A stretch of DNA of 64,000 nt from positions 10,335-74,334 of the forward strand of contig JAJDDE010000124.1 of assembly GCA_029260475.1 (NCBI GenBank). Reading direction: 5' to 3'. Shown piece by piece: positions 1 to 64,000 of the stretch; within the stretch, counting starts at the first letter, position 1; the number at the start of each line of letters is the position of its first letter. Source of the DNA: Phycisphaerales bacterium. Lineage in GTDB: Bacteria; Planctomycetota; Phycisphaerae; Phycisphaerales; UBA1924. The translations under genes were made by a program, and so were the position numbers. The notes under the pieces were generated by a model. The model did not search any database and was not told where the DNA came from. It saw only the letters and a program-made list of their open reading frames with translations.

Positions 1-931
1 CCGTCACTTCACCGGCGATGAACTGCGGGTCCGCGTTGTTTCCGGAGTGCAGGTAACGCCGGACCCCGCCGCCGAGGTTGCTGATCGTGCTGAGCAGGTC
101 GGGGAAGCCGTCCCCGTTGATGTCGGCGATCGCGACGCTGCTGATCCGGGTCCCGCTGTCGCCCACGATCCGTGAACTGGGCTCGTACTCCCCCGTCTGT
201 TGGTTGAAAAGCCAGCGAGAGAAGATGCCCCGGTTCGCGTTCCCGGCGGTGGGTCGCTCCCCCGTGATGAACTCCTTGAAGCCGTCACCATTGAGGTCGC
301 CTGCCCGGATACGGGCCGCACCCGCGCGGGGCGCGAACGTGGTCTCCGTGAACGTCAGCATACCGCCCGGGAGCAGATCGTTCGTGTAAATCCGCACCCC
401 ATCGAACGTGCCGTCCTCCGCCGTGAGGGCGACGAGCACATCGAGATCGCCGTCGTTGTCCATATCCGCAGCGGTGACACCCGAATCGATCACCCCCGTG
501 GGCGAAGCGCCGGGGTAGATGAAGTCGTCGATCAGGCGCTGTGTGAAGCCAGGCGGCGATGCGCCGTTGTTCTGGAACCAGTACGCCCCGTCGAGCGTGC
601 CGACGAGCACGTCGTTGTCCCCGTCGTTGTCAAGGTCACCGAGGAAGAGCTGATCTGGCTTTGTGAGTGCCGTGTTGATGTCGTAGATGGTCGGGAAGAC
701 GGGGACGTCGGCGCCCTCGTTCTCGTACCAGCGGATGCCTTGGTCGTTCCAAAAAGTGACGACGAGGTCGACATCCCCGTCACCGTCCATGTCGGCGGCC
801 TCGACGTCGCGCGGGTCGTCAGACCCTGGGCGGCTCAACACCGTCGTTGTAAATGTCGGTTGCGCGAGGGCGTGCGTCGCCAGCGAGGCAAGCAGCAACG
901 CCGCGGGGATGGTCTTGAGTATTTGATTCAC
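1..931 (-). CDS. FG-GAP/VCBS-repeat secreted protein (3' end runs off the window start)
   Basis: My own minus-strand translation from GTG at 929-931 gives VNQILKTIPAALLLASLATHALAQP, a signal peptide. Repeated Ca-binding FG-GAP motifs follow: AADMDGDGDVDLVV..WYENEG, GDLDNDGDNDVLV..WFQNNG, ADMDNDGDLDVLV, GDLNGDGFKEF, ADINGDGFPDLL. It is absent from the ORF track because it has no stop inside the window. Confidence 0.8.
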   Translation of the reverse strand, partial: MNQILKTIPAALLLASLATHALAQPTFTTTVLSRPGSDDPRDVEAADMDGDGDVDLVVTFWNDQGIRWYENEGADVPVFPTIYDINTALTKPDQLFLGDLDNDGDNDVLVGTLDGAYWFQNNGASPPGFTQRLIDDFIYPGASPTGVIDSGVTAADMDNDGDLDVLVALTAEDGTFDGVRIYTNDLLPGGMLTFTETTFAPRAGAARIRAGDLNGDGFKEFITGERPTAGNANRGIFSRWLFNQQTGEYEPSSRIVGDSGTRISSVAIADINGDGFPDLLSTISNLGGGVRRYLHSGNNADPQFIAGEVT

Positions 932-1620
932 GCGTCATCCCCGCACTCTGTGCGTTCGAAGTCCTGGCTGCAGCGGCTGAAATCACCGAGATCGATGGGG
1001 CCGTCCGCGTTGAAGTCGCAGACGGGGTCGTACGAGTCATCCCCGGCGGTCGCCCCGAAGGCAGCACCGAAGATCGAGAAACCATCCATGTCGGCAGCGA
1101 ACACGGCCATCCGTAGAGCAGTACGCGGCCCGCCGGGATTCATTCCGCCGTATCGGTAGTCATCGATGAGATGCGCCGTGAAAGTGGGCGGCGAGCCGCC
1201 CTCGTTCTCGAGCCAGCGGAGCCTGCCGTCGATAGTCCCGTTTGCTGACACAATGTCTGTGTCGCCGTCCCCGTCGAGGTCGGCGGCGAAGACCGAATAG
1301 ACACGACGGTCTGGGTCGGTGAAGACGTCGATCGCCGTGAAAGAGGGTGGCACCTCACCATTGTTCTCGTGCCAGCACACGGTCCAGTCGCCGAACGAAC
1401 CCGAGATCAGGTCCGCGTCGCCGTCCGCGTCGAGATCGGCGGCGAAGACCGTATAAGCGCCATCGGCCGGCGGCGTGAGGTCGGTGCTCGAGAAGGTCGG
1501 CTGCGCATGGACGCTCGTGATGAGTCCCGTCAGCACCAAGCCAATGACAGAGGCTCCACAATTCTTGATTGCCACAAATTCTCTCCTCTTGGTCGCCGAG
1601 CCTCGCGCGTGAAAATTCAT
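928..1620 (-). CDS. FG-GAP repeat secreted protein with C-terminal dockerin/EF-hand-like Ca loop
   Basis: Track ORF is 928..1695. The likely start is ATG 1620, or GTG 1575 preceded by GGAGAG. It has a signal peptide (SVIGLVLTGLITSVHAQP) and FG-GAP repeats: FAADLDADGDADLISG..WHENNG, FAADLDGDGDTDIVS..WLENEG, FAADMDG. The C-terminus carries DFNADGPIDLGDF. Its TGA overlaps the next gene's GTG (GTGA at 928-931). Confidence 0.8.
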   Translation of the reverse strand: MNFHARGSATKRREFVAIKNCGASVIGLVLTGLITSVHAQPTFSSTDLTPPADGAYTVFAADLDADGDADLISGSFGDWTVCWHENNGEVPPSFTAIDVFTDPDRRVYSVFAADLDGDGDTDIVSANGTIDGRLRWLENEGGSPPTFTAHLIDDYRYGGMNPGGPRTALRMAVFAADMDGFSIFGAAFGATAGDDSYDPVCDFNADGPIDLGDFSRCSQDFERTECGDDA

Positions 1621-1725
1621 GAGCGGCGACTCCAGCGCATCATCCAAAGCGCTTACGGCTACTATCATGCTGTAGATCGATCGCCGGAGCAACACTCATG
1701 CGCGATCTGACGTGTCTCGGGGCAC

Positions 1726-4662
1726 TCATGGGCGCACCCCCCGGGACTCCAGCGTGCGTGAACCCCACGCTGCAGCCGATTCCGCATGCCCCGATCCGGG
1801 CTGCTGCTGGTCCCACACTTCGTAGAGGTGAACGAGCGTGCGCACCGCAGCGTTCACGGCATCGTGAGCGTCGCCGAGCTCTTCCCGAAGCGCACGCTCG
1901 TGTTGTAGGGCGATCGACTCCGCGAGCTCGAACTGCGCGGCATCGATCAAGGCGGTCACGATCGCGGCACGCACCGTTCGGGATGGATCACCGGCCGTGC
2001 CGTGCACACGTTCCGCGAGGCGCAAGGCTTCTTCAAACCAGCTGATCGACTCGTCGGCACGATCTGTCTGGGCGAAGACGGTCGCTAAATCAATCATCGC
2101 GCCAGTTGTGAGGTGATGGCTCTCCCCGAGGGTTCTCCCGGCGGTCGCGATCACCTCTCGCAGGTATGGCTCCGCCTCGTCGAGCCGTCCTTCTGCCTGC
2201 AGCAGGAACCCGACATTGATGATGCCGGTGAGGGTGTCGCCATGCTCGTTGCCGAGCACGCGCCTGGTAGCTTCCAGTGCACGCTTCTGGCAGTGGATGG
2301 CGCCTTCTGCGTCGCCGACGAAGTACAACCCGTATCCGAGGTTGTTGAGAGCGTTCATGGTGTTGGGATGCTCATCGCCCAGCCGCTCGGAAAACACCGT
2401 GTGGGCGGCTCGCAAATGCGGGATCGCATCTTCGTAGCGCTGACTCGCGAGCATGAGGTCCGCCAGATTGCTTGACGCAATCAGCGCGTGATCGCTCTCG
2501 CTCGCCCGGAATCGTCGGTCACGTTCGATCGAGGCGAGGAGAACACGCTCGGCCTCTTCAAGATCGCCCCGACGCACCAATACGAAGCCGAGGTTGTTGA
2601 GCGCGGTCAGTGTCTCGTGGTGCCCTTCGCCCAGCTGCGCATCACCGATGCGCAGAGCCTCTCTGAACCCAGTCTCGGCCTCATCGAGCCGCCCCGCGTC
2701 ACGGAGTGTCTGGGCGTGCTCGTTGATCGCATGAACCGTGAGCGCATCACTATCGCCCAACGCATCCCGGCATCGTTTGATCGCTTCTCGGAGTACGCCC
2801 TCTGATCGTTCGAGCTCTCCCAGTGAGCGAAGCAACGCACCTGAGCGGATCAGTGACGCGAGCGTCTCGGGATGGTCTGCACCGAGTGATGACTCCCGCA
2901 GGCTGAGTGCCTCCGCCTGAGGTCGCTCGGCACGGTCGAACAAGCCGATGTCGCGCAGCGTGTTCGCGCTGGATTGGAGCAACCGGGCACGCAGCACCGG
3001 TTGTTCTGAGAAACGCTGGTCAATGGCCCTGAGTGTCGGATCGAACAGCCCTCGCCCAAGCGTCGCCACCGCGACGTTCGTGAAATTGACATCAGAGAGT
3101 GCGCTGATGGCTCGCTCGTTGTCCGACGCTAAGGCGTCTTCGACCGCCGCGCGCCGGATGATGCCGCCGAGCACGCTCGGCTCGACGTCGCTGAGTCGCT
3201 CGCGTTGGAAGTCCATCATGGCTTGGAGTTCGTTCGAACGATCCTGCGCGGCCCGTGCTGCGGTCTGTGCCGTTTCGCGTTGCTCGGCCTCGGCGGAAGC
3301 CGCTCCCCGTGCGATCTCTGCCTGGCGTCTGGCTTCGACGAGGCCGTAGGTCGTTCCCGCGAGCCCGCCGAGAAGAAGGACCAGGCCGACGGAAGCCGCG
3401 AGAACACCCGCGCGATTCCGTTTGACAAACTTACCGGTTCGGTACATCAGGCTCGGCGGCCCCGCAAAGACCGGTTGATCCTCCAGATAACGCCGGACAT
3501 CTTCTGCGAGCGCGCTGGACGTGGCGTAACGACGCGTGCGATCCTTCTCGAGGCACTTCATCACGATCCAGTCGAGGTCGCCGCGCAGCACCGTGCTGAG
3601 GCTGCGGCGATCGGATCGGTGCTGTTGGGCGGTCTTCTCAGCGGACTCACCCAAGAGCCGAAACCGTGTGCTGGGAGTGTCTGGATCCTCCTCGCGGATG
3701 ATGCGCATCAGCTCTGCAACGCCGCTCTTCAGCAGTTCACGCCCATCGAATGGGGTGGTGCCGGTGAGCAATTCGTACAGCAGCACGCCCAGCGAATACA
3801 CATCGGAGCGTGTGTCGATGTCGAGGCCGGACATCTCCGCTTGTTCGGGCGACATGTACGCCGGCGTACCGATCATCTGGCGGTGCTGTGTGTAGATTGT
3901 CTTCTGTGTCAGCTCCTGATTCGTCGCCTTCGCGATGCCGAAATCGATCACCTTTGCGACCGGCACACCGTCGTGCAATGTCACCAGCACGTTCGACGGC
4001 TTGATGTCTCGATGGATGACGCCCTTCTGATGGGCGTGCTGGATCGCGTGACACACGCTCGTGAAAAGCTCCAATCGTGCCGGTGTCCCGATGCGCTCGG
4101 TGTCGCAGTACTCCAGTATGGAAACGCCTCGGACCAATTCCATCACGAAGAACGGCCGCCCCGTTTCGGACGCGCCCGCGTCGAACACCTTCGCGATGTT
4201 GGGATGGTCCATCATCGCGAGCGCCTGGCGCTCGGCCTCGAATCGGGCGATGACCTGCTCGGTGTCCATCCCGAGCTTGATGATCTTGAGCGCGATGCGT
4301 CGCTTCACCGGTTCCCGCTGCTCTGCGGCCCACACCGTACCGAAGCCGCCCTCACCAATCCGCTCAAGGAGTTTGTAGCGACCGATCATCTGACCGATGC
4401 GCTCGCCACCGATCGATGCTGTGTCGCGCCGCGCTTCGAGCGTGCTGGCTGCCTCGCCCGCGTCCGCATGCGTCGGCTTCGCAAAGAAGCGACCCGCCTC
4501 GGCATCGGCGTTCAGCAGCGCCTCGACCTCGGCGCGGAGCACCGGATCGTTGGCACACGCCTTCGCAAGCGCGTCCCCACGTTGAGCGGGGGACAACTCG
4601 ACGACCTCCATGAACACGCGCCGGGCGTCGTGCCCTCGCTGATGTCTCTGTTGGTCGGTCAT
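1726..4662 (-). CDS. Ser/Thr protein kinase - TM - TPR repeat protein
   Basis: Track ORF is 1726..4722. I take the start at ATG 4660-4662, which overlaps the sigma-factor stop (ATGA). Hanks motifs are present: GEGGFGTVW, ALKIIK, HRDIKPSNVL, DFGIAK, GTPAYMSPE. One TM segment (VLAASVGLVLLLGGLAGTTYGLV) is followed by about 500 aa of TPR_12-like repeats (NNLG...G..EEA). Confidence 0.9.
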   Translation of the reverse strand: MTDQQRHQRGHDARRVFMEVVELSPAQRGDALAKACANDPVLRAEVEALLNADAEAGRFFAKPTHADAGEAASTLEARRDTASIGGERIGQMIGRYKLLERIGEGGFGTVWAAEQREPVKRRIALKIIKLGMDTEQVIARFEAERQALAMMDHPNIAKVFDAGASETGRPFFVMELVRGVSILEYCDTERIGTPARLELFTSVCHAIQHAHQKGVIHRDIKPSNVLVTLHDGVPVAKVIDFGIAKATNQELTQKTIYTQHRQMIGTPAYMSPEQAEMSGLDIDTRSDVYSLGVLLYELLTGTTPFDGRELLKSGVAELMRIIREEDPDTPSTRFRLLGESAEKTAQQHRSDRRSLSTVLRGDLDWIVMKCLEKDRTRRYATSSALAEDVRRYLEDQPVFAGPPSLMYRTGKFVKRNRAGVLAASVGLVLLLGGLAGTTYGLVEARRQAEIARGAASAEAEQRETAQTAARAAQDRSNELQAMMDFQRERLSDVEPSVLGGIIRRAAVEDALASDNERAISALSDVNFTNVAVATLGRGLFDPTLRAIDQRFSEQPVLRARLLQSSANTLRDIGLFDRAERPQAEALSLRESSLGADHPETLASLIRSGALLRSLGELERSEGVLREAIKRCRDALGDSDALTVHAINEHAQTLRDAGRLDEAETGFREALRIGDAQLGEGHHETLTALNNLGFVLVRRGDLEEAERVLLASIERDRRFRASESDHALIASSNLADLMLASQRYEDAIPHLRAAHTVFSERLGDEHPNTMNALNNLGYGLYFVGDAEGAIHCQKRALEATRRVLGNEHGDTLTGIINVGFLLQAEGRLDEAEPYLREVIATAGRTLGESHHLTTGAMIDLATVFAQTDRADESISWFEEALRLAERVHGTAGDPSRTVRAAIVTALIDAAQFELAESIALQHERALREELGDAHDAVNAAVRTLVHLYEVWDQQQPGSGHAESAAAWGSRTLESRGVRP

Positions 4663-5240
4663 CGTGTCCATCCGTTGTCTTCGCTCAGTTCTCGAAACAG
4701 CTTGGCGCGGGCGTACGACCACATGCGTCCCGCAGTCCGTGGCGAGACCCCAAGGGCGAGCGCGGTCTCTTCAACGCTCAACCCTGCGAAAAACCTGAAG
4801 CGAACGATCGTCGCCGCCTCGGGGTCCTCAGCCTCCAAGCGGACGAGGGCCGATTCGACTGCCAAGATTTGTTCAGATCGTGCGGAGGCGAGTGTCCCGA
4901 CGTCCCCGATGTCCTCAAGCCGAGCCCCAACCCCACCTCGCGCAGCCTTCGCCCTCGCATGGTCGATCAGGATCCGGCGCATCGCTTGAGCTGCTGCGGC
5001 ATAAAAGTGTGCACGACCAGACCACGGTATCTCTCGCGGCCCCACCAACCTGAGGTACGCCTCGTGGACGATGGCGGTCGCCGAGAGTGTGTGTCCCTCT
5101 CGTTCTGAGGCGAGTTGAAGTTGGGCGGCCTGCCGCAACTGGTCGTAGACCAAGGGAAGAAGCTCTTCGGCGGCCTCAGAGTATCCCTTCGACGCGCTGC
5201 GCAGAAGCGCATCGATGCTCGGTCTCTGCATTGCACCCAT
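4659..5240 (-). CDS. ECF-type RNA polymerase sigma factor (planctomycete/acidobacterial Sigma70_ECF, TIGR02999-like)
   Basis: 193 aa. Region 2 reads TLSATAIVHEAYLRLVG. The region 4 HTH reads LSVEETALALGVSPRTAGRMWSYARAKL. The stop overlaps the kinase start. Confidence 0.85.
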   Translation of the reverse strand: MGAMQRPSIDALLRSASKGYSEAAEELLPLVYDQLRQAAQLQLASEREGHTLSATAIVHEAYLRLVGPREIPWSGRAHFYAAAAQAMRRILIDHARAKAARGGVGARLEDIGDVGTLASARSEQILAVESALVRLEAEDPEAATIVRFRFFAGLSVEETALALGVSPRTAGRMWSYARAKLFRELSEDNGWTR

Positions 5241-5349
5241 AATTTAAGTGTACTGGAAGATGGGTTCACGATCGCAGCAAATTGGTGCGTTCGCGCGGCA
5301 CCGCATCACACGATCGGCGCGTAGCAGCCACCCTCCATGTCTAATCCAC

Positions 5350-6729
5350 TCACTCGATCCCGCCCAACCCCAACTCCTCCCGCAGCCCATCCAACGCCCT
5401 GAACATGGGCCCAAACGCCGGGAGCGTGTAATGCTTCTTCACGCCACCTTCTCCGTGAGCCAGGTACTGTGACGACAGGTGGGGGTGTTCGGGGTTGGCC
5501 TGCTCGATGAGGTTGGCTCCGGTGGAGCGGAGGTGCCGGAAAGATCGGCCGTCCCTGTTGATCCCCGCCTCGATGACCTGGTCACGGAAGAGAATGGACA
5601 CATAGGTGTCCGTTCGGCCGTCTTGCCACAGCACGTCCCCTCTACGTGATCGCAGCAGCACGTCGTCTGCGGCTTTCGTCTTGCGCTTCTTCAGCAGCTC
5701 GATCGTCTCCGGCCAGAGCTTGTGCACCTGCGGGATCGACGTCTTGTGGCGCGTGCGCTGTATGACGCCCTTCTCGAAGTCGACGTGCTCGTGCTGGAGC
5801 GTGCCCATGTCCGCGAGCGTGTAGCCGCAGTTCAACCCCAGCAGCATGTAGAGCCGTAGCTCATCGGTCGCCAGTTCCCAGATCTTCCGCAGCTCGGAGA
5901 TCTCCCAGTGCTTCGGGGCGGGCCGGTCCTGCTTGACCGAGGCGTAGTCACTCCCCACGGTCCTCGGCATCTCCTTGAAGTGCTCGTGCTTGTACAGCCA
6001 CGCGGCGAACTGTTTGGCCTTCAGCAGCCGGTCCCTGACCGTGCGCTGCTTGGATCCGTTCCCGATCCGCTTCAGCATGTCGATCTGGTAGGCCGCGAAG
6101 CATTTGGGCCGCAGGTCGGCCACCGTCACGAGCTTCTTCTGCTCGCACCACGCCTTGAACGCTCCCATGCTGGTTTGGTACTGGAGGGCGGTGCTCTGCG
6201 CGATCTGCTTTGCGTCGGCGCGTTGGAAGTGAAAGGCGACGAACTCGTCGATCAGGGTGCCGATCTGAGGCGATTCGAGCCCCTCCGCTTCCTCCTCGGT
6301 CATGTCGGCGACCGCGGCCAGACCCAATCGCCCGAACTCCGTGCTCTCGATGTTCTCGCGTGTGGGGTATTCGGGATCGTCTTCGGGCAGCCCGATGTCA
6401 CCGCCCATGGCGACGATGGGGTAATCGCGGTTCATGCGTTGACCGCGACGCTCGAGCTCGTCCGCTCCGTCTCGTGCTGATTCGTGGAGCTGCCGCATGC
6501 GCTGGGCGGATTCATTGCGCTCGGTGCCGGCCTGCACAACCAGCGTGCCCTGTTCCTCACGTTCGAGCTTTTGCTCGAGTTGATTCCACTCCTCGAGCGC
6601 GGCCTGGTACCCCCGCAGGTCGCTCTTCCCGCTGCACCGGCCCTGGCCGAGGTAGTGCACCTGGCCCTTGCGCTTCTTCTTCCAGCACTTGCGCGGTGCG
6701 AACCACGTCAGCTCAAATTTGCGAGGCAT
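5350..6729 (-). CDS. Tyrosine recombinase / phage-type integrase
   Basis: 459 aa. The C-terminal catalytic region shows RTRHKT, FRHLRSTGANLIE (H-x-x-R) and HGEGGVKKHYT (catalytic Tyr). It is visibly less GC-rich than its neighbours and lies about 350 nt from the 3' end of tRNA-Arg. Confidence 0.85.
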   Translation of the reverse strand: MPRKFELTWFAPRKCWKKKRKGQVHYLGQGRCSGKSDLRGYQAALEEWNQLEQKLEREEQGTLVVQAGTERNESAQRMRQLHESARDGADELERRGQRMNRDYPIVAMGGDIGLPEDDPEYPTRENIESTEFGRLGLAAVADMTEEEAEGLESPQIGTLIDEFVAFHFQRADAKQIAQSTALQYQTSMGAFKAWCEQKKLVTVADLRPKCFAAYQIDMLKRIGNGSKQRTVRDRLLKAKQFAAWLYKHEHFKEMPRTVGSDYASVKQDRPAPKHWEISELRKIWELATDELRLYMLLGLNCGYTLADMGTLQHEHVDFEKGVIQRTRHKTSIPQVHKLWPETIELLKKRKTKAADDVLLRSRRGDVLWQDGRTDTYVSILFRDQVIEAGINRDGRSFRHLRSTGANLIEQANPEHPHLSSQYLAHGEGGVKKHYTLPAFGPMFRALDGLREELGLGGIE

Positions 6730-6750
6730 CTCGGCTCCGATCGGTCATCC

Positions 6751-6949
6751 GTATCCCCCAGTGATGCCGCGCGGACTCTCGACGGCAACCGCCAATCGAC
6801 CAGACGGCGTCCCGGTGGTATCCCTTCCGGTATCCCCGGGCAGTCGTGTGTGACCGCGTTCGGGGCGTCGGATCATACCCGATCAGAGGCCGATTCTGTA
6901 TCCCTTTCGTATCCCTTCTGTATCCCCCATGTATCCCTTTGGGGGATAC
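6751..6949. repeat. Array of GTATCCC heptamers (7 direct copies plus 1 inverted copy)
   Basis: Direct copies start at 6751, 6818, 6830, 6898, 6909, 6920 and 6931. The last four are spaced exactly 11 bp apart. An inverted copy, GGGATAC, lies at 6943-6949 and forms GTATCCC-TTTGG-GGGATAC with the copy at 6931. Confidence 0.9.
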
Positions 6950-7039
6950 AGCGGGAGAATCGCAATCGCGGATCATCGTCCGCTTTGGGAATCGACAGGG
7001 TCGCCTAAGGGATCGTAAGCCCGGTATTTGCAGTGGTTT

Positions 7040-7075
7040 ACGAAAAGAAAACGCCCCCTCTGTGAGGGGGCGTTT
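7040..7075 (-). terminator. Rho-independent terminator downstream of tRNA-Arg
   Basis: A 12-bp stem pairs 7049-7060 (AAACGCCCCCTC) with 7064-7075 (GAGGGGGCGTTT) around a 3-nt loop. On the minus strand it is followed by TTTTCTTTTCG. Confidence 0.75.
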
Positions 7076-7079
7076 CAAG

Positions 7080-7153
7080 CACGGGCGGCAGGAGTCGAAC
7101 CTGCAACCTCCTGATCCGTAGTCAGGTGCTCTATCCAATTGAGCTACGCCCGC
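7080..7153 (-). tRNA. tRNA-Arg (anticodon ACG)
   Basis: The minus strand reads GCGGGCGTAGCTCAATTGGATAGAGCACCTGACTACGGATCAGGAGGTTGCAGGTTCGACTCCTGCCGCCCGTG. It folds with a 7-bp acceptor (G1-U72 wobble), a D arm GCTC/GAGC, an anticodon stem CCTGA/TCAGG with loop CTACGGA, and a T arm GCAGG-TTCGACT-CCTGC. No CCA is encoded. Confidence 0.92.
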
Positions 7154-7391
7154 GTGTGTGGCACGAGGCCGTGCGTGGGCCGCCCTTTCGGGCAGCGGAA
7201 GTGGAGAATACGCCCTTCTCGGGAGGCGGACAAGGGTGTCGTGGCAATCTGGTGGGTCATGCCCCTTGAGATCCGTCGGGAAGGTGCGAAGATTCCCGTC
7301 CTGACGCCCGAGCGGTGGGTTCGGCCCGTCAGATCGTCCACCCAGCCCGCCCGACCCCGCCGAGGACCGCCTCGGCACGGAGCCCGATTCG

Positions 7392-7661
7392 ATGGCCAAC
7401 ACCGTCTCCTCCCGCAAGCGCGTCCGTCAGAACATCCGCAGCCGTATGCGCAACCGCTGGCGCATGAAGACGCTGCGCGACGCCCTCAAGCAGTTCGAAG
7501 ACGCCGTCATCCACTCCGAGACGGACAAGGCCAAGGAGAGCTACAAGCTCGCCTCCAAGCTGCTCGACAAGAGCGCGAGCAAAGGCGTGATCCACAAGAA
7601 CAACGCCGCCCGCAAGAAGAGCCGCCTCAACACGCGGCTCAAGAAGCTCGTCCAGGCCTGA
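7392..7661 (+). CDS. rpsT: 30S ribosomal protein S20
   Basis: 89 aa and basic. The sequence MANTVSSRKRVRQNIRSRMRNRWRMKTLRDALKQF...NNAARKKSRL is typical of S20. Confidence 0.95.
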   Translation: MANTVSSRKRVRQNIRSRMRNRWRMKTLRDALKQFEDAVIHSETDKAKESYKLASKLLDKSASKGVIHKNNAARKKSRLNTRLKKLVQA

Positions 7662-7688
7662 ACGCCCGGACAACCCGTTTGCCAACGA

Positions 7689-7720
7689 CGCGCCGCCCGA
7701 GGACGATGGGCGGCGTTTTC
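7689..7720 (+). terminator. Rho-independent terminator after rpsT
   Basis: Stem CGCCGCCC (7691-7698) pairs with GGGCGGCG (7708-7715) around a 9-nt loop, followed by TTTT (7716-7719). Confidence 0.75.
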
Positions 7721-7746
7721 ATGCGCACCCCGAAGGGAGCACGCCC

Positions 7747-9060
7747 ATGCCCGGCCCGAAAGTCCAGAGCGCCGAGATGGGCGACCCCGTCCTGCACGTG
7801 CAGCGCGCGGTCAGCCGGGCGGGCACAGAGCGGGAGCTCATCTACAACTTCGTGAGGGAACTGCAGGCGATCGGCGAGGTGCACCAGTACATGGAACTCG
7901 CGATCGTGCCCGGACGCGAGGACGCCTTCGTGATCGCGGACCACATCGACATGACCGACCCGGGCCTCACCCTCGAGACCGTCATGCGCCACAACAAGTG
8001 GCCCACCGGTCTGGAGCGCGAGACCATCCACACCGGCGGCCTCCTGGGCGAGATCATCAAGGGCGAGACTCCCAAAGTCAGCCGGGGCGTCTCGCCCGAG
8101 GACGACCCGCGTCTCGTCGGCATCATCCACACCCAGCGCGATGCACTCGCCGTGCCGATCTACTTCGACGGCGAGATCACGCAGTGGACCGTGCTCTTCC
8201 GTGCCCCGGGCCTCGAGCTGAGCGAGACCGACGTCCGGCTCGCCTGCGCCGTCGTCAACATGCTCTCGCGCGGCGCCTACCAGCTCCGGCTCCAACGCCA
8301 GGTCGAGGCGATGCACGAGCGCGAGCGCCGCAAGATCGAAGAGATCGCCCAGCTCCAGCGGTCGCTGTTGCCCCAGCGGCTGCCGCAACACCCGGCGCTC
8401 GATATCGCGGCCCACTACCGACCCTCCGACCTCGCCGGAGGCGACTTCTACGACTTCCGGGAGTTCGACAACGGCCAGCTGGGCATGATGATCGCCGACG
8501 TCGCGGGGCACGGACCCGCGGCCGCGGTGGTGATGGCGATGCTCCGCACCGCGATGGCCATGAACCGCACGATGGACGGTTCGGGCGACACCGTCGTCAC
8601 CGACATCAACCGCGCCATGAACGACGGCCTCCGCGCCGGCGTCTTCGTCACCGCCTTCTTCCTCCGGCTGAATCCGGCAACCGGGTTCTGCGGCTACGCG
8701 AACGCCGGGCACTGCCCGCCGCGCGTGCGCCGTGCCGGGGGCACGATCGAGACGCTGCACGAGAACGCGACGCCGCCGCTCGGCGTGCTCGAAGAGATCG
8801 AGACCCCGGGCGGCGAATGCACATTGCAGCCCGGCGAGTTCGTGGTCCTCTTCACCGACGGCATCAACGAGACCTTCAACATCGAGCACGAGCTCTACGG
8901 CTACGAGCGCCTCGACACCCTGATCCTCTCGCTGCCCGAGGACGCCTCTGCCCAGCACATCGTGGACGCGGTCATCGCCGATGTGGACCTTCACGCGGCG
9001 GGGAGGCCCGCGGACGACGACCGCTGCGTCGTCGTCCTGAGATATCTCGGCGGCACGTAA
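7747..9060 (+). CDS. GAF domain - PP2C/SpoIIE-family serine phosphatase
   Basis: 437 aa. The C-terminal half carries SpoIIE motifs: LAGGDFYDF, GMMIADVAGHGPAAAVVMAMLRT, LFTDGINE and DDRCVVVL. The N-terminal roughly 180 aa look GAF-like. Confidence 0.85.
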   Translation: MPGPKVQSAEMGDPVLHVQRAVSRAGTERELIYNFVRELQAIGEVHQYMELAIVPGREDAFVIADHIDMTDPGLTLETVMRHNKWPTGLERETIHTGGLLGEIIKGETPKVSRGVSPEDDPRLVGIIHTQRDALAVPIYFDGEITQWTVLFRAPGLELSETDVRLACAVVNMLSRGAYQLRLQRQVEAMHERERRKIEEIAQLQRSLLPQRLPQHPALDIAAHYRPSDLAGGDFYDFREFDNGQLGMMIADVAGHGPAAAVVMAMLRTAMAMNRTMDGSGDTVVTDINRAMNDGLRAGVFVTAFFLRLNPATGFCGYANAGHCPPRVRRAGGTIETLHENATPPLGVLEEIETPGGECTLQPGEFVVLFTDGINETFNIEHELYGYERLDTLILSLPEDASAQHIVDAVIADVDLHAAGRPADDDRCVVVLRYLGGT

Positions 9061-9115
9061 TCACGCGCCGCGGATTCCGAGTCACAATGGGCAGGACACC
9101 GGACTCTCAGGAAGG

Positions 9116-10315
9116 GTGAGCATGGACGAGACGAACCAAAAGCCTCCCGCCAAGCCCGTGCAGCCCGCCCAGCGGGCCCTGTCGATCGATGCGATCCGAG
9201 GGTTCGCGATCCTCGGCATCCTCCCCGTCAACATCCAGTACTTCGGGATGGGGCTCGACAAGATCGCGACCAACCCGACCGACACGGATCACTGGGTCCG
9301 GGCGATCGTACACGTACTCTTCGAGAGCAAATTCATCAGCATCTTCTCGTTGCTCTTCGGCGCCGGCATCGTGCTGATGGATCGCTCGGCACAGCGCAGG
9401 GGCACCTCGGGCACGGGCGTGTACCTGCGCCGCACCGCCATCCTGCTCACGATCGGCCTCATCCACGCCTACCTCTTCTGGTACGGCGACATTCTCGTCA
9501 CCTACGCCATCATCGGCTTCGCGGCCTACTGGTTCCGAAGGCTCGAGTGGAAGTGGCTCCTGCTCATCGGCGGCGCGCTCTTCTTCTTCGGGTGGCTCTT
9601 CACGTCATGGATTTTTGCGCAGGGTGGTGACAGCAGTGGGCTTATCTCTCGCGCCGACGAACTCGCTGCGGCTCGGGGCGGGTTCTTCGAGCGTGTGATG
9701 GCGCACATCTGGTTCGTGATCATCCTCCAAACCGTGTTCCTCGTGCTCTTTGCCGCCTGGTTCAACGCGGGCCTCATGCTCATCGGTATGGCCCTCGTCA
9801 AAGCGGGCTTCTTCACAGGTGAACTCGCGACCCGGCTCTACCTCGGGCTCATCGTCTTCGGCGCCGTGATCGCGATCCCCGCCATCACGATCGCAACGAG
9901 CACCATCCCCGAGGGTGCACAAATGTCAATGGCATACTCCTACGTCAACTTGGTCCTCGCCCCGGTGCTCGGCCTCGGGTACGCGTCGGTGATCATCCTC
10001 ATATGCACACGCCACAAGCACGCGAGGCTGCTCACCCCGCTCGCCGCGACAGGGCGCATGGCGCTCACGAACTACCTGTTCCAGTCCGTCGCCTGCGTGT
10101 TCCTCTTCTACGGCGGGCTCGGGGGCCTCGGTCTCATCGGGCGATACAACGATACGGGTGTGTTTCTCATCGGAGCTGGCATCATCGTCGCACAGCTCGT
10201 GCTCAGCACGCTGTGGCTCAGGGCGTTCCGATTCGGGCCGGCAGAGTGGCTATGGCGGTCGCTTACGTATGGTCGTGTGCAGCCGATGCTGCGATCTTCT
10301 CGAACGCCTCGGTGA
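9116..10315 (+). CDS. DUF418 (YeiB-like) polytopic membrane protein
   Basis: The N-terminal motif is LSIDAIRGFAILGILPVN and the C-terminal motif is RFGPAEWLWRSLTYG. Multiple TM segments are present. ATG 9122, preceded by AGGAAGG, is an alternative start. Confidence 0.8.
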   Translation: MSMDETNQKPPAKPVQPAQRALSIDAIRGFAILGILPVNIQYFGMGLDKIATNPTDTDHWVRAIVHVLFESKFISIFSLLFGAGIVLMDRSAQRRGTSGTGVYLRRTAILLTIGLIHAYLFWYGDILVTYAIIGFAAYWFRRLEWKWLLLIGGALFFFGWLFTSWIFAQGGDSSGLISRADELAAARGGFFERVMAHIWFVIILQTVFLVLFAAWFNAGLMLIGMALVKAGFFTGELATRLYLGLIVFGAVIAIPAITIATSTIPEGAQMSMAYSYVNLVLAPVLGLGYASVIILICTRHKHARLLTPLAATGRMALTNYLFQSVACVFLFYGGLGGLGLIGRYNDTGVFLIGAGIIVAQLVLSTLWLRAFRFGPAEWLWRSLTYGRVQPMLRSSRTPR

Positions 10316-10961
10316 ACACCGGACGTAGGTCCTCGACCAGCTTCTTGGTCTGCGCTCTCTCGAAGCCCATGCCGGTCCACGATTCGATTGACGAACGAAC
10401 CCGGTCGATCACATCCCCGTGTTCGCACCACCGCTTAGGAATGATCGTAATCCCGCCGGGATAGTGCAGCCCGAATGACTGTTCGCTCTCGGTCAGAGCG
10501 GTCATGATGTACCACGACGCAGCGCCTGTGTACCAAGCGAGTTCTGTTGTGCAACCGGCAGCCGAAAGCAGAACGCGGCGTTCGCCCAGAAACCACGACA
10601 TCCGCGTCGCGTCGGACATCGCCAAGTTCATCACCATCATCCGCAGCTTGCTCTGGTTCTTTGCGATGGAGGTCTGATCCATCCTTGGCAGACCCCAAGA
10701 GAGTTTGAAAAGGACGATCGAGAAGAACACGAGCAGGACGCTCACAGGCGTAGGCGCGTCAAATGCAATCGCGATCACAGCGAGTACGAAGAGCGCGACA
10801 CTCAGTACGCCGTTCCTGCGTCGCCCTGCGAGATATCGGATGCGCATCGCAGCGAGCTCTTGATTCGAGCCGATCGTCTCCCATGCGAACGCATGTTCTT
10901 CGATGATCTCATCGGGCGTAAACGTCCCGTTCAGTTCGATTTCCTCAGTCGCGCGGTTCAC
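10263..10961 (-). CDS. Hypothetical membrane protein (two central TM helices, YcxB-like layout)
   Basis: 232 aa with a GTG start. The TM pair is VLSVALFVLAVIAIAF / VSVLLVFFSIVLF. It is visibly less GC-rich than its flanks. Its 3' end overlaps the convergent DUF418 gene by 53 nt. I recognised no family. Confidence 0.55.
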   Translation of the reverse strand: MNRATEEIELNGTFTPDEIIEEHAFAWETIGSNQELAAMRIRYLAGRRRNGVLSVALFVLAVIAIAFDAPTPVSVLLVFFSIVLFKLSWGLPRMDQTSIAKNQSKLRMMVMNLAMSDATRMSWFLGERRVLLSAAGCTTELAWYTGAASWYIMTALTESEQSFGLHYPGGITIIPKRWCEHGDVIDRVRSSIESWTGMGFERAQTKKLVEDLRPVFTEAFEKIAASAAHDHT

Positions 10962-10970
10962 ACGGGCATC

Positions 10971-12143
10971 CTACCGCGAAGCCGACCGAATCCACCCGCC
11001 CCCAACAACCACATCCGGATCGTCGTCGTCGTAGATCACCAGCGCCTGCCCCGGCGCCACCGCCCGCTGCTTCTCCTCAAACCGCACCTGAAACACGCCT
11101 AGGCGACCAGACGGCGACGCCTCGCCCTCCGGCATCACCCCGTCCGTGCGCACCTCGGCGCGGACAGCGGGGGAGTTGTACCGGTGCTGCACCCAGGCCG
11201 GCGTCCAGTCGCGGTACTTCGAGGCGTCCGTCAGCCAGTTCGCCTCGCCCACGCTGCACGCGCTGGAGAAGAGCCCCTCGCCGTCGCCGACGGTGATGGT
11301 GTTGGTCGCGGGGTTCTTGTCCACAACGTAGATCGGGTAGCCCAGCGCCACGCCCACGCCGCGCCGCTGTCCGATGGTGAAGCGGTGCTGCCCGTCGTGC
11401 GCGCCGACCACGTTCCCCGCCTCGTCGAGGATCGATCCCTTCGCCGCGAGCTCGGGGCGGCGGCGCTCCACGAGCCCCGCGTAGTCGTTGTCGGGCACGA
11501 AGCAGATCTCCTGCGAGTCTGGCTTGTCGAAGACCGGCAAGCCCAGCTCCTCGGCGATCGCCCGCACCTCGCTCTTCTGATACCCGCCGATGGGCAGCAT
11601 CATCTTTGTCAGCCGCTCCCGGCTCGCGCCGAAGAGCACATAGGACTGGTCCTTGGACACGTCCACGCCCCGCTTGAGCCGCCCGTTCTCCACGCGTGCG
11701 TAGTGCCCGCTCGCGACGAACTCCGCGTCGATCTGGTGCGCGTAATCGTGGAGCTTGCCGAACTTCAACCAGTCGTTGCAGCGGACACACGGGTTCGGCG
11801 TCGCGCCGCTCGCGTAGCTCTCTACGAAGTAGTCGATGATCCGCCCGAAGTCCTTCTTGAAGTTGCAGACGTAAAAGGGCACCCCCAGCCCGCCCGCCAC
11901 CCCCCGCGCATCCGCGGCGTCATTGATCGAGCAGCACCCCTGGTGCCCGATCTTCACCTTCGCGGGGTCGCAGGAGACGCCCGCAGTGTCAAAGGGCGTG
12001 AGCTCGCCCACGGTCTCGCCGGGCGATCCCAGACGCATGAACACGCCCACCACCTCGTACCCCTCGCGCATCAGCAGCGCCGCGGCGACAGAACTGTCAA
12101 CACCGCCGGACATCGCGACGAGAACTTTGCCTTTGCTGGGCAT
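10971..12143 (-). CDS. mnmA: tRNA 2-thiouridine(34) synthase MnmA
   Basis: The PP-loop VLVAMSGGVDSSVAAALL is present, with conserved CCSINDAADAR, VRCNDWLKFG and KDQSYVL. The start is taken at ATG 12143 (MPSKGKVLVAMSGG); the track ORF extends to 12191. Confidence 0.93.
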   Translation of the reverse strand: MPSKGKVLVAMSGGVDSSVAAALLMREGYEVVGVFMRLGSPGETVGELTPFDTAGVSCDPAKVKIGHQGCCSINDAADARGVAGGLGVPFYVCNFKKDFGRIIDYFVESYASGATPNPCVRCNDWLKFGKLHDYAHQIDAEFVASGHYARVENGRLKRGVDVSKDQSYVLFGASRERLTKMMLPIGGYQKSEVRAIAEELGLPVFDKPDSQEICFVPDNDYAGLVERRRPELAAKGSILDEAGNVVGAHDGQHRFTIGQRRGVGVALGYPIYVVDKNPATNTITVGDGEGLFSSACSVGEANWLTDASKYRDWTPAWVQHRYNSPAVRAEVRTDGVMPEGEASPSGRLGVFQVRFEEKQRAVAPGQALVIYDDDDPDVVVGGGWIRSASR

Positions 12144-12218
12144 CACCAACTCTATGCGCCCCTCACCGGCGTGCCCTCTCCCCGGTGGCACCGGTCTCCG
12201 ACCGGTGTTTCTGCCCGC

Positions 12219-12794
12219 TCATTTCATGCGAGCCATCACGGACCCGATCACCGCGCTCAGCAGCAGCATCCCACCGAAAAACAGCGACGGAATCCCAAGC
12301 AGCCACATCCACATCGCACCGGGTGGGGCACCCATGGGTCGCCACGCGACGATCCGCACCGCGACCGCCATCTCCGAACCAACCGCCGGATCGAGCGACA
12401 CCGTCGTCATCTCGTCCGCCGGATTCCGAGGCCACCACACCGCAGCCTGGCCAACGAATCCCAAGAGGACACCATCCAGTTCGATCGGTGCTCGCAATTC
12501 GTCGCTCCACCACCGAGCGTCCTGCTCCGGCGCGAATCCAATCCACGACGAGGCGTTCTCTGCGGGCGCATCCCGCGCGTACACCTCGAATCGGTAGCAC
12601 ACCGCTGGGTCCAGTACGAATTCGAAGGGCAGCGTCTCGGTGCGCCCGAGTGCATCCAATTTGTCCCGGTCCCGGTCACTCCACCACTGAGCGCCACCAA
12701 TGAGCAGCGTCGCCAACGCAAGCATCGAACACGAGGTCACCCACAGCCTGGTGAGCCATCGAGGCCGGGCTTTGGTTGTTGCTGGTTCGGTCAT
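12219..12794 (-). CDS. Hypothetical membrane protein (N- and C-terminal TM helices)
   Basis: 191 aa with good GC3 bias and TM segments at both ends. No recognisable domain. Confidence 0.55.
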   Translation of the reverse strand: MTEPATTKARPRWLTRLWVTSCSMLALATLLIGGAQWWSDRDRDKLDALGRTETLPFEFVLDPAVCYRFEVYARDAPAENASSWIGFAPEQDARWWSDELRAPIELDGVLLGFVGQAAVWWPRNPADEMTTVSLDPAVGSEMAVAVRIVAWRPMGAPPGAMWMWLLGIPSLFFGGMLLLSAVIGSVMARMK

Positions 12795-12859
12795 GCTCGC
12801 AGCCTTCTATCAACCCCATACGTCTTGGTCGTAGGCGCAGATTCGTAGACGCACGCACT

Positions 12860-13732
12860 TCATCCCGCTTGCCGTGGACCGTTGATCCGATAGTGCAGAC
12901 GCAGCATCGTGCGCCGCCACAGCGTCAGGGTGTGATCGGTCCGAAGGACGCCCTCGTCGTCCTCATCCAGCGCGATCTTCTCGCGGAACGTGCGGATGTA
13001 CTGCGCAAAGTGGCGACCCTTCTTATCGACGAGCAGGAAGTAGAAACCGGGATCGCCGAACTTCTCGCCGCGGGAGTGGAGATTGAGACCACCGGTCTCG
13101 GTGACCTCCGGTTCCAGGACGACGGTCGCGTTCCCTCGAGGCAAGGGGAACACAACCCGCATGCAGGTGCCCCGCCCGGGCGGGCGACACCCGGAGTAGT
13201 ACCCAGAGTAGACCACTTGGCCCGTGCTCTTGAGCACGCGGTGCCACGCGGTGTGCCGGACCTCGCCCGTCGCCGGATCAACGAGCTTGATGACCACGCT
13301 CTCCATGCCGCGCGCCGTATCCAGCGGGTCTTGCGGCAGGTCCAACTGGCGCAGTCGCCTGCTGTACAGGCGTTGGATCAGCCGCCCACCGATGCCGAAA
13401 AAGGGCGTCCACGCGGTCCAGATATCGAGGTCGTACCCCGTCGTGCCTTCGTAGAAGGCGCGGATACGGGGGTTGAGACGCACCAGTGCCTCGTCGTCAA
13501 GAACATCGCTCATGGATTCAAGAAGCCCGGCGCGTTCCGTGCATCGCCGGACCTCGAGCCCCTCTTCGTCCGCCAGCCGCTCGATGTGTGATGCGCCAAT
13601 GACGTCCACGAATCCGAATGGCCCCATCAGCCACCCGATCTCATCGGGTTCCACGCGTCGCCCCATCAGCATGACCCATCGCTGGCTGATCCAGTCCTGG
13701 AGACGCTGCGAAGGGTATTGCAAAGCGGGCAT
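12860..13732 (-). CDS. Conserved hypothetical protein (family not recognised; possibly DUF4166-like)
   Basis: 290 aa with coding-like composition and an ATG start. It is divergent from putA. No motif that I can name confidently. Confidence 0.55.
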   Translation of the reverse strand: MPALQYPSQRLQDWISQRWVMLMGRRVEPDEIGWLMGPFGFVDVIGASHIERLADEEGLEVRRCTERAGLLESMSDVLDDEALVRLNPRIRAFYEGTTGYDLDIWTAWTPFFGIGGRLIQRLYSRRLRQLDLPQDPLDTARGMESVVIKLVDPATGEVRHTAWHRVLKSTGQVVYSGYYSGCRPPGRGTCMRVVFPLPRGNATVVLEPEVTETGGLNLHSRGEKFGDPGFYFLLVDKKGRHFAQYIRTFREKIALDEDDEGVLRTDHTLTLWRRTMLRLHYRINGPRQAG

Positions 13733-13829
13733 GACTAATCATACGAAGGGCCCCCGGGCATGAGCGGGGCGTGCGGGATATCTACACTCCCCTTCACCCC
13801 TCGCCAGCAGCGGGGGCGGAGGATTGCGC

Positions 13830-16800
13830 ATGCCATGGTTCCGCCGCGGCCCCAAGACCGCGACCGCTGATCGACCCATCCCCGTCTCCCTCCCCGCCGC
13901 CTCGCCCGGGGCGACGCGCGATGCGCTGCGCACCGATGCGCCCTGGCGCGAGGACCGGGTCATCGAGTTCGGCCTCGAGATCCTCGAGCGTGCGCGCGGG
14001 CACAAGTCGGGCCTCTTCTCCAAACAGTTCTGGTCCGACAAGCTCATGGACTGGTCCATGCGCGACCACGAGTTCAAGGTCCAGTTCTTCCGCTTCGTGG
14101 ACGCCTTCCCCGTGCTGCGCCACTCGCCCGAGGCGGTCTACGACCACCTCAAGGACTACATGGAGCAGCCCGGCGTCACCCCGCCCCCCGGCATGGCCTC
14201 GGGCATCAAGGCGGGCGGCGTCGCGAAGGGCGTCTTCTCGAAGACCATCGCCGGGCAGATCGAGGGCATGGGGCGCAAATTCATCGCGGGCACCGACGCC
14301 AAGGACGCCCTCCCCCAGCTCGAAAAACTCTGGAAAAACGGCATCGGTTTCAGCGTGGACCTCCTGGGCGAGGCGTGCGTCTCGAGCAAGGAGGCCGACG
14401 CCTACCTCGACAAGTACATGGACCTCGTGCAGAACCTGCCCGAGACCGTCCGCTTGTGGGTCCCGAACGAGCAGCTCGAGAACGATCATCTGGGTCCCAT
14501 CCCGCGGACCAACGTCTCCATCAAGATCAGTTCCCTCAGCGCGCAGTGCGACCCGATCGACCCCGACGGCGCGATCGCGGACATGAAGTCCCGCATCCTG
14601 CCCATCCTCAACGCCGCCCGCGAGCGCGGGGTCTTCATCAACTTCGACATGGAGCACTACGCCCTCAAGGACCTCACCCTCCGCCTCTTCATGGAGTGCT
14701 GCGAGGAGGTCGAGTTCGAGGCGGGCATCGCGATGCAGGCCTACCTCCGCTCGGGCGACGAGGACGCTCGCACCATCTGCCAGTGGGCAAAGCGGACCGG
14801 GCGACAGGTCAGCGTCCGCCTCGTGAAGGGCGCCTACTGGGACGCCGAAACCATCCACGCGGAACTCGAAGGCTGGCACTGCCCCGTGTGGAGCGTGAAG
14901 CGCGACAGCGACGCCTGCTTCGAGCGCATGACCGAGGCCTTCCTCGACGCCACGCCCCGCTCGCAGGGAGAGGGCGGCGTGAAACTCGCCCTAGGCTCGC
15001 ACAACGCTCGTTCCATCGGCGCCGCACTCGACGGGCTCGAACGGCGAGGCCTCCCCAGCAACGCCATCGAACTCCAGATGCTCCACGGCATGGCCGACCA
15101 GCTCAAGCACGCCGGCACCGAGATGGGCCTCCGCGTCCGCGAGTACGTCCCCGTCGGTGAGATGATCCCGGGCATGGCCTACCTCGTGCGCCGCCTGCTC
15201 GAGAACACATCCAATGAGTCCTGGCTCAAAGCCGGCTTCCTCGACAACGCGGAGCCCACGCTCCTGCTCGCCTCGCCCCACGACGCTCCCGGCGCCGAGC
15301 GACCGCAGGATCTCTCGACCATCGCCAACGAGCGACACATCCTCTCCCCCGCGATCGAGGGCGTCGGCGACGGTCGCCCCTTCTTCACCACGCCTGTGCG
15401 CGACTTCGCGGAGGCCGACCAGCGCGAGAACTTCGCGCGCGCCGCTGAGCGTGCAGAGGTCCCCCGTGTTGCGCTCGACGCGACCGCCGAAGACGCGGAA
15501 CGCGCCATCGATGACCTCCACGCCTTCTTCCCGACATGGCGCGATACGGACCCCATCGAGCGCGCCACCATCATCGATCGTGCCGCTGATCTCATGACCG
15601 CCCGACGCGACGAATTCTCGGGGGTCATCATGAAGGAGAACGGCAAGCCCCGGCGCGAGGCGGACGCGGACGTCACCGAGGCCATCGACTTCTGCCGCTA
15701 CTACGCGCGGTCAGCGCCCGCGCTCTTCCAGCGGGATCGCCTGGGCCGATTCATCGGGGAACTCGACCAGCTCTGGCACGAGCCGAGGGGCGTCGCCGCC
15801 GTCATCAGCCCGTGGAACTTCCCTCTCGCCATCTCCTGCGGCATGACCACCGCCGCCCTCGTCACCGGCAACACCGTGGCGCTCAAGCCCGCCGAGCAGA
15901 CGCCCGCCATCGCCAAGCTGCTCGTGGACATTCTCTTCCAGGCGGGCCTGCCCAAGGACGCGCTGCGGTTCCTCAGCGGCCCGGGCGAGACCGTCGGCGC
16001 CGCGCTCGTCCGCGACCCGCGCACGGCGCTCATCGCGTTCACGGGTTCCAAGGCGGTCGGCCTCGACATCATCAGGGCCGCGGGGATTGTGGATCAGGAC
16101 GCAGGGCAGCAGCACGTCAAGAAAGTCCTCTGCGAGATGGGCGGCAAGAACGCCATCATCATCGATACCTCCGCCGACATCGACGAGGCCGTCATCGGCG
16201 TCCGCTACTCCGCGTTCGGCTTCAGCGGGCAGAAGTGCAGCGCCTGCTCGCGCTGCATCATCGTGGACCCCGAGGGCCCGGACGGCACCGCGACGCGCAA
16301 TTTCCTCGATCGCTTCGTCCCCGCGGTCGAGGCCTTCATCACCGGCGATCCGATGCTGCCCGGTACGGACATGGGCCCGGTGATCGATGAGGAGGCCGCG
16401 AACACCATCATGGCCGCCATCGAGCGCGCCAAACAGGAGATCGGCCCGCCCGCGCTCGAGATGGAACACCACACGCTCCCCGAGGACTCGCCCACGATCC
16501 CAAAGCGCGTCATCGGACCGACGATCTTCACCGGCGTGCGCCCCGAGCACGACCTCGCGCGCAACGAGGTCTTCGGCCCCGTCCTCGCGGTCATGCACGC
16601 CCTGTCGTACGACGAGGCCATCCGCATCGCCAACGACCATCACTACAAGCTCACCGGCGCCGTCTACACCCGCAAGCCGGTGCACATCGAGCGCGCCAAA
16701 CGCGAGTTCCGCGTCGGCAACCTGTACATCAACCGCCCCTGCACCGGCGCCCTCGTCGCCCGCCACCCCTTCGGCGGCTTCGCCCTCTCCGGCGTCGGTT

Positions 16801-16895
16801 CCAAGGCGGGCGGTCCCGAATACCTCGAGCAGTTCGTGGTGCCGCGTGCCTGCGCCGAGAACACCATGCGCCGCGGATTCGCGCCCGAGCTTTAA
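13830..16895 (+). CDS. putA: Bifunctional proline dehydrogenase / L-glutamate-gamma-semialdehyde dehydrogenase
   Basis: About 1020 aa. The N-terminal half resembles proline dehydrogenase. The C-terminal half is an aldehyde dehydrogenase with ISPWNFPLAI, EMGGKNAIIID and FGFSGQKCSACSR. The start is ATG 13830, 7 nt after GGAGG; the track begins at TTG 13824. Confidence 0.92.
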   Translation: MPWFRRGPKTATADRPIPVSLPAASPGATRDALRTDAPWREDRVIEFGLEILERARGHKSGLFSKQFWSDKLMDWSMRDHEFKVQFFRFVDAFPVLRHSPEAVYDHLKDYMEQPGVTPPPGMASGIKAGGVAKGVFSKTIAGQIEGMGRKFIAGTDAKDALPQLEKLWKNGIGFSVDLLGEACVSSKEADAYLDKYMDLVQNLPETVRLWVPNEQLENDHLGPIPRTNVSIKISSLSAQCDPIDPDGAIADMKSRILPILNAARERGVFINFDMEHYALKDLTLRLFMECCEEVEFEAGIAMQAYLRSGDEDARTICQWAKRTGRQVSVRLVKGAYWDAETIHAELEGWHCPVWSVKRDSDACFERMTEAFLDATPRSQGEGGVKLALGSHNARSIGAALDGLERRGLPSNAIELQMLHGMADQLKHAGTEMGLRVREYVPVGEMIPGMAYLVRRLLENTSNESWLKAGFLDNAEPTLLLASPHDAPGAERPQDLSTIANERHILSPAIEGVGDGRPFFTTPVRDFAEADQRENFARAAERAEVPRVALDATAEDAERAIDDLHAFFPTWRDTDPIERATIIDRAADLMTARRDEFSGVIMKENGKPRREADADVTEAIDFCRYYARSAPALFQRDRLGRFIGELDQLWHEPRGVAAVISPWNFPLAISCGMTTAALVTGNTVALKPAEQTPAIAKLLVDILFQAGLPKDALRFLSGPGETVGAALVRDPRTALIAFTGSKAVGLDIIRAAGIVDQDAGQQHVKKVLCEMGGKNAIIIDTSADIDEAVIGVRYSAFGFSGQKCSACSRCIIVDPEGPDGTATRNFLDRFVPAVEAFITGDPMLPGTDMGPVIDEEAANTIMAAIERAKQEIGPPALEMEHHTLPEDSPTIPKRVIGPTIFTGVRPEHDLARNEVFGPVLAVMHALSYDEAIRIANDHHYKLTGAVYTRKPVHIERAKREFRVGNLYINRPCTGALVARHPFGGFALSGVGSKAGGPEYLEQFVVPRACAENTMRRGFAPEL

Positions 16896-19294
16896 ATCGC
16901 GACGCGAGACGCCACCGCCTCGATGCGCACAACACACTCCGCGTGCTCCCCCCAGCTCGGCAGCGCACGCAACCGGCGCACCGCGTCGGTAATCGCCTGC
17001 GAGCGAGAGCCGTCCTCGTTCTGACGCTCGAGGATCTCCAGCATCCGCGCCCAGGCGTGCCAGTGCTCGCGTGTAGCGCGCATCTCTGCGGACGCGCTGA
17101 GTCCGTTCGCCAGCGTTCGGAACACCGCGAACGCCTGAGCCTCTGCTCCAGAACGGAGCAGCGCCTCGCCCCGCAGCAGCCTCAGCCGCGACGATCGTTC
17201 GTCATCGCACGCCGAGAGCCGCTCGATCGCCTCGTCCGGCATACCCGCCCGGATCAGCAGCGCCGTGTCCCGTGCGCACCCGAGAGCCGTCTCGGGTCGG
17301 CTCCCCGAGCCCAGACGCCCGCGCACAAGCGCGTACCTCGCTTCAAGCAGTAGGCGCTCTGTCACCGGGGCCTCATCTCCTACGAAGGACCGCGTGAGGC
17401 CATCCGCAAGATCGGTGTCGGGGGTGAAGGGCGCGCCGGGGAGCAGGAACACCGGGTTCGGATCGGCCAGGAGCCCGCGCAACGTCGTCGCCGCGCCAGC
17501 CACATCGCCCGTCATCACCTGCGCGTGCGCACGAACCCGCCGGATCGAACCCAGGTACGCGCGCGACGCGTGCTCGTCGAGCCGTTCGGGTGAATCGGCG
17601 GGCAGGAGCACCGCCAGCGCCGCCTCCGCATCGCCGAGCACCAGCATCGCATCGGCGGCGTAGACGTCCCAGGGGCGCGACGACTCCGCACCGGAGCGCT
17701 CCTCCGCCGCCGCATCGCGTTCTGTACCGATGTGCTTCGCAAGCGCGAGCGTTTCGCGAGCGAGTCCCGCTCGCCCCGCATGCTCGGGCGACAGCGCCCG
17801 CAACGCAGCGCCGCGCACGCGCAGCGCTCCGTATGGGGCGAACGGCGATCCGCTCGACGCAAACACCTCGTTCGCCTCATCCACAAGGCTCAGAGCGCGC
17901 TCCGGCGTCACCCGGCGCTCCAGTTCCTCGAGCAGCGCAAGGCCCAGCACATCAACGGGCCCACCCTCAGGGTCCCGCAGAACGGGAAGCCGAGCGACAA
18001 GCAGCGCGTACCACCGCTCGCGCGACTTCGCGTCGAGCCACCCCGCCCGGTTCGCACCGCGGAGCCGCTCGTACGCGGCCCAGACATCGGGGTACTCCTC
18101 AACCTCTTCGAGAAGAGTCAGCAGCACCGCAACGCCCTCGTTGCTCAACCGGACATCGGCGCCGCCGATCGCGCTCACGCCGAACCAGTGCGACGAATGC
18201 ACCCATACGTTCGGATCGTCGGCCCGGGCCAGCTTCGCCGCCAGATACGCGCCGCGCAGCCACTCGATCGAGTCCGCCCCGCGCGGAACATCGAGCCCCT
18301 TCGCGAGCCGGATCGACACGGGCAGCCGGTCCATCGCCCCGATCCCGCCGAGCCGATCCCCCACAGCAGCCAGCGAGGGCCCGAGCGCACGCCACCGCGT
18401 GCGCTGACGCTCATCGCCCATCGCCTCCCGGAACGCCCGGTCGTGCCGAGCGACGACATCCTCGAGCGGAGCACCCCGGCGCCGTTCGAGCTCGAAGGCG
18501 ACGTCGAGGACCGGCACCGCGAGCGCGAGGTCGAGTGAGGCAGGCTCCGCGGCGAGCAGTCGATCGACGAACGCGAGCGCCGTCAGCGGGTCCATGCCGG
18601 ACTCGACGCGAGACAGCAGCGCCCCGAGCGTGATCTCCAGCGGCAACGATCGCTCGATGCGCTCGCCGGACCTCCCGTCGGTCGCCCTCCGTGCGCGTTC
18701 GTACTGACCGATCGCCTCGTCGTGCTGTCCCAGCAGGCGCAGCGCGTGACCGCGCGTGACGTACAACTCCGCGCTCTCGCTCAGCGACGCCTCCGCGTAC
18801 GCCAGCGCCGCCAGCGCAAGGCGACGCGAGGTGTCCGGGTCATCCCGCTGCAACGCGACCGACGCGAGCACCGCGCCGCGGGCGCCGAGCAGCGGGTACA
18901 CCGTCTCCAACTCCAGCGCAAGCCGGTCGGCCGCAGCCTCGTCGAAGACCACGCCCGACGGCGCACCCTCATCGAGCCAGAGCGGGATCGCTGACGTCGC
19001 GCGATCGCTCGTTTCGATCGCGAAGAGCGCCCAGGACAGCAGGTCATCGCGATGACGCGTCGCGAGCAGTTCGGAGACGGTCTCGCGCCACCCCCGACCC
19101 CAGACGAGATTCTCCGCCTCCAGCCGCTGCGTGCCAAAGGCATCGGCTGCCTCCGAACGGGCATCGTGCTCCTGCCGCTCGGTCGGGACGAGCGTGCGCA
19201 GGAGCGACGCCGGGCTGTACGCCGGCGGCTCGGCGTGAGCGCACGCCGAGGACAGCATCACGAGCAGCGAGGTGAGCAGGGCGCGGCGTCTCAT
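16892..19294 (-). CDS. Secreted TPR-like repeat protein, last gene of the Exb operon
   Basis: Track ORF is 16892..19525. The start is taken at ATG 19294 (MRRRALLTSLLVMLSSACAHAEP, a signal peptide), 1 nt after the upstream ExbD stop. About 800 aa, Ala/Leu/Arg-rich and helical-repeat in character. Its stop shares TTAA with the putA stop. Confidence 0.7.
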   Translation of the reverse strand: MRRRALLTSLLVMLSSACAHAEPPAYSPASLLRTLVPTERQEHDARSEAADAFGTQRLEAENLVWGRGWRETVSELLATRHRDDLLSWALFAIETSDRATSAIPLWLDEGAPSGVVFDEAAADRLALELETVYPLLGARGAVLASVALQRDDPDTSRRLALAALAYAEASLSESAELYVTRGHALRLLGQHDEAIGQYERARRATDGRSGERIERSLPLEITLGALLSRVESGMDPLTALAFVDRLLAAEPASLDLALAVPVLDVAFELERRRGAPLEDVVARHDRAFREAMGDERQRTRWRALGPSLAAVGDRLGGIGAMDRLPVSIRLAKGLDVPRGADSIEWLRGAYLAAKLARADDPNVWVHSSHWFGVSAIGGADVRLSNEGVAVLLTLLEEVEEYPDVWAAYERLRGANRAGWLDAKSRERWYALLVARLPVLRDPEGGPVDVLGLALLEELERRVTPERALSLVDEANEVFASSGSPFAPYGALRVRGAALRALSPEHAGRAGLARETLALAKHIGTERDAAAEERSGAESSRPWDVYAADAMLVLGDAEAALAVLLPADSPERLDEHASRAYLGSIRRVRAHAQVMTGDVAGAATTLRGLLADPNPVFLLPGAPFTPDTDLADGLTRSFVGDEAPVTERLLLEARYALVRGRLGSGSRPETALGCARDTALLIRAGMPDEAIERLSACDDERSSRLRLLRGEALLRSGAEAQAFAVFRTLANGLSASAEMRATREHWHAWARMLEILERQNEDGSRSQAITDAVRRLRALPSWGEHAECVVRIEAVASRVAI

Positions 19295-19295
19295 C

Positions 19296-19781
19296 TCAAC
19301 GTTCCTCCCCGCCCAACTCGACACGCTCGAACCCCGCATTGCGCAGCGTTCGGTACACCACCACAGCGTGCTCCCAGCGCGCGTCAGGCGCGGGCCTGAC
19401 GATGATCGCGTGCCGAGCCCCGAGCAGCTCAGCCGCATCCGCAACCTCATCCTCAAACGAGGTGCCAGCGCCGAACAGCGTGCGCTCGGATTCGATGGAG
19501 AACGCCAGCGGGTCGGGCCCTTCACTGGTGACCGTCAGCACCGTCGGCACCTCCGGGAGCGCGAAGGGATCCGCCGCCTCGTCGCTGCGCTGGGCGACGT
19601 CCAGCCCCGCGAGCGACGCGGGGCGCGCAAAGTCCGCGACGAGCACGAAGTAGATCAGCAGCAGGAAGACCACGTCGATCATCGGCGTCATGTTGAGGTG
19701 CATCGTGGGCGTGCCGGCCCGCCGGAGCATGGTGCGCCGCCGGCGCTCCGCGAGCGTGATGTCAGCGGGGCGCGCGCTCAC
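19296..19781 (-). CDS. exbD: ExbD/TolR-family biopolymer transport protein (second copy)
   Basis: Carries LNMTPMIDVVFLLLIYFVLVA. Its GTG start overlaps the upstream stop (GTGA). Confidence 0.88.
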   Translation of the reverse strand: MSARPADITLAERRRRTMLRRAGTPTMHLNMTPMIDVVFLLLIYFVLVADFARPASLAGLDVAQRSDEAADPFALPEVPTVLTVTSEGPDPLAFSIESERTLFGAGTSFEDEVADAAELLGARHAIIVRPAPDARWEHAVVVYRTLRNAGFERVELGGEER

Positions 19782-20191
19782 GGGCCGCCCTCCACCACGA
19801 GGTCCACCCGTTTCACGCCCGCCTCCCGGGCGGCGCCCAGCACAAGATCCGGCACCCGGTAGGGCGCCTCGCGGTCCGCGCGCAGGCGCACACGCTCCAG
19901 GCCGATCAGCCGAGCCGTCAGCGCGTCGAGGCCGGCGTCGTCGAGCGTGTACCAGCGCTCCCCCGCGAGTGCGCGCACGGGCGTCGCGTTGTGATCGATC
20001 TGCACGAGCAGCGTCCCGTCGCTCGTCGCCTCGGCACCCTGTTCCCGGGGCGGGTCGAGGTCCAGTGCGCGTGCGCGCGACAACTCCGCGACGAGCATGA
20101 AGAAGATGATCATCAGGAAGACCACGTCGATCATCGGCGTGAGGTTCACGATCAGCGTCCTCCGCCCCGCATCGCGCTCGCGCGTGCTCAC
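19778..20191 (-). CDS. exbD: ExbD/TolR-family biopolymer transport protein (first copy)
   Basis: Carries VNLTPMIDVVFLMIIFFMLVA. Its GTG start overlaps the ExbB stop (GTGA). Confidence 0.88.
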   Translation of the reverse strand: MSTRERDAGRRTLIVNLTPMIDVVFLMIIFFMLVAELSRARALDLDPPREQGAEATSDGTLLVQIDHNATPVRALAGERWYTLDDAGLDALTARLIGLERVRLRADREAPYRVPDLVLGAAREAGVKRVDLVVEGGP

Positions 20192-20901
20192 GCCTCGCTC
20201 GCCTTGCTGTCCAGAGCCTCGACCACGTGCTCCGCCTCGCGGATCGCCTCGACGATGAGCCCCTCGGTGCGGTTGCGCAGCAGCGCGTGCCCCGTCAGCG
20301 CAGGGATCGCGACCACGAGCCCCCAGAACGTCGTCGTCAGAGCCGTGCCGATGCCCGCCGCCAAACCGACCGCATCGGGCGTGCCCCCCGACGCCACGAT
20401 CTCGCGGAAGGCGACGATCATGCCGTACACCGTTCCGAACAGCCCGATCATCGGCGCGACGTTGCCGATGATCGACAGCGGCTCAATCGCGCGCATCTGG
20501 CGTAATAGCGCGGCCTCACCCTCCTGCTCCGCCGCCCGGATCGCCGCGTCTTCAGAGTGCGCGACCTCCTCGAGCGCGCTCGCGAGCACACGACCAAACA
20601 GCGTCGTCGAAGCCGCGGCCTCGCGAGCCCCGTTGCGTCCCTTGCGCGCCAGTTCCAGATCGCCCTGCGGGATCGCACCGCTCCGCCTGATGCGCATCGC
20701 GCCCGACACGAGCAGCGCGAGGCAGAGCACCGAGAGCGCCATCAGCAGCCACGTGATGCCCGAACCAAGCCACTCGACGTCGCCCGTCGAGGGGTGGCGC
20801 TGGATAAAAAAGGCGCTGGCGACGGAGGTCTCCGCGTCGTTCTGCGCGAAAGCGCCCGAGGGCAGCGCCAAGGTGAACAGCATCCATGCGTACCGTGTCA
20901 T
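20188..20901 (-). CDS. exbB: MotA/TolQ/ExbB proton-channel protein
   Basis: Has a signal/TM segment followed by IIGNVAPMIGLFGTVYGMIVAFREI and GIGTALTTTFWGLVVAIPAL. ATGA overlap with the upstream gene. Confidence 0.9.
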   Translation of the reverse strand: MTRYAWMLFTLALPSGAFAQNDAETSVASAFFIQRHPSTGDVEWLGSGITWLLMALSVLCLALLVSGAMRIRRSGAIPQGDLELARKGRNGAREAAASTTLFGRVLASALEEVAHSEDAAIRAAEQEGEAALLRQMRAIEPLSIIGNVAPMIGLFGTVYGMIVAFREIVASGGTPDAVGLAAGIGTALTTTFWGLVVAIPALTGHALLRNRTEGLIVEAIREAEHVVEALDSKASEA

Positions 20902-21863
20902 CGTGCTCCTTCGAGGAGTGTGGATCGTTCGAGGATGACGAGCCCGGCGCCCTCGCCGTGCAGGCGTGCGATCTCGGTCAGCGGATCGCCCACGCTGGGC
21001 GGTCCCACGCTCACCACGCCGATGATCGCACGCCGACGCCCCGTTCGCTCGTCGATCGGGTTCAGCGCGTCCAACTGAGAGAGAAAACCGTCGCGATTCG
21101 ATGACGCGTTGTCCGGGCTCGCGAGCAGGAAGACCGCATCGGGTTCCATCGCCAGCGCCCTCTCGAGCGCGAGCAGCAGGTCCGAACGCCCGCTGGGCGT
21201 GACCTCGGTCGCGAACCAGTCCGAGAGTCTCTGCGCACCCCGCGTGGTCGTGCGCACAAGGGCGTCCCCAGCCATCGCGACGATGCCCGAGGCCTCCCGG
21301 TCACCGTTCGCCGGGCGTCCCAGGGCCGCGATAACCGTCGCCTTCTGCGTAGCGTTGAGCGAGTGCAGCGAACGCTCGAGTTCCTTGGCGATCGCCGGGA
21401 AGAGCGCGATCGAGGAGCCCGATGCATCCACCACATACACGACACGCTTCGCGTCCGAGGCGCCGCTGCCGAAGAACTCGGCCTCGCGCCGGACCTCGGG
21501 CAGCGGGAGCGGTGCAGCTGAGTCCGGCACCGCGTCGTCCACTGATGCCGGTGGGAAGTCGAAGTCCGCCGGAGCGAGCATCACCGGCGCCGGAGCGATC
21601 GCACGCGGCTCGAACAACGCGTCGATCGGGCTCGTCGTCGCCTCCGGCTCAGGCGCAGTGCTGGTCCGGGCGGGCTCGGGCGTGAGCCCGGCGCTCTGGA
21701 ACACCACCGTCGTCGCGTCAGTCGCGTACGGCTCGTCCTCCTGCTGCTGGATGGACCACACCAGCGCCGTCCCCGCACCGATCACCGAGGCGTGCAGCGC
21801 GATCGACACCACCCAGCCAAGCGCCAGCCCAGGCCCCTTCGCGCTACCGCTGCGCTCAGGCAT
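20898..21863 (-). CDS. TonB-like N-terminal anchor (S-x3-H) + Pro/Ala-rich linker + von Willebrand A domain
   Basis: The N-terminal TM segment LGWVVSIALHASVIGAG has the same Ser-x-x-x-His spacing as E. coli TonB (SVCIH). The linker reads TPEPARTSTAPEPEATTSP...APLPLPE. The C-terminus has the MIDAS motif VVYVVDASGSS. No TonB C-terminal domain is recognisable. Confidence 0.7.
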   Translation of the reverse strand: MPERSGSAKGPGLALGWVVSIALHASVIGAGTALVWSIQQQEDEPYATDATTVVFQSAGLTPEPARTSTAPEPEATTSPIDALFEPRAIAPAPVMLAPADFDFPPASVDDAVPDSAAPLPLPEVRREAEFFGSGASDAKRVVYVVDASGSSIALFPAIAKELERSLHSLNATQKATVIAALGRPANGDREASGIVAMAGDALVRTTTRGAQRLSDWFATEVTPSGRSDLLLALERALAMEPDAVFLLASPDNASSNRDGFLSQLDALNPIDERTGRRRAIIGVVSVGPPSVGDPLTEIARLHGEGAGLVILERSTLLEGAR

Positions 21864-22686
21864 CGCCTTCGAGGGACTTGGATGTCTTCTTCTTGCGCCC
21901 GCCGAAGATCAGGCGGTCCACGCTGAACGCGCCCGCGCCCGAGAAGAAGAGCGCCTTGGCGGACGCCATGATGAGGAGCTGGAAGAAGAGCGTCTGGTAC
22001 GCGCTCGTCCAGGTCGCCGGGTCGTCGAGAGGCCAGGGCGGCAGGAATCCGACGAATGCGCCCGATTCGCCGAGCCACGGGCTGATCTGCGTCAGCCAGC
22101 ACGCGACGACCATCGTGCCCAGGATGGCGAGGGCCCACAGGCGCGTGAAGACGCCCAGCAGCAGGAAGAAGCCGCCGACGAACTCGGTGACCGCTGCGAG
22201 CCACGCCATGCGTTCGAGCCACGCCCCCGTAGACAGGAACCCGGGCCAGTGCCCGTCCTGTGCCGCGCCGTTCATCGCGAAGACGAGCCCGTACACGCGT
22301 CGCACCGATCGGAGGTTGGTGTCACCGGGTTCAGCAGCCGAATCACCGGCGGTGCTGTCGAACACTTCAGCAATACGGTCGAGTTCTTCGTCCCGTTCCT
22401 CTTGGGACTGGGTCTCCGTCTCGGGCTCCTCGTCCTGCGCACGGATCATCTCGAACGAGGGCGCTGACATCGCCCCGCCCGTCGCGTCGATCGGCGCAGG
22501 CGGTTGTGGCCCGCCCGGACGTACCTCGAGCACCTCCAGCGACACCAGCGTCGCCTCCTGCTCCCACGAGAGCTGGAAGTCGCTGTAGAACAGCTTGCCC
22601 GCCCCGTAGAAGAGGAAGATCAGCCCCAGCACCACGCGGAGCGTGAGCGGGGCCAGGTGCAGGGCGGCGTTCTGTCGGACAGCCAT
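21856..22686 (-). CDS. DoxX-family membrane protein with a long acidic insertion
   Basis: Carries LTLRVVLGLIFLFYGAGKL and AAVTEFVGGFFLLLGVFTRLWALAILGTMVVA. The central insertion is rich in E/D (EEPETETQSQEERDEELD). The start is taken at ATG 22686. 8-nt overlap with the downstream gene. Confidence 0.75.
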   Translation of the reverse strand: MAVRQNAALHLAPLTLRVVLGLIFLFYGAGKLFYSDFQLSWEQEATLVSLEVLEVRPGGPQPPAPIDATGGAMSAPSFEMIRAQDEEPETETQSQEERDEELDRIAEVFDSTAGDSAAEPGDTNLRSVRRVYGLVFAMNGAAQDGHWPGFLSTGAWLERMAWLAAVTEFVGGFFLLLGVFTRLWALAILGTMVVACWLTQISPWLGESGAFVGFLPPWPLDDPATWTSAYQTLFFQLLIMASAKALFFSGAGAFSVDRLIFGGRKKKTSKSLEGDA

Positions 22687-22801
22687 GGGCGTCCTCCGGG
22701 GCGGTAGGGGGTGTCGGGCGTCGGGCGCGACCGTGCGCGGGTACCCGCCCCTCATCCTACCGACCTCCCGCCCCGGGGCTCACCTAGAATCCCAGCACCA
22801 C

Positions 22802-22884
22802 GCGGGCGTGGCGGAATTGGCAGACGCGCGGGATTTAGGTTCCCGTGTCATTACGACGTGCAGGTTCGATCCCTGTCGCCCGCA
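22802..22884 (+). tRNA. tRNA-Leu (anticodon TAG)
   Basis: Sequence GCGGGCGTGGCGGAATTGGCAGACGCGCGGGATTTAGGTTCCCGTGTCATTACGACGTGCAGGTTCGATCCCTGTCGCCCGCA. The anticodon stem CGGGA/TCCCG has loop TTTAGGT. It has a long variable arm, a T loop TTCGATC and acceptor GCGGGCG/CGCCCGC. Confidence 0.9.
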
Positions 22885-23059
22885 TTCATCACACCCAACG
22901 CGATCCGCGTCCCTACCCGATAACCGGGTGGAGACCATCGCGATCAGGCGCACACCGTGCGCCCTCAGCCGTCACAACCCGCACATTCAGCACATTCCTC
23001 GCGCAGAACCGACACACAGCCCTCGACCAGAGCGTTGATACGACGGAGACTCCACACGC

Positions 23060-23392
23060 ATGCGCATCGAAGGCGACCCCATCCCGTTCCGCGCCGCCCA
23101 GGCCTACGGCGTCCCCGCCATCCCAGCGAACCTGCGCGTGGAGCCCGTCCGCCCAGTCCAGCGCCAGGTCTCCCCCTCGCGCATCGACGCCCCCGAGGTC
23201 ACCGTCGCCCCCTCCAAGGCAGACCGCCTCGTCGGTGCCATCGTGCCGGGCGGGATCGACTTCACCGACGTCCAGGCCGCCCCCAGCGCGCCCAAGCCCG
23301 TCCTGCCTTTCTACACCAGGCCGGGACAGCAGAACGAGGCCGCGACGAGCATCGTCGCCAACACCGGACGCTCCCTCGACGTCCGCGGCTGA
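23060..23392 (+). CDS. Hypothetical small protein
   Basis: 110 aa with very strong GC3 bias in this frame and an ATG start. No TM segment and no motif recognised. Confidence 0.55.
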   Translation: MRIEGDPIPFRAAQAYGVPAIPANLRVEPVRPVQRQVSPSRIDAPEVTVAPSKADRLVGAIVPGGIDFTDVQAAPSAPKPVLPFYTRPGQQNEAATSIVANTGRSLDVRG

Positions 23393-23408
23393 CCCCCCAA
23401 CGCCCGCC

Positions 23409-23762
23409 TCAGTTCTCGTCGTCCTCGTCGCCCCGCTCGACCTCGACTTCCAGCCCGTCGCCGTCTTCAACAACCTCGATCTCGTACCGCACGCCCTCCT
23501 TCGAGCCTTCGAACTCGTAGACGATGTCCCCGTGCTCAAGTTCGATCTCCGCACCCGTCAACGTGATCCCGGGCACAGCGTTCATCGCCGCATGACGGTA
23601 CCGCTCGGGCACGTCTCGCAGCGCGACGCGGGCTTCGTGCTCGCCCCCGTTGCACACCTCGCAGGTGGAGGAACAGCCTTGGAGCGAGCAGAGGGCGGCC
23701 GCCAAGCCCAGTGGCAGGAGCGTGGTGTGTGTGTTCAAGGTGGTTCTCCGGTAGATAGACAC
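23409..23762 (-). CDS. Lipoprotein with PepSY-like domain
   Basis: Lipobox LCSLQGC follows the signal peptide. The C-terminal GDIVYEFEGSKEGVRYEIEVVEDG is PepSY-like. It has an acidic tail and a GTG start. Confidence 0.65.
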   Translation of the reverse strand: MSIYRRTTLNTHTTLLPLGLAAALCSLQGCSSTCEVCNGGEHEARVALRDVPERYRHAAMNAVPGITLTGAEIELEHGDIVYEFEGSKEGVRYEIEVVEDGDGLEVEVERGDEDDEN

Positions 23763-23816
23763 GCGATCGGGCCCTCAGCGTAGCACCCGGGGCGGGTGGC
23801 CCACTACGCTGTACCC

Positions 23817-24920
23817 ATGCCGCCACAACTGCGTGACATCATCGGCCAGCCCCGCGCGATGGAGACCTTCCTGACCGCCGCCCGCTCGGGGCGGATCCAC
23901 CACGCCTGGATCCTCGCGGGCCCGCGTGGCGTCGGGAAGCGCACAGCAGCCGTCGCCTTCGCCAGCCTCCTGCTCGATCCGACGACCGCCCCCAACCTCG
24001 CGGGCGAACTCGAGCCCGAGGAGGGTTCGCACTGCCAGCGCCTCATCGACGCCGGCAACCACCCGGACTTCGCCATCGTCACCAAAGAGCTCGCCGCCCT
24101 CTCCGAAGACGCCGACGTCCGCAACCGCAAGCAGACGACCATCCCCAAGCAGGTCCTCGTCGAGCGTCTCATCGAGCCCAGCGCGCTCGCCGGCAGCGAT
24201 GCGACCAAACACGCCCTGGCCCGGCGTGTCTTCATCGTGGACGAGGCCGAACTCATGGGCCCGCCCTACGGCAGCAACCCCGCGCAGAACGCGCTGCTCA
24301 AAACGCTCGAGGAGCCGCCGCCGGGCGTGGTCATCATGCTCGTCACGAGCGACGAGAACCGCCTGCTCCCCACCATCCGCTCGCGCTGCCAGCGACTCAC
24401 CTTCGGACGGTTGTCCGACGACGAGATGGAGCGGTGGAGGAGCGAGCGCGCGGGCGACGCGGTACGGGCGCTGGAGGGCGAGCAGTGGGGGTGGATCAAG
24501 CGCTTCGCCGACGGCGCCCCGGGCGTCGCGACCACCGCCGCCGAGACCGGGCTCACGCAGTGGGCCGGTGCCCTCGAACCCCTGCTCGCGCAGCTCGAGC
24601 GGGGCAGCTTCAACGCAGACTTCGGCAAAATCGCCCACGACCTCGCCGACGCCTGGGCCAAGCAGTCCGTGAAGACCCGCGAGAAAGCGGGCGAGAACCC
24701 GTCGAAAGAGGCGGCCAACGCCGAGGCCCTGCGCCACCTCGTCAGCCTCATCGCCCACCGCCTCCGCGAACGCCTCCGCGCCACCGTCGAGAACGGGGGC
24801 GACCCCCAGCCCGCGCTCGATGCGATCAGAAGGATGCAAGAGGCCGAGAACGCCGCGAGCGCGCGCGTGCCGGTGGAGTTCGCCTTCGATTCCTTCGGCG
24901 CCGCGGTGGCGGCACACTGA
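23817..24920 (+). CDS. holB: DNA polymerase III delta-prime subunit
   Basis: Carries IIGQPRAMETFLTAARSGRIHHAWILAGPRGVGKRTAA, LLKTLEEPP and IRSRCQRLTF. The start is ATG 23817; the track begins at GTG 23796. Confidence 0.9.
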   Translation: MPPQLRDIIGQPRAMETFLTAARSGRIHHAWILAGPRGVGKRTAAVAFASLLLDPTTAPNLAGELEPEEGSHCQRLIDAGNHPDFAIVTKELAALSEDADVRNRKQTTIPKQVLVERLIEPSALAGSDATKHALARRVFIVDEAELMGPPYGSNPAQNALLKTLEEPPPGVVIMLVTSDENRLLPTIRSRCQRLTFGRLSDDEMERWRSERAGDAVRALEGEQWGWIKRFADGAPGVATTAAETGLTQWAGALEPLLAQLERGSFNADFGKIAHDLADAWAKQSVKTREKAGENPSKEAANAEALRHLVSLIAHRLRERLRATVENGGDPQPALDAIRRMQEAENAASARVPVEFAFDSFGAAVAAH

Positions 24921-24932
24921 ATACTCGCGTGG

Positions 24933-24955
24933 CATGCTCAAGCCGCTTGAGCATG
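24933..24955. terminator. Perfect 10-bp hairpin between convergent genes (possible bidirectional terminator)
   Basis: CATGCTCAAG (24933-24942), loop CCG, CTTGAGCATG (24946-24955). There is no U-tract on either strand. Confidence 0.35.
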
Positions 24956-25040
24956 AGCACTCCGCACACGCTGGGTGGGCCAGAACCGCGCTTCGCGGCT
25001 TCGGGCATCCGCCGATTCCGTCGGACGTGCTGTCGCCGTG

Positions 25041-25646
25041 CTAGGTACGAGCCCTGCCGCAGGCGGCGCACGATGTCGGGTCGTGGCTCGCGTGCGCGCG
25101 GTACCCGCATTCCGGGCAGTAGTAAGGCCTCGAACCGCGAAGACCACGGAAGTTCGAGTGTCTTCTTGTGAGGCACACAAACGCTGTGGAGGCAACGAGC
25201 AGCATGATCGCCGGGTAGGCCACGAAGTTTGCTGACAGGGCTGGCTGGGCACCAGCGCCGGTATCCATGTGCCCGAGGTCCGTGCCGATCCCGACGAGAC
25301 TCGCGATGGTGCAGGCCCCGAAGACGCACACCCACGCGGGCAGCAACGGGCGCATGATCGCGACGACCACAAATACATGGCCTCCGGTGACAAGGCCCAC
25401 ATAGACACCGCCGTATACGCCCATCAGTGTGCCGACCTGCAACACGCTGTTCGGCATCGTTGCGCCCTGCCCGAATTGCAGGCCCAGGGCATCCATCACC
25501 GTGCTGAATATCCATATCAGCACGGTCATTGCGACGACCGCGACGCAGATCGTGCCCAGCACCCCCAGCGGGTATCCGAGCAACGCGCCGACAATGATCC
25601 AGGTGATCGACGATGAGCGTGATCGAGTCGTCTCTCTGCGTGGCAT
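25041..25646 (-). CDS. Hypothetical polytopic membrane protein with C-terminal zinc ribbon
   Basis: 201 aa with 4-5 TM segments and a C-terminal YYCPECGYRAHASHDPTSCAACG (CxxC...CxxC). Less GC-rich than its neighbours. Confidence 0.6.
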   Translation of the reverse strand: MPRRETTRSRSSSITWIIVGALLGYPLGVLGTICVAVVAMTVLIWIFSTVMDALGLQFGQGATMPNSVLQVGTLMGVYGGVYVGLVTGGHVFVVVAIMRPLLPAWVCVFGACTIASLVGIGTDLGHMDTGAGAQPALSANFVAYPAIMLLVASTAFVCLTRRHSNFRGLRGSRPYYCPECGYRAHASHDPTSCAACGRART

Positions 25647-25708
25647 CGGTCGCTCCTGTCAGTGTGCGGCACCGGTCGGCGCTGGCGACGCCCAGACCGA
25701 GGTGTGCG

Positions 25709-27058
25709 CTACGCCTCCACCGACCAGCTCTTCCCATCCCGAACCACCTTCCGGTACAGCGTGTCCCGCTCCACCGGGGTAAAGCCCGCTTCGCGGATCG
25801 CCTTGCACAGGGACCACGTCGTGACCTCCTGGTGCGTGCTGCTGCCGCCGAGCTTGGTGATGTCGTACCAGACGACGGTGCCGTCGATGTCGTCGGCGCC
25901 GCTCTGCAGCATGAGCTGCGCCATCGCGAGCGTCTGCATGATCCAGAAGGCCTTGACGTGCGGGAAGTTGTCGAGCATGAGGCGCGAGATCGCGATCGTG
26001 CGCAGGTTTTCCAGACCTGAAGGCCCAGGAAGATGCTCGAGCTCGCTGCCGTCTGGGAAGAAGGGCAGGGGGATGATGGTCTGGAAGTACCCGCCCTTGG
26101 CGTCCGGTGTGGGGAGCGTGGCACCCTCGCCGTGCAGGCTGATCTCGCCCGCCCAGTCCGGATCGACAGCACTATCCCACTCGGTGGTTTCCTCGCCGTC
26201 TCGCCGGGCGCGCGTCGGCATGTAGCCCTTACGCGCGAGCGCGAGGTCCTGCGCGCGACGCAGCATGTCCATGTGGACAAGGCGCTCGCGCCGCTGCTCG
26301 ATGTGCCCGTACAGAATGGTGCAGTTGGTGTTGAGGCCCAGTTCGTGCGCCACGGTGTGGACATCCAGCCACGCATCGGAGCGGATCTTGCCCTTGTACG
26401 CCTCGTCGTGAACGCGATCGTCGAAGACCTCCGCGCCGCCGCCCGGCAGCGATCCCAGCCCCGCGGCCTTCAGCTCGCTCAACACCCAGCGGATGCCCGT
26501 CCGCCGATCATCCTTCTTGTACCGCTTCGCGATCTTCGCGAGGTGGACGATTTCGACGGCAGTAAACGCCTTGAGGTGCAGGTCCGGCGCCACTTCATGG
26601 ATGTCGCGCAGCATCTGGGGATAGGCGTCCCAGGGCAGGTATGGGTGCAGCTCGCCGACGATGTGCATCTCCGTCGCGCCGTTGTTCACGCCCGCGAGCG
26701 CTTCGGCCTGGATCTGCTCGGTCGTCTTGGTGTACGCGCCCGCGTCGTCCTTCTTGCGGAAGAACTCGCAGAACTTGCAGCTGAGCGCACAGATGTTGCT
26801 GTAGTTGAGGTGGCGGTTGATGTTGTAGTAGGCGGTGTCGGCGTGCATGCGCCGGCGGACACCGTCGGCGATCTCGCAGACGCCCCAGACGTCGGGCGTC
26901 TCGTACAGCGTCATCCCGTCCTCGAGCGACAGACGCTGCCCGCGCCGGACTTTCTCCCGGATCGGCTCGAGGGCCGCATCCCGGATCGGCCCCCGTGTCA
27001 TCGTGAAGGGGCGGGGTTCTGTGGATGCCCCGGCGGGCAATGTGGTCGTGGAGATCAT
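25709..27058 (-). CDS. Radical-SAM menaquinone (futalosine pathway) enzyme, MqnE/MqnC family
   Basis: Carries INRHLNYSNICALSCKFCEF (CxxxCxxC), LPGGGAEVF, NCTILYGHIE and FWIMQ. The start is taken at ATG 27058 (MISTTT...); the track ORF extends to 27169. Confidence 0.85.
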   Translation of the reverse strand: MISTTTLPAGASTEPRPFTMTRGPIRDAALEPIREKVRRGQRLSLEDGMTLYETPDVWGVCEIADGVRRRMHADTAYYNINRHLNYSNICALSCKFCEFFRKKDDAGAYTKTTEQIQAEALAGVNNGATEMHIVGELHPYLPWDAYPQMLRDIHEVAPDLHLKAFTAVEIVHLAKIAKRYKKDDRRTGIRWVLSELKAAGLGSLPGGGAEVFDDRVHDEAYKGKIRSDAWLDVHTVAHELGLNTNCTILYGHIEQRRERLVHMDMLRRAQDLALARKGYMPTRARRDGEETTEWDSAVDPDWAGEISLHGEGATLPTPDAKGGYFQTIIPLPFFPDGSELEHLPGPSGLENLRTIAISRLMLDNFPHVKAFWIMQTLAMAQLMLQSGADDIDGTVVWYDITKLGGSSTHQEVTTWSLCKAIREAGFTPVERDTLYRKVVRDGKSWSVEA

Positions 27059-27231
27059 GGCAGAGCTTTCAGTATCGATTGAAACTTTACCCGACTCTAG
27101 CCCCAACCCGCCCCTGCATCCAGCACGATCCGCCCACCGCACCGCCATCACGCACCCCCTGAGCCACACCGGCCCGCCCGCCTTGAGCCGGGGAACAGCC
27201 CGCCCGATGACGAGGGCGTGTCCATTCTCGG

Positions 27232-29388
27232 ATGAGCGTCAGGAGTGAGGGAGGCCCCGTGTTCGGCAAATCGAAGCGCAACAAGAAGCAGAGCGACGAG
27301 CCCCAGCAGCCCGTGCCGCCCCCCAAGCCGGAGCGTCCGCGCGCCGAGCACCACCCGACCGGCTCGCCCATCGACCACCGCCCGGAGCCACCCGTCTCCC
27401 CGCCCGCGGCCCCGATGATGACCAACCCCTTCACGCCCAACGCGCCGAGCGCGACCAAAGCGGACCAACCCGCCCCGAAGCCGGTTTCGAACGAGCCCGA
27501 GCCCGTCGAGCACGCCGCAGCAACCGAGGCCGAAGCCACCCTCCGCGCGATCGATGACGCCCTGAGCCAGCTCGCCATGACGCACGAGCTCGAAGGGCTC
27601 GCCGACAGCGAGCTCAACCTCGCCCAGCGCTTCGAGTCGTTCTCCAAGATGATGTCCAGCGAGCGTGCCCGCCTGTCGTTGGTTGAGGAGGAGCGCCTCA
27701 ACGCCGTCGGTCAGTTCCAGGAAGCCCAGCAACGCCTGGAGTCCATCGAGCGCGAGCGTGACGAGGCCCGCGCAGCACTTCAGCAGGCGAGCTCCGAGCA
27801 GCCCGCGCCTGACCAGCCGCAACACGACGAACGCCTCGCGCAACTCGAAGCGGAACTCCGAAGCCATCAGGCGCGCATGCACGAGGTCGAGGCCGAGCGC
27901 GACAGCGCGAACGCGGAGCTCATCCGTCTTCGTGAAGAGCAGCAGAACGCGCACCAGCACGACGCCGATCGCGTCTCCCGGCTCGAGCAGGAGATGAAGG
28001 AACTGCACCAGCAGATCGAGTCGGCGGTCTCCGAGCGCGACGGCGCGAACGCCGAGAACGAGCGTCTCCGCAGCGAGCAGCAGCACTCCCAGCAGGACCA
28101 CGAACGCGTCTCCCAACTCGAACAGGAACTGCACGCACTGCGAGAACAGACCAGCGCGGCTGAAAGCCAGCGCGACGGGGCCCGCCAGGAACTCGACCGG
28201 CTCCGCGAGGAGCACCAGCGCAGCGAGCAGGGCCGGTCGGAGCACCAATCACGGATCGATGAACTGACCGGCACGATCGGCGCGATGGAAGAGCGCGTGG
28301 CGCAGGCGGAGAACAAAGAGAACGAGCTCGGCAGCGAACTCGAAGCGCTCCGCCAACAGATCTCCGAAGCGGCGGAGCAGCGCAACGCCGCGTGCGCCGA
28401 GCGCGATGCGCTGGCGCAGAAACTCGGTCAGAAGGCCGAGTTCGAGGTCGGCCCGGACGAGTTCTGCGAGCGCCGTCGCGCACGCCTCAACAACGTCCGC
28501 AACGCCCTCGGGTCGCGTTCCCAGCAGCTCTACAAGGTCAAACAGGTCCTCGAGCACAAGGCCCGTGAACTCAAGGACGCGGGCGAGGCCCGGCGCCAGG
28601 CAGAGCAGATGCTCTTCGAGGCCCGCGAGCAGAAGGCGATGACGCAGCGCGTCTTCACCGGCGTGCAGTCCATCCGCGCCAAGGGCGCCGCGGGCGTCTT
28701 CGTCGCGTGCCTCACGATCGCGTGGGTCGCTCTGCTCGGCGCATCGTGGGTCGGCGTCTCCATGTTCGTCCCCGTCGAGCACAACGCCCGCGTCGGCATC
28801 GCCTGCGACACGCGAGGCCTGCCCGATCCGGACGCCTCCGCGCAGGCGTGGACGGCCTTTGCCCTCGCGCTGAACGAAGACCCGATGTTCCTCGAACGCG
28901 CCGCCCAGCGGTTGAAGACCCGCTCCTACGAGGAACTCGCCAGCCCCTCGGACCTCCGCGACTACCTCGCCCAGAACGCTGTCTTCGACTCGCCGGGCGA
29001 GGGGCGCATCGACATCACGATCCGAGGCGAGGGGCGCGACCGCACCGAGCGCGTGCTCGAGACCTTCGCAACCGCCGTCGTCGGCTTCGCCAACGAAACA
29101 CGCGAACGCCGCAGCGACAACGCCCCCGCCTCCGTCGTCGAGCCCGCGAGCGCCGAGTCAACGCCCGTCGATGACCCGCGCCCCGCGATCGCCGCGGGCG
29201 TTGCGGGTGGCCTCACCGCGCTGCTGCTCATCACCGCGATCGCCGCATGGCGCTCCGCCCGGCGCTCGCTGGTTGAGGGCGGGCGCGAAGCCCTCGCGGA
29301 GATCGACACCCACCAGCAGTCCCACTACGAAACGCCCCCCGCGGGTGCGGAGGGCGGGCAGGGGATGGGGATGTCGTCCGGCGTGTAG
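27232..29388 (+). CDS. Coiled-coil protein with internal tandem repeats and a C-terminal two-TM domain
   Basis: 718 aa. It has a Pro-rich N-terminus, then four roughly 45-aa repeats (ERDxAxxExxRLRxEQQ...LEQE), more coiled coil, and then TM-domain-TM (VFVACLTIAWVALLGASWVGV ... IAAGVAGGLTALLLITAIAAW). An alternative start is GTG 27259, preceded by GGGAGG. Confidence 0.7.
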   Translation: MSVRSEGGPVFGKSKRNKKQSDEPQQPVPPPKPERPRAEHHPTGSPIDHRPEPPVSPPAAPMMTNPFTPNAPSATKADQPAPKPVSNEPEPVEHAAATEAEATLRAIDDALSQLAMTHELEGLADSELNLAQRFESFSKMMSSERARLSLVEEERLNAVGQFQEAQQRLESIERERDEARAALQQASSEQPAPDQPQHDERLAQLEAELRSHQARMHEVEAERDSANAELIRLREEQQNAHQHDADRVSRLEQEMKELHQQIESAVSERDGANAENERLRSEQQHSQQDHERVSQLEQELHALREQTSAAESQRDGARQELDRLREEHQRSEQGRSEHQSRIDELTGTIGAMEERVAQAENKENELGSELEALRQQISEAAEQRNAACAERDALAQKLGQKAEFEVGPDEFCERRRARLNNVRNALGSRSQQLYKVKQVLEHKARELKDAGEARRQAEQMLFEAREQKAMTQRVFTGVQSIRAKGAAGVFVACLTIAWVALLGASWVGVSMFVPVEHNARVGIACDTRGLPDPDASAQAWTAFALALNEDPMFLERAAQRLKTRSYEELASPSDLRDYLAQNAVFDSPGEGRIDITIRGEGRDRTERVLETFATAVVGFANETRERRSDNAPASVVEPASAESTPVDDPRPAIAAGVAGGLTALLLITAIAAWRSARRSLVEGGREALAEIDTHQQSHYETPPAGAEGGQGMGMSSGV

Positions 29389-29397
29389 CCGCGTCGC

Positions 29398-30186
29398 TCA
29401 GACGTCGCCCACCATCAAGATGGTCTCGTTGGCGCCGCCAGCGCGGGCGGGGCCCTCGATGGTCATGCCGCTGATCGAGGACTCGCTGAGCCCCTCGACG
29501 TGGACGGGCACGAAGCCGCCGTTGGCGATGATCTCCGACAATTTCACGACCGCCTGGCCGTTGCGCACGGTGAGCGTGTACGTGCCGTCGGCGACGGGCA
29601 GGCCCTCGCAGAGCAGCAGCGCCTCGCCCGAGTCCGGGTCGAAGAGCAGCGAGGCGGTGACCGACGGGTGCAGGTCGGGGGCCGAAGGCGTGAAGTTCAC
29701 GGGGCGCATCCGCTGAGCCATCAGGATGTGCTGAGCCCGGGGCCCCATCTCTTGAACGACCGCGATCAGGCTGTCCTGCCTGTCCAGCATTCGCGCTTTG
29801 GAACTCTGTTGGGCAACGGTGAGGTACATCACGCCCAGCACCAGCGAAGCCGTCGCGAAACCGATGCACGCCGCACGCCACATCGGCGCCGTATTGCGCA
29901 GCACAGGGCCGGCACCGATCGTCGCGAGCACGTCCTGCTCCTCGCCACGCACCGCGGCGATCGCTTCACGCACCGCCGAGACCACGCGCGCCCGGAGCCC
30001 CGCGGGGGGCTCGACCGGCGGCAGCAGGTGGTCGGCGTTGGCGAAGCGGGCCTGCTCCTTGCGCACACGGGCCTGCACCGCCGGCGGCGCGGCCCGGAAG
30101 GCGCTATCGAAGCTCTCCCGTTCCTCGTCGTCCAGAAGACCCATCGCGTCGAGCGATGCCAGTTCCAGAAGTTCTCGCGTACTCAT
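29398..30186 (-). CDS. Anti-sigma factor (RskA-like: N-terminal sigma-binding helix, one TM, periplasmic domain)
   Basis: Carries ELLELASLDAMGLLDDEERESFD and the TM segment MWRAACIGFATASLVLGVMYL. ATGA overlap with the upstream ECF sigma. Confidence 0.75.
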   Translation of the reverse strand: MSTRELLELASLDAMGLLDDEERESFDSAFRAAPPAVQARVRKEQARFANADHLLPPVEPPAGLRARVVSAVREAIAAVRGEEQDVLATIGAGPVLRNTAPMWRAACIGFATASLVLGVMYLTVAQQSSKARMLDRQDSLIAVVQEMGPRAQHILMAQRMRPVNFTPSAPDLHPSVTASLLFDPDSGEALLLCEGLPVADGTYTLTVRNGQAVVKLSEIIANGGFVPVHVEGLSESSISGMTIEGPARAGGANETILMVGDV

Positions 30187-30752
30187 GATGACAGCTCCTC
30201 GGTGCTGCTTCGTTCCCGGAGGCGCACCAGCGCGCGGCTGAGCGCAGATTTGATCGTGCCAAGCGGCACATTGAGTTCGTTCCCGATCTGTTTGAGCGTC
30301 TGGCCACCCAGGTACGCCCGCTTAATGACGGTCTGTTGAAGTTCGGGCAGTTTGTCCACCCGCTCCAGCAGAGCGGCGAATCGTTCGTCCTGCTGCAGTT
30401 CCTCGCCCGGCATCACGCCGCTGGCGGGGGGCGACCAGCCCTCTTCGAGGACGGACGCCTTGATCTTGCTCCGCAGGCGACGGAGGCGATCCACCATGTG
30501 CCGGCGAGCGATGAGCATGACCCATGTCACCAACGCCGCACGCTTCGGATCAAACCGGCCAGCGGTTCGCCACAGGCGGACGAACACCTCCTGCACCACG
30601 TCCTCCGCGTCCGAACGCGAGGGCATGGTCTGGTACGCCATGCGGTAGACCAGTGAACCGAATCGGTCGTACAGCTCACCGATCGCGTCCTGATCGTCCG
30701 CGGCGATGCGCTGCATCAGCTCGAAGTCGTCTTGTCGTGATGCCTTGGCCAT
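30183..30752 (-). CDS. ECF RNA polymerase sigma factor
   Basis: Region 2 reads DAEDVVQEVFVRLWRTAGRFDP and VTWVMLIARRHMVDRLRR. Region 4 reads QTLKQIGNELNVPLGTIKSALSRAL. Confidence 0.9.
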   Translation of the reverse strand: MAKASRQDDFELMQRIAADDQDAIGELYDRFGSLVYRMAYQTMPSRSDAEDVVQEVFVRLWRTAGRFDPKRAALVTWVMLIARRHMVDRLRRLRSKIKASVLEEGWSPPASGVMPGEELQQDERFAALLERVDKLPELQQTVIKRAYLGGQTLKQIGNELNVPLGTIKSALSRALVRLRERSSTEELSS

Positions 30753-31043
30753 GACGAGGAGATCGTATACCCATTCAAATCACAAACAAATCTAATCCCA
30801 GTGTGGTGAGCACACTACAACACCCTGATACGCCTCGAGAGCCCCGCGGGATGCCACAATCAACCCTCACAGCGCACAAAACGGTGCTGACCCCCGGTAT
30901 CTCGCTTGTACTCGTGGAACACCGCCTCCCCGATCCGGGTTGGTCCGGCTGGAGAACCCAACGAAACCGTGCGGTCACGACGATGAAAAGGTTGTGTGAG
31001 GCCTCCCACGAGGTACACTTCACGAGTAAGGGGTGATGGCTTG

Positions 31044-31916
31044 ATGATCGTATCGGACCACAACCGACCGGGGTATTCAGCGTCGCATCGAGGCTTCTCG
31101 ATCGTTGATCTGCTGGTGTCCCTCGCGGTGATGTCCCTGCTGATCGCCGTCCTCCTGCCCTCACTGAGTCGCGTTCAGGAAGCCGCATTCCGCACCAAGT
31201 CCGCGTCGAACATCCGGCAGCAGGGCTTGGCGTTGCAGATGTACGCCTTCGACCGTCAGGGCGATCTGCCGACCTCCGCGTTCCGCACGCTGGAGCGCCA
31301 CGGCACAGACGCGCCGGAACAAATGGTCTACCTGCGCATCCACCCCTCTACCGCCGAAGGCGCCACCGGACGCGCGGCACCCAAGAACGACGCCCCCGGT
31401 GCACCGACCACCGTCTGGGACGGCATGGGCAAGCTCGTGCATTACGAGTACATCAACCAGGGGCAGGTCTTCTACAACCCCAGCCACGATTACATCCACA
31501 CCTACGACCGCTACGAGGCCCAATTCGCAGGTGCCGTAGGCGAGATCGTGTGCAATTACCACTACCGCTGGGACGCAAACACGCGCCGTATCGACCAGGT
31601 CCATAACCTGACCGCGCTCGTCGCAGACGCGATGCGTTCGCAGCCCGAGTACAACCATGTCGTCGGCAACAACATGCTCAAGGGCGACATGAGCGTGACG
31701 TGGTACCACGACGCCCAGGGCGAACTGTACAAATCGCTCGCTCAGACGGTCCCGATGCTGGTGACAGCCTCGGGCGTGCAAGAGTCTCGCGATGGCGTCC
31801 TCAATGGCTGGAAGCTCCTCGACAACACCTCGGTCGAACGCGGCACAGCAACCGACTCCTCGGGTGCGAACGGCCTTGTCGGAGCCGCACTCGGTTTACA
31901 CTTCGAGATGAAGTAA
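31044..31916 (+). CDS. Prepilin-type N-terminal cleavage/methylation domain protein (DUF1559-like)
   Basis: Carries GFSIVDLLVSLAVMSLLIAVLLPSLSRVQEAAFRTKSASNIRQQGLALQMY. The start is ATG 31044, after AAGGGG; the track ORF begins at 30996. Confidence 0.8.
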   Translation: MIVSDHNRPGYSASHRGFSIVDLLVSLAVMSLLIAVLLPSLSRVQEAAFRTKSASNIRQQGLALQMYAFDRQGDLPTSAFRTLERHGTDAPEQMVYLRIHPSTAEGATGRAAPKNDAPGAPTTVWDGMGKLVHYEYINQGQVFYNPSHDYIHTYDRYEAQFAGAVGEIVCNYHYRWDANTRRIDQVHNLTALVADAMRSQPEYNHVVGNNMLKGDMSVTWYHDAQGELYKSLAQTVPMLVTASGVQESRDGVLNGWKLLDNTSVERGTATDSSGANGLVGAALGLHFEMK

Positions 31917-32021
31917 AACCGCGGGCCGCGCTCCCCTCTCTTCAACCTCAGGCCGATCGGTCGTAACGCGACTACGCTCAGGGTTCGCGGGCACCACGCC
32001 CACCCGCGAGCATCCAAGCAC

Positions 32022-33185
32022 ATGACGCCTATGACCACGCACCGCACGTTCCTCGCGATCATCCCCCTCGTCTTTGTGTCGCTCTGCGCAGCCGCCGCGT
32101 CGGCGCAGGCCGTTGGCAACTGGTCCGTCAGGCCGGTCCGTTTGTACGCCGGCGCGATGCGGGCCGTCCCCGTAGAGGTGATCTCGCCGAGCGAAGAGCG
32201 CCGCGAAACGGTGCTCTCGGCGGAACTCGAACTGGTGGACCCGGACCGCACGCGCGTCATCGCCCGCGCCCCGGTAGACCTCAACGCGCGATCCATCGAC
32301 CTCGCCTCAGTCTTCCCGGTGCTCTGGACAGCGCGGACGCCCCGCGTCCTCTATTGCCAGCTCCACATCGACAACGAGCCCGTCGGATCGCCCCTCGTGA
32401 TCGAGCCGCTCTTCTCGCGCCGCAAGCCCCCCGAGAACCTGCTGCAATCGCTGCTGTCGGACGCCTACGACGCGAACGAAACCGACCAGATCAACCGGCT
32501 GCTCGCGCTCGGAGCGGAAGAGCGCGCCCGCCTGCGCACCCTTCCGGCACCGCGCAACAGCGATGAGCATCCTCTGCTCTCCGGAGTCCGCGTCTACCCC
32601 CTCTCGCGCGTCCTGCTCCGCACGTCGCGCGGGCCGATCATCGTGAGGCTCAGGCCGGACATGGCGCCGATCAGCGTGCGCCGTTTCACAGGTCTCGTCG
32701 AGGACGGCTACTACACCGACGTCGCGTTCCACCGCGTCGTCCGCGCCGACGAGCAGGGCAGGCGTGTGCTCGTGCAGACCGGCGATCCCACCGGCACCGG
32801 CGCGGGCACACCGGGCGAGCACTTCGAATACGAGCCCAGCGACCTCCGCCACTCCTACGGCGTCCTCTCCCTCGCCCGCGACCCCGAACGCCCCAACACC
32901 AACGGCGCGCAGTTCTTCATCTGCCTCTCCGACAGCGCGGGCGTCGAGTTCGACGGCCGGTTCACGTCCTTCGCGGAGATCATCGAAGGGGCCGACGCGC
33001 TCGAGGCCATCGTGCGCACACCCCTGGGCCTCGCGGACCCGGACGACCCCACCTCACCGCGCAACCGCCCGCTCGAGCCCGTCTCCATCCGCTCGGCGTC
33101 GCTCATACCCGCCCCGCCACTGGATTCATCGGCCCCCCAGGACGAGCGCATCCGCCCCGAGGACATCGCGCCCGTCGTGCGCTGA
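32022..33185 (+). CDS. Secreted cyclophilin-type peptidyl-prolyl isomerase with N-terminal extra domain
   Basis: Signal peptide FVSLCAAAASAQA. The C-terminal domain has FHRVV, VQTGDPTGTGAG, YGVLSLARD and TNGAQFFICL. Confidence 0.88.
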   Translation: MTPMTTHRTFLAIIPLVFVSLCAAAASAQAVGNWSVRPVRLYAGAMRAVPVEVISPSEERRETVLSAELELVDPDRTRVIARAPVDLNARSIDLASVFPVLWTARTPRVLYCQLHIDNEPVGSPLVIEPLFSRRKPPENLLQSLLSDAYDANETDQINRLLALGAEERARLRTLPAPRNSDEHPLLSGVRVYPLSRVLLRTSRGPIIVRLRPDMAPISVRRFTGLVEDGYYTDVAFHRVVRADEQGRRVLVQTGDPTGTGAGTPGEHFEYEPSDLRHSYGVLSLARDPERPNTNGAQFFICLSDSAGVEFDGRFTSFAEIIEGADALEAIVRTPLGLADPDDPTSPRNRPLEPVSIRSASLIPAPPLDSSAPQDERIRPEDIAPVVR

Positions 33186-33191
33186 ACACCC

Positions 33192-34310
33192 TCAAGGGCG
33201 CGGGAACAGGTGCTGATCAAGGAACGCGTCGGTGCTCCAGCAGTACCGCTCGAGGGCCGTCCGCCGAGCGATGCGCCCCATCTCCGCCCGCGTCCCGGCT
33301 TCGCGCACCAGGCGCGTCATCGCCGCAGCGATGTTCTGCGGCGTGTGCGCGAGAATCCCGCCCCCGGTGTCCAACTTCTCCTCGAACACCGGGATGCGCG
33401 TCGCGATGATCGGGAGCCCCGTCAGCATCCCCTGCACGATCGCCTGACTAAACGTCTCGTTGCTCGAGAGCGTGAGCGTGACGTCCATCGTGCGCAGGAA
33501 CTCGGGCACGTCCGCTGGTTTGAGCCACCGATGGCACACCACCCCCGGGATGCTCGACACCCGCGCGGATGGCTCCTCGATGTACGACGCCAGGTGCAAC
33601 TCGACCCGGGAGCGCACATCCGGCGCCAGCATCGCCAGCGCTTCGAGCGCCTTGTCCGTGCCCTTGGAAATGTTGGGCAGCCGCCCGAGCAGGCACATCC
33701 GGACCACGCCATCATCCTTTCGCGCCTCGGTGGGGGGGTAAAAGGCGTCGTGGTTCGGAAGCCCGTACATGACGTCCACGGTCCCCGCGACGTTGCCGCG
33801 ATACTTGCGCGCGACCTCCTCGCTCACGCACAGCACGTCGAAGTCAAGGCCCTGCACCATGTCCAGGAACCGGTACTCGCCGCGCCGGTGCGCGAAGACC
33901 AACAACCGGGCGTCCTGCTGCGTCAGGCTCGCGGCGTACATCGCGGGGACGAGCCCCTTGCGAGGGTTGCCCAGCAGCACCGTATCGAAGTCGTCCGTCA
34001 CCGCGCCCAGCGCACCGATCAGGGCGTTCATCGCAACGCCCCAGATGTTCGGCACCAAGATCGGGCGGAGCAGCGGGTGACCCGTGAGCCCGTACTCGTC
34101 CAGCGCCTTGGACCACGAGCGTTCGCACACCACCGTCACACGCACGCCCCGCTCAAGGAGTTGCCCGATGAGGTAGAGCCGGAAAAGTTCCACGCCGTGG
34201 ATCGGCTTGCCGCGCCGGTGCTTCGCGAGGCCCTGATCCACGATCAGCACCGAGCGCCCGGCGTGCGGGCTGCGGATCGCGGCTGTGGGTGATGCGGGCG
34301 GGGCGGTCAT
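33192..34310 (-). CDS. Glycosyltransferase, GT-B fold (GT4 / group 1-like)
   Basis: 372 aa. The C-terminal half has a Glycos_transf_1-like pattern: LGRLPNISKGTD..., LSSNETFSQAIVQGMLTGLPIIATRIPVFEE. Confidence 0.75.
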   Translation of the reverse strand: MTAPPASPTAAIRSPHAGRSVLIVDQGLAKHRRGKPIHGVELFRLYLIGQLLERGVRVTVVCERSWSKALDEYGLTGHPLLRPILVPNIWGVAMNALIGALGAVTDDFDTVLLGNPRKGLVPAMYAASLTQQDARLLVFAHRRGEYRFLDMVQGLDFDVLCVSEEVARKYRGNVAGTVDVMYGLPNHDAFYPPTEARKDDGVVRMCLLGRLPNISKGTDKALEALAMLAPDVRSRVELHLASYIEEPSARVSSIPGVVCHRWLKPADVPEFLRTMDVTLTLSSNETFSQAIVQGMLTGLPIIATRIPVFEEKLDTGGGILAHTPQNIAAAMTRLVREAGTRAEMGRIARRTALERYCWSTDAFLDQHLFPRP

Positions 34311-34360
34311 CGGAGCAACGATCCTACCGGGCGCACGAATCGGGCGGGTACCATCGAGGT

Positions 34361-35293
34361 ATGAGCGACCAACACGCCCTCAAGCCCGCCGATTCCCTCC
34401 GCCTCCTCACCGACGCCCTCGTGGACTACGCGGGCCTCTTCCCGCCCTCCAAGCTCCCGATGGCCCACGCGGTGCGCAACTACGCGGAGCACCTGCACTC
34501 GGACGACGCCTGGATGCTCGGGCGCTTCATCATCCCCGTCTCACGCCTGTCTGAGTTCGAGACAGCAGCCGCGAGCCTCCTGCCGCGCGAGCCCGATGAG
34601 GAGCCCTGGATGCTCTCCGCCCTCGTCGGTGCCGACGCCGACGCGGACATCGAGGCTATCTTCGAGTTCAACCGCACCCACGCCGAGGACCACCGTGCGG
34701 GCCTCGCGGTCATCGACGCCATCGAGCTCAAACGCGACGACCCCTTCGAGATCGATCGGCTCATGCGCCTCATCCCAGAGCAACTCACCCCCTACTTCGA
34801 GCTCCCCACCGACACCGACAACCGCCCCGCGATCACCGCCCTCGCCGGCACCGGCGGGCGCGCAAAGATCCGTTGCGGCGGCATCACCCCCGACCTCTTC
34901 CCCGACGCCGCGGACGTCGCGCGATTCATCGCCCACTGCTCTGCGGCCGACGTCCCCTTCAAGGCGACCGCGGGCCTGCACCATCCGATCCGTGCCGAGC
35001 ACAACCTGACCTACGAGGACAACCCGCCCAGAGGTGTCATGCACGGCTTCCTCAACGTCTTCCTCGCCGCCGCCTTCGTGCGCAAAGCACGGGTCGAGAT
35101 CGAAGAGGCGACCGCCATCATCGAGACCACAGACGTCTCCGCCTTCCGCTTCGGGCCAGACGGCGTCCGCTGGGGGGACAAGAGCCTCGACAACGCGCGC
35201 ATCGCCGCCGCCCGCGAATCCTTTGCGATCAGCTACGGCTCCTGCTCCTTCACCGAGCCCGCCGCCGACCTGCGCGCACTGGGCCTGCTCTGA
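34361..35293 (+). CDS. Conserved hypothetical protein
   Basis: The start is taken at ATG 34361 (MSDQHAL...). About 310 aa with good GC3 bias. No motif recognised. Confidence 0.6.
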   Translation: MSDQHALKPADSLRLLTDALVDYAGLFPPSKLPMAHAVRNYAEHLHSDDAWMLGRFIIPVSRLSEFETAAASLLPREPDEEPWMLSALVGADADADIEAIFEFNRTHAEDHRAGLAVIDAIELKRDDPFEIDRLMRLIPEQLTPYFELPTDTDNRPAITALAGTGGRAKIRCGGITPDLFPDAADVARFIAHCSAADVPFKATAGLHHPIRAEHNLTYEDNPPRGVMHGFLNVFLAAAFVRKARVEIEEATAIIETTDVSAFRFGPDGVRWGDKSLDNARIAAARESFAISYGSCSFTEPAADLRALGLL

Positions 35294-35299
35294 GCGCGC

Positions 35300-35977
35300 T
35301 CACCGCCCGAGGGCGTTCCATTTGCGCACCGCCTCCGGCTCGCGCGGGTAGAGAGGCAACAGATCAACCGGGTTCACCGGCGTCATCGCAGCCGTAATCT
35401 CAGCGATCGCTCGAGCGATGAAGATCGGAGCCGCGTGCGCACCCGTATGCTCGAACTGCTCAAGCAACCGGTCCTCCGCGATCAGCGTGCGCTGTGCCGA
35501 GAGCCCGGGCAGCTCGGCGATCTTCACGATCCGCCCTGATTCGACGGGTCGTTCACCCTCGTACGCCTGCACCCAGACGTCATCCCGCTTCCACGCGAGC
35601 GCCACGAGCGAGGGGCCAACGATGCCCGCGGCGCGGACCACGCCCGCGGCGGTCGGCACCCCGACGCAGCCGCACCCGACCGCCTCCGCGATCGACTTCG
35701 CGACCGTCACCGCGATGCGGATCGTCGTGTACCCGCCCGGGCCGACCGAGACGCCGACGCGATCGATGTCCCGTGGCACGACCCCCGCCTGCGTGCAGGC
35801 GCGATCGATGGCGGGGAGCAGCGCATCGTCGTGCCGGTCCTTGGGCTCGAGCGCCGCGTGGGCGAGCATCTCGTCGTGTCTCAGAAGACACACACCCGGA
35901 CCCGCCAGCGGGTCCGGGCCGCTCGGCGCGTTCGGATTCGAGGTCTCGATCGCCAGGATGAGGGGTGATTCGCTCAT
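35300..35977 (-). CDS. tsaB: tRNA threonylcarbamoyladenosine biosynthesis protein TsaB
   Basis: Carries ILAIETSN... and VSVGPGGYTTIRIAVTVAKSIAEAVG. The start is ATG 35977; the track ORF extends to 36052. Confidence 0.85.
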   Translation of the reverse strand: MSESPLILAIETSNPNAPSGPDPLAGPGVCLLRHDEMLAHAALEPKDRHDDALLPAIDRACTQAGVVPRDIDRVGVSVGPGGYTTIRIAVTVAKSIAEAVGCGCVGVPTAAGVVRAAGIVGPSLVALAWKRDDVWVQAYEGERPVESGRIVKIAELPGLSAQRTLIAEDRLLEQFEHTGAHAAPIFIARAIAEITAAMTPVNPVDLLPLYPREPEAVRKWNALGR

Positions 35978-36090
35978 GCTCGGGCATCGTACGGGGCGCG
36001 GTCCCACAGAGAAGAGCACGCGCCGGAAGGCGGGCGGGTATCTTCCGAACAAGGCCGGTAGGCCCCAACCCTCTGTAGGAGGAGCACGCG

Positions 36091-36711
36091 ATGCCCAGCG
36101 AAGAGCCCACGGACCAGAACGAAGCCAAGACCCCCGAGCAGACGCCCGCGCCGGATGAGGCCGCGCCCCATACTCCCGGGCGTCCGGAGCAGCTCGGCCT
36201 CCCCCCGGATAACGACGAGGAGCAGCACGTCCTCACCGTCCGCCCCGCGATCTTCAAGGCCTACCCCTTCCGCGCCACCGGTCTGGTCATCTTCCCTCTC
36301 CTGGTCACCATCGCCCTGCTCATCTTCACCGAGCTCAAGATCACCCAGCAGGGCTTCTACCTCACGATGCTCGCCATCGCGGCGGTCTGCTGGATCGTCT
36401 GGTTCGTGTGGTGGGTCCGCTTCCGCTGGACGTGCTCCCTCTACATCACCAACAAACGCACCATCGAGCGGCGTGGCCTGCTCAGCCGCTCTTCCGACGA
36501 GGTGCTCCACGACCACGTCCGCAACGTGAACATCGAGCAGAAATTCCTCGAACGCGTCTTCAACGTCGGTGCGGTCGGCATCTCCTCAGCCGGTCAGAGC
36601 GGCACCGAGATCCAGGTCGAGAAGATCCCCGACCCGGACCGCGTGAAAGAAATCATCGACGCCTACCGCGACGATCTCGGGCGCTTCGGCAGGGGCAGCA
36701 CCCTCGATTGA
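36091..36711 (+). CDS. Membrane-anchored bacterial PH domain (bPH_2 / YdbS-YdbT-like) protein
   Basis: A strong SD (AGGAGGAG) precedes the ATG. It has two TM segments, then YITNKRTIERRGLLSRSSDEVLHDHVRNVNIEQKFLERVFNVGAV. Confidence 0.8.
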   Translation: MPSEEPTDQNEAKTPEQTPAPDEAAPHTPGRPEQLGLPPDNDEEQHVLTVRPAIFKAYPFRATGLVIFPLLVTIALLIFTELKITQQGFYLTMLAIAAVCWIVWFVWWVRFRWTCSLYITNKRTIERRGLLSRSSDEVLHDHVRNVNIEQKFLERVFNVGAVGISSAGQSGTEIQVEKIPDPDRVKEIIDAYRDDLGRFGRGSTLD

Positions 36712-36828
36712 CCCCTACAGAGAGACAGCCCAGGATCCGCCCGGACGATCCTGACGGATCGCGTCCTACCGGCTACAGTCCGAGCCCGATCGGGGCCGAT
36801 AGCCTTCGGGACGCACCATCGCAGCAAA

Positions 36829-37182
36829 GTGGAGCAACGATTGACCAACCAGCAGCACGACACCAACCAATCCCGCTGGAGCAAAGGCCTTACCTGGCTC
36901 GGTCAGGCACGCCTGCTCGCTGCGGTCGTAGTCATCGGTGTCCCGGTGCTCTGCTTCGGCGTGCTCTCCATCGGCTTCGGCTGGGTGAGCCTGCCCGTGG
37001 TCGGCGCGGTCGTCGCGGTCACCGTCAGCAAGATCGGCGCACGCTTCGAGACCAACACCTGCTGGACCTGCGGCACCGATCTCGCCAACGAGGACGCGGG
37101 TGTACACGGCGTCATCTGCCCCGGCTGCGGCGCACTCAACCAGCACAACCCGCGCCTGCTCACCATGCGCGACCGCGCCTGA
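36829..37182 (+). CDS. Small membrane protein with C-terminal zinc ribbon
   Basis: 117 aa with a GTG start, two TM segments, and CWTCG...ICPGCG. Confidence 0.55.
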   Translation: MEQRLTNQQHDTNQSRWSKGLTWLGQARLLAAVVVIGVPVLCFGVLSIGFGWVSLPVVGAVVAVTVSKIGARFETNTCWTCGTDLANEDAGVHGVICPGCGALNQHNPRLLTMRDRA

Positions 37183-37238
37183 GCACCATCACAACCCCGC
37201 GCTCGCGCTGATCGCCCTCGATCCGCTATCGTCGCGCC

Positions 37239-38843
37239 ATGGACGACACGCTGGTGCTCGTGGTCATCGAATCGGCAGAAGAGCCACGCGAGGGCGCACG
37301 CCTCGCGTGCGCGCCCGCCGGTTCCACCATCGGGCGCTCCCCCGAGAACACGCACTGCCTGCCGGACCCCTCGGTGAGCCGGCGCCACGCGCGCATCGAG
37401 CGCCACGACGGTGTCTGGACCATCGTCGATACCGGGTCAGCGGGCGGAACGCAGGTCAACAGCGTCGCCATCGAGCCCGCTATCCCCGCTCCGATCACCC
37501 CGGGCGATGACATCCGCATCGGCCCGTGGCGTCTGAGCGTGGAGGGCGGGGCGCGCCGGTACGACTCCACGCTCGCGACGCTCAGCACCGAATCCGCGCC
37601 GGCGACGGTCTACGCGCCCTCCCGTCGTCTCGAGACCCTGAGCGCCTGCATCGAGGCCCTTGCGCGCACATCGGGCGAACGCGAACTCGCGCTCGCGGCT
37701 CTCCGCAGCGCGATGCAGGGCATCGGGGCCAGGCGCGGCGCCATGCTCCGCCCGCCCGGGTCTGGGAACGGCGCCCCCATCATCGCGAGCCTGGAGCGCG
37801 ACGACTCCGGCTGGCGCGAGATCGCCGACGGCGCACTGCGCGTACCCAGGAGCCTGGTGACCACCGCGTCCACCGGTCGCACCGCGGTCATCGACCAGGC
37901 TTCGGCCCCCGTCGATATCGCGGTCTCCATCGCCGAGCAGGCCATCCACTCCGCGGTCTGTGCGCCCGTGCGCCTCGACGACCGCGTGGTGGCGCTCATG
38001 TACGTCGATGCGCGCCAGGGCGAGGCGCCGATCCGGGACGGCGCGTCCTTCGTGGAGGACGTCGCGCAGGTCTACTCCCTCGCGCTCGCCTACGACGCGC
38101 GGCGCGAGATGGAGCGGCGCCAGGCCTCGCTCCGCGCCGACATCGAGCGTGCCCGAACCCTCCGTGCCATGCTCGCGCCGCCCGAGCGGCTCGATATCGG
38201 CGTCTACCGCGTCGCCCACGCGATGCGCGCGGGCGCCTTCGTCTCGGGCGATCTCGTGGACGTCATGCCGCTCAGCAACCACCGCGTGGGCATCCTCTTC
38301 GGCGACGCCTCCGGGCACGGCGTCGGTGCCGCGATGCTCACCGCGCTCGCGCAGTCGTACCTCAACAGCGAGATCGGGCACCACGATCGCCTCGCAGACG
38401 CCGTCGAGCACGCCAACCGATTCATCGCCACACGCGACACCCACGGCTCCTTCGTCTCCCTCTGGGCGGGCGTGCTCGGGACCGAGGGCGACGTCACCTT
38501 CGTGGACGCGGGGCACGGCCACTGGTGCGTCGCGCGATCCGGTGGCGCTATCGAGAAGAACCAAGGCGCGTCCGGCCCGCCGCTGGGCGTGGTCGATCAG
38601 GAGACCTACCCCGAGGCGACGCTGCGCCTGGACAAGGGCGATCGCGTGGTGCTCTACACCGACGGCGTGAGCGAGACCGAAGAGGCATCGGGCCGGCAAC
38701 TCGGCGCCGAGGGCGTGCGCCGGGCGCTCGTGGGCTCGGAGGGGTGCGACGCGGATGTGCGCCGATTGCTCGCGATGCTCGACGCCTGCCCGATCGGCGC
38801 GCACGATGATGCGACGGTCATGTCCATCGAGCGCACCGGTTAG
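37239..38843 (+). CDS. FHA - GAF - PP2C/SpoIIE phosphatase
   Basis: FHA motifs are STIGRSPENTHCLPDPSVSRRHARIE and GSAGGTQVN. The SpoIIE motifs are FVSGDLVDV, GILFGDASGHGVGAAMLTA, LYTDGVSE and HDDATVMSI. Confidence 0.88.
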   Translation: MDDTLVLVVIESAEEPREGARLACAPAGSTIGRSPENTHCLPDPSVSRRHARIERHDGVWTIVDTGSAGGTQVNSVAIEPAIPAPITPGDDIRIGPWRLSVEGGARRYDSTLATLSTESAPATVYAPSRRLETLSACIEALARTSGERELALAALRSAMQGIGARRGAMLRPPGSGNGAPIIASLERDDSGWREIADGALRVPRSLVTTASTGRTAVIDQASAPVDIAVSIAEQAIHSAVCAPVRLDDRVVALMYVDARQGEAPIRDGASFVEDVAQVYSLALAYDARREMERRQASLRADIERARTLRAMLAPPERLDIGVYRVAHAMRAGAFVSGDLVDVMPLSNHRVGILFGDASGHGVGAAMLTALAQSYLNSEIGHHDRLADAVEHANRFIATRDTHGSFVSLWAGVLGTEGDVTFVDAGHGHWCVARSGGAIEKNQGASGPPLGVVDQETYPEATLRLDKGDRVVLYTDGVSETEEASGRQLGAEGVRRALVGSEGCDADVRRLLAMLDACPIGAHDDATVMSIERTG

Positions 38844-38846
38844 GGC

Positions 38847-41378
38847 TCAGCGGCCGTCGAGCGCCGCCAGACGTTCGAGACTCGTCGCGATGCGCGGGTG
38901 CCCATCGGGGAACGTCGCGACGAGCACCACGTGGCTCTGCTCCAACGCGCCGCGGGCCTCGTCGTACCGCCCGAGCGCCGTCAGGCAAGCGCCGTAGTTG
39001 TTCCGGAAGAGTGCGGTGTAGATGTGCCCCTCGGGCAGGCTCTCCTCGCACAGCCCGAGGAGGCGTTCGTAGAGCGGCAACGCTTCATCGGCGCGATCCG
39101 TGCGCTGCAGCAGCATCGCCAGATTGTTGTACGAGGACCACGTCTCGGGGTCCTTGCCGCCCGTGGTGCGCTCGCGGAGCTCGATCTGTTCCCGGTACAA
39201 GGCCGCGGCCTCGTCGTCGCGCCCCATGTCCTCGAGCAGGTACGCGCGCGTGTTTATGCTCACCAGCGTCTTGGCGTGCTCGGGGCCGAGCACCTCTCGG
39301 TACCCCGCCAAGGCGACGCGGGTGAGCGCCTCGGCCTCTTCGAGCTCGCCGAGCTGGATCAGCGGCACCGCCAGGTTCCCCATCGCGGTGTACGTCGAAT
39401 GGTGCTCATCGCCATAGAGCGCCCGTCTGGCTGCGAGGATCGCCCGGAACTGCTCGACCACCTCCGCGTCCCGACCGAGCTTCTGGATCGTGCTCGCGAG
39501 CATCGAACGCGCGCCGATTGTCTGCGGATGGTTCGGCCCGAAGACCCGCACGCGCCGCTCCACGACCTCGCTCAGCAGCTCCTCGGCCTCCTGGTACCGC
39601 CCGAGCGCGGAGTACGCCGAGCCTAGGTTGTGCATCAGCACCAGTGTGCGCCGGTCGTCCTTGCCGACGATCGCCTGCGCATCGCGCACGCACCGGGCCC
39701 ACAGCACGAGCGCTTCCTCGGGCTTGCCCGACTCGTGATACACGCGGGCGAGCTCCCCTCGTGCGCTGATCGCTTCGATGGAGTCCTCTCCGTACACGCG
39801 CCGGTTCGTGTCGAGCGCCGCGATCAGTTCCCGCTCCGCCTCGTCGTGCCGCCCCATCTCCGTGAGGGTGGTGCCCAGTGACTGTCTGGCGTCCGCGGTG
39901 TTTGGGTCGTCTTCACCGAACGCCACGACGCTCGCGTCGATCGCCCGCTGCGCCTGCGTGACCGCGTTATCGAAGATGCCCAGCCCGCGATAGGTGTTCG
40001 CCATCGCGAGCCGCACCACCGCTTCCACGCCGGGCTGGCCCTCGAGCTCGCTCGCGTCTGTCGCGGCGCTCGTGTCGAGCAACTCGCGGACCGTCAGTTC
40101 CTCGCCCAGCGCGATCTCGGGGTCTGCCGAGGTGAGCATGTTGGTGAAGAAGCCGTTGATCGCGCTGACACGCCGGGCTTCTTCCTGAGCACGGTTCCAC
40201 CCGCGCGTCGCCTCGACCGCCTGCCACGACACCCCCGCCACGCCACCGCCGATCGCCAGCACACCGAGCAGACCGGCGACCACCAGCCCCGTGTTCCGCT
40301 GCGTGTACCTCCTCGCGACGTACCCGATCGTGCGCGCCCGGGCCTCGACCGGCTCCCTCGCGAGGTACCGCGCGAGGTCCTCACTCAGCGCCGCGGCGGA
40401 GGGGTACCGACGCTCCGGGTCTCGCTCCAGCGCCCGCGCAGCGATCGCCTCGAGGTCGCGCGGCGCAGACGGGTCCAGCGTGCGCAGCGGCGCGGGCGGT
40501 GTGCGCTCGAGGTACGCCGCCGTCTCGGTGCGCGAGACACCGCTCAGGTCGTGGGGCCTCTGCCCGGTCACCAACTCGCAGAGGACCACGCCCATCGCGT
40601 AGACATCCGCGCGCGTATCGGTGTCGGGGTCGGCGCGGAGCTGCTCGGGGCTCATGTAGGGCAGCGTGCCGACGAGCTCGCCCTTGTGCGCCCCCTCGGC
40701 ATCGAGCGCTCGGGCGACACCGAAGTCCAGGATGCGGGGCCGATCGCCCTCGTCCACCAGGATGTTCGCCGGCTTGAGATCGCGATGGACCACGCCACGC
40801 CTGTGCGCGTGCTCCACGCCGGCGCACACCTCGCGCAGCATCTCGATCCTCCGATCAAGAGGCAGCCCCCGTGCGCGCACGTCGAGCGCCTCGCCCGAGA
40901 CGAGCTCCATCGCGAAGTACGGGCAGTCCTCGTCGTCCACCCGCGCAGAACCCGCGTCGTAGATCGCCGCGATAGACGGGTGCTTCAGACGTGCCAGCAC
41001 CCGCGTCTCCTGCTCGAACCGGTCTCGGAGAGCTTCGGTGACGACGTCCGGGCGGATCACCTTGAGCGCGATCTGGCGGAGGGGTGTCTGCTGCTCGGCG
41101 CGGTACACCACGCCCATCGCGCCCGAACCGATCACGTCCAGCACCCGGTACCGCCCGATCCAGCGGTCCGTGTCGTTGCCCCGGATCGTCGGCGCCGGGG
41201 CGGTGCCCGAGACGCCGGACTCGGGAACAATCGTGGCGGTCTCCATCATCGTCATCAGCGTGTCCACGCGCCCGCGCAGAGCGGCATCATCGGCGCAGGA
41301 GTGATCCAGGAAACCCAGGCGCTCTGAGGGCGATAACGCGAGGGCCTCGCGCGCAATCATGTGCGGGTCGGTAATCAC
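38847..41378 (-). CDS. Ser/Thr protein kinase - TM - TPR repeat protein (paralogue of 1726..4662)
   Basis: Carries GSGAMGVVYRA, ALKVIR, HRDLKPANILV, DFGVAR and GTLPYMSPEQ. The TM segment is LVVAGLLGVLAIGGGVAGV, followed by TPR_12-like repeats. The start is GTG 41378 or ATG 41360. Confidence 0.9.
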   Translation of the reverse strand: MITDPHMIAREALALSPSERLGFLDHSCADDAALRGRVDTLMTMMETATIVPESGVSGTAPAPTIRGNDTDRWIGRYRVLDVIGSGAMGVVYRAEQQTPLRQIALKVIRPDVVTEALRDRFEQETRVLARLKHPSIAAIYDAGSARVDDEDCPYFAMELVSGEALDVRARGLPLDRRIEMLREVCAGVEHAHRRGVVHRDLKPANILVDEGDRPRILDFGVARALDAEGAHKGELVGTLPYMSPEQLRADPDTDTRADVYAMGVVLCELVTGQRPHDLSGVSRTETAAYLERTPPAPLRTLDPSAPRDLEAIAARALERDPERRYPSAAALSEDLARYLAREPVEARARTIGYVARRYTQRNTGLVVAGLLGVLAIGGGVAGVSWQAVEATRGWNRAQEEARRVSAINGFFTNMLTSADPEIALGEELTVRELLDTSAATDASELEGQPGVEAVVRLAMANTYRGLGIFDNAVTQAQRAIDASVVAFGEDDPNTADARQSLGTTLTEMGRHDEAERELIAALDTNRRVYGEDSIEAISARGELARVYHESGKPEEALVLWARCVRDAQAIVGKDDRRTLVLMHNLGSAYSALGRYQEAEELLSEVVERRVRVFGPNHPQTIGARSMLASTIQKLGRDAEVVEQFRAILAARRALYGDEHHSTYTAMGNLAVPLIQLGELEEAEALTRVALAGYREVLGPEHAKTLVSINTRAYLLEDMGRDDEAAALYREQIELRERTTGGKDPETWSSYNNLAMLLQRTDRADEALPLYERLLGLCEESLPEGHIYTALFRNNYGACLTALGRYDEARGALEQSHVVLVATFPDGHPRIATSLERLAALDGR

Positions 41379-41471
41379 GACGGTGTACAGATAGCCTCCA
41401 ACGCACGGTTTGCAACACCGTTACGCGGATTCGGGGTTATCGGATTCGAGCGACCCGTGTACATTCCCCGG

Positions 41472-42794
41472 ATGCTCAAACTCGCACTCAGCCTGCTCGC
41501 CCTCACGCTGTCCGCCCCGTTCGGCCTCGCGCAAGAGGAACTCCGCCGCCCGGACCTCGCTTCGAGCGTGATCTACGAGGTGAACATCCGCCAGTACACC
41601 CCCGAGGGCACCTTCGACGCCTTCCGTGCCCACATCCCCCGCCTCCAGAGCATGGGCGTGGACATCCTGTGGCTGATGCCCATCCACCCCATCGGTGAGA
41701 AAAACCGCAAGGGCGAGCTGGGCAGCTACTACAGCATCAGCGACTACTACGCGGTGAACACCGAGTTTGGCACCAAAGAAGACCTCGACGAACTCGTGAG
41801 CGACGCGCACGACGCGGGCATGCTCGTGATCCTCGACTGGGTCGCCAACCATACCTCGTGGGACCACGAGTGGACACGGACGCACCCGGAGCGCTACCGC
41901 CTGAACTCCAACGGCGCGTTCACGACGCCCAACGGCGACTGGCTCGACGTCATCCAGCTCGACATGAACAACCCCGACACACGCGCCGCGATGAAGGAGG
42001 CCATGCTGTACTGGGTCCGCGAGCACGACATCGACGGCTACCGCTGCGACGTCGCGGAACACGTCCCAAACGAGTTCTGGCGTGACGCGATCGGGGCGCT
42101 CCGCGCGGAGAAGCCCGTCTTCATGCTCGCAGAGGGCGGTGCCAACTGGCTCTTCGACGGCGGTTTCGACGCCACCTACGGGTGGGGGCTGGGCGATGCG
42201 TGTTTCCGCGTCGTGCAGGAGGGGCGTCAGGCGGCGATCGTGATGAACTACTCCCGCGAACTCGCGGTGTTCCGCCGGCACATCCGCAACCCGTTCCGCA
42301 TGCACTTCACATCGAACCACGACTGGAATTCGTGGAACGGCACCGCGGTCGAGCGTCTCGGCGATGCGTGGGAGGGCGCCACGGTGCTCTCGTTCATGGC
42401 CCCCGGGATGCCCCTTATCTACGGAGGCCAGGAAGCCGGTCTCGATAAGCAGCTCGAGTTTTTCGAGAAGGATGAGATCGAGTGGCGCGATCACCCGGCC
42501 GCCGAGTTGTACCGCCGCCTCGCCGCGTTCAAAGACCGCGTCCACGCGCTCGACGCGGGTGACCCGCACGCCGGGATGCGAGCGGTACCGGTGTCGAACC
42601 CCGATCGAACCGTCGTCTTCCATCGGATCAACGGCGACAGCCGCGTCGTCGTGATGGTGAACCTGTCGCCGTTCGAGACACCGATCGCCCGGCCTCGAAC
42701 AGTCGATCGGTACCGCGACATAGACGGCAACACCGCCGAGTACCCGGACGCGCTGGGCCCGTGGGAGTGGGTGGTGCTCGAGGTCGTGGACTGA
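41472..42794 (+). CDS. Secreted GH13 alpha-amylase-family glycosidase
   Basis: Signal peptide MLKLALSLLALTLSAPFGLAQ. Motifs include VIYEVNIRQYTPEGTF, GVDILWLMPIHP, GSYYSISDYYAVN, VILDWVANHTS, GYRCDVA and FTSNHD. Confidence 0.9.
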   Translation: MLKLALSLLALTLSAPFGLAQEELRRPDLASSVIYEVNIRQYTPEGTFDAFRAHIPRLQSMGVDILWLMPIHPIGEKNRKGELGSYYSISDYYAVNTEFGTKEDLDELVSDAHDAGMLVILDWVANHTSWDHEWTRTHPERYRLNSNGAFTTPNGDWLDVIQLDMNNPDTRAAMKEAMLYWVREHDIDGYRCDVAEHVPNEFWRDAIGALRAEKPVFMLAEGGANWLFDGGFDATYGWGLGDACFRVVQEGRQAAIVMNYSRELAVFRRHIRNPFRMHFTSNHDWNSWNGTAVERLGDAWEGATVLSFMAPGMPLIYGGQEAGLDKQLEFFEKDEIEWRDHPAAELYRRLAAFKDRVHALDAGDPHAGMRAVPVSNPDRTVVFHRINGDSRVVVMVNLSPFETPIARPRTVDRYRDIDGNTAEYPDALGPWEWVVLEVVD

Positions 42795-43133
42795 TGCCGG
42801 AAGGCAATACACACCTCAAGCGCGAGTGACGTCCGCAAACCGGCGAATCATCACGGTCCACAGGTGGCTCGAGCACCGATGACGCGCGGACGCCAGGAAC
42901 CTCACCGCCGCCGACTCTTTGGAACGACGGTGGATCAGAATCGGGTTCTGCGGGGTTGAGGCCCCAGAAGGTGGCGGCTCGAAGGTGAGATCCGCAGGCC
43001 TCGCGTTCGCACCGCCGCTCCGCGATCCCTTCGCCTGCGAATCCGGAACCCTGTCCGACGCCGCCGCGGCGTCCGTGCGCGTGGAGGGGTTGTGCGCGCA
43101 CGAGACGGTGCCGTGGCGGACCGGGCGATGGCC

Positions 43134-44291
43134 TCAGCGAGAGCGGCGCCGCCGGGCACCGAGGAGGAGTCCCGCTGAAAGCACGACAGCGGCGCCGGGG
43201 GTCGGGATCTGCGCAACCCAGCCCCCGAACTCGCCCTGCGGGTTGATGCCCACGCCCGCGAAAGTGAGCCCGTCGGCGCTGATCGCGTCGGCGGAGGTCA
43301 GCGTCCAACCGTCGAGCGCGCTGCCCACGAAGGGCTGGAGGAACCCGAGCATTTCGATCGAGCCGGTCGCCTGTGTCCAGATGAAGGCGGTCTCGCCCAG
43401 GAAACTCGACGCGGAGCCGACGATGACCGTGCCGTCGTCGCTGATCGCGTTGGCGAGCCCCGCGTCGTAACCGAAGGGGGTACCGATGTCCGTCGGGGTG
43501 CCTGCCTGGTCCCACGCGACGGGGCGCTGGCTGAAGGTGTCCGTCGCCCATCCGACGATCAGGGAACCGTCCGCTGTGATGTCCAGCGCGGTGGCCCCCG
43601 AGTCGAAGAACCCGCCCGTCGCGATGTCCTGCAACTCGGTGAGGCCACCCAGTTCCGACCACAGGAAGGCCCCGAGGAACGCGCCGTTGGTGCCCGCGCG
43701 CGAGCCGGCGATGAATGTTCCGTCTTGCGAGACCGCGGTGGCGCTCGAACCGTCCCCGGCACCGAGGCCCTGGGCGACGCCGCCCACCCAGCGCGTCGCT
43801 TCGAACTGTAAGACACCCGGGCTCGAACTCAGTCCGACCATCACCGACCCGTCCGACGTGACGCTCACGATGTTGGATTGCATGGTGTCCGCAGGCGCGA
43901 TGAAGCCCATCGGGCTGGCGACGCCGCCCGACCAGACGGTTGCCTCTCCGATCGTGAACCCGTTCGACGCAGCGCTGGGCGAGGTGCCGACGATCATCGA
44001 GCCGTCTCCCGAAACGCTATTCGCGCTGTCCATCACCGGACCCCCGGAAAGGGTCGGTAACGCGACAAGCCCGCCTCCCGAAGTCCACTGCACCGCCCGC
44101 TGGCCCAGCGGCGAGGTCGAGATCCCCACCGCGATGGAGCCGTCGTCGCTTAGGCCGCTGATCCGCGAGAAGGAAAAGTCGCCCGCCGCATTCAGTCCCA
44201 GCGTGCCCGTCCCGGAGAAGGAGGGGGCAGCGCTGGCGAGTCCTGCGGCGGCAAACAACAGGGCGGCGGAGATGGTGATGGCGTGTTTCAT
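43134..44291 (-). CDS. Secreted repeat protein (HAF-like extracellular repeats) with PEP-CTERM-like sorting tail
   Basis: The start is ATG 44291 (MKHAITISAALLFAAAGLASA). Repeated DGS(x)IVG...A(x)(x)W motifs are present. The C-terminus reads [24 protein letters not shown]. Confidence 0.75.
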   Translation of the reverse strand: MKHAITISAALLFAAAGLASAAPSFSGTGTLGLNAAGDFSFSRISGLSDDGSIAVGISTSPLGQRAVQWTSGGGLVALPTLSGGPVMDSANSVSGDGSMIVGTSPSAASNGFTIGEATVWSGGVASPMGFIAPADTMQSNIVSVTSDGSVMVGLSSSPGVLQFEATRWVGGVAQGLGAGDGSSATAVSQDGTFIAGSRAGTNGAFLGAFLWSELGGLTELQDIATGGFFDSGATALDITADGSLIVGWATDTFSQRPVAWDQAGTPTDIGTPFGYDAGLANAISDDGTVIVGSASSFLGETAFIWTQATGSIEMLGFLQPFVGSALDGWTLTSADAISADGLTFAGVGINPQGEFGGWVAQIPTPGAAVVLSAGLLLGARRRRSR

Positions 44292-44426
44292 GTGATCTTC
44301 CCGGGGGCCGAGTGAGCACCGGCCCGGTGACGGTGACGTGTGGCCCGCTCCCTCGCGGGCTCCAAGGCAATGTGCGCTGGGGATTGGTGATGTCAACAAT
44401 TTTCTCTCAGCAACTTCTCAGAAACT

Positions 44427-45674
44427 TTGACTCTCCCTCCTGGCGTGTACACTCGGGGGGTGAAGACGTCCTCCGCAGATCAGCACGCGGGGCCCTCGCA
44501 GGCCCAATTGGAACGCCGCCTGGGCGATGTCGGGCGGGCGGTCCGGTCGTCCCTGATCGAAGTGCTGACCCCGATCGGCGGCGCGCAGGCGAGGCCGACG
44601 GACGTCTGCCGGGAGTTCGGCGTCAACAAGTCGGTCGCGAGCCGGCTCATCAAGGGCCTCGGGACGCCAGACCCCGGCGCCGCCCTGGGCGTGCTCCCCG
44701 GCCCAGAAGCGCTCCGCGGCCTGATGAACGGCGCCGACGACGGCGATCCGGAGACGGCTCGGCGAGCGAACGCCGCGATCGACGACCTCGAGCGGTTCCT
44801 CCGTCTTGAGACGGGCGGTCGCGACGGGCTCACCGCGGTGCTCAGCGAGTCGGTGCCCGAGTTGCGTGATCGCTTCGAGCTCGGGCACAAGCAGGCGGCC
44901 CACCGCGCGATGGCGAACCTCATGGGCGTGAGCGCCGAGGTGTACGCCCTCACGCTGCTCGTCTGGCCCAACGCCGACGACCCACTGCGTCTCGACGCGT
45001 TGAACATCCACGCGCTGCACGGGCTCCGCCTGAGGCGACCGGGCTGCACGCTCTCACAGACGAGCCGTTTCTTCACGCCAGAGGACGCGGGCGAACCGAT
45101 CCGCACGCTCGACGCGCGCACGCCGAGCGACGCCTCGGACTTCATCGTGCGCGAGCTGACGACCCTGCCGAGCGATCGCGTCTCCGTGGATTCGTTCGAT
45201 GAGCACCAGACGTTGACCTTCGACGTGGGCCCGCTCCAGAGCGAGGGGCACGCGATGACGCTCGCAACCCTGCAGCGCAAAGCCCACTTCACGACGCCTA
45301 GGCACGAAGGACGCAGTTCGGGCATCGGGCTCACGGTGGACGTACCAACGCGATTGGGCGTCGTGGAAATCCTCTGGGCGACCGACGCGTGGGACGGGCG
45401 CACCGCTCGCGCCGTCACGCACCTGCTGAGCTCGCGAGGCGCGGTGGACCCCAACGACGCCTCGCGCGACTCAGAACTGCTCCGCGTGACAGAACGCGCC
45501 GAGCCCATCGCGTGGGAGGGCGCCCGCGTCGCCGAACTGCCCGACCATCCGGGCACGCTCGAATTCGCGTGCCGTTCCCTGGGCATCGACGCGCGAAGGC
45601 TCCGCGGCTACCGCATCCGATCGGCCTACCCGGTCGTCGGGACGCAGCTCTCGCTCGACCTCGCACCGCGATAG
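44427..45674 (+). CDS. Hypothetical protein with N-terminal HTH-like segment
   Basis: 415 aa. The segment ARPTDVCREFGVNKSVASRLIKGL is HTH-like. The start is uncertain; the track uses TTG 44427. The antisense ORF 44480..45586 was rejected. Confidence 0.55.
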   Translation: MTLPPGVYTRGVKTSSADQHAGPSQAQLERRLGDVGRAVRSSLIEVLTPIGGAQARPTDVCREFGVNKSVASRLIKGLGTPDPGAALGVLPGPEALRGLMNGADDGDPETARRANAAIDDLERFLRLETGGRDGLTAVLSESVPELRDRFELGHKQAAHRAMANLMGVSAEVYALTLLVWPNADDPLRLDALNIHALHGLRLRRPGCTLSQTSRFFTPEDAGEPIRTLDARTPSDASDFIVRELTTLPSDRVSVDSFDEHQTLTFDVGPLQSEGHAMTLATLQRKAHFTTPRHEGRSSGIGLTVDVPTRLGVVEILWATDAWDGRTARAVTHLLSSRGAVDPNDASRDSELLRVTERAEPIAWEGARVAELPDHPGTLEFACRSLGIDARRLRGYRIRSAYPVVGTQLSLDLAPR

Positions 45675-45675
45675 G

Positions 45676-48600
45676 TCAGGGCCGCTGGTTCATCGCGGGC
45701 CAATCGTCGCGGGGCCACGACAGGTCCTTGCTCGCGGGCGGCTGGGGCACCTCACGCGGGTCGGCGTCGATGAGCTCCATCAGGTGATCGATCGCGGCGT
45801 CGAGCTGCGCATCGGCGCCGTGGAACGCTCCGTGCGGCAGGTTGTCCACCCAGAGGTCGGGCGATACGCCGCGACCCTCGATGATCCACGCGCCGTCGGC
45901 GCCGTACACACCGAACTCCGCGGCGGTCGCGATGCCGCCGTCCACGAGCACGTTGCTGCTCGTCAGCCAGATGCCGCCGCCCCACGTCCGCGTGCCGATG
46001 AGCTTGCCCAGCCCGAGACGCCGGAAACCCTCCGCGACCGCTTCGCCATCGGAGGCGGTCTCTTCGTCGATGAGCATCGCCTTGTGCCCGCGGAACGCCT
46101 GCTGCATGTTCCACCCGATGCTCTTCTCGCCGCCCGACCAGAAGGACCACGCGGTGCGGACCAGGCGGTTGAGGATCCATGAGTCGATGTTGCCGCCGTT
46201 GTTGTGCCGGACATCGACGATGAGGCCTTGCCGGTCGAAGACGCCGTAGTAGTGGCGTGCCCATTCGGCGATGTTGCCCGAGCCCATCGCGCGGAGGTGG
46301 ACGTAGCCGAGCTTCCCGCCCGAGAGCTCCTCGACACGCTCGCGCCGGGTGAACTCCCATTCGTGGTAGCGGAGATCGGACGCGGCACCTTGCGAGATCG
46401 GGTACACGATCGCGTCGTACGCCTCGCCCTCCTCGGGTTGCAGGCGCACGAGCACCTGCTGCCCGCTCTTGTTGCGCAGCAGCTCGCCAAGGTCCGTCGC
46501 GTCGAGCGTCGAGACGCCGTCGATCATGGTGATCACGTCGCCGATGCCGACCGCTAGGTCGTGGCGCATCAGCGGGCCGGCGCGCTCGGGCTCCTCCGGG
46601 TCGTTGCGGTAGAGGTGCGTGATGCGGTAGCCGCCCGCGTCCTCGTCCCGCTCGGCCTCGCAGCCCAGGTTGGCGGGGAGGTAGCGGTCGGGGCCGGAGC
46701 GACGATCGCCGCCGTAGACAAAGGTGTGGAGCGCCGAGAGCTCCGCGACCATCTGCGCGATGGCGTCGGCGAGTTCCTGGCGGTCGGTCACGCGATCGAC
46801 GAGCGGGAGGTGACGCTGGTAGACCTCGTCCCAGTCGAGCCCGTGCAGGCCCCGGTCGTAGAAGTAATCGCGCATCAGCCGCCACGAATCGGTGAACATC
46901 TGCCGCCACTGCTCGCGCGGGTCGAAGCCGAAGGCCCAACCCGAGAGGTCGATGCGGGTGTCGTTGTCGAGCGAGGCGGGGCCGCCCCCGGCGCTCTCCA
47001 TGTAGAGCGCGTTGCCCTTGCGGATGAGCAGCTTCGAGAGATCGGCGGACACGCGGTAGTCGTCGATGCCCGATGCGACGGTGGCCGGTTCGTTCTTGGG
47101 CGTGTTGGTGATCTCGAGCGACATCAGCGTCGCGGGCCCGCCGTTGTAGGAGGGGCGGGAGGTCCAGAAGAGGTGCGTCTCGGTCGCGATCAGGCCGGTG
47201 TAGTTCCCCGCGGGGATCGGCAGCGTGTATAGACGATCGGCAATAGCCTCGGTCACGATCGCGGGATGCTCGGGCTCGTCGGCCTCTTCTTCGGTGTCGC
47301 CGTCTTCGGCGTCACCATCGTTGTCCGCTTCTTCGCTTTGCAACTCGGCGTCGTCATCCGGCGTGTCGTCGCTGACCTCGGCGTCCTCGTCGTCGGCCGC
47401 ATCTTCCGCCTCGGCCTCCGCCTTTTCCGCCGCCTTCACGAGCTCGTTGGTCTCGAGGAAGGGCGAGCGCAGGCCCGGCTGGAGCGCGATGGCGTAGAGC
47501 AGGCACGGGTCGTCAAACACCGGCTCCGGCTGACGGGGCCCCCAGGGCGAGCCCACGCTGCTCTGGAAATTGCGCTCGGAGATGAGGTACAGCCACTCGC
47601 CATCCGGGTGGAAGGCCGGGCTGTAGCTGTTGTAGCGCAGCGTCGTCACGTCGGTGCGCTCACCCGTCTGCGTGTCGAACAGGCCGATGCGGCCGTGCGA
47701 GTTGCTGTTCTGGTTGATCGTGTACGCGATGTACCGCGAGTCGGGGGACCAGACGATCTCTTCGGTGTACCAGTTGTCGCCCTCGTCGATGTACGTCGGC
47801 GCGCCGCCGTCGATCGGGCGGACGAAGAGGCGGTACTGCTTGTCGGTGTAGGCGATCTGTTCGCCGTCGGGAGAGAGCTGCGCACGCCACAGCAGCAACT
47901 CGGCGTCGCTCGTGCGCTGGGTCCGCTCATCGCCGATGCCGTCGGTCGGCATCGTCCAGAACTCCACCTCGCCCGACTCGTCGCTCATCACGAAGAGCTC
48001 GTCCCCCTCGGGCGTGAACCGCGCCTGGCGGTAGCGCACGTCAGGGTCGCGCGTGACCCGTATCAGACGCCCCGGCCCGACGGGCGCGACGAAGACCTCA
48101 CCACGCGCCGTGAGCACCACGCGGTCGCCATCGGGCGAGGGCTCGGCCCAGGTGAGGTACCCAAAGGGATCATCGATCCACTGCTCCCGCGTGTGGTCGA
48201 AGTCCGAACTCAGCGTGATGTCGAGGTCCGTGGTCCGCCCGCTGCGCGTGTTCAGCAGTTTGATGTCGGCGCCAAGACGGTAGGCGATGGTGCCGTCGAA
48301 CTCGCTCGCCTCGAGCACATCGAACCCCGTGTGCTCGGTGTGCTGCTTGAGGTCCGAGCCGTCCGGGCGGCAGGACCACACGTTCATAAAGCCAGAGCGG
48401 TCCGTGAGGTGGTACACGCGCCCGTTGTGCCACATCGGCTCGCGCGAGGTGCCGTCGAATTCGGTCGTCAGCGGCACCGCCTCGTTGCCCGAACCGTCGA
48501 AGCGCCAGAGCTGCTCGATGGTGCCGCCCTCGTACCGCTTGGTCCGTGAGCCGTTGAAGGCGATGCGCACGAAGAAGAGGGATGAAGCCTTGTCGTTGTA

Positions 48601-49119
48601 CGCCCCGTCCGCCGCCTGGAAGAGCTCCACACGCTCACGCTCGTGCGTCTGAGTGTCGATCGCGACCAGCTGCATGTTCGGCAGCGTCGCGTGGCTGGCG
48701 GTCGAAACCAGCACGCGCCCGTCGGGCGTCCACGCCGCCACAGTGTGCCGGCGCGACGACGTCCACCCGTCGAACGTCTGTCTCACCGGGCGCCCGCCCT
48801 CGACGGGCATGGTGTACACCTCGGTCGGCCCCTCGTACGACGCGACGTACGCGAGTGTCGTCCCGTCGGGCGAGACCGCGGGGTGTGATTCGTCGCCCGG
48901 GTGCGAGGTCAAACGTCGCGCCTCGCCGCCATCGGTCGAGACGCGCCAGAGGTCACCCTCGGAGACGAAGACCACGAAGCCGTCACCCAGCGCGGGCATG
49001 CGGTAGTACCCGTTCCGCCCCTCCTGCGCCGAGGCAACAGGAGCGTTCAGCGTGAGTGCGAGCAGGCCAGCAAGAGCGAAGAGCGTTCGGCGCATGTCGG
49101 GTCTCCTTGAAGCCGACAC
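45676..49119 (-). CDS. Tricorn-protease-like S41 peptidase (beta-propellers + PDZ + S41 core)
   Basis: 1147 aa with a signal peptide. It has TolB/WD40-like repeats (SPDGxxIAY motifs), a PDZ-like segment (GDVITMIDGV) and S41 core motifs (VVDVRHNNGGNI, LIDEETASDGE). Confidence 0.85.
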   Translation of the reverse strand: MSASRRPDMRRTLFALAGLLALTLNAPVASAQEGRNGYYRMPALGDGFVVFVSEGDLWRVSTDGGEARRLTSHPGDESHPAVSPDGTTLAYVASYEGPTEVYTMPVEGGRPVRQTFDGWTSSRRHTVAAWTPDGRVLVSTASHATLPNMQLVAIDTQTHERERVELFQAADGAYNDKASSLFFVRIAFNGSRTKRYEGGTIEQLWRFDGSGNEAVPLTTEFDGTSREPMWHNGRVYHLTDRSGFMNVWSCRPDGSDLKQHTEHTGFDVLEASEFDGTIAYRLGADIKLLNTRSGRTTDLDITLSSDFDHTREQWIDDPFGYLTWAEPSPDGDRVVLTARGEVFVAPVGPGRLIRVTRDPDVRYRQARFTPEGDELFVMSDESGEVEFWTMPTDGIGDERTQRTSDAELLLWRAQLSPDGEQIAYTDKQYRLFVRPIDGGAPTYIDEGDNWYTEEIVWSPDSRYIAYTINQNSNSHGRIGLFDTQTGERTDVTTLRYNSYSPAFHPDGEWLYLISERNFQSSVGSPWGPRQPEPVFDDPCLLYAIALQPGLRSPFLETNELVKAAEKAEAEAEDAADDEDAEVSDDTPDDDAELQSEEADNDGDAEDGDTEEEADEPEHPAIVTEAIADRLYTLPIPAGNYTGLIATETHLFWTSRPSYNGGPATLMSLEITNTPKNEPATVASGIDDYRVSADLSKLLIRKGNALYMESAGGGPASLDNDTRIDLSGWAFGFDPREQWRQMFTDSWRLMRDYFYDRGLHGLDWDEVYQRHLPLVDRVTDRQELADAIAQMVAELSALHTFVYGGDRRSGPDRYLPANLGCEAERDEDAGGYRITHLYRNDPEEPERAGPLMRHDLAVGIGDVITMIDGVSTLDATDLGELLRNKSGQQVLVRLQPEEGEAYDAIVYPISQGAASDLRYHEWEFTRRERVEELSGGKLGYVHLRAMGSGNIAEWARHYYGVFDRQGLIVDVRHNNGGNIDSWILNRLVRTAWSFWSGGEKSIGWNMQQAFRGHKAMLIDEETASDGEAVAEGFRRLGLGKLIGTRTWGGGIWLTSSNVLVDGGIATAAEFGVYGADGAWIIEGRGVSPDLWVDNLPHGAFHGADAQLDAAIDHLMELIDADPREVPQPPASKDLSWPRDDWPAMNQRP

Positions 49120-49249
49120 GATATCGGCGGGGCCAAAAACACGCTCCGAACAGCGTCAGGGGCCTCGGACACGCCCGTCGCTTCGCACCGCGGCGTTTTC
49201 GGTGTAGCGTTCACGGAGCATCTGATCCCACGGGAGAAAGGACCTCACG

Positions 49250-51133
49250 ATGCCCCGCACGCATATCACCGCGTTTGCTATTTCTTTTTTGACTCTCGGC
49301 ACCCTCACACTCAGTGCCCTCGCCGGCCCGCTGAGCCCACCCGCCGGCCCCATCGCGCCGACCGGCAAGCCGCTCGATTCGATCGAGCCGCGCGTCTGCA
49401 TCAATGACCTGGCCGGTGACGAGGGCGCGGTCGTCCTCATCACATCGCCCGGGCAGTACTTCCTCGACGCCGACATCGTGGGCCAACCGGGCCAGCACGG
49501 CATACGAATCGTCGCGACCGGCGACGTGCGCATCGACCTCAACGGCTTCTCCGTCACGGGCGTCCCCGGCTCGCTCAACGGCATCGACATGGACCTCTTC
49601 CAGGGCGCAGCGCCATCTCGCCTCGACGTGCGGTGCTCCGACGGTTCCTGCCGTTCATCCGTCTCGGGTTGGGGAGGCGACGGGCTCCGCTCGTGCCACG
49701 TCCCGGTCTGCTGCTGCACACACCTGCTCTTCGAGAACAACGGCGGCAACGGCATAGCCCACCTGCACGCCGAGGGCGTGATCCATCGCGACATCGCGAC
49801 GCGCGGCAACGCCGGCGACGGCACGTTCGTCACCCCGCCCATCCAGGCGACAGCGGGCAGCGGTGTGACAAACCGCTTCGCGGTGTGCCGTGCGCGCAGC
49901 AACGGCGGCAGCGGCTGGAACATCGACGCCCGAGCCGGTGGCTACGAGATCGACATCGACGAGTGCTACGCCTGCGCCAACGCCATCAACGGCGTGCGCG
50001 TGCGCGAGGACCACATCAGTTACGGCTCCGGCGGCGGCGGCGGACGCATCGCCCTCCGCGCGACCTCAATCCGAGACAGCGGCGGGGACGGCGTGCACAT
50101 CGAGATCCCGTGTGCCTCCCCGTGCGTCGTCTCCTGCGATGAACTCGCGTGCGTCTCCAACACGGGCGACGGCTTCGAGATCGACGCCGTCGGGGCAGCG
50201 GTGCCCCACTTCGGCGCGACATGCACGATCCTCGACTCCGAGTTCTCGTCTAACGGCGAGAACGGTCTCCGCAGCGAGAACCCCCTCTACACAGGCAAGA
50301 CCACATGCGGCTCCAACGTCCTCTACGGTGCTCGCGTCTCGGGCGGCGATGAGAACACCTGCGTCCTGCACGCCAACGTCTGCCACTTCGCAGCCAACGG
50401 CGCTGGCGGCACATTCGGCGGTCCCGGCCGGTTCATGAAGGTCGCGTGCTCCATCACCGACAACGGCGGCAACGGCGTGGAGACCACCGACGGCTGCCTG
50501 CTCATGACCGACTGCTCGGTCGTTAACAACGACGGATCGGGCGCGGTGACCAACGGCACGCTCAACGTGGTGGACAGCAACTTCCGCCGCAACTCCGGCT
50601 CCGGCGTCCGCTGCGCCAACGGCGAGTGCGTCGCCGATGGGATGGTCTGCGAGTTCAACGGCACCGGCGGCATCACAGACGGCGGCATGGTCTTCATCGA
50701 CTGCCCATCGGTCACCCTCCGACGCTGCGTCTCCAACGGCAACACCGGCGACGGCGTGAACTCCCGCTCCAGCGTCGGGCCTATCAAGTGGATGGCCCCC
50801 GAGATGATGGTCGCGAATAACACGGGCGACGGCTTCGACCTCGACGACTGCGTCGGCGCACAACTCGAGCGATGCATGTCCACCGGCAACGCGGGCGTCG
50901 GCTTCCGTCTCGGCGCGTCCTTCACCAGAGGCCGCATCGACGGCTGCTCCTCCGCGGACGACACCGGGGGCGGCATCTGGGTGCTCGGGAGCTCCAACGT
51001 CGTGATGAACTGCAGCGCCACCGCCAACGCGGTCGGGGCCTTCGATATCTCGCCCCAGAGCCCGAGCGCCCCGGTGATCACCGTGGGCGAGCTCGCCACG
51101 AACCGCACCCCGAATGTGAACATCGTGTACTAA
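49250..51133 (+). CDS. Secreted right-handed parallel beta-helix repeat protein
   Basis: The signal peptide is followed by LSPPAGPIAPTGKPLDSIEPR. Many repeats of the form N(N/T)G(D/N)G(x)... are present (NNGGNGI, NTGDGFE, DNGGNGVE, NNDGSGA, NGNTGDGV). Confidence 0.8.
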   Translation: MPRTHITAFAISFLTLGTLTLSALAGPLSPPAGPIAPTGKPLDSIEPRVCINDLAGDEGAVVLITSPGQYFLDADIVGQPGQHGIRIVATGDVRIDLNGFSVTGVPGSLNGIDMDLFQGAAPSRLDVRCSDGSCRSSVSGWGGDGLRSCHVPVCCCTHLLFENNGGNGIAHLHAEGVIHRDIATRGNAGDGTFVTPPIQATAGSGVTNRFAVCRARSNGGSGWNIDARAGGYEIDIDECYACANAINGVRVREDHISYGSGGGGGRIALRATSIRDSGGDGVHIEIPCASPCVVSCDELACVSNTGDGFEIDAVGAAVPHFGATCTILDSEFSSNGENGLRSENPLYTGKTTCGSNVLYGARVSGGDENTCVLHANVCHFAANGAGGTFGGPGRFMKVACSITDNGGNGVETTDGCLLMTDCSVVNNDGSGAVTNGTLNVVDSNFRRNSGSGVRCANGECVADGMVCEFNGTGGITDGGMVFIDCPSVTLRRCVSNGNTGDGVNSRSSVGPIKWMAPEMMVANNTGDGFDLDDCVGAQLERCMSTGNAGVGFRLGASFTRGRIDGCSSADDTGGGIWVLGSSNVVMNCSATANAVGAFDISPQSPSAPVITVGELATNRTPNVNIVY

Positions 51134-51253
51134 TCCGTTCCGCCGCGAGTGATTCTCGTGAGTGGTCAATAACTTCGGTATTTTTGATGGCCACGCGATG
51201 GTGAGTTGTTAAGTTGGTATCCCAACACCGACCTCGCACGCCGGAGCCCTCTC

Positions 51254-51667
51254 ATGCCAGTCACACTCACCGTACGAGACGAATCAACCACACCGGGCTT
51301 CGAGGGGCACACCTTCGAGCTCGAGTTCCCGACGGAGTCGATCACCGTCCGCGAGATCATCCGCGAGCGCGTCTATCAGGAGGTCGACGATTACAACCGC
51401 GCGATGCAGAATAAAGCGACACCAAGCCGGTACCGCGGCCTCGTTAGCCCCACCGAGCTGGAGGAACATCTCAACGGTGAGCGTCCCGCAACATCGCGCA
51501 AGGCGGACTGGAAGAAGCAGTTTGCGCTGGCCTGCGAGGCGTACGAGCGCAACGGTATCCTCGTGCTCGTGGGTGACCGGCAGACGACCGCCCTCGACGA
51601 GACGATCACGATTGCTCGCGGTATCGATGTCACCTTCCTCCGCCTCGTGATGCTGGTCGGGGGCTGA
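51254..51667 (+). CDS. Small protein with beta-grasp-like pattern ending in Gly-Gly-stop
   Basis: ATG 51254 lies 7 nt after GGAG. 137 aa. The N-terminus is VTLTVRDE / HTFELEFP / ITVREIIRERVYQEV and the C-terminus is GIDVTFLRLVMLVGG-stop. Its TGA shares an A with the next ATG. Confidence 0.6.
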   Translation: MPVTLTVRDESTTPGFEGHTFELEFPTESITVREIIRERVYQEVDDYNRAMQNKATPSRYRGLVSPTELEEHLNGERPATSRKADWKKQFALACEAYERNGILVLVGDRQTTALDETITIARGIDVTFLRLVMLVGG

Positions 51668-54399
51668 TGTTCTTCAAGCGGAACAAGGAGGCGACGGCGA
51701 ATCAGAGCGAGCAGCCGGAGTACGAACTCGTGCTCGAAGGTGTCTCCGCCGAGATTGTGATTCGATGCCTCGACGAGGTCGATCAGAACGGTGTCACGCG
51801 CACGCTTGAAAACGAACTCATCGAGCTTCTGAAGAAGAAGGACCGTCCGCTGCAGGCCCGTGCCCTGTTGGAACTCTCCGCGGTGAGCTGTGAGTGGCGC
51901 CGCCGCCTCGTCCAACTGCCACAGGGATACGCGCACCCCCCTCACAGGAGATTGGTCGAACAGCTCCGCGCGATGAGGCACGTGATCGAGAGTGCCGCGC
52001 GTCGGAAGCTGCCGCTCTCGGCGCAGCAGCTCGGCATGCTGCTGGAGACCACGTGCGAGAACTACATATGGGGCGATAGCACCGTCCTCAAGCACCTCGT
52101 GAATCAGATCGCCAAGCGGTGGGAAGAACTAGAAGAGGAACTGCGTCCGACTCTCATTGAGATATATGCACACACCGATGAGCCGGACCTGAAACAGAAG
52201 ATCGAGCAGCTGCTCAACGAAAAGTCCTCGCCAGCGATCACCGCAGGCGAGGCGTGGACGGTCGCCGCGCTCGAGCACCTGAAGAACGTTGGCTCGCCAC
52301 TTGAAAAGGAGTGGAACGCACTCCTCTGGCACTGCCGCAAGGCTTCGAATGCCAAGCCTTCAGCGAGATGGTCCAAAGAGGGCCACGCGGTGATGGAACG
52401 CATCGGTGTCGATGCGTTCCACGACACCGTCCGCGGCTGGATTGCTCTCCTCCAACATCCTCGAACGGGTGAGATGGCCCGCCCGGACTGGCACGAAGAC
52501 AGCGTGCGTCCGTGGCTCATGGACGACCACCACGCCGACACCATCCGGGGGCTCATCTGGCTGACCGCCGACCGCGAAGACGCCGCCACCGCACGGGCCA
52601 TCGCCGATGCCGCCGTCTCCTGCTACAAGAAGGTTCCGGGCATCGGGCCGCGCGCAACGAAAGTTGGCAACGCCTGTGTCTACGCGCTTGGCGTCATGCC
52701 GGGCGAGTCGGCGCTCGCACAGCTCGCGCGCCTTCGCGTGAAACTCACCTTCGGCACCGCGATCAGCATGATCACCAAGGCCCTCGACCGCGTCGCGGAG
52801 CGGGAGGGCGTGCCGCGCAATGAGATCGAAGAGATCGCGGTTCCCGCCTATGGATTCACCGGAGTCGGTGTGCTTGAACGGGGCTTCGGCGAGCATCGCG
52901 CCACCCTCCGCGTCACCGGCACCTCCGGTACCGGCTCTACCGTGCTTACCTGGATCAACGACAAGGGCAAGGCCGTCAAATCCGTGCCCGCGGCGGTGAA
53001 ACGCGACCACGCCGATGGACTCAAAGACCTCAAAGCCATCGCGAAGGACGTGCAGAAGATGCTGCCGGCGCAGCGCGACCGCATCGATGGTCTCTTCCTC
53101 GAACAGCGTTCATGGTCCGTTAGTGCGTGGCGAGAGCGGTACCTGGATCATCCCGTTGTTGGGACCATCGCTCGCAGGCTCATCTGGGTGCTGGAGGATG
53201 CCGGGGGCATGCACAGCGTCGCGTGGCTGCCGGATGACCCCGAAAGCCCGGTGTTTGCAACGGGCCAACTCGTCAATCCCGCCGGTGAGCCCGTCATCAT
53301 CGATGAGCACAGCGCCACCGTCACGCTCTGGCACCCGATTGACACCGCGAGCGATCCCGACACCGTGGAGACGCGCGCGGACGTCCTCGCGTGGCGCCGG
53401 TTCTATGAGGATCGCCGTATCGCCCAACCCTTCAAGCAGGCGCACCGAGAGGTCTACCTGCTGACCGATGCGGAGCGCGAGACACGCAGCTACTCCAACC
53501 GCTTCGCGGCCCACGTCCTCCGCAACCACCAAGCGACGGCGCTCATGCGCCAGCGCGGTTGGAACGCGCAGCTCGCGATCGCAACGGACTGCGGCGAGGT
53601 CCGTCCGCAAAGAGACATCGAACCGTGGGGCCTCCGCGCGGAGTTCTGGATCGAGGGTGCGCACATAGATCAAGATTACGGTGCCGCATTCACCTACGTC
53701 GTCACCGACCAGGTCCGCTTCTACCAGTATCGGCCGCGCACAACCTGGCGCGAAGAAGAACAGGAACGGCGAGAAGCAACACAGAGACTGATCGAGAGCA
53801 CGGAGGGCCAGCAACTGTCCAATGAGGAGTACCTGAATCTGCTGGCCGGGAACACCGCGGCGAGCCGTCGTCAGGAGCCTCAACCGATCCCGCTTGACGA
53901 GATCCCACCGCTCGTGCTCAGCGAGACGATGCGGGATGTGGACCTCTTTGTTGGCGTCGCCTCCGTCGGTAACAACCCGGAGTGGGAGGACGGCGGTCCG
54001 GGCGGTCACCACCGGGATTACTGGCGTTCCTACGCATTCGGTGAACTCAACGCGACCGCTTCGACGCGAAAGGAACTGCTCGAACGGCTCGTGCCCAGGC
54101 TCAAGATCGCAGAACGGTGCCTCGTCACCGAACGCTTCCTCTTCGTCCGGGGCAACCTGCGTGTCTACAAGATCCACCTCGGGAGCGGCAACATCATGAT
54201 GGAGCCCAACGACCAGTACCTCTGCATCGTCCCGGGGAGAGACAGCGCCGCGGGGCGTACCAACAAGAACCTGCACCTGCCCTTCGAGGGGGATCGCGTG
54301 CTCTCGATCATCCTCAGCAAGGCGTTCATGCTCGCAGCGGACGAGAAGATCACCGACCCCACGATCCGCACACAGATCAATCGCAACGCGGTTTCGTAG
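51667..54399 (+). CDS. Large DUF4132 / MolR(YehH-YehI)-like protein of unknown function
   Basis: 910 aa and less GC-rich than its flanks. The central region (KSVPAAVKRDHADGLKDLKAIAKDVQKMLPAQRDRIDGLF...W..RYLDHPVVGTIARRLIW...QPFKQAHREVY) and the C-terminal YKIHLGSGNIMMEPNDQYLCIVPG match my recollection of DUF4132-family proteins. Confidence 0.65.
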   Translation: MFFKRNKEATANQSEQPEYELVLEGVSAEIVIRCLDEVDQNGVTRTLENELIELLKKKDRPLQARALLELSAVSCEWRRRLVQLPQGYAHPPHRRLVEQLRAMRHVIESAARRKLPLSAQQLGMLLETTCENYIWGDSTVLKHLVNQIAKRWEELEEELRPTLIEIYAHTDEPDLKQKIEQLLNEKSSPAITAGEAWTVAALEHLKNVGSPLEKEWNALLWHCRKASNAKPSARWSKEGHAVMERIGVDAFHDTVRGWIALLQHPRTGEMARPDWHEDSVRPWLMDDHHADTIRGLIWLTADREDAATARAIADAAVSCYKKVPGIGPRATKVGNACVYALGVMPGESALAQLARLRVKLTFGTAISMITKALDRVAEREGVPRNEIEEIAVPAYGFTGVGVLERGFGEHRATLRVTGTSGTGSTVLTWINDKGKAVKSVPAAVKRDHADGLKDLKAIAKDVQKMLPAQRDRIDGLFLEQRSWSVSAWRERYLDHPVVGTIARRLIWVLEDAGGMHSVAWLPDDPESPVFATGQLVNPAGEPVIIDEHSATVTLWHPIDTASDPDTVETRADVLAWRRFYEDRRIAQPFKQAHREVYLLTDAERETRSYSNRFAAHVLRNHQATALMRQRGWNAQLAIATDCGEVRPQRDIEPWGLRAEFWIEGAHIDQDYGAAFTYVVTDQVRFYQYRPRTTWREEEQERREATQRLIESTEGQQLSNEEYLNLLAGNTAASRRQEPQPIPLDEIPPLVLSETMRDVDLFVGVASVGNNPEWEDGGPGGHHRDYWRSYAFGELNATASTRKELLERLVPRLKIAERCLVTERFLFVRGNLRVYKIHLGSGNIMMEPNDQYLCIVPGRDSAAGRTNKNLHLPFEGDRVLSIILSKAFMLAADEKITDPTIRTQINRNAVS

Positions 54400-54431
54400 G
54401 CGACCATCATCATCGGGAATAGACTCATCGC

Positions 54432-54851
54432 GTGACCGACCACCGCCCCACGACCGCCGCCCACAAGCGCACACGGCGCGATCACGCCGCCGAGACGGCA
54501 GAGGATTACGTCGAGGCGGTCGCGGACATCGGCGAGCGCGACGGCGCCTGCAGGGTGCGCGACCTCGCCGAGCGCTTCGGCGTGTCCCACGTCACCGTCG
54601 TCCGCATCGTGAAACGCCTCGAGGGCGAGGGCTACCTCGCGACCGAGCCCTACCGCCCCATCGAGCTCACGCCCAAGGGCAAACGCCTCGCGAGAGACTG
54701 CCGGGAACGGCACGAGGTCGTGTACCGCTTCCTGCTGGCGATCGGGGTCGATGAACGCGTTGCCGCCATCGATTCCGAGGGCATCGAGCACCACGTCAGC
54801 CGCCAGACGCTGGACTGTTTCCGAGCGATCACCAAGGAGCAGGGGGGCTGA
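54432..54851 (+). CDS. DtxR-family metal-dependent transcriptional repressor (MntR/TroR-like, no SH3 domain)
   Basis: 139 aa with a GTG start. Carries AEDYVEAV, RVRDLAERFGVSHVTVVRIVKRLEGEGYL, LTPKGKRLA, RHEVVYRFL and EGIEHHVS. Confidence 0.88.
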   Translation: MTDHRPTTAAHKRTRRDHAAETAEDYVEAVADIGERDGACRVRDLAERFGVSHVTVVRIVKRLEGEGYLATEPYRPIELTPKGKRLARDCRERHEVVYRFLLAIGVDERVAAIDSEGIEHHVSRQTLDCFRAITKEQGG

Positions 54852-54867
54852 GGCCCTCTCGGGCCGG

Positions 54868-54910
54868 TTGACAAGCCGCTCATCTCGGCTATAGTGTAGC
54901 CTATGCTACA
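54868..54910 (+). promoter_or_regulatory. Sigma-70-type promoter with overlapping palindromic operator for the metal-uptake operon
   Basis: TTGACA (54868-54873), a 16-nt spacer, then TATAGT (54890-54895). The palindrome TGTAGC-CTAT-GCTACA (54895-54910) overlaps the -10 element and the predicted transcription start. Confidence 0.6.
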
Positions 54911-54932
54911 ATTGTCCCCCGGAGCCAGTCTC

Positions 54933-55919
54933 ATGGTGCGATGCCTCTGTGCGTTCTTCGTGCTGGTCGGTGTGATCGCATCGCTCGGGTGCTCGGACTC
55001 GGTGCCGGCGGGAGCCGGTGGCGCCGGTGGCGACGACAACACCCTGCACATCGTCGCGACCACCGGCATGGTGCGCGACGTCGTCGCAGCCGTCGCGGGT
55101 GATCGGGCGGTGGTGACGGGCCTGCTCGGGGCCGGCGTCGATCCGCACCTCTACACCCCCACACGCGCCGACATCCAAAGCCTCATGAACGCCGAGGCGA
55201 TCTTCTACAACGGCCTGCTCCTCGAGGGGAAGATGACCGACGCGCTGATCCGGGCCGCGACCTCCGGCAAGCCTGTCCACGCGGTCACCGAATCGATCGA
55301 CGAGTCCTCCCTGCTCGAACCCGAAGACTTCGAGGGGCACTACGACCCGCACGTCTGGATGGACCCCAGCGCATGGATGCGCACCATCGACGTCGTCCGC
55401 GACGCGCTCACCGCACTCGACCCCGAGGGCGCCTCGGTCTTCGCGTCCAACGCGAAGGCGTACCGTGAGCGCATCGAAGCCCTCGACGCCTACGCCGCGG
55501 GCGTGCTCGCGACCGTCCCGGAGAGCGCCCGCGTGCTCATCACCGCCCACGACGCCTTCAACTACTTCGGGGAGCGCTACACCTACGAGGTCGTGGGCAT
55601 CCAGGGCATCTCCACCGAGTCCGAGGCGGGCGTCCGCGCCATCGATGGGATCGTCACGCTCCTCGTCGAGCGCAGCGTCGGGGCCGTCTTCGTCGAGTCC
55701 ACCGTCTCGGACCGCAGCGTCCGTGCGATCATCGAGGGTGCCCGATCCAAGGGGCACACCGTCGTCATCGGGGGCGAACTTTTCTCCGATGCGATGGGCG
55801 ACCAGGGCACCTACGAAGGCACCTACATCGGCATGATCGACCACAACGTCACGACCATCGCCCGCGCCCTGGGCGGCGAAGCGCCAGCGCGCGGCATGCA
55901 AGGGAAACTCGCCGAATGA
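54933..55919 (+). CDS. Metal ABC transporter substrate-binding lipoprotein (cluster A-I, TroA/ZnuA/MntC-like)
   Basis: The start is ATG 54933, 8 nt after GGAG; the track begins at 54903, which probably lies at or near the transcription start. Lipobox IASLGC. Candidate metal ligands sit in [24 protein letters not shown] and LFSDAMG. Confidence 0.88.
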
Positions 55920-56764
55920 CCACCGGCATCCACCCCGCGCTCCCCGATCCGGTCCTCGCCCAGGGCCTGGCCGAACGCCCCGAGCACTCGCCCGAGAGCC
56001 CTCTCTCGATCCACGCGATGACCGTCGCTTACCAGCGCAAGCCCGTGCTCTGGGACGTGGACTACGACGCGCCGCCCAACAAACTGATCGCCATCGTTGG
56101 ACCGAACGGCGCGGGCAAGAGCACGCTGATCAAGGCGTGCCTCGGCCTCGTGCCGCGTGCTTCGGGGCTCGTCGAGTTCTGGGGCCAGGAGTACAAACGC
56201 GCGCGATCGCGCATCGGGTACGTGCCCCAACGCGAGAGCGTGGATTGGGACTTCCCTGTCTCGGCGCTGGACGTGGTGTGCATGGGGAGGTACCGCAAGA
56301 TCGGCTGGTGCCGCCCCGTCTCTCGCGCGCACAAAGACGCGGCCCTCGCGTGCCTCGAGCGCGTCGGCATGCACGAATTCGCCAAAAGGCAGATCAGCCA
56401 ACTCTCGGGCGGGCAGCAGCAGCGCGTCTTCCTGGCGCGTGCACTCGCGCAGGAATCGGACCTCTACGTTATGGACGAGCCCTTCGCCGGCGTGGACGCC
56501 GCCACCGAACGCGCGATCGTCGAGGTGCTGCGCGAACTCAAGACCACGGGGAAAACCGTTGTCGCGGTCCACCACGACCTGCAAACCGTCCCCGAGTACT
56601 TCGACGACGTCATCCTCCTGAACATGCGCGTCGTCGCCTCGGGCCCCGTCCGCGACGTCTTCACGCGCGAGAACCTCCAACGCACCTACGGCGGTCGCCT
56701 CACGCTCCTCTCCGAGGCCGCCGAGGCGATGGCCCGCGCAGCCTCCGGCGAGATGCCCGCGTGA
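55916..56764 (+). CDS. Metal ABC transporter ATP-binding protein
   Basis: Walker A is GPNGAGKST, the signature is LSGGQQQR, and Walker B is [16 protein letters not shown] overlap with the SBP gene. Confidence 0.92.
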
Positions 56765-58083
56765 ACACCCCGCCGCTCATCGCCTCGGTCCCGGCGTGGG
56801 GAGAGGTGCTCGACACGCTCCTCCTCCGCGCGAGCGCCACCTCCACAACGGTCGTCCTGGGCACCGCGCTGCTGGGCTTCGCCGCGGGCGTCATCGGCGT
56901 CTTCGCGCTGCTGCGCAAGCGCGCGCTCGTCTGCGACGCCCTCAGCCACGCGACGCTCCCGGGCCTCTGTATCGCCTTCATCGTCGGCTCCGCGCTCGGC
57001 GTCAATGGCATGTCCATGCCGCTCCTGCTCGCGGGCGCCGCGTGTACCGGCGTCCTCGCGGTGCTGGCGATCAACGCCATCCTCCGACACACCCGCCTCC
57101 GCGAGGACGCCGCGATCGGCATCGTGCTCAGCGTCTTCTTCGCCGCCGGCGTCGTCGGGCTCAGCTACGCGCAGGATCCCAACAACGTCAGCTCGTCCGC
57201 CGCCGGCCTCGGGCACTTCATCTTCGGTCAGGCGGCGGCGATGCGCCGTCACGAGGTCTGGATGATGGGGGGGCTCGCGATCACGAGCGTGCTGGCGGCC
57301 CTGCTCCTGCTCAAGGAGTTCGCGATGGTCTGCTTCAACGACGCGTTCGCGCGCGTCACCGGCTGGCGCGTCGGGCTGATCGATCTCATGATGATGGCAC
57401 TCGTCGTCCTCGTCACCGTCGCGGGCCTGCAGGCGGTCGGGCTGGTGCTCGTCATCGCGATGCTGATCATCCCCCCCGTCGCGGCGCGATTCTGGACCGA
57501 GCGATTGCCCGTCCTCATCGCGCTCGCGGGCGCGCTCGGCGCGCTGGGCGGGTACATCGGAGCCGTGCTCTCGTCGCTCGTCGAGAACCAGCCCGCGGGT
57601 GCCGTCATTGTGCTGACCTCCGGCGGGGTCTTCCTGATCAGCATGCTCCTCGCCCCGACACGAGGCGTCTTCGCCGTCCTCAGAAGGCGGTGGGCGCTCC
57701 GTCTGCGCATCGCGCGAGAGCACCTGCTCGAACTCGCCTGCGAGCGCGGCACAGCCGGCTCGCTCACCCAGGCCGACATCCAGCGCGTCGCACAGCTCCG
57801 CGGCTGGTCGGGCTTCACCGCACGCATCGTCCTCTTGTCGCTCCGCTCCCGCAAAGAAATCACCCGCACCGGCACCACGATCGCCCTCACGCCCAGCGGC
57901 GCCGCCCGGGGCGAGCGCGTGCGACGGAACCACGCGCTCTGGGAGCGCTACCTCGTTCGCTACGCGGACGTCGCGCCCAGCCACGTGGACTGGTCCGTGG
58001 ACCAGGTCGAGCACGTCCTATCAGACGAGCTGATCGCCGAGCTCGAAACCGAGCTGGCCTCGGTGACGGCGGGTGCGCCATGA
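56761..58083 (+). CDS. ABC-3 metal transporter permease fused to a C-terminal DtxR-like domain
   Basis: The GTG 56761 start overlaps the ATPase stop (GTGA). The permease core has [15 protein letters not shown]. The last roughly 120 aa (57715-58080) read [26 protein letters not shown]...[12 protein letters not shown], which aligns to the DtxR HTH and metal-binding dimerisation region. Confidence 0.85.
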
Positions 58084-59357
58084 CGTTCAGCATCCCCGTC
58101 GATCTCTTCCCGCTCTCCGCGGCGGTCCTGGCCTCAATCGCCTGCGCGCTGCTGGGCAACTTCCTCGTGCTGCGACGCATGAGCCTCATGGGCGACGCGA
58201 TCTCCCACAGCGTGCTCCCGGGCCTCGTCATCGCCTTTATGATCGCCTCGTCGCGCAGCCCGCTCGTGATGTTCCTCGGCGCCGCGATCGCGGGCGCACT
58301 GACGGTCGTGCTCGTCGAGGTCGTGAAGCGGCTCGGGCGCGTCGAGCCGGGGGCCGCGATGGGCGTCGTCTTCAGCGTCCTCTTCGCGCTGGGCGTGCTG
58401 CTCATCGAACAGTCACGATCGAGCGGCGTAGACCTCGACGCCTCCTGCGTGCTGCACGGCCAACTCGAGACACTCGTCTGGTGGAGCGCAGACGCCCCGA
58501 ACTCGCTCGCCGGCCTCTGGTCCTCGGACACGCTTCGCGCCGTCCCGAGGCAGGTGTGGACGCTCCTGGTGATGGCGGCGCTCTCGCTGGTCTTCGTGGT
58601 TGGGTTCTTCAAGGAAATGCGCATCGCCTCCTTCGACCCCGCGCTCGCCACCACGCAGGGATTCAGCGCGGGAGGCATGCACTACGCGCTCATGCTCTTC
58701 GTCGCCGGCGCAACGGTCGCCGCCTTCGAGGCCGTCGGATCGATCCTGGTCATCGCGATGCTCATCTGCCCCGGCGCCACCGCCCGATTGCTCACCGACC
58801 GCCTCTCGACGCAGATCGTGTGGAGCGTGGCGATCGCCATCGCATCGGCCCTCCTGGGCTACTTCGGGGCCACCATGATCCCGGGATGGTTCGACCGCGC
58901 GCCCGTCAACGCCGCGGGCACGATGGGTGTGACGAGCGGGGTGCTGCTCGTCGCCACCATCTTCGCCTCGCCCTCGCACGGCGTCATTGCAAGGATGCTC
59001 CGCCGAACCGCGATGGCCCGCACCGTCGCCCTCGAAGACCTGCTCGCATCGCTCTACCGCGCGCGTGAAGCCGGGGAGCAGGGCGTGCCCATCGACTCGG
59101 TGCCCACAAGGGTCTGCAAGAGAGCGCGTGCGCGCGGATTCGTAGAGAGAGCAAACGGGTCGATAACCCTCACGCCAACCGGCGAGGCGGAGGCCGCGAC
59201 GCTCGTACGCCGGCACCGCTTGTGGGAGCACTACCTGGTCGATCGCGCCGGCTTCGCGCCCGACCACGTCCACGCCCCCGCCGAGATCCTCGAGCACACA
59301 GGGCTCGGTCCGGAAACCGGCCCGGAGACGGACCCGCACGGACGCATCATCCCCTGA
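58080..59357 (+). CDS. ABC-3 metal transporter permease fused to a C-terminal DtxR-like domain (second)
   Basis: The ATG 58080 start overlaps the upstream stop (ATGA). The permease core has GDAISHSVLPGLVIAF. The last roughly 117 aa (59004-59354) read ITLTPTGEAEAATLVRRHRLWEHYLV...PAEILEH...DPHGRIIP. Confidence 0.85.
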   Translation: MTFSIPVDLFPLSAAVLASIACALLGNFLVLRRMSLMGDAISHSVLPGLVIAFMIASSRSPLVMFLGAAIAGALTVVLVEVVKRLGRVEPGAAMGVVFSVLFALGVLLIEQSRSSGVDLDASCVLHGQLETLVWWSADAPNSLAGLWSSDTLRAVPRQVWTLLVMAALSLVFVVGFFKEMRIASFDPALATTQGFSAGGMHYALMLFVAGATVAAFEAVGSILVIAMLICPGATARLLTDRLSTQIVWSVAIAIASALLGYFGATMIPGWFDRAPVNAAGTMGVTSGVLLVATIFASPSHGVIARMLRRTAMARTVALEDLLASLYRAREAGEQGVPIDSVPTRVCKRARARGFVERANGSITLTPTGEAEAATLVRRHRLWEHYLVDRAGFAPDHVHAPAEILEHTGLGPETGPETDPHGRIIP

Positions 59358-59560
59358 GGTCCGAGAGCACCGCACGCGTGCGCCAACGGAGCGTGATTGG
59401 CAAGCCGCGCCGGTTGTGAGGCCGCGAGCTTTACGGAGGCGTCGTGTCCCGGCGGGTGTTCACGCTGGCGTTTGGAACGGTGCCCGTTGCTTGTGACTGT
59501 TGAGTGACGGCACGCCCACAGCCTGCCCGCCAACACACAACCAAAGACGAGACCAACCCC

Positions 59561-59785
59561 ATGCGCCATCATCAGAAGACCCGCACCCACGCCGCCCGCC
59601 CCGCTTGCATCGCGATCGCCCTGAGCGTCGTCGTCCCCATCGGTGGTTTCTGGGCCCCCGACGCCCCCGACGCGACCGCCGACACCCACGTCTTCATCCC
59701 CATCGCGAACCAGCCCCTCAACCAGACCCCGATCTTCGCACAGGACCCGGGCTTCGTTGAACCCGTGTTCGCCTCCATCGACTGA
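59561..59785 (+). CDS. Small secreted hypothetical protein
   Basis: The start is taken at ATG 59561 (MRHHQKTRTHAARPACIAIALSVVVPIGGFWA). 74 aa with strong GC3 bias. No family recognised. Confidence 0.45.
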   Translation: MRHHQKTRTHAARPACIAIALSVVVPIGGFWAPDAPDATADTHVFIPIANQPLNQTPIFAQDPGFVEPVFASID

Positions 59786-59918
59786 GTCAAAGCCCGCAAA
59801 ACCACGGAATCACCCGTGCGCACGCCTGTGGCGCTGCGGATGAAACGGTGAGGCCCGGTTCCGCGTAGAACCACTACGCTGGAGCATCCGCCCCTCACCG
59901 CAACATCCGAGGCCCGCC

Positions 59919-61697
59919 ATGACACGCCCGATCCCGATCGCAGCCCTCCTCCTGGCGGCCACCGCCGCCGCGCTCGCCCAGTCCGCCGACACCAACGACG
60001 ACGGCGCCACAACGCTCGAAGAATTCAAGGCGTACGTCACGCAGCGCGCACCGGACCTCAGCGATGAGATGGTCGCCCGCATCGCGACACTCGTGGACAA
60101 GGACGCCGACGGGACGATCAGCGCCAACGAATTTGCGGCCCGCATGCACGCCTTCCGTGACGTACGCCTCGGCGAGCGCACGCCAGACGCTCCCGCCACA
60201 CCAGCCACGACGCACCGCGAAGCGCAGCAGAACCCACCGGTCCGCGTGACCATCCCCGCGTTCACGCCCTCCGACGACGCAACGCTCCTCCTGATCACCG
60301 CCGACGAACTCGCCGAGGCGTGGGTGCCCTTCGCGCACTGGAAGACCCGCCAGGGCAAGGCGACGAAGATCCTCACGGTCGCGCAGATCGACGAGACGTA
60401 CGAGGCGCCGTCCATCCAGGAGAAGATCCGCCTCTGCGTTCGCGAGCACATCGAAGAACACGACACCCGATGGGTCCTTCTCGGCGGCGACTGCCTCCCC
60501 GATGGCGGCCTCGTGCCGGGCGGGCATCGCACCGTCCACAGCCAGGAGCGCAACGGCATCCCCACCGACATCGTCTACCTCAGCCCAACCAACTGGGACG
60601 CCGACAACGACGGCATCTACGGCGAGTGGGACGACGACCAGGGCGCGATCACCTACCCCGACGGCAGCGTCGGGCTCGGGCGAGTGCCCGTGCGCACCGC
60701 GGCCGACGTGCGCGCGTTCACGGACAAAGTCATCGCCTACGAATCCGCCTACCCCACCGATGAATTCGCCGAGCACATGGTCTACACCTGCACCGACTCA
60801 CCCGCCTATCCCAAAGTACGCGCGAGCTGGGACCGCTACCTCTCCAAGCAGTGGGAGGGCGACGTGCAGCGGTTCTTCAACACCGAGACCCCCTGGGACC
60901 GCGAGGGCCAGCCCGGCAGCCACGACCTCAGCGACCTCAACCTCGTGAGCCTGATCAACAAGCAGGAGACCGGCAAACTCCACATCCACGGGCACGGCCT
61001 CATCAACTTCTGGGTCCTCGAGAACTCCACCTTCGACGCCGCCGACGTAGGGCGACTGCACAACGACGGCGCGTACCCCCTTATCACGACCGTCTCCTGC
61101 TTCACGGGCCAGTACGACGCTGCCGAAGACCCCTCCATCGTCGAGTCCATGCTCCGCGCCCCCGGCGCAGGTTCCGTCGCGATCGTCGCGCCGGTCCGCA
61201 CCGGCAAGCCGCACTTCCACAGCGCCAGCGACTTCCGCCTCATGGTCAGCGAGGGCAAGCTCGACGGCACCACAATGACCATGACCAAGTACTGGGCCAA
61301 CGGCCTGGGCCAGGGCCTCACCACCGGCGAGGCGCTGATGAAGTCCAAGGGCGAGCTCGAAGCCGACGCCCGCAAAGCCGCGTCCTACCACCTCTGCATC
61401 TGCGAGCTCAACCTGCTGGGCGACCCCACCCTCGATATGCGCGCCTCCGCACCCCGCGCCCCCACGATGTCCGCGCCCGCAGGACTCCGAGTCGGCGCCG
61501 AGCGACTGACCATCACCACCGATGCACCGGGCGCGACGCTCTGCCTCTGGAAGGGCAGCGAGGTCTATGAGGTGATCACGACCGACGACAAGGGGCGTGC
61601 GCGGGCGCTGCTCAACACGTCAACACCGGGCGAACTGCTCATCACCCTCAACGGCCCGGGCTTGAACACCACCACAACGAGCCTCACGGTGCGCTGA
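59919..61697 (+). CDS. Secreted EF-hand pair + peptidase C25 (gingipain-like) cysteine protease
   Basis: It has a signal peptide and two DxDxDG loops (DTNDDGATTLEEF, DKDADGTISANEF). The C25-like region has WVLLGGD, the candidate catalytic His in LHIHGHG and the candidate catalytic Cys in ITTVSCFTGQYD. Confidence 0.75.
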   Translation: MTRPIPIAALLLAATAAALAQSADTNDDGATTLEEFKAYVTQRAPDLSDEMVARIATLVDKDADGTISANEFAARMHAFRDVRLGERTPDAPATPATTHREAQQNPPVRVTIPAFTPSDDATLLLITADELAEAWVPFAHWKTRQGKATKILTVAQIDETYEAPSIQEKIRLCVREHIEEHDTRWVLLGGDCLPDGGLVPGGHRTVHSQERNGIPTDIVYLSPTNWDADNDGIYGEWDDDQGAITYPDGSVGLGRVPVRTAADVRAFTDKVIAYESAYPTDEFAEHMVYTCTDSPAYPKVRASWDRYLSKQWEGDVQRFFNTETPWDREGQPGSHDLSDLNLVSLINKQETGKLHIHGHGLINFWVLENSTFDAADVGRLHNDGAYPLITTVSCFTGQYDAAEDPSIVESMLRAPGAGSVAIVAPVRTGKPHFHSASDFRLMVSEGKLDGTTMTMTKYWANGLGQGLTTGEALMKSKGELEADARKAASYHLCICELNLLGDPTLDMRASAPRAPTMSAPAGLRVGAERLTITTDAPGATLCLWKGSEVYEVITTDDKGRARALLNTSTPGELLITLNGPGLNTTTTSLTVR

Positions 61698-61715
61698 TCG
61701 GGACCACCCGACCCA

Positions 61716-61749
61716 TGAAAAACGCCCCTCACACACGGTGAGGGGCGTT
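61716..61749 (-). terminator. Rho-independent terminator downstream of tRNA-Ser
   Basis: A 12-bp stem pairs 61721-61732 (AACGCCCCTCAC) with 61738-61749 (GTGAGGGGCGTT). On the minus strand it is followed by TTTTTC. Confidence 0.75.
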
Positions 61750-61762
61750 CATCTCGATGAAG

Positions 61763-61851
61763 CGGAGAGGGGGGGATTCGAACCCCCGAGCCGGGTTACC
61801 CCGACTACACGGATTCCAGCCGTGCTCCTTCAGCCGCTCGGACACCTCTCC
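61763..61851 (-). tRNA. tRNA-Ser (anticodon GGA)
   Basis: The minus strand reads GGAGAGGTGTCCGAGCGGCTGAAGGAGCACGGCTGGAATCCGTGTAGTCGGGGTAACCCGGCTCGGGGGTTCGAATCCCCCCCTCTCCG. The acceptor is GGAGAGG/CCTCTCC, the anticodon loop is CTGGAAT, it has a long class II variable arm, and the T arm is GGGGG-TTCGAAT-CCCCC. Confidence 0.92.
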
Positions 61852-61919
61852 GGGGTGGTTTCCACGAACTGGCGGCGTGGGGCGACGAGTGTAGCCGCCG
61901 GGCCCCCGTATGTCTGCGC

Positions 61920-62516
61920 TCAACCCTCCCGCTCGGATTCCGTCCCATCCTCCCAGTCCTCAGCCGTCATCGCGAAGCGCAGGTGGTCCGCCCACACCCC
62001 CGCGATCCGCAGATACCGAGGGCTGAACCCCTCCTCACGGAATCCCAGAGCACGCACCAGGCGCAACGATCGCGTGTTCTTGGGCATCACATTCGCCTCC
62101 ACGCGGTGCAACTCGAACGAGCCGAAGGCGTGCCGCAACGCCAGATGCACGCCCTCGCGCGCGTACCCCTGACCCGCGTGCGCCGCCCCGATCCAGTACC
62201 CCATCGTGCCGTTCTCGAAGGGCCCACGGCAGATCTGGCTGAGATTGACCATCCCGAGGATCACCTCGTCGTCCCGCCGGCAGATCAGCAGCCGTCGGGT
62301 GCTCGGGGTGTCTGTCTGGTGCAGCACGCGCGAGAAGGCCCGGTCGTCGTGCGCGCTCAGCCCGTCATGGGGGATCGGTTCCCACGGGTCCAGGTGCTCG
62401 GCGCTCGCGTGACGCAGGGCGCACCACTCGGCGCGGTCCCCGGGCGACACGCTGCGAAGGTACACACGCGCCCCGCGCTCCACGCCCGCATCCATCGATC
62501 TCGCTCCCGACCTCAT
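61920..62516 (-). CDS. GNAT-family N-acetyltransferase (RimJ/RimL-like)
   Basis: Carries GYWIGAAHAGQGYAREGVHLALRHAF..LHRVEANVMPKNTRSLRLVRALGFREEG. ATG 62495 is an alternative start. Confidence 0.85.
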   Translation of the reverse strand: MRSGARSMDAGVERGARVYLRSVSPGDRAEWCALRHASAEHLDPWEPIPHDGLSAHDDRAFSRVLHQTDTPSTRRLLICRRDDEVILGMVNLSQICRGPFENGTMGYWIGAAHAGQGYAREGVHLALRHAFGSFELHRVEANVMPKNTRSLRLVRALGFREEGFSPRYLRIAGVWADHLRFAMTAEDWEDGTESEREG

Positions 62517-62550
62517 CCCGTCATCCTACCGCCCCTCTACACTCGCCCAC

Positions 62551-63288
62551 ATGGGGCGCAAGAACCACAGACCCGATCTCAACGGCCTGCTCGTCATCGA
62601 CAAGCCGCTCAACACCACCTCCGCGGGGATGTGCACGATGGTGCGCCGGCGTACCGGCGGCGCAAAGGTCGGGCACGCCGGCACCCTCGACCCCCTCGCG
62701 ACTGGCGTCCTGCTCATCTGTCTCGGCAGGGCCACCAAGCTCGTCGAGCGCCTCATGACGGGCGAGAAGGGCTACCGCGCCACCATCGACCTCAGCGCCA
62801 CCTCACCCACCGATGACCTCGAGGGCACGCCGGCCCCCGTCGAGATCGGCGTGCCACCGTCGCGCCGGCAGGTCGAAGCCGTCCTCGCCGAGCGGTTCAC
62901 CGGGCGCATCCAGCAGGCCCCGCCCGCGCACTCCGCGGTCCACATCAACGGTAAACGCGCGTACGAGCTCGCCCGCGCCGGGTACGAGGTGGATGTCCCG
63001 GTGAAGACCGTGGAGATCCACGCGATCGACATCCTCCGCTACGACTTCCCGACCCTCGAGATCGACCTCCGCTGCGGGCGCGGCACCTACATCCGCTCAC
63101 TCGCCCGCGACCTCGGGCCGGCGCTCGAGACCGGTGGTGTGCTCACCGCCCTCCGGCGCACCCTCGTCGGGCCCTTCACCCTGGAGATGGCCCGTACCCC
63201 CGACGCGCTGGCAGAGGAGATCAACGCCGAACACCTCGTCCCGCTGGACGAGGTCGAAGCCCTCATCGGCCCCGCGTTACCGGACTGA
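62551..63288 (+). CDS. truB: tRNA pseudouridine(55) synthase
   Basis: Carries GLLVIDKPLNTTS, KVGHAGTLDPLATGVLLICLGRATK, PPAHSAVHINGKRAYELAR and GTYIRSLARDLG. Confidence 0.93.
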   Translation: MGRKNHRPDLNGLLVIDKPLNTTSAGMCTMVRRRTGGAKVGHAGTLDPLATGVLLICLGRATKLVERLMTGEKGYRATIDLSATSPTDDLEGTPAPVEIGVPPSRRQVEAVLAERFTGRIQQAPPAHSAVHINGKRAYELARAGYEVDVPVKTVEIHAIDILRYDFPTLEIDLRCGRGTYIRSLARDLGPALETGGVLTALRRTLVGPFTLEMARTPDALAEEINAEHLVPLDEVEALIGPALPD

Positions 63289-63403
63289 TCGGCATCAACG
63301 ACGCCCGTGCCGGGCGATCCCGCTTCATCCGCCCGCCAGAGGGGCCGATACGACGAACGCGGAGCCCCACGCCGGGGCCATCCACAGACGAGGAGACCAA
63401 CGC

Positions 63404-64000
63404 GTGGCCAACGCCCCGCGACCGCACATCTCGCACGCGCTGCAGCACCTGCGCGCCGGCGTCTACGGCGCCGCGGGTGTGCTGATGGTCACCCTGCTCA
63501 TCCAGCTCCTCTGCTGGACGGTCATCCATTTCGGGGCGACCGAAACGCAGACGCTCGAGCCCGCCGCCGGCGCAGGGCAGACCGCGGTGGTCCAGGCACC
63601 CACCCGAGCGGACAAGGACGCCGCCGCGGAATCCGCCGTCACGCAGACCGCAGAGCCCGACCCCGCGCTCGCCGTCGCCGACAACGCACCCTCGATCAAC
63701 GAAGTCCCAACCGGCGTCGGCCTCGTGATGCACCGCCTGGCCGACACGAGCCAGATCATCGGCATCGTCGCATCGGTGGCGCTGCTCGTCCTCATGATGC
63801 AGGGCGTCGCCGTCGCGGGTGGTGGCGGCGTGCCGGGCGTCGAGATGGTCGTCACCGCCAGCACCTGGGCCCTCGTCCTCTTCGCCCTCGCACTCCCCTG
63901 GAGCGGCGTGCTCCCCGAGGTCACCTTCTCGGGCGTGCTGCGCTCGGGACAAGCGATGTCCGACGGCGCGCGCCAGTATGCGGCCAAAGACCTCTCCGCC
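63404..64000 (+). CDS. Hypothetical membrane protein (3' end runs off the window)
   Basis: My own translation from GTG 63404, 8 nt after AGGAG, gives VANAPRPHISHALQHLRAGVYGAAGVLMVTLLIQLLCWTV.... It has strong GC3 bias and at least 3 TM segments, and stays open to position 64000. It is absent from the ORF track because it has no stop in the window. Confidence 0.6.
   Translation, partial: MANAPRPHISHALQHLRAGVYGAAGVLMVTLLIQLLCWTVIHFGATETQTLEPAAGAGQTAVVQAPTRADKDAAAESAVTQTAEPDPALAVADNAPSINEVPTGVGLVMHRLADTSQIIGIVASVALLVLMMQGVAVAGGGGVPGVEMVVTASTWALVLFALALPWSGVLPEVTFSGVLRSGQAMSDGARQYAAKDLSA

Follow-up and report, generated by a model that had tools for sequence, protein, structure and literature searches.

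Gene content and organization of the cluster

The window (the whole 64,000-nucleotide stretch of DNA analyzed) contains six tightly packed minus-strand genes that encode, in order, a DoxX-family protein, an anchor protein ending in a von Willebrand A (vWA) domain, an ExbB-like subunit, two ExbD-like subunits (ExbD1 and ExbD2) and an 800-aa TPR-like protein (Table 1). The DoxX and anchor genes overlap by 8 nt, successive 4-nt overlaps (ATGA, GTGA and GTGA) link anchor to ExbB, ExbB to ExbD1 and ExbD1 to ExbD2, and a 1-nt gap separates ExbD2 from the ATG of the TPR-like gene. This packing, with its overlaps and gap, had been noted in the original prediction and matches the open reading frames and junctions throughout. 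All six genes are coupled in translation. The TPR-like gene and the convergent putA gene (13824..16895) do share a TTAA stop, as predicted, and PutA is identified by the Pfam domains PutA_N, Pro_dh and Aldedh. The cluster is flanked by holB, tRNA-Leu, putA, mnmA and an mqnC-like gene; its genomic setting is thus a housekeeping one.

Table 1. Genes of the cluster and regions of the anchor protein, with positions in the window
Feature	Position	Strand	Evidence
DoxX-family inner-membrane protein, 299 aa, first cluster gene	21856..22755	-	Pfam DoxX 1.9e-12
Putative TonB-like vWA force transducer (anchor), 321 aa: transmembrane helix, disordered linker, vWA	20898..21863	-	Profiles, AF2, Foldseek, hhalign
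Anchor transmembrane helix, residues 12-40, with S20 (21804-21806) and H24 (21792-21794)	21744..21830	-	AF2 helix, pLDDT 86-97
Anchor disordered Pro/Ala/Glu-rich linker, residues 41-135	21459..21743	-	pLDDT 41-59
Anchor vWA domain, residues 136-321; partial MIDAS D146-A-S148-G-S150 (21414-21428) and S227	20901..21458	-	pLDDT >90, Foldseek, profile
ExbB/TolQ-like proton-channel subunit, 237 aa	20188..20901	-	Pfam MotA_ExbB 5.8e-25
ExbD/TolR-like subunit 1, 137 aa, transmembrane Asp (MIDVV)	19778..20191	-	Pfam ExbD 8.2e-18
ExbD/TolR-like subunit 2, 161 aa, transmembrane Asp	19296..19781	-	Pfam ExbD 1e-13
Secreted all-α TPR-like protein, 800 aa	16892..19294	-	Sub-threshold Pfam TPR matches, family profile

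The N-terminal sequence of ExbB resembles a signal peptide, and the solved structures closest to this subunit are TolQ (8odt, 1.6e-8) and ExbB (5sv0, 2.4e-8). The Thr residues of GLFGTV and TTT, which correspond to the ring Thr of TolQ/ExbB, are conserved, and the position of TolQ E173 is occupied by Thr. The transmembrane Asp of ExbD1 falls on D23 in an alignment to TolR, and that of ExbD2 on D25 of E. coli ExbD. Since ExbD1 and ExbD2 are only 31% identical (44/140), the pair is heterologous. At the level of sequence, ExbB and the two ExbD proteins are shown to carry the residues predicted for a working 5:2 motor.

The Pfam match of the DoxX protein falls in two stretches split by an insert, and transmembrane prediction places an acidic loop of approximately 135 aa, with a net charge of about -14, between TM1 and TM2; members of this DoxX subfamily characteristically have a large loop between these two helices (median 94 aa). 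The TPR-like protein begins with a signal peptide (residues 1-22) with an AxA site (MRRRALLTSLLVMLSSACAHA|EPP) and ends in a conserved module of approximately 100 aa (16895-17197). Its profile, A2, matches TPR proteins of consensus or engineered design (4e-11 to 1e-3), and a single-sequence AF2 model is all helix, with low confidence (pLDDT 48.7).

A TonB-like anchor bearing a vWA domain

The motifs VVSIALHASV and VVYVVDASGSS quoted in the original prediction are present in the anchor protein. The first lies in the N-terminal helix, which had been called TonB-like for its S-x3-H signature: 59/59 aligned relatives spanning these positions carry both S20 and H24, and hhalign aligns the anchor with residues 12-62 of E. 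coli TonB (probability 85%, E 6e-6), placing S16 and H20 on S20 and H24. TonB (9ddo_F) is also a PDB profile match to the anchor family, in register, at E=0.11. The second S and the L of the SHLS motif are not kept, position 31 being G/A and position 35 V, and the helix contains no Asp. The linker is as rich in Pro, Ala and Glu as had been described (18 A, 16 P and 9 E among 95 residues). Close to its start lies a conserved 'motor/stator box', V53-x-F55, which aligns with ISVTMVTP of TonB and whose F55 is kept in 50 of 61 relatives.

The anchor's own sequence has no Pfam match at E<=1, TonB_C included, in keeping with the predicted lack of a TonB C-terminal domain. Among its relatives, 20/61 match VWA_3 and 9/61 VWA_2, and the family profile matches the vWA domain of ITIH4 at 3.5e-7. 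The AF2 model has a pLDDT >90 over residues 140-321, and the best 50 Foldseek PDB matches listed are all vWA-type α/β domains, mostly annotated as vWA or integrin I; they include ITIH1/4, 4fx5, α2δ-1, CMG2 and vWF A3 (E 3e-7 to 1e-4). The C-terminal domain is thus confidently modeled as a vWA fold, and the predicted vWA head is borne out by all of these approaches.

D146, S148 and G149 are kept without exception in 61/61 relatives, and the DxSxS part of the predicted 'intact MIDAS' stands. However, the site as a whole is not intact, as the canonical β4-loop Asp is absent (S249 here; R, S or T in relatives). Judged by its residues, the MIDAS is a partial one that retains DxSGS but not the β4-loop Asp. 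The predicted module is therefore a vWA domain whose metal dependence is uncertain for want of this fifth residue, and metal-mediated ligand binding is unproven because the MIDAS is incomplete. The wording on the MIDAS aside, every checkable detail of the original observation is correct.

Conservation among related loci

The neighborhood survey covered 86 related loci, of which 75 are informative for motor genes and 67 for DoxX. ExbB and ExbD lie directly downstream of the vWA gene in 53/75 informative loci, confirming the anticipated linkage to exbB-exbD-exbD, and DoxX lies upstream in 53/67. In 71% of loci, the exbB-exbD-exbD set occupies exactly the space between the vWA gene and the TPR gene, joined by 4-nt overlaps. 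The motor-carrying and DoxX-linked loci come from different species, with vWA proteins that are 24-41% identical, and many species of Phycisphaerae and Planctomycetota retain the arrangement. A large ORF is found downstream in 56 related loci, 28 of which jackhmmer recovers as members of the TPR-like family.

Motor genes are absent within 8 kb in 22/75 informative loci, and the TPR-like gene then immediately follows the vWA gene. Thus, a core consisting of DoxX, the vWA anchor and the TPR-like protein is found also without adjacent motor genes. The S-x3-H signature lies inside a hydrophobic helix in 58/59 motor-linked loci and in 18/24 motor-less loci; since most motor-less loci retain it, motor coupling there would act in trans. 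Natural vWA::TPR fusions, numbering at least 10 distinct proteins, turn up in the motor-less arrangement; 10 of 11 long representatives match profile A1 in their N-terminal part and A2 in their C-terminal part (E 2e-74 to 3e-7). Frameshift artefacts might in principle account for these fusions, but they are spread over 11 separate clusters at 50% identity and are also seen in two MAG loci (L058 and L068), which argues against this. Their existence suggests that the vWA and TPR proteins probably act together.

DoxX, the vWA anchor and the TPR-like protein might form a membrane-periplasm complex that is sufficient on its own, such as a Bat-like scaffold linked to stress or redox, with ExbBD as a facultative neighbor and with the helix Ser and His serving oligomerization or DoxX contact rather than motor coupling. 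The motor-less core, the fusions within it and a DoxX linkage as tight as that of the motor (53/67 versus 53/75) are consistent with such a complex, and the pairing of vWA and TPR recalls the Bacteroides Bat proteins. However, the S-x3-H and motor box align in register with TonB, the insertion point of the motor genes lies exactly between those for vWA and TPR, and neither MoxR nor DUF58 genes, the markers of Bat-type operons, occur among the six cluster genes. It is also common for orphan TonB paralogues to rely on a motor encoded at another site. A self-sufficient complex is thus rather unlikely.

Nutrient import of the TonB type, in which the vWA head would replace TonB_C and energize a putative outer-membrane transporter, is still less likely. 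The anchor architecture is TonB-like, and Ton systems of Bacteroidota and others typically feature exbB-exbD1-exbD2 clusters, in which ExbD is encoded twice. However, neither a TonB-dependent receptor nor a Plug domain was found among the cluster proteins or the 20 further window proteins that were scanned (nor TonB_C among all 26), the neighbors conserved across the 86 loci are DoxX and a soluble protein of TPR type rather than a barrel, and the genomic setting points to housekeeping. vWA domains are not known to form a β-strand-augmentation site that binds TonB boxes.

Proposed function

The helix, the fold and the linkage support the original reading of a pmf motor whose partner is a TonB-like anchor with a vWA head in place of TonB_C. 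A TonB_C domain, a failed vWA assignment, a helix of unrelated type or an unconserved linkage would each have spoken otherwise, and none was found. The cluster probably encodes a pmf-driven force transducer that acts in the periplasm and belongs to the 'vWA transducer' type. Like TonB, the anchor helix would use His24 to dock on the outside of the ExbB pentamer, and the motor would pull or rotate the linker, so that force is passed on to whatever is held by the vWA domain. This domain would work with the secreted TPR-like protein, a partnership suggested by their fusion in one polypeptide in some relatives, and DoxX with its acidic periplasmic loop would be the third conserved component. The likeliest role, itself weakly supported, may be a Tol-like housekeeping envelope function in tethering or remodeling between the inner membrane and the outer layers, and not nutrient import of the TonB type.

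A machine for surface motility or adhesion, comparable to Agl-Glt of Myxococcus, in which TolQR-like motors drive TonB-like proteins and the vWA adhesin CglB, is highly improbable here. Such a role was suggested for vWA transducers (PMC12204202), a vWA adhesin has a precedent (PMC9946355), and the N-terminal region of the anchor has weak NCBIfam similarity to GltJ (E 0.018). However, both in the window and in relatives the surroundings of the cluster contain no other glt-like genes, and the vWA domain would be tethered to the inner membrane by a linker of approximately 95 residues rather than exposed at the surface. Flagellar genes near the clusters of relatives (FliD and FliS, in L001 and L004) point to swimming cells.

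Comparison with known systems

The vWA transducer idea is not new: vWA force transducers (TMH-SHLS, linker and vWA) were described in silico in 2025 from Tichowtungia aerotolerans and PVC bacteria, with Planctomycetes explicitly listed among the carriers (PMC12204202, Mol Biol Evol 2025), and the locus belongs to this class. That study proposed the same model, with AF3 complexes, a TPR gene and paired tolR-like genes in PVC bacteria, and knows of no deletion phenotypes for the family. As there, the anchor has a single transmembrane helix with conserved Ser and His, a motor/stator box just past the helix, a disordered linker of approximately 100 residues and a C-terminal vWA domain, and it adjoins a single tolQ-like gene, a heterologous pair of tolR-like genes and a TPR gene. 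The vWA core of the published Tichowtungia seed aligns with this family (hhalign probability 96.4%, E 1.3e-9). The two differ in gene order (DoxX-vWA-motor-TPR here, vWA downstream of TPR-tolQ-tolR-tolR there), in the number of transducers (one versus two in Tichowtungia), in their length (321 versus 474 aa) and in the MIDAS (invariant DxSG(S) versus FILDANK and a large insertion). PMC12204202 makes no mention of a DoxX linkage, of a motor-less arrangement or of vWA::TPR fusions; the counts over 86 loci and the partial MIDAS lacking the β4-loop Asp are likewise added here.

The second family of PMC12204202, TPH-vWA proteins with tolQ only, also comprises membrane-tethered vWA proteins adjoining a TolQ-like gene, but these lack SHLS, have an ExbD-like Asp helix and have no tolR nearby, whereas the present anchor has the Ser and His, a helix without Asp and two ExbD genes. 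Bat operons (Bacteroides aerotolerance) encode membrane-anchored vWA proteins together with TPR proteins, but they contain MoxR ATPase and DUF58 genes and no ExbBD, and their vWA proteins lack the TonB-like S-x3-H helix. Unlike TonB of E. coli (PDB 9ddo), the anchor lacks TonB_C, a TonB-dependent receptor nearby and conserved equivalents of L27 and S31; it shares with TonB the N-terminal S-x3-H helix, the β-strand 'motor box' past it, the Pro-rich linker and ExbB/ExbD partners. Unlike TolA, it has neither helical domain II nor domain III, no tolB or pal lies nearby, and the TPR-like protein is far larger than CpoB. Nevertheless, ExbB is marginally closest to TolQ and ExbD1 to TolR, a TPR protein is encoded in the operon, as is cpoB, and the genomic context is similarly housekeeping. 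Pal is reportedly missing from Planctomycetes (SI of PMC12204202), which leaves open a niche that such a system may fill.

Organization of the gene cluster

The six packed minus-strand ORFs lie exactly where the original prediction had placed them, and the junctions between them agree with its description. The DoxX and anchor genes overlap by 8 nt, the ATGA, GTGA and GTGA junctions into ExbB, ExbD1 and ExbD2 are overlaps of 4 nt each, a gap of 1 base separates the ExbD2 stop from the ATG of the 800-aa TPR-like protein, and the sequence TTAA is common to the stop codons of the TPR-like gene and of the convergent putA gene downstream (Pfam PutA_N, Pro_dh and Aldedh). Promoter and terminator scans were uninformative.

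Features of the DoxX-anchor-ExbB-ExbD1-ExbD2-TPR cluster, its border and other genes of the window
Feature	Position	Strand	Evidence or description
DoxX	21856..22755	minus	Pfam DoxX above threshold, split by insert
Anchor protein	20898..21863	minus	Family alignment and predicted fold: TMH, linker, vWA
ExbB	20188..20901	minus	Pfam MotA_ExbB above threshold
ExbD1	19778..20191	minus	Pfam ExbD above threshold
ExbD2	19296..19781	minus	Pfam ExbD above threshold
TPR-like protein, 800 aa	16892..19294	minus	Signal peptide; family profile A2 matches TPR proteins
tRNA-Leu (anticodon TAG)	22802-22884	plus	Just upstream of the DoxX start; upstream border of the cluster
117-aa protein	23409-23762	minus	Between tRNA-Leu and holB; lipobox-like N-terminus (LCSLQGC), very acidic C-terminus; no Pfam match
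holB	23796-24920	plus	DNA polymerase III delta'; divergent neighbor of the cluster
718-aa protein	27232-29388	plus	Sole match sub-threshold, coiled-coil-type TMF_TATA_bd (1.9e-5)
Phosphatase	37239-38843	plus	FHA-GAF-SpoIIE (PP2C); convergent signaling pair with the kinase
Ser/Thr protein kinase	38847-41378	minus	Long TPR_12/TPR_10 array
Tricorn-type protease, 1147 aa	45676-49119	minus	PD40 propellers, Tricorn C1, PDZ, S41
C25 (gingipain-family) peptidase	59919-61697	plus	N-terminal EF-hand pair

The holB gene is kept beside the cluster both in the window and in two distant relatives (L001, 2949-4034; L004, 5301-6374), in which FliD and FliS are also encoded close by. Elsewhere in the window, G+C content is 0.63-0.64 in 1-8000, 30001-32000 and 50001-54000 versus 0.67-0.71 in the remainder, and a GC3-based gene call places few ORFs in 931-5350, 51133-54165 and 56764-59919, which are parts of the lower-G+C stretches.

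A TonB-like helix and a vWA head

A homologue search with the anchor protein identified 61 relatives; nearly all of them come from MAGs of Phycisphaerae or Planctomycetota, and the nearest are MAG proteins of 52-64% identity. The relatives were aligned as family A1. The single anchor sequence has no match in Pfam (and no TonB_C at E<=1, as had been foreseen) and none in a PDB sequence search, while its NCBIfam matches are weak and N-terminal (TonB 0.008, GltJ 0.018, and TolA 0.19 over the TMH region). Assignment of the protein depended on the family alignment.

The TonB-like anchor helix with an S-x3-H signature, as noted in the original prediction, is well founded. Ser20 and His24 are present in all 59 A1 sequences that cover the helix, and the first 60 residues of the family resemble TonB in register: the A1 profile places S16/H20 of E. 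coli TonB (9ddo_F) on S20/H24 and ISVTMVTP on V-x-F...P (E 0.11, PDB-wide), and pairwise hhalign of the family against E. coli TonB gives a probability of 85% (E 6e-6). As in published vWA transducers, the single N-terminal TMH carries the Ser and His of the SHLS type, and it is followed by a disordered Pro-rich linker that contains a motor or stator box; the Leu and second Ser of SHLS are not kept (position 31 is G/A and position 35 is V). The V-x-F motif at 53-55 is conserved, with F in 50 of the 61 relatives, and an F-x-G motif directly precedes the globular domain in the A1 alignment. In the AF2 model (mean pLDDT 79, pTM 0.67), the helix spans residues 12-40 and linker residues 41-135, of which 16 of 95 are Pro and 18 are Ala, are disordered (pLDDT 41-59).

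The C-terminal α/β domain (residues 140-321) is modeled with pLDDT >90. Pfam VWA_3 is matched by 20 and VWA_2 by 9 of the 61 relatives, and the A1 profile matches the ITIH4 vWA domain at 3.5e-7. The best 50 PDB fold matches listed are all vWA-type α/β domains (E 3e-7 to 3e-4), including ITIH1/4, the bacterial vWA domain 4fx5, the CaV α2δ subunit, CMG2, vWF A1/A3 and integrin I domains. Matches in relatives, profile and predicted fold agree on a vWA head in place of the TolA/TonB C-terminal domain, in line with the earlier proposal.

The MIDAS motif of this head had been called intact, a description that is correct for one part of the site. D146, S148 and G149 are invariant (61/61 relatives), S150 occurs in 46/61, and S227, which aligns with the ITIH4 MIDAS Thr, in 56/61. 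The position of the β4-loop Asp is occupied by S249 in the anchor and mostly by R/S/T among relatives, so that the complete set of five metal-coordinating residues (DxSxS, Thr and Asp) is lacking. The MIDAS is only partly canonical, with DxSG(S) kept and the β4-loop Asp missing.

The ExbB-ExbD1-ExbD2 motor

The three motor genes had been recognized correctly, as their Pfam domains indicate. ExbB aligns best with TolQ (8odt, 1.6e-8) and ExbB (5sv0, 2.4e-8) and keeps the pore-lining Thr residues; the equivalent of TolQ E173/ExbB E176 is Thr. The transmembrane Asp is kept in both ExbD proteins, so all sequence features looked for in a 5:2 motor (MotA_ExbB and ExbD domains, ExbD Asp, ExbB pore Thr) are present. 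ExbD1 aligns best with TolR and ExbD2 with ExbD; since they are only 31% identical, they form a heterologous pair. A Zorya-like MotAB anti-phage system was rejected, as none of the six proteins has a PADLOC match at E<=0.01.

Conservation of the neighborhood

Scanning one genome per GTDB species detected anchor relatives in 185 genomes, from which 80 loci were retrieved; nine further loci came from exact-protein look-ups, and neighborhoods were surveyed by tblastn with six window proteins. The expected linkage to exbBD holds in relatives: of 75 non-duplicate loci with at least 3 kb of downstream sequence, 53 have ExbB and ExbD genes immediately after the vWA gene. Of 67 loci with at least 1.8 kb upstream, 53 (79%) have DoxX immediately before it. 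In the window itself, the vWA gene stands next to one tolQ-like gene, a heterologous pair of tolR-like genes and a TPR gene. The family is large: an exhaustive A1 profile search returned 870 cluster representatives (50% identity) at E<=1e-30 and 6,786 at E<=1e-10.

In the other 22 of the 75 loci (among them L003, L006, L007, L009, L032 and L062) the vWA and TPR-like genes overlap with no motor genes in between, and exbB-exbD-exbD is placed between these two genes in about 70% of loci. The motor-less loci keep the vWA-TPR overlap; therefore, the conserved core consists of DoxX, the vWA anchor and the TPR-like protein. This core might be read as an autonomous DoxX-vWA-TPR complex. The S-x3-H signature in the hydrophobic N-terminal helix is found at 58 of 59 motor-linked loci and also at 18 of 24 loci without adjacent motor genes, three of the six failures being truncated ORFs. 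Its retention in motor-less loci implies that the motor is encoded elsewhere or that Ser and His have another role; with both the signature and the exbBD linkage taken into account, an autonomous complex is unlikely.

The TPR-like protein and DoxX

At its N-terminus the 800-aa protein carries a signal peptide (MRRRALLTSLLVMLSSACAHA, ending before EPP). Large-database searches with the single sequence and with a 16-sequence profile retrieved almost nothing but the protein itself; low-complexity Ala/Arg/Leu words had probably crowded out other candidates. Homologues were instead collected at the related loci, from ORFs that come after the vWA gene: in 56 of these loci the cluster is followed by a large ORF (445-911 aa), in most cases with a signal-peptide-like N-terminus. 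An iterative search from the window protein recovers 28 of these 56, from both gene arrangements, and the recovered ORFs have in common a conserved C-terminal module of about 100 residues. A2, a profile of 16 ORFs, matches consensus or engineered TPR proteins in the PDB (4e-11 to 1e-3), while all Pfam TPR matches are sub-threshold; the single-sequence AF2 model (pLDDT 48.7) serves only to describe the protein as all-helical.

Eleven of the best 150 A1 profile matches are 888-974 aa long. In 10 of them (P0129, P0165, P0172, P0175, P0180, P0182, P0183, P0188, P0196 and P0198), A1 covers the first ~330 residues and A2 the rest (E 2e-74 to 3e-7, Z=1e6), the A2 part spanning profile positions ~45-755 and hence omitting the signal peptide. 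A fused ORF also occurs in two MAG loci (L058, where it extends to ~6217, and L068), with S-x3-H kept, DoxX upstream and no adjacent motor. By this Rosetta-stone evidence, the vWA head and the TPR-like protein probably act together in the periplasm.

Among DoxX relatives encoded beside vWA genes, the median length is 252 aa, and a large, usually acidic TM1-TM2 loop (median 94 aa) is present. In the window protein, this loop comprises about 135 aa (about residues 68-180) with a net charge of about -14. The Arg-rich N-terminus points, by the positive-inside rule, to a periplasmic orientation of the loop. A literature search for links between DoxX, vWA and ExbD found none.

Possible function

The cluster joins a complete ExbB/ExbD1/ExbD2 motor to a TonB-like helix with a motor box, a flexible linker and a vWA head; the linkage is tight and widely conserved, and some species have the head and the TPR-like protein fused. 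The anchor helix would dock on the ExbB pentamer via His24, and proton flow would exert force on the linker. The load would be the vWA head with the TPR-like protein, possibly together with the acidic DoxX loop.

A housekeeping, Tol-like role at the envelope is weakly favored, because the flanking genes are holB, tRNA-Leu, putA, mnmA and a mqnC-like gene, because no TonB-dependent receptor occurs among the 26 window proteins scanned or in the neighborhoods of relatives, and because the lineage reportedly lacks Pal (Planctomycetes are so noted in the SI of PMC12204202). A TonB-type import system would account for the resemblance of the helix to TonB; with no such receptor among these 26 window proteins or beside the clusters of relatives, and no TonB_C in the anchor, it is very unlikely. 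A gliding or adhesion machine is extremely unlikely.

In its most specific form, the Tol-like reading would make the DoxX/vWA-anchor/TPR-like trio and ExbB-ExbD1-ExbD2 a Phycisphaerae substitute for Tol-Pal: a PMF-driven housekeeping envelope machine whose partial-MIDAS head clamps an acidic ligand (either the acidic DoxX loop or the TPR-like protein's conserved C-terminal module) and carries force outward from the inner membrane to the outer layers while cells of this Pal-less lineage grow or divide. In this full form the proposal is improbable. Candidate partners to be tested are the TPR-like protein, an obligatory partner as indicated by the fusions, DoxX with its acidic periplasmic loop, and the conserved DxSG(S).

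The envelope biology of Planctomycetota, in which the family is concentrated, is poorly understood. To our knowledge, TonB and TolA were long the sole known routes by which energy from ExbBD/TolQR-type motors crosses the periplasm; vWA as a third head domain implies a third energized process at the envelope.

Comparison with known systems

The anchor differs from canonical TonB in that TonB_C (PF03544), the domain that binds TonB boxes, is absent and the C-terminus folds as vWA. It differs from TolA of the Tol-Pal system in lacking the helical domain II and TolA domain III, its linker being predicted as disordered and its head as vWA; tolB and pal were not found in the cluster. Membership of a Bat operon was rejected since MoxR and DUF58 are absent. 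The TPH-vWA/TolQ-only family (PMC12204202) was rejected as well: the anchor helix (LALGWVVSIALHASVIGAGTALVWSI) contains Ser and His but no Asp, and two ExbD genes are present.

In the published class of vWA force transducers, a TMH with SHLS is followed by a disordered linker, which contains a motor box, and by a C-terminal vWA domain; the class is reported from Proteobacteria, Planctomycetes, Verrucomicrobia, Bacteroidetes and Rhodothermaeota. In AF3 models its conserved His docks on the motor, and no phenotypes are reported (PMC12204202). The sequence of 'transducer 2' of Tichowtungia aerotolerans, taken from the SI of that paper, aligns with A1 over the vWA core at an hhalign probability of 96.4% (E 1.3e-9), and the FFG...V...DA and ATPEN...W motifs are part of the alignment. 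This indicates homology but not necessarily orthology because all vWA domains are related. Its N-terminal region is too short and divergent for alignment with the anchor family; 'ASFSG' at 55-60 resembles the V53-x-F55 box of the anchor.

The window differs from Tichowtungia in several respects. Its gene order is DoxX-vWA-motor-TPR, unlike that in PMC12204202, and it encodes one transducer instead of two. The anchor has 321 aa without a large insertion, whereas the Tichowtungia protein has 474 aa, and DxSG(S) is kept in the window family (D, S and G invariant) where Tichowtungia has LDANK. DoxX, the motor-less S-x3-H arrangement and the vWA::TPR fusions are not mentioned in PMC12204202.

On these sequence comparisons, the locus can be assigned to the vWA force-transducer class, here from a Phycisphaerales-type planctomycete. 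The original prediction was right in both observation and interpretation, and amounts to a rediscovery of a class proposed in 2025 (PMC12204202). What the locus adds is a large and conserved subfamily whose link to DoxX, vWA::TPR fusions and conserved partial MIDAS lead to specific hypotheses.

Follow-up and report, generated by a model that had tools for sequence, protein, structure and literature searches.

A two-gene cassette on the forward strand of a Phycisphaerales contig (positions 51134-54399 of the 64,000-nucleotide stretch analyzed here, hereafter the window) couples ORF1, a protein of 137 aa with a predicted beta-grasp fold of the MoaD/ThiS/ubiquitin type and a free C-terminal Gly-Gly (GG), to ORF2, a DUF4132/DUF7737 protein of 910 aa that is its near-obligate partner. 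ORF1 is most likely a carrier or modifier, its GG tail acting within or upon its DUF4132 partner. The fuller reading, that the two proteins form a self-contained system in which the ORF1 tail works within ORF2 and which has a role in stress, is one we favor tentatively, at somewhat under an even chance. An earlier note on this DNA had proposed that a GG-ended ubiquitin-like (Ubl) or carrier protein is coupled here to a DUF4132 protein, and the four points on which it had staked that proposal (the fold of ORF1, the conservation of the GG, the co-occurrence of the genes and the identity of ORF2) all came out in its favor.

Organization and composition of the cassette

ORF1 (51254..51667) starts with an ATG that lies 7 nt downstream of a Shine-Dalgarno GGAG (51243-51246). 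Its C-terminus is ...GIDVTFLRLVMLVGG, the codons of the tail LRLVMLVGG occupying 51638..51664 with the two glycines at 51659-51664, followed directly by a TGA at 51665-51667. The ATG of ORF2 (51667..54399) uses the A of this TGA in the stop/start overlap CTGATG (51664..51669), which implies translational coupling of the two genes. This arrangement, from the GGAG to the overlap, is as the earlier note had described it. Upstream of ORF1 there is an AT-richer spacer (51134..51253, 55% GC) which presumably contains the cassette's own promoter; a scan of the spacer with the sigma-70 consensus returned no promoter match. Shine-Dalgarno sequences of the GGAGG type and TATAAT-like elements also occur upstream of homologous loci.

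The impression that the block is lower in GC than its flanks was borne out, as its GC content is 62.9% versus a mean of 67.2% for the window (sd 2.2% for windows of the same length), ranking it fifth lowest among 608 sliding windows. GC3 is also reduced, at 0.80 and 0.79 for ORF1 and ORF2, respectively, versus 0.86-0.90 for eight neighboring genes. Horizontal acquisition of the cassette is plausible, based on these departures from its neighbors and on the spread of the module over many phyla. The neighbors of the pair in the window (genes for a tricorn-type S41 protease, a beta-helix protein, an MntR/DtxR-type regulator and a ZnuA/ABC transporter) are unrelated to it and, in agreement with the earlier note, include no adjoining E1/ThiF-like, E2-like or JAB gene.

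ORF1 family and its Gly-Gly ending

The ORF1 family is large, with approximately 2000 clusters at 50% identity, and ORF1 itself matched no Pfam or NCBIfam model. The ending of the protein is the most conserved feature of the family: a stop codon directly follows the GG in 118 of 120 database homologues, at 79 of 80 genome loci and in 137 of 147 representatives of 50% clusters, so that 97-99% of members end as ORF1 does, and those that do not are mostly truncated or frameshifted. Since homologues with this ending share only 35-70% identity with one another, its retention is not due to chance, and in an alignment of 150 diverse members G136 and G137 were the sole fully invariant columns.

An AlphaFold2 model of ORF1, built with a 150-sequence alignment (pLDDT 78.7, pTM 0.72), has the elements beta1 (residues 3-11), beta2 (19-25), alpha1 (32-52), alpha2 (86-98), beta3 (102-106), beta4 (117-119) and beta5 (125-130), with an unstructured, free tail at residues 131-137 (block pLDDT 64). 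The informative Foldseek matches of this model were all beta-grasp proteins: the HOIL-1L/SHARPIN UBL, MOCS2A/MoaD, Uba1-bound ubiquitin, SUMO and NEDD8. Their probabilities reached 0.98, but the E-values were only 0.02-0.2 and TM-scores on the ORF1 query were 0.3-0.45, low values which we attribute to a 35-residue insert in ORF1; the match to MOCS2A/MoaD (5mpo_A) had a probability of 0.96 and a TM-score of 0.53 on the target. The strand-strand-helix order anticipated from the sequence for the N-terminus is thus present in the model, with strand-strand-strand further on, and as modeled ORF1 has both the beta-grasp fold and the flexible free-GG tail of ThiS/MoaD/ubiquitin-type proteins. An independent structure prediction for a Deinococcus homolog discussed below, DR_A0165, found MoaD, SAMP1 and Urm1-type structures to be nearest (PMC9650054).

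Sequence profiles gave little sign of this kinship. The commonest sub-threshold Pfam match in the family was ThiS (PF02597; 5 of 150 members, best E-value 0.084), no member reached the Pfam threshold for either ThiS or ubiquitin, hhalign of the family against genuine ThiS found nothing, and the family profile matched no PDB sequence. Assignment of ORF1 to Pup/UBact was rejected because ORF1 is predicted to be folded, ends in GG-stop and not GGQ or GGE, and has no Dop/PafA ligase gene nearby. Residues 53-85 are conserved (G62, L63, P66, E70, L73 and N74) yet have low pLDDT, which is compatible with a segment that becomes ordered only when bound; this segment is a possible interface with ORF2, as judged from the model.

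Domains of ORF2

The Pfam search confirmed the expectation that ORF2 comprises DUF4132 plus a C-terminal domain. DUF4132 (PF13569) matched residues 434-632 (52966..53562; E-value 1e-49, 169.1 bits against a gathering cut-off of 27) and DUF7737 (PF24879) matched residues 799-904 (54061..54378; E-value 3e-39, 133.7 bits, gathering cut-off 27). The invariant motifs of the DUF4132 domain are QPFKQAxRExY (587-597), YSNRxAxH (609-616) and HQ (621-622), and DUF7737 contains the conserved stretch YKIHLGSGNIxMEPxDxYLCIVP. The region preceding DUF4132 (residues 191-433, 52237..52965) is also conserved, with the motifs PGEAW..., KPSxKW and YRKVPGxGPRAVKVGNA..., as is the region linking the two domains in the alignment of homologues (residues 633-798, 53563..54060), which has the invariants D641, R657, E659, W661, D681, Q682, R684, E753, D757, D759, W773, D775 and a GG. 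Residues 1-190 (51667..52236), by comparison, have no conserved columns and are the GC-poorest part of the block (59%); they probably form a helical-repeat region, their matches being weak ones to designed helical repeats. No solved structural relative of ORF2 was found, and DUF5724, a region of some of its homologues, had no match in it.

DUF7737 was found in all GG-partnered homologues examined. E. coli MolR/YehH-YehI has DUF4132 in common with ORF2, but YehI has neither DUF7737 nor a GG partner, and yehK, the small gene adjoining yehI, has no GG end and is unrelated to ORF1. The E. coli locus also has yehF (WGR) and yehLMPQ (MoxR, vWA, SWIM). As ORF2 has no WGR domain and its neighbors in the window are unrelated, with no WGR, MoxR or vWA gene among them, we rejected the assignment of the cassette to this type of locus. 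MolR is an old name, molybdate metabolism regulator, from E. coli genetics, and might suggest the dedicated sulfur carrier considered below.

Pairing of the two genes

The two genes are near-obligate partners from either direction. When loci were sought with ORF1, a DUF4132 partner was present at 77 of 80 genome loci; when they were sought with ORF2 only, a GG partner was present at no fewer than 67 of 70 evaluable metagenome loci. Both gene orders were seen, ORF2 being first at about 11 loci, and at 56 of the 66 loci with ORF1 first the start codon lies between -10 and +8 nt of the ORF1 stop. Across pairs of loci, sequence identity in one protein tracks that in the other (r = 0.46, a value reached in 0 of 999 Mantel permutations). 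The module spans at least nine bacterial phyla, its hosts including Planctomycetota, Gemmatimonadota, Acidobacteriota, Cyanobacteria, Bacteroidota, Actinomycetota, Alphaproteobacteria and Deinococcota.

Across 168 loci there was no conserved third gene beside the pair. E1, E2 and JAB genes adjoining the pair were conserved nowhere in this set, in which a ThiF-type motif occurred once, 7 kb from the pair, and a PADLOC search of the cassette returned no significant match. On both grounds we rejected the identification of the cassette as a Bil, Bub/6E or CBASS type II operon.

A counterpart in Deinococcus

Based on sequence, the drA0165-drA0166 operon of D. radiodurans is a homologous module. DRA0165 (SEP068184) ends in LLRLTALAGG, matches the ORF1-family profile (hhalign probability 98.2%, E-value 2.7e-14) and ends 2 nt upstream of DRA0166, a partner with DUF4132 and DUF7737 which differs from ORF2 in its length (1626 aa) and its additional DUF5724 region. 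Depletion of DdrO induces the operon, as does mitomycin C in an IrrE-dependent manner (PMC8533742), while DR_A0165 increases after gamma rays and H2O2 (PMC9650054). Deletion of DR_A0165 led to higher, and its overexpression to lower, survival of H2O2 (PMC9650054). We confirmed the DdrO site (RDRM) of the operon in the sequence, together with a near-identical site in D. psychrotolerans; the planctomycete loci, by contrast, have none, and upstream of 68 loci, the window included, there was no RDRM-like site and no enrichment of SOS boxes or RDRMs, which speaks against a link to stress throughout the family. A parallel to the damage induction in Deinococcus is that E. coli molR is among the listed LexA-box genes (PMC6590174). 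A Deinococcus co-immunoprecipitation with a bait tagged N- and C-terminally recovered 157 proteins, among which DRA0166 was not found in those parts of the supplementary text that were searched.

The claim of the earlier note that such a pairing had never been described stands for the most part. The exceptions are that the operon had been reported (PMC8533742) and that the MoaD-like predicted structure of DR_A0165 had been noted (PMC9650054), the protein being handled as a Deinococcus-specific small peptide. The GG terminus, the breadth of the family and the link to DUF4132 went unrecognized in both studies.

Proposed mechanism and alternatives

The pair resembles MoaD-MoaE, ThiS-ThiG and CysO-CysM, in each of which the gene for a small free-GG beta-grasp protein adjoins, and in many cases overlaps, that of the larger protein into which the tail goes. 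The gene for their E1-like activator may lie at another site. However, ORF1 is about 55 residues longer, has its insert between alpha1 and beta3 and matches no ThiS/MoaD sequence profile, and the ORF2-type partners are DUF4132/DUF7737 proteins of 900-1700 aa without detectable similarity to MoaE. Like ORF1, SAMP of archaea, TtuB of Thermus and Urm1 have a ThiS/MoaD-like fold and a ready-made GG that needs no processing protease; they are dual sulfur carriers and protein modifiers that appear in stress contexts and share an E1-like enzyme which is not necessarily encoded adjacently. They differ in being recognizable ThiS/MoaD members that are not bound to one large partner gene. Bil, Bub/6E and CBASS Cap2-Cap3 share with ORF1 a bacterial Ubl or target with a C-terminal glycine, there used in conjugation, but always encode the E1, E2 and/or JAB that the operons at the 168 loci lack.

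In the mechanism that we propose, ORF1 would be synthesized with the Gly-Gly carboxylate exposed from the start and, through translational coupling, together with the DUF4132-DUF7737 protein, on whose conserved C-terminal two-thirds it would dock. The flexible LVGG tail would be the working end and would be inserted into the partner; the MoaD tail enters MoaE, and the ThiS tail enters ThiG. The terminal glycine would be activated as an acyl-adenylate and then converted to a thiocarboxylate or joined in an amide or isopeptide bond, the activating enzyme most likely being a housekeeping MoeB/ThiF-type protein encoded elsewhere. The system would serve a stress response, given that DNA damage and oxidants switch on the Deinococcus counterpart, and we infer such a role outside Deinococcus as well.

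ORF1 might instead be a regulatory or structural subunit whose tail plugs a groove, with nothing ever joined to the terminal glycine, which we consider unlikely on balance but a serious contender. Translational coupling suggests a stoichiometric complex, no E1 is encoded in cis, and a related Bacteroidota branch that partners giant DUF5724-DUF4132 proteins keeps the same pairing while ending in G-[S/R]-x-[W/Y] (SGRLW, AGSIW or AGSTY), implying that a free GG is not needed superfamily-wide unless those forms are processed. However, a docking tail would accept other small residues or extensions, and an exact GG-stop in nearly all of >300 diverged sequences is what marks proteins whose carboxylate is used chemically.

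Self-sufficient conjugation seems to us rather improbable. In this reading the GG carboxylate of ORF1 would be activated by the DUF4132-DUF7737 partner, which would then attach ORF1 to a small molecule, to other proteins or to the partner's own chain, as a novel type of Ubl-activating or ligating enzyme with no need of E1, E2 or JAB. All required activities may be on board, based on the fact that only two genes, with no conserved third, move among at least nine phyla; the Ubl is ready-made with its GG, and conservation extends over some 700 residues of ORF2, among them dozens of invariant polar and aromatic positions of the sort expected in an enzyme. Against this, ORF2 has no recognizable nucleotide-binding or adenylation motif, no detectable similarity to ThiF-type E1 (hhalign probability 0.6%) and no invariant cysteine, C853 and C818 being only near-invariant. 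We regard as equally doubtful the broader proposal that DUF4132-DUF7737 proteins are a new class of Ubl-handling enzymes that with a GG-ended MoaD-like protein achieve minimal two-gene activation or conjugation without E1/E2/JAB, in DNA-damage and oxidative-stress responses across these phyla, the orphan MolR/YehI being derivatives that lost the Ubl.

A stress-triggered conflict or self-harm module, for example a new anti-phage or abortive system whose induction lowers survival, is a distant prospect. The patchy distribution, lower GC and megaplasmid locations would suit it, as would the damage-inducible Deinococcus pair and its effects on H2O2 survival (PMC9650054), and one PHROG family, its function unknown, aligns with the DUF4132 region (E-value 7e-20). 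However, apart from the lack of a significant PADLOC match, a match to OloA (2e-4) covers only the variable N-terminus, no phage record encodes ORF1, and the flanks are ordinary housekeeping or paralogous families and not defense islands. More improbable still is a sulfur carrier dedicated to molybdenum or thio-cofactor metabolism, for while MoaD/MOCS2A is among the best fold matches (Foldseek; PMC9650054) and the D. radiodurans operon is flanked by YeeE/YedE-trxC and, at its other end, by modA and thiS-thiG, the 168 loci show no conserved molybdenum or sulfur gene next to the pair, Deinococcus moeA and moeB are not co-regulated with the operon (PMC8533742), and E. coli YehI does without DUF7737 and a GG partner.

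Implications

The near-constant pairing of an ORF1-type protein with an ORF2-type protein offers a first functional handle on DUF4132/MolR, widespread large proteins of no known function whose family includes an SOS-listed E. coli gene and a DdrO-regulated Deinococcus gene. One branch of this family is nearly inseparable from a GG-ended MoaD/ubiquitin-shaped protein, which suggests a concrete chemistry that takes place on the terminal glycine or by way of it. The Deinococcus small peptide SEP068184 can be reinterpreted as one member of the ORF1 family, and the prokaryotic repertoire of ubiquitin-like and sulfur-carrier proteins gains a large family with no Pfam model. If it is true that the partner activates ORF1, the pair would represent an E1-independent route to Ubl activation.

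The Gene Pair and Its Surroundings

The block at 51134-54399 carries two genes, and the features ascribed to them in an earlier note (coordinates, GGAG, Gly-Gly ending and overlapping stop and start codons) were all borne out in the sequence. ORF1, which encodes a small protein of 137 aa, runs on the forward strand from an ATG at 51254 to a TGA at 51665-51667, with GGAG 7 nt 5' of the ATG and a C-terminus of ...GIDVTFLRLVMLVGG. ORF2, which encodes its large partner of 910 aa, extends from 51667 to 54399 (+), the A of its ATG being shared with the ORF1 TGA. The block is also, as had been noted, more AT-rich than its flanks. Its GC content is 62.9% versus a window mean of 67.2% (SD 2.2% among equally long windows), the fifth lowest among 608 sliding windows. 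Eight neighboring genes have GC3 values of 0.86-0.90, against 0.80 in ORF1 and 0.79 in ORF2, and the spacer preceding ORF1 has 55% GC. A scan for promoter and terminator consensus sequences was uninformative. The lowest-GC stretch of the window, at about 3801-7066 (62.6%), overlaps a 459-aa ORF without a Pfam match (5350-6729, -) and one of two genes for paralogous Ser/Thr protein kinase-TPR proteins found within the 64 kb (1726-4722, -; the other is at 38847-41378, -).

The genes flanking the pair encode a tricorn-type S41 protease, a beta-helix protein, an MntR/DtxR-type regulator and a ZnuA/ABC transporter. None has an evident functional tie to the pair, in agreement with the earlier observation that no E1- or JAB-type gene lies beside it. 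The metalloregulator gene, followed by those for ZnuA and an ABC ATPase (54432-56764, +), has the same orientation as ORF2 and begins 33 nt past its stop codon; other loci of the pair do not share this neighborhood. Further downstream, at 59919-61697 (+), is a gene for a peptidase C25 (gingipain-like) domain protein with an N-terminal EF-hand pair.

The Small Protein and Its Gly-Gly End

ORF1 had no match in Pfam, NCBIfam or PADLOC, and no phage records encoding it were found. Its family comprised 263 proteins in a word-indexed search, 2009 clusters at 50% identity in an exhaustive search (E <= 0.001) and >547 loci among GTDB species representatives. The terminal Gly-Gly, with the stop codon directly after it, proved to be conserved, a point that the earlier note had proposed to check: it is kept in 118/120 database homologs, 79 of the 80 genome loci and 137 of the 147 representatives of 50% clusters, and the relatives lacking it in these samples are mostly fragments or frameshifts. 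In an alignment of 150 diverse members, no column other than G136 and G137 is fully invariant. An apparent DUF4132-ORF1 fusion of 969 aa (P0374 in our library of representative proteins) was rejected as a frameshift artifact, with residues about 640-830 out-of-frame.

At the sequence level, a PDB search with ORF1 and its profile found no true relative, the only match (Tetrahymena p19) being due to chance, and hhalign of the profile against genuine ThiS found nothing; ThiS was the commonest sub-threshold Pfam match among the 150 members. AlphaFold2 gave an unusable model from the single sequence (pLDDT 36) and, with the 150-member alignment, one with a pLDDT of 78.7 and a pTM of 0.72. This model has beta1 (residues 3-11), beta2 (19-25), alpha1 (32-52), a low-confidence stretch (53-85), alpha2 (86-98), beta3 (102-106), beta4 (117-119), beta5 (125-130) and a free tail (131-137). 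The top Foldseek matches in the PDB were exclusively beta-grasp folds: the HOIL-1L/SHARPIN UBL (probability 0.98), MOCS2A/MoaD in human MPT synthase (probability 0.96, TM 0.53 on the target), ubiquitin bound to Uba1 or Uba6, SUMO, NEDD8, the PI3K Ras-binding domain and the C-terminal beta-grasp domain of staphylococcal superantigen-like proteins. A BFVD search agreed with this picture. Since the E-values were weak (0.02-0.2, none reaching 0.001), we regard the beta-grasp fold predicted in the earlier note as consistent with the model rather than proven. The low-confidence stretch is conserved in sequence (G62, L63, P66, E70, L73, and N74) and is likely a partner-binding segment.

The Large Partner

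The expectation that the 910-aa protein consists of DUF4132 plus a C-terminal domain was upheld by the Pfam search, in which residues 434-632 matched DUF4132 (PF13569, E 1e-49) and residues 799-904 matched DUF7737 (PF24879, E 3e-39). Both domains are present in all 120 database homologs of ORF2 listed. In an alignment of 40 homologs the first ~190 residues are unconserved, and residues 190-910 are dense in invariant Trp, Arg, His, Asp, Glu, and Gln, with the motifs QPFKQAxRExY, YSNRxAxH, HQ, D757xD759, WxDGG, and HLGSGN, a conservation pattern reminiscent of enzymes or of elaborate binding modules. NCBIfam gave no match and PADLOC only a weak one, to OloA, within the variable N-terminus. Searches of PDB sequences with ORF2 and its profile identified no related solved structure; the sole matches, to designed helical repeats, were confined to the same N-terminus and were rejected. 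No similarity to MoaE was found by hhalign. In PHROG, phrog_20839 (function not assigned) matches residues 341-652 in the DUF4132 region (E 7e-20); therefore some phage or prophage genomes encode DUF4132 proteins. The literature on DUF4132 is tiny and we found no functional study in it; our literature search returned no mention of DUF7737 and only noise for yehI/yehH.

Pairing and Distribution

The co-occurrence of the two genes in other genomes, proposed in the earlier note, was evident from searches in both directions. Among 80 genome loci retrieved via ORF1, a DUF4132 homolog directly adjoins the ORF1 homolog on the same strand in 77; two of the remaining three are at contig ends and one, L049, is a true orphan. 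The L049 homolog (7728-8396) ends in GG, and this is the sole evaluable genome locus without an adjacent DUF4132 gene. In the reverse test, in which 80 metagenome loci were fetched by patterns from ORF2 alone, an ORF1 homolog lies beside ORF2 in 67 (64 of them ending in GG), and 10 of the other 13 loci are cut off upstream. Pairwise identities of ORF1 and ORF2 correlate across 72 loci (r = 0.46; reached by 0/999 permutations).

ORF1 precedes ORF2 in most loci, with a start codon within -10 to +8 nt of the ORF1 stop in 56/66 such cases; about 11 loci, mainly in Planctomycetaceae, Isosphaeraceae, and Pirellulales, have the reverse order. Three loci (L017, L039, and L076) have two tandem DUF4132 paralogs beside a single ORF1 homolog. 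BLAST clustering of all flanking ORFs revealed no conserved third gene, the other clusters being alternative-frame artifacts of ORF1/ORF2 or generic planctomycete paralog families (DUF1559, Ser/Thr kinase-WD40, NuoF, ABC, and ECF sigma).

The module is present in several orders of Planctomycetota and in Gemmatimonadota, Acidobacteriota, Cyanobacteria, Bacteroidota, Actinomycetota, Alphaproteobacteria, and Deinococcota, with some copies on megaplasmids. A DUF4132+DUF7737 protein on an Acetobacter plasmid (27% identity to ORF2; L084, 3988-7338) was considered and rejected as a further case, as no GG protein is encoded beside it; an unrelated 132-aa non-GG protein precedes it and an IS remnant follows. 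This branch appears to have no Ubl partner.

Relatives in Deinococcus and E. coli

The D. radiodurans counterpart of ORF1, DRA0165 (134 aa), ends in LLRLTALAGG and matches the family profile (hhalign probability 98.2%, E 2.7e-14). Its gene lies 2 nt 5' of that for DRA0166, which has 1626 aa and combines DUF5724, DUF4132, and DUF7737. The operon has a site for DdrO (RDRM) and is strongly derepressed upon DdrO depletion, and the increase in DRA0166 protein that follows mitomycin C depends on IrrE (PMC8533742). Gamma irradiation and H2O2 both increase DR_A0165 (SEP068184); deleting it raises and overexpressing it lowers H2O2 survival, and it binds the neighboring thioredoxin in pull-downs; its predicted structure resembles 5MPO, 3PO0 (SAMP1), 1WGK, and other MoaD-type entries (Zhou et al., PMC9650054). 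These authors stated that the protein is restricted to Deinococcus and has no RDRM (PMC9650054). We found the RDRM, GGTTATGCTATTTACATAAC, 63 nt upstream of DRA0165 (L083, 1078-1097) and a near-identical palindrome upstream of the D. psychrotolerans homolog (L085, about 1562-1581); both statements are therefore contradicted, the first by the spread of the family beyond Deinococcus. Neither paper refers to ubiquitin or a Gly-Gly terminus, or connects the small protein functionally with its DUF4132 partner (PMC8533742; PMC9650054).

In E. coli, molR (DUF4132 with WGR) is among the listed LexA-box genes (PMC6590174). YehI lacks DUF7737, and yehK, which adjoins its gene, is unrelated and was rejected as a GG partner. 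ORF2 is a bona fide DUF4132/DUF7737 member, yet not of the MolR/YehI locus type. Neither known SOS boxes nor the Deinococcus RDRM were enriched upstream of 68 planctomycete-type loci; to assign the pair a damage-response role in other lineages is thus no more than to extrapolate from Deinococcus.

Possible Mode of Action

The modeled ORF1 is shaped similarly to ThiS/MoaD/Urm1/SAMP-type proteins and may work alike, although it fails sequence-profile membership in the ThiS/MoaD-type families. It is neither Pup nor UBact, and the pair is not an operon of the Bil, Bub or CBASS type. While bacterial Ubl systems usually have an E1 in cis, the ORF1 locus has none, and a ThiF-type motif occurred in only 1/168 loci. 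The best-supported reading, which as a complete chain we hold tentatively, is a two-subunit system comparable to MoaD-MoaE or ThiS-ThiG with a glycine activated in trans. A carrier or modifier of the beta-grasp type, its GG already in place, would be made stoichiometrically alongside its large partner; its tail would be the functional group, entering ORF2, and the terminal glycine would be covalently activated by a MoeB/ThiF-type E1 encoded elsewhere. Covalent activation is favored because, without it, a stop placed exactly after GG would be difficult to account for.

That same stop argues against ORF1 being a purely non-covalent subunit, an unlikely alternative that is nonetheless kept alive by a deeper, paired Bacteroidota branch of small proteins with no GG end. 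These are partnered with giant DUF5724-DUF4132-DUF7737 proteins and their genes sit upstream of the partner genes. They include proteins of Bacteroides finegoldii (L168, 927-1346; ending ...LAMLSGRLW; hhalign probability 97%), where a rhomboid protease gene is immediately 5', Chondrinema (L170, 301-726; ...LTFLAGSIW), which has a GG-type pair as well, and Fulvitalea (L171, 301-774; ...LTFLAGSTY). They may be trimmed pro-forms or a branch whose tail acts non-covalently.

Self-sufficient conjugation by ORF2 is less likely still. We give a slight preference to a trans-acting E1 over an ORF2 that activates the glycine on its own, because no adenylation signature was seen in ORF2, hhalign of its profile revealed no similarity to ThiF-type E1, and carrier/synthase pairs commonly have their E1 elsewhere in the genome, as with E. 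coli moaD-moaE and moeB. A conflict or self-harm module is improbable, and a molybdenum or sulfur cofactor role slightly more so.

The earlier note had supposed that such a pairing had never been described. That does not hold for Deinococcus, the one organism in which the pair had been reported, as two unknowns; relative to the literature searched, the family and its size, the GG terminus, the near-obligate cross-phylum coupling to DUF4132-DUF7737 and the ubiquitin-like or carrier reading appear to be new. The comparative evidence is strong and provides a handle on DUF4132, a long-orphan family.
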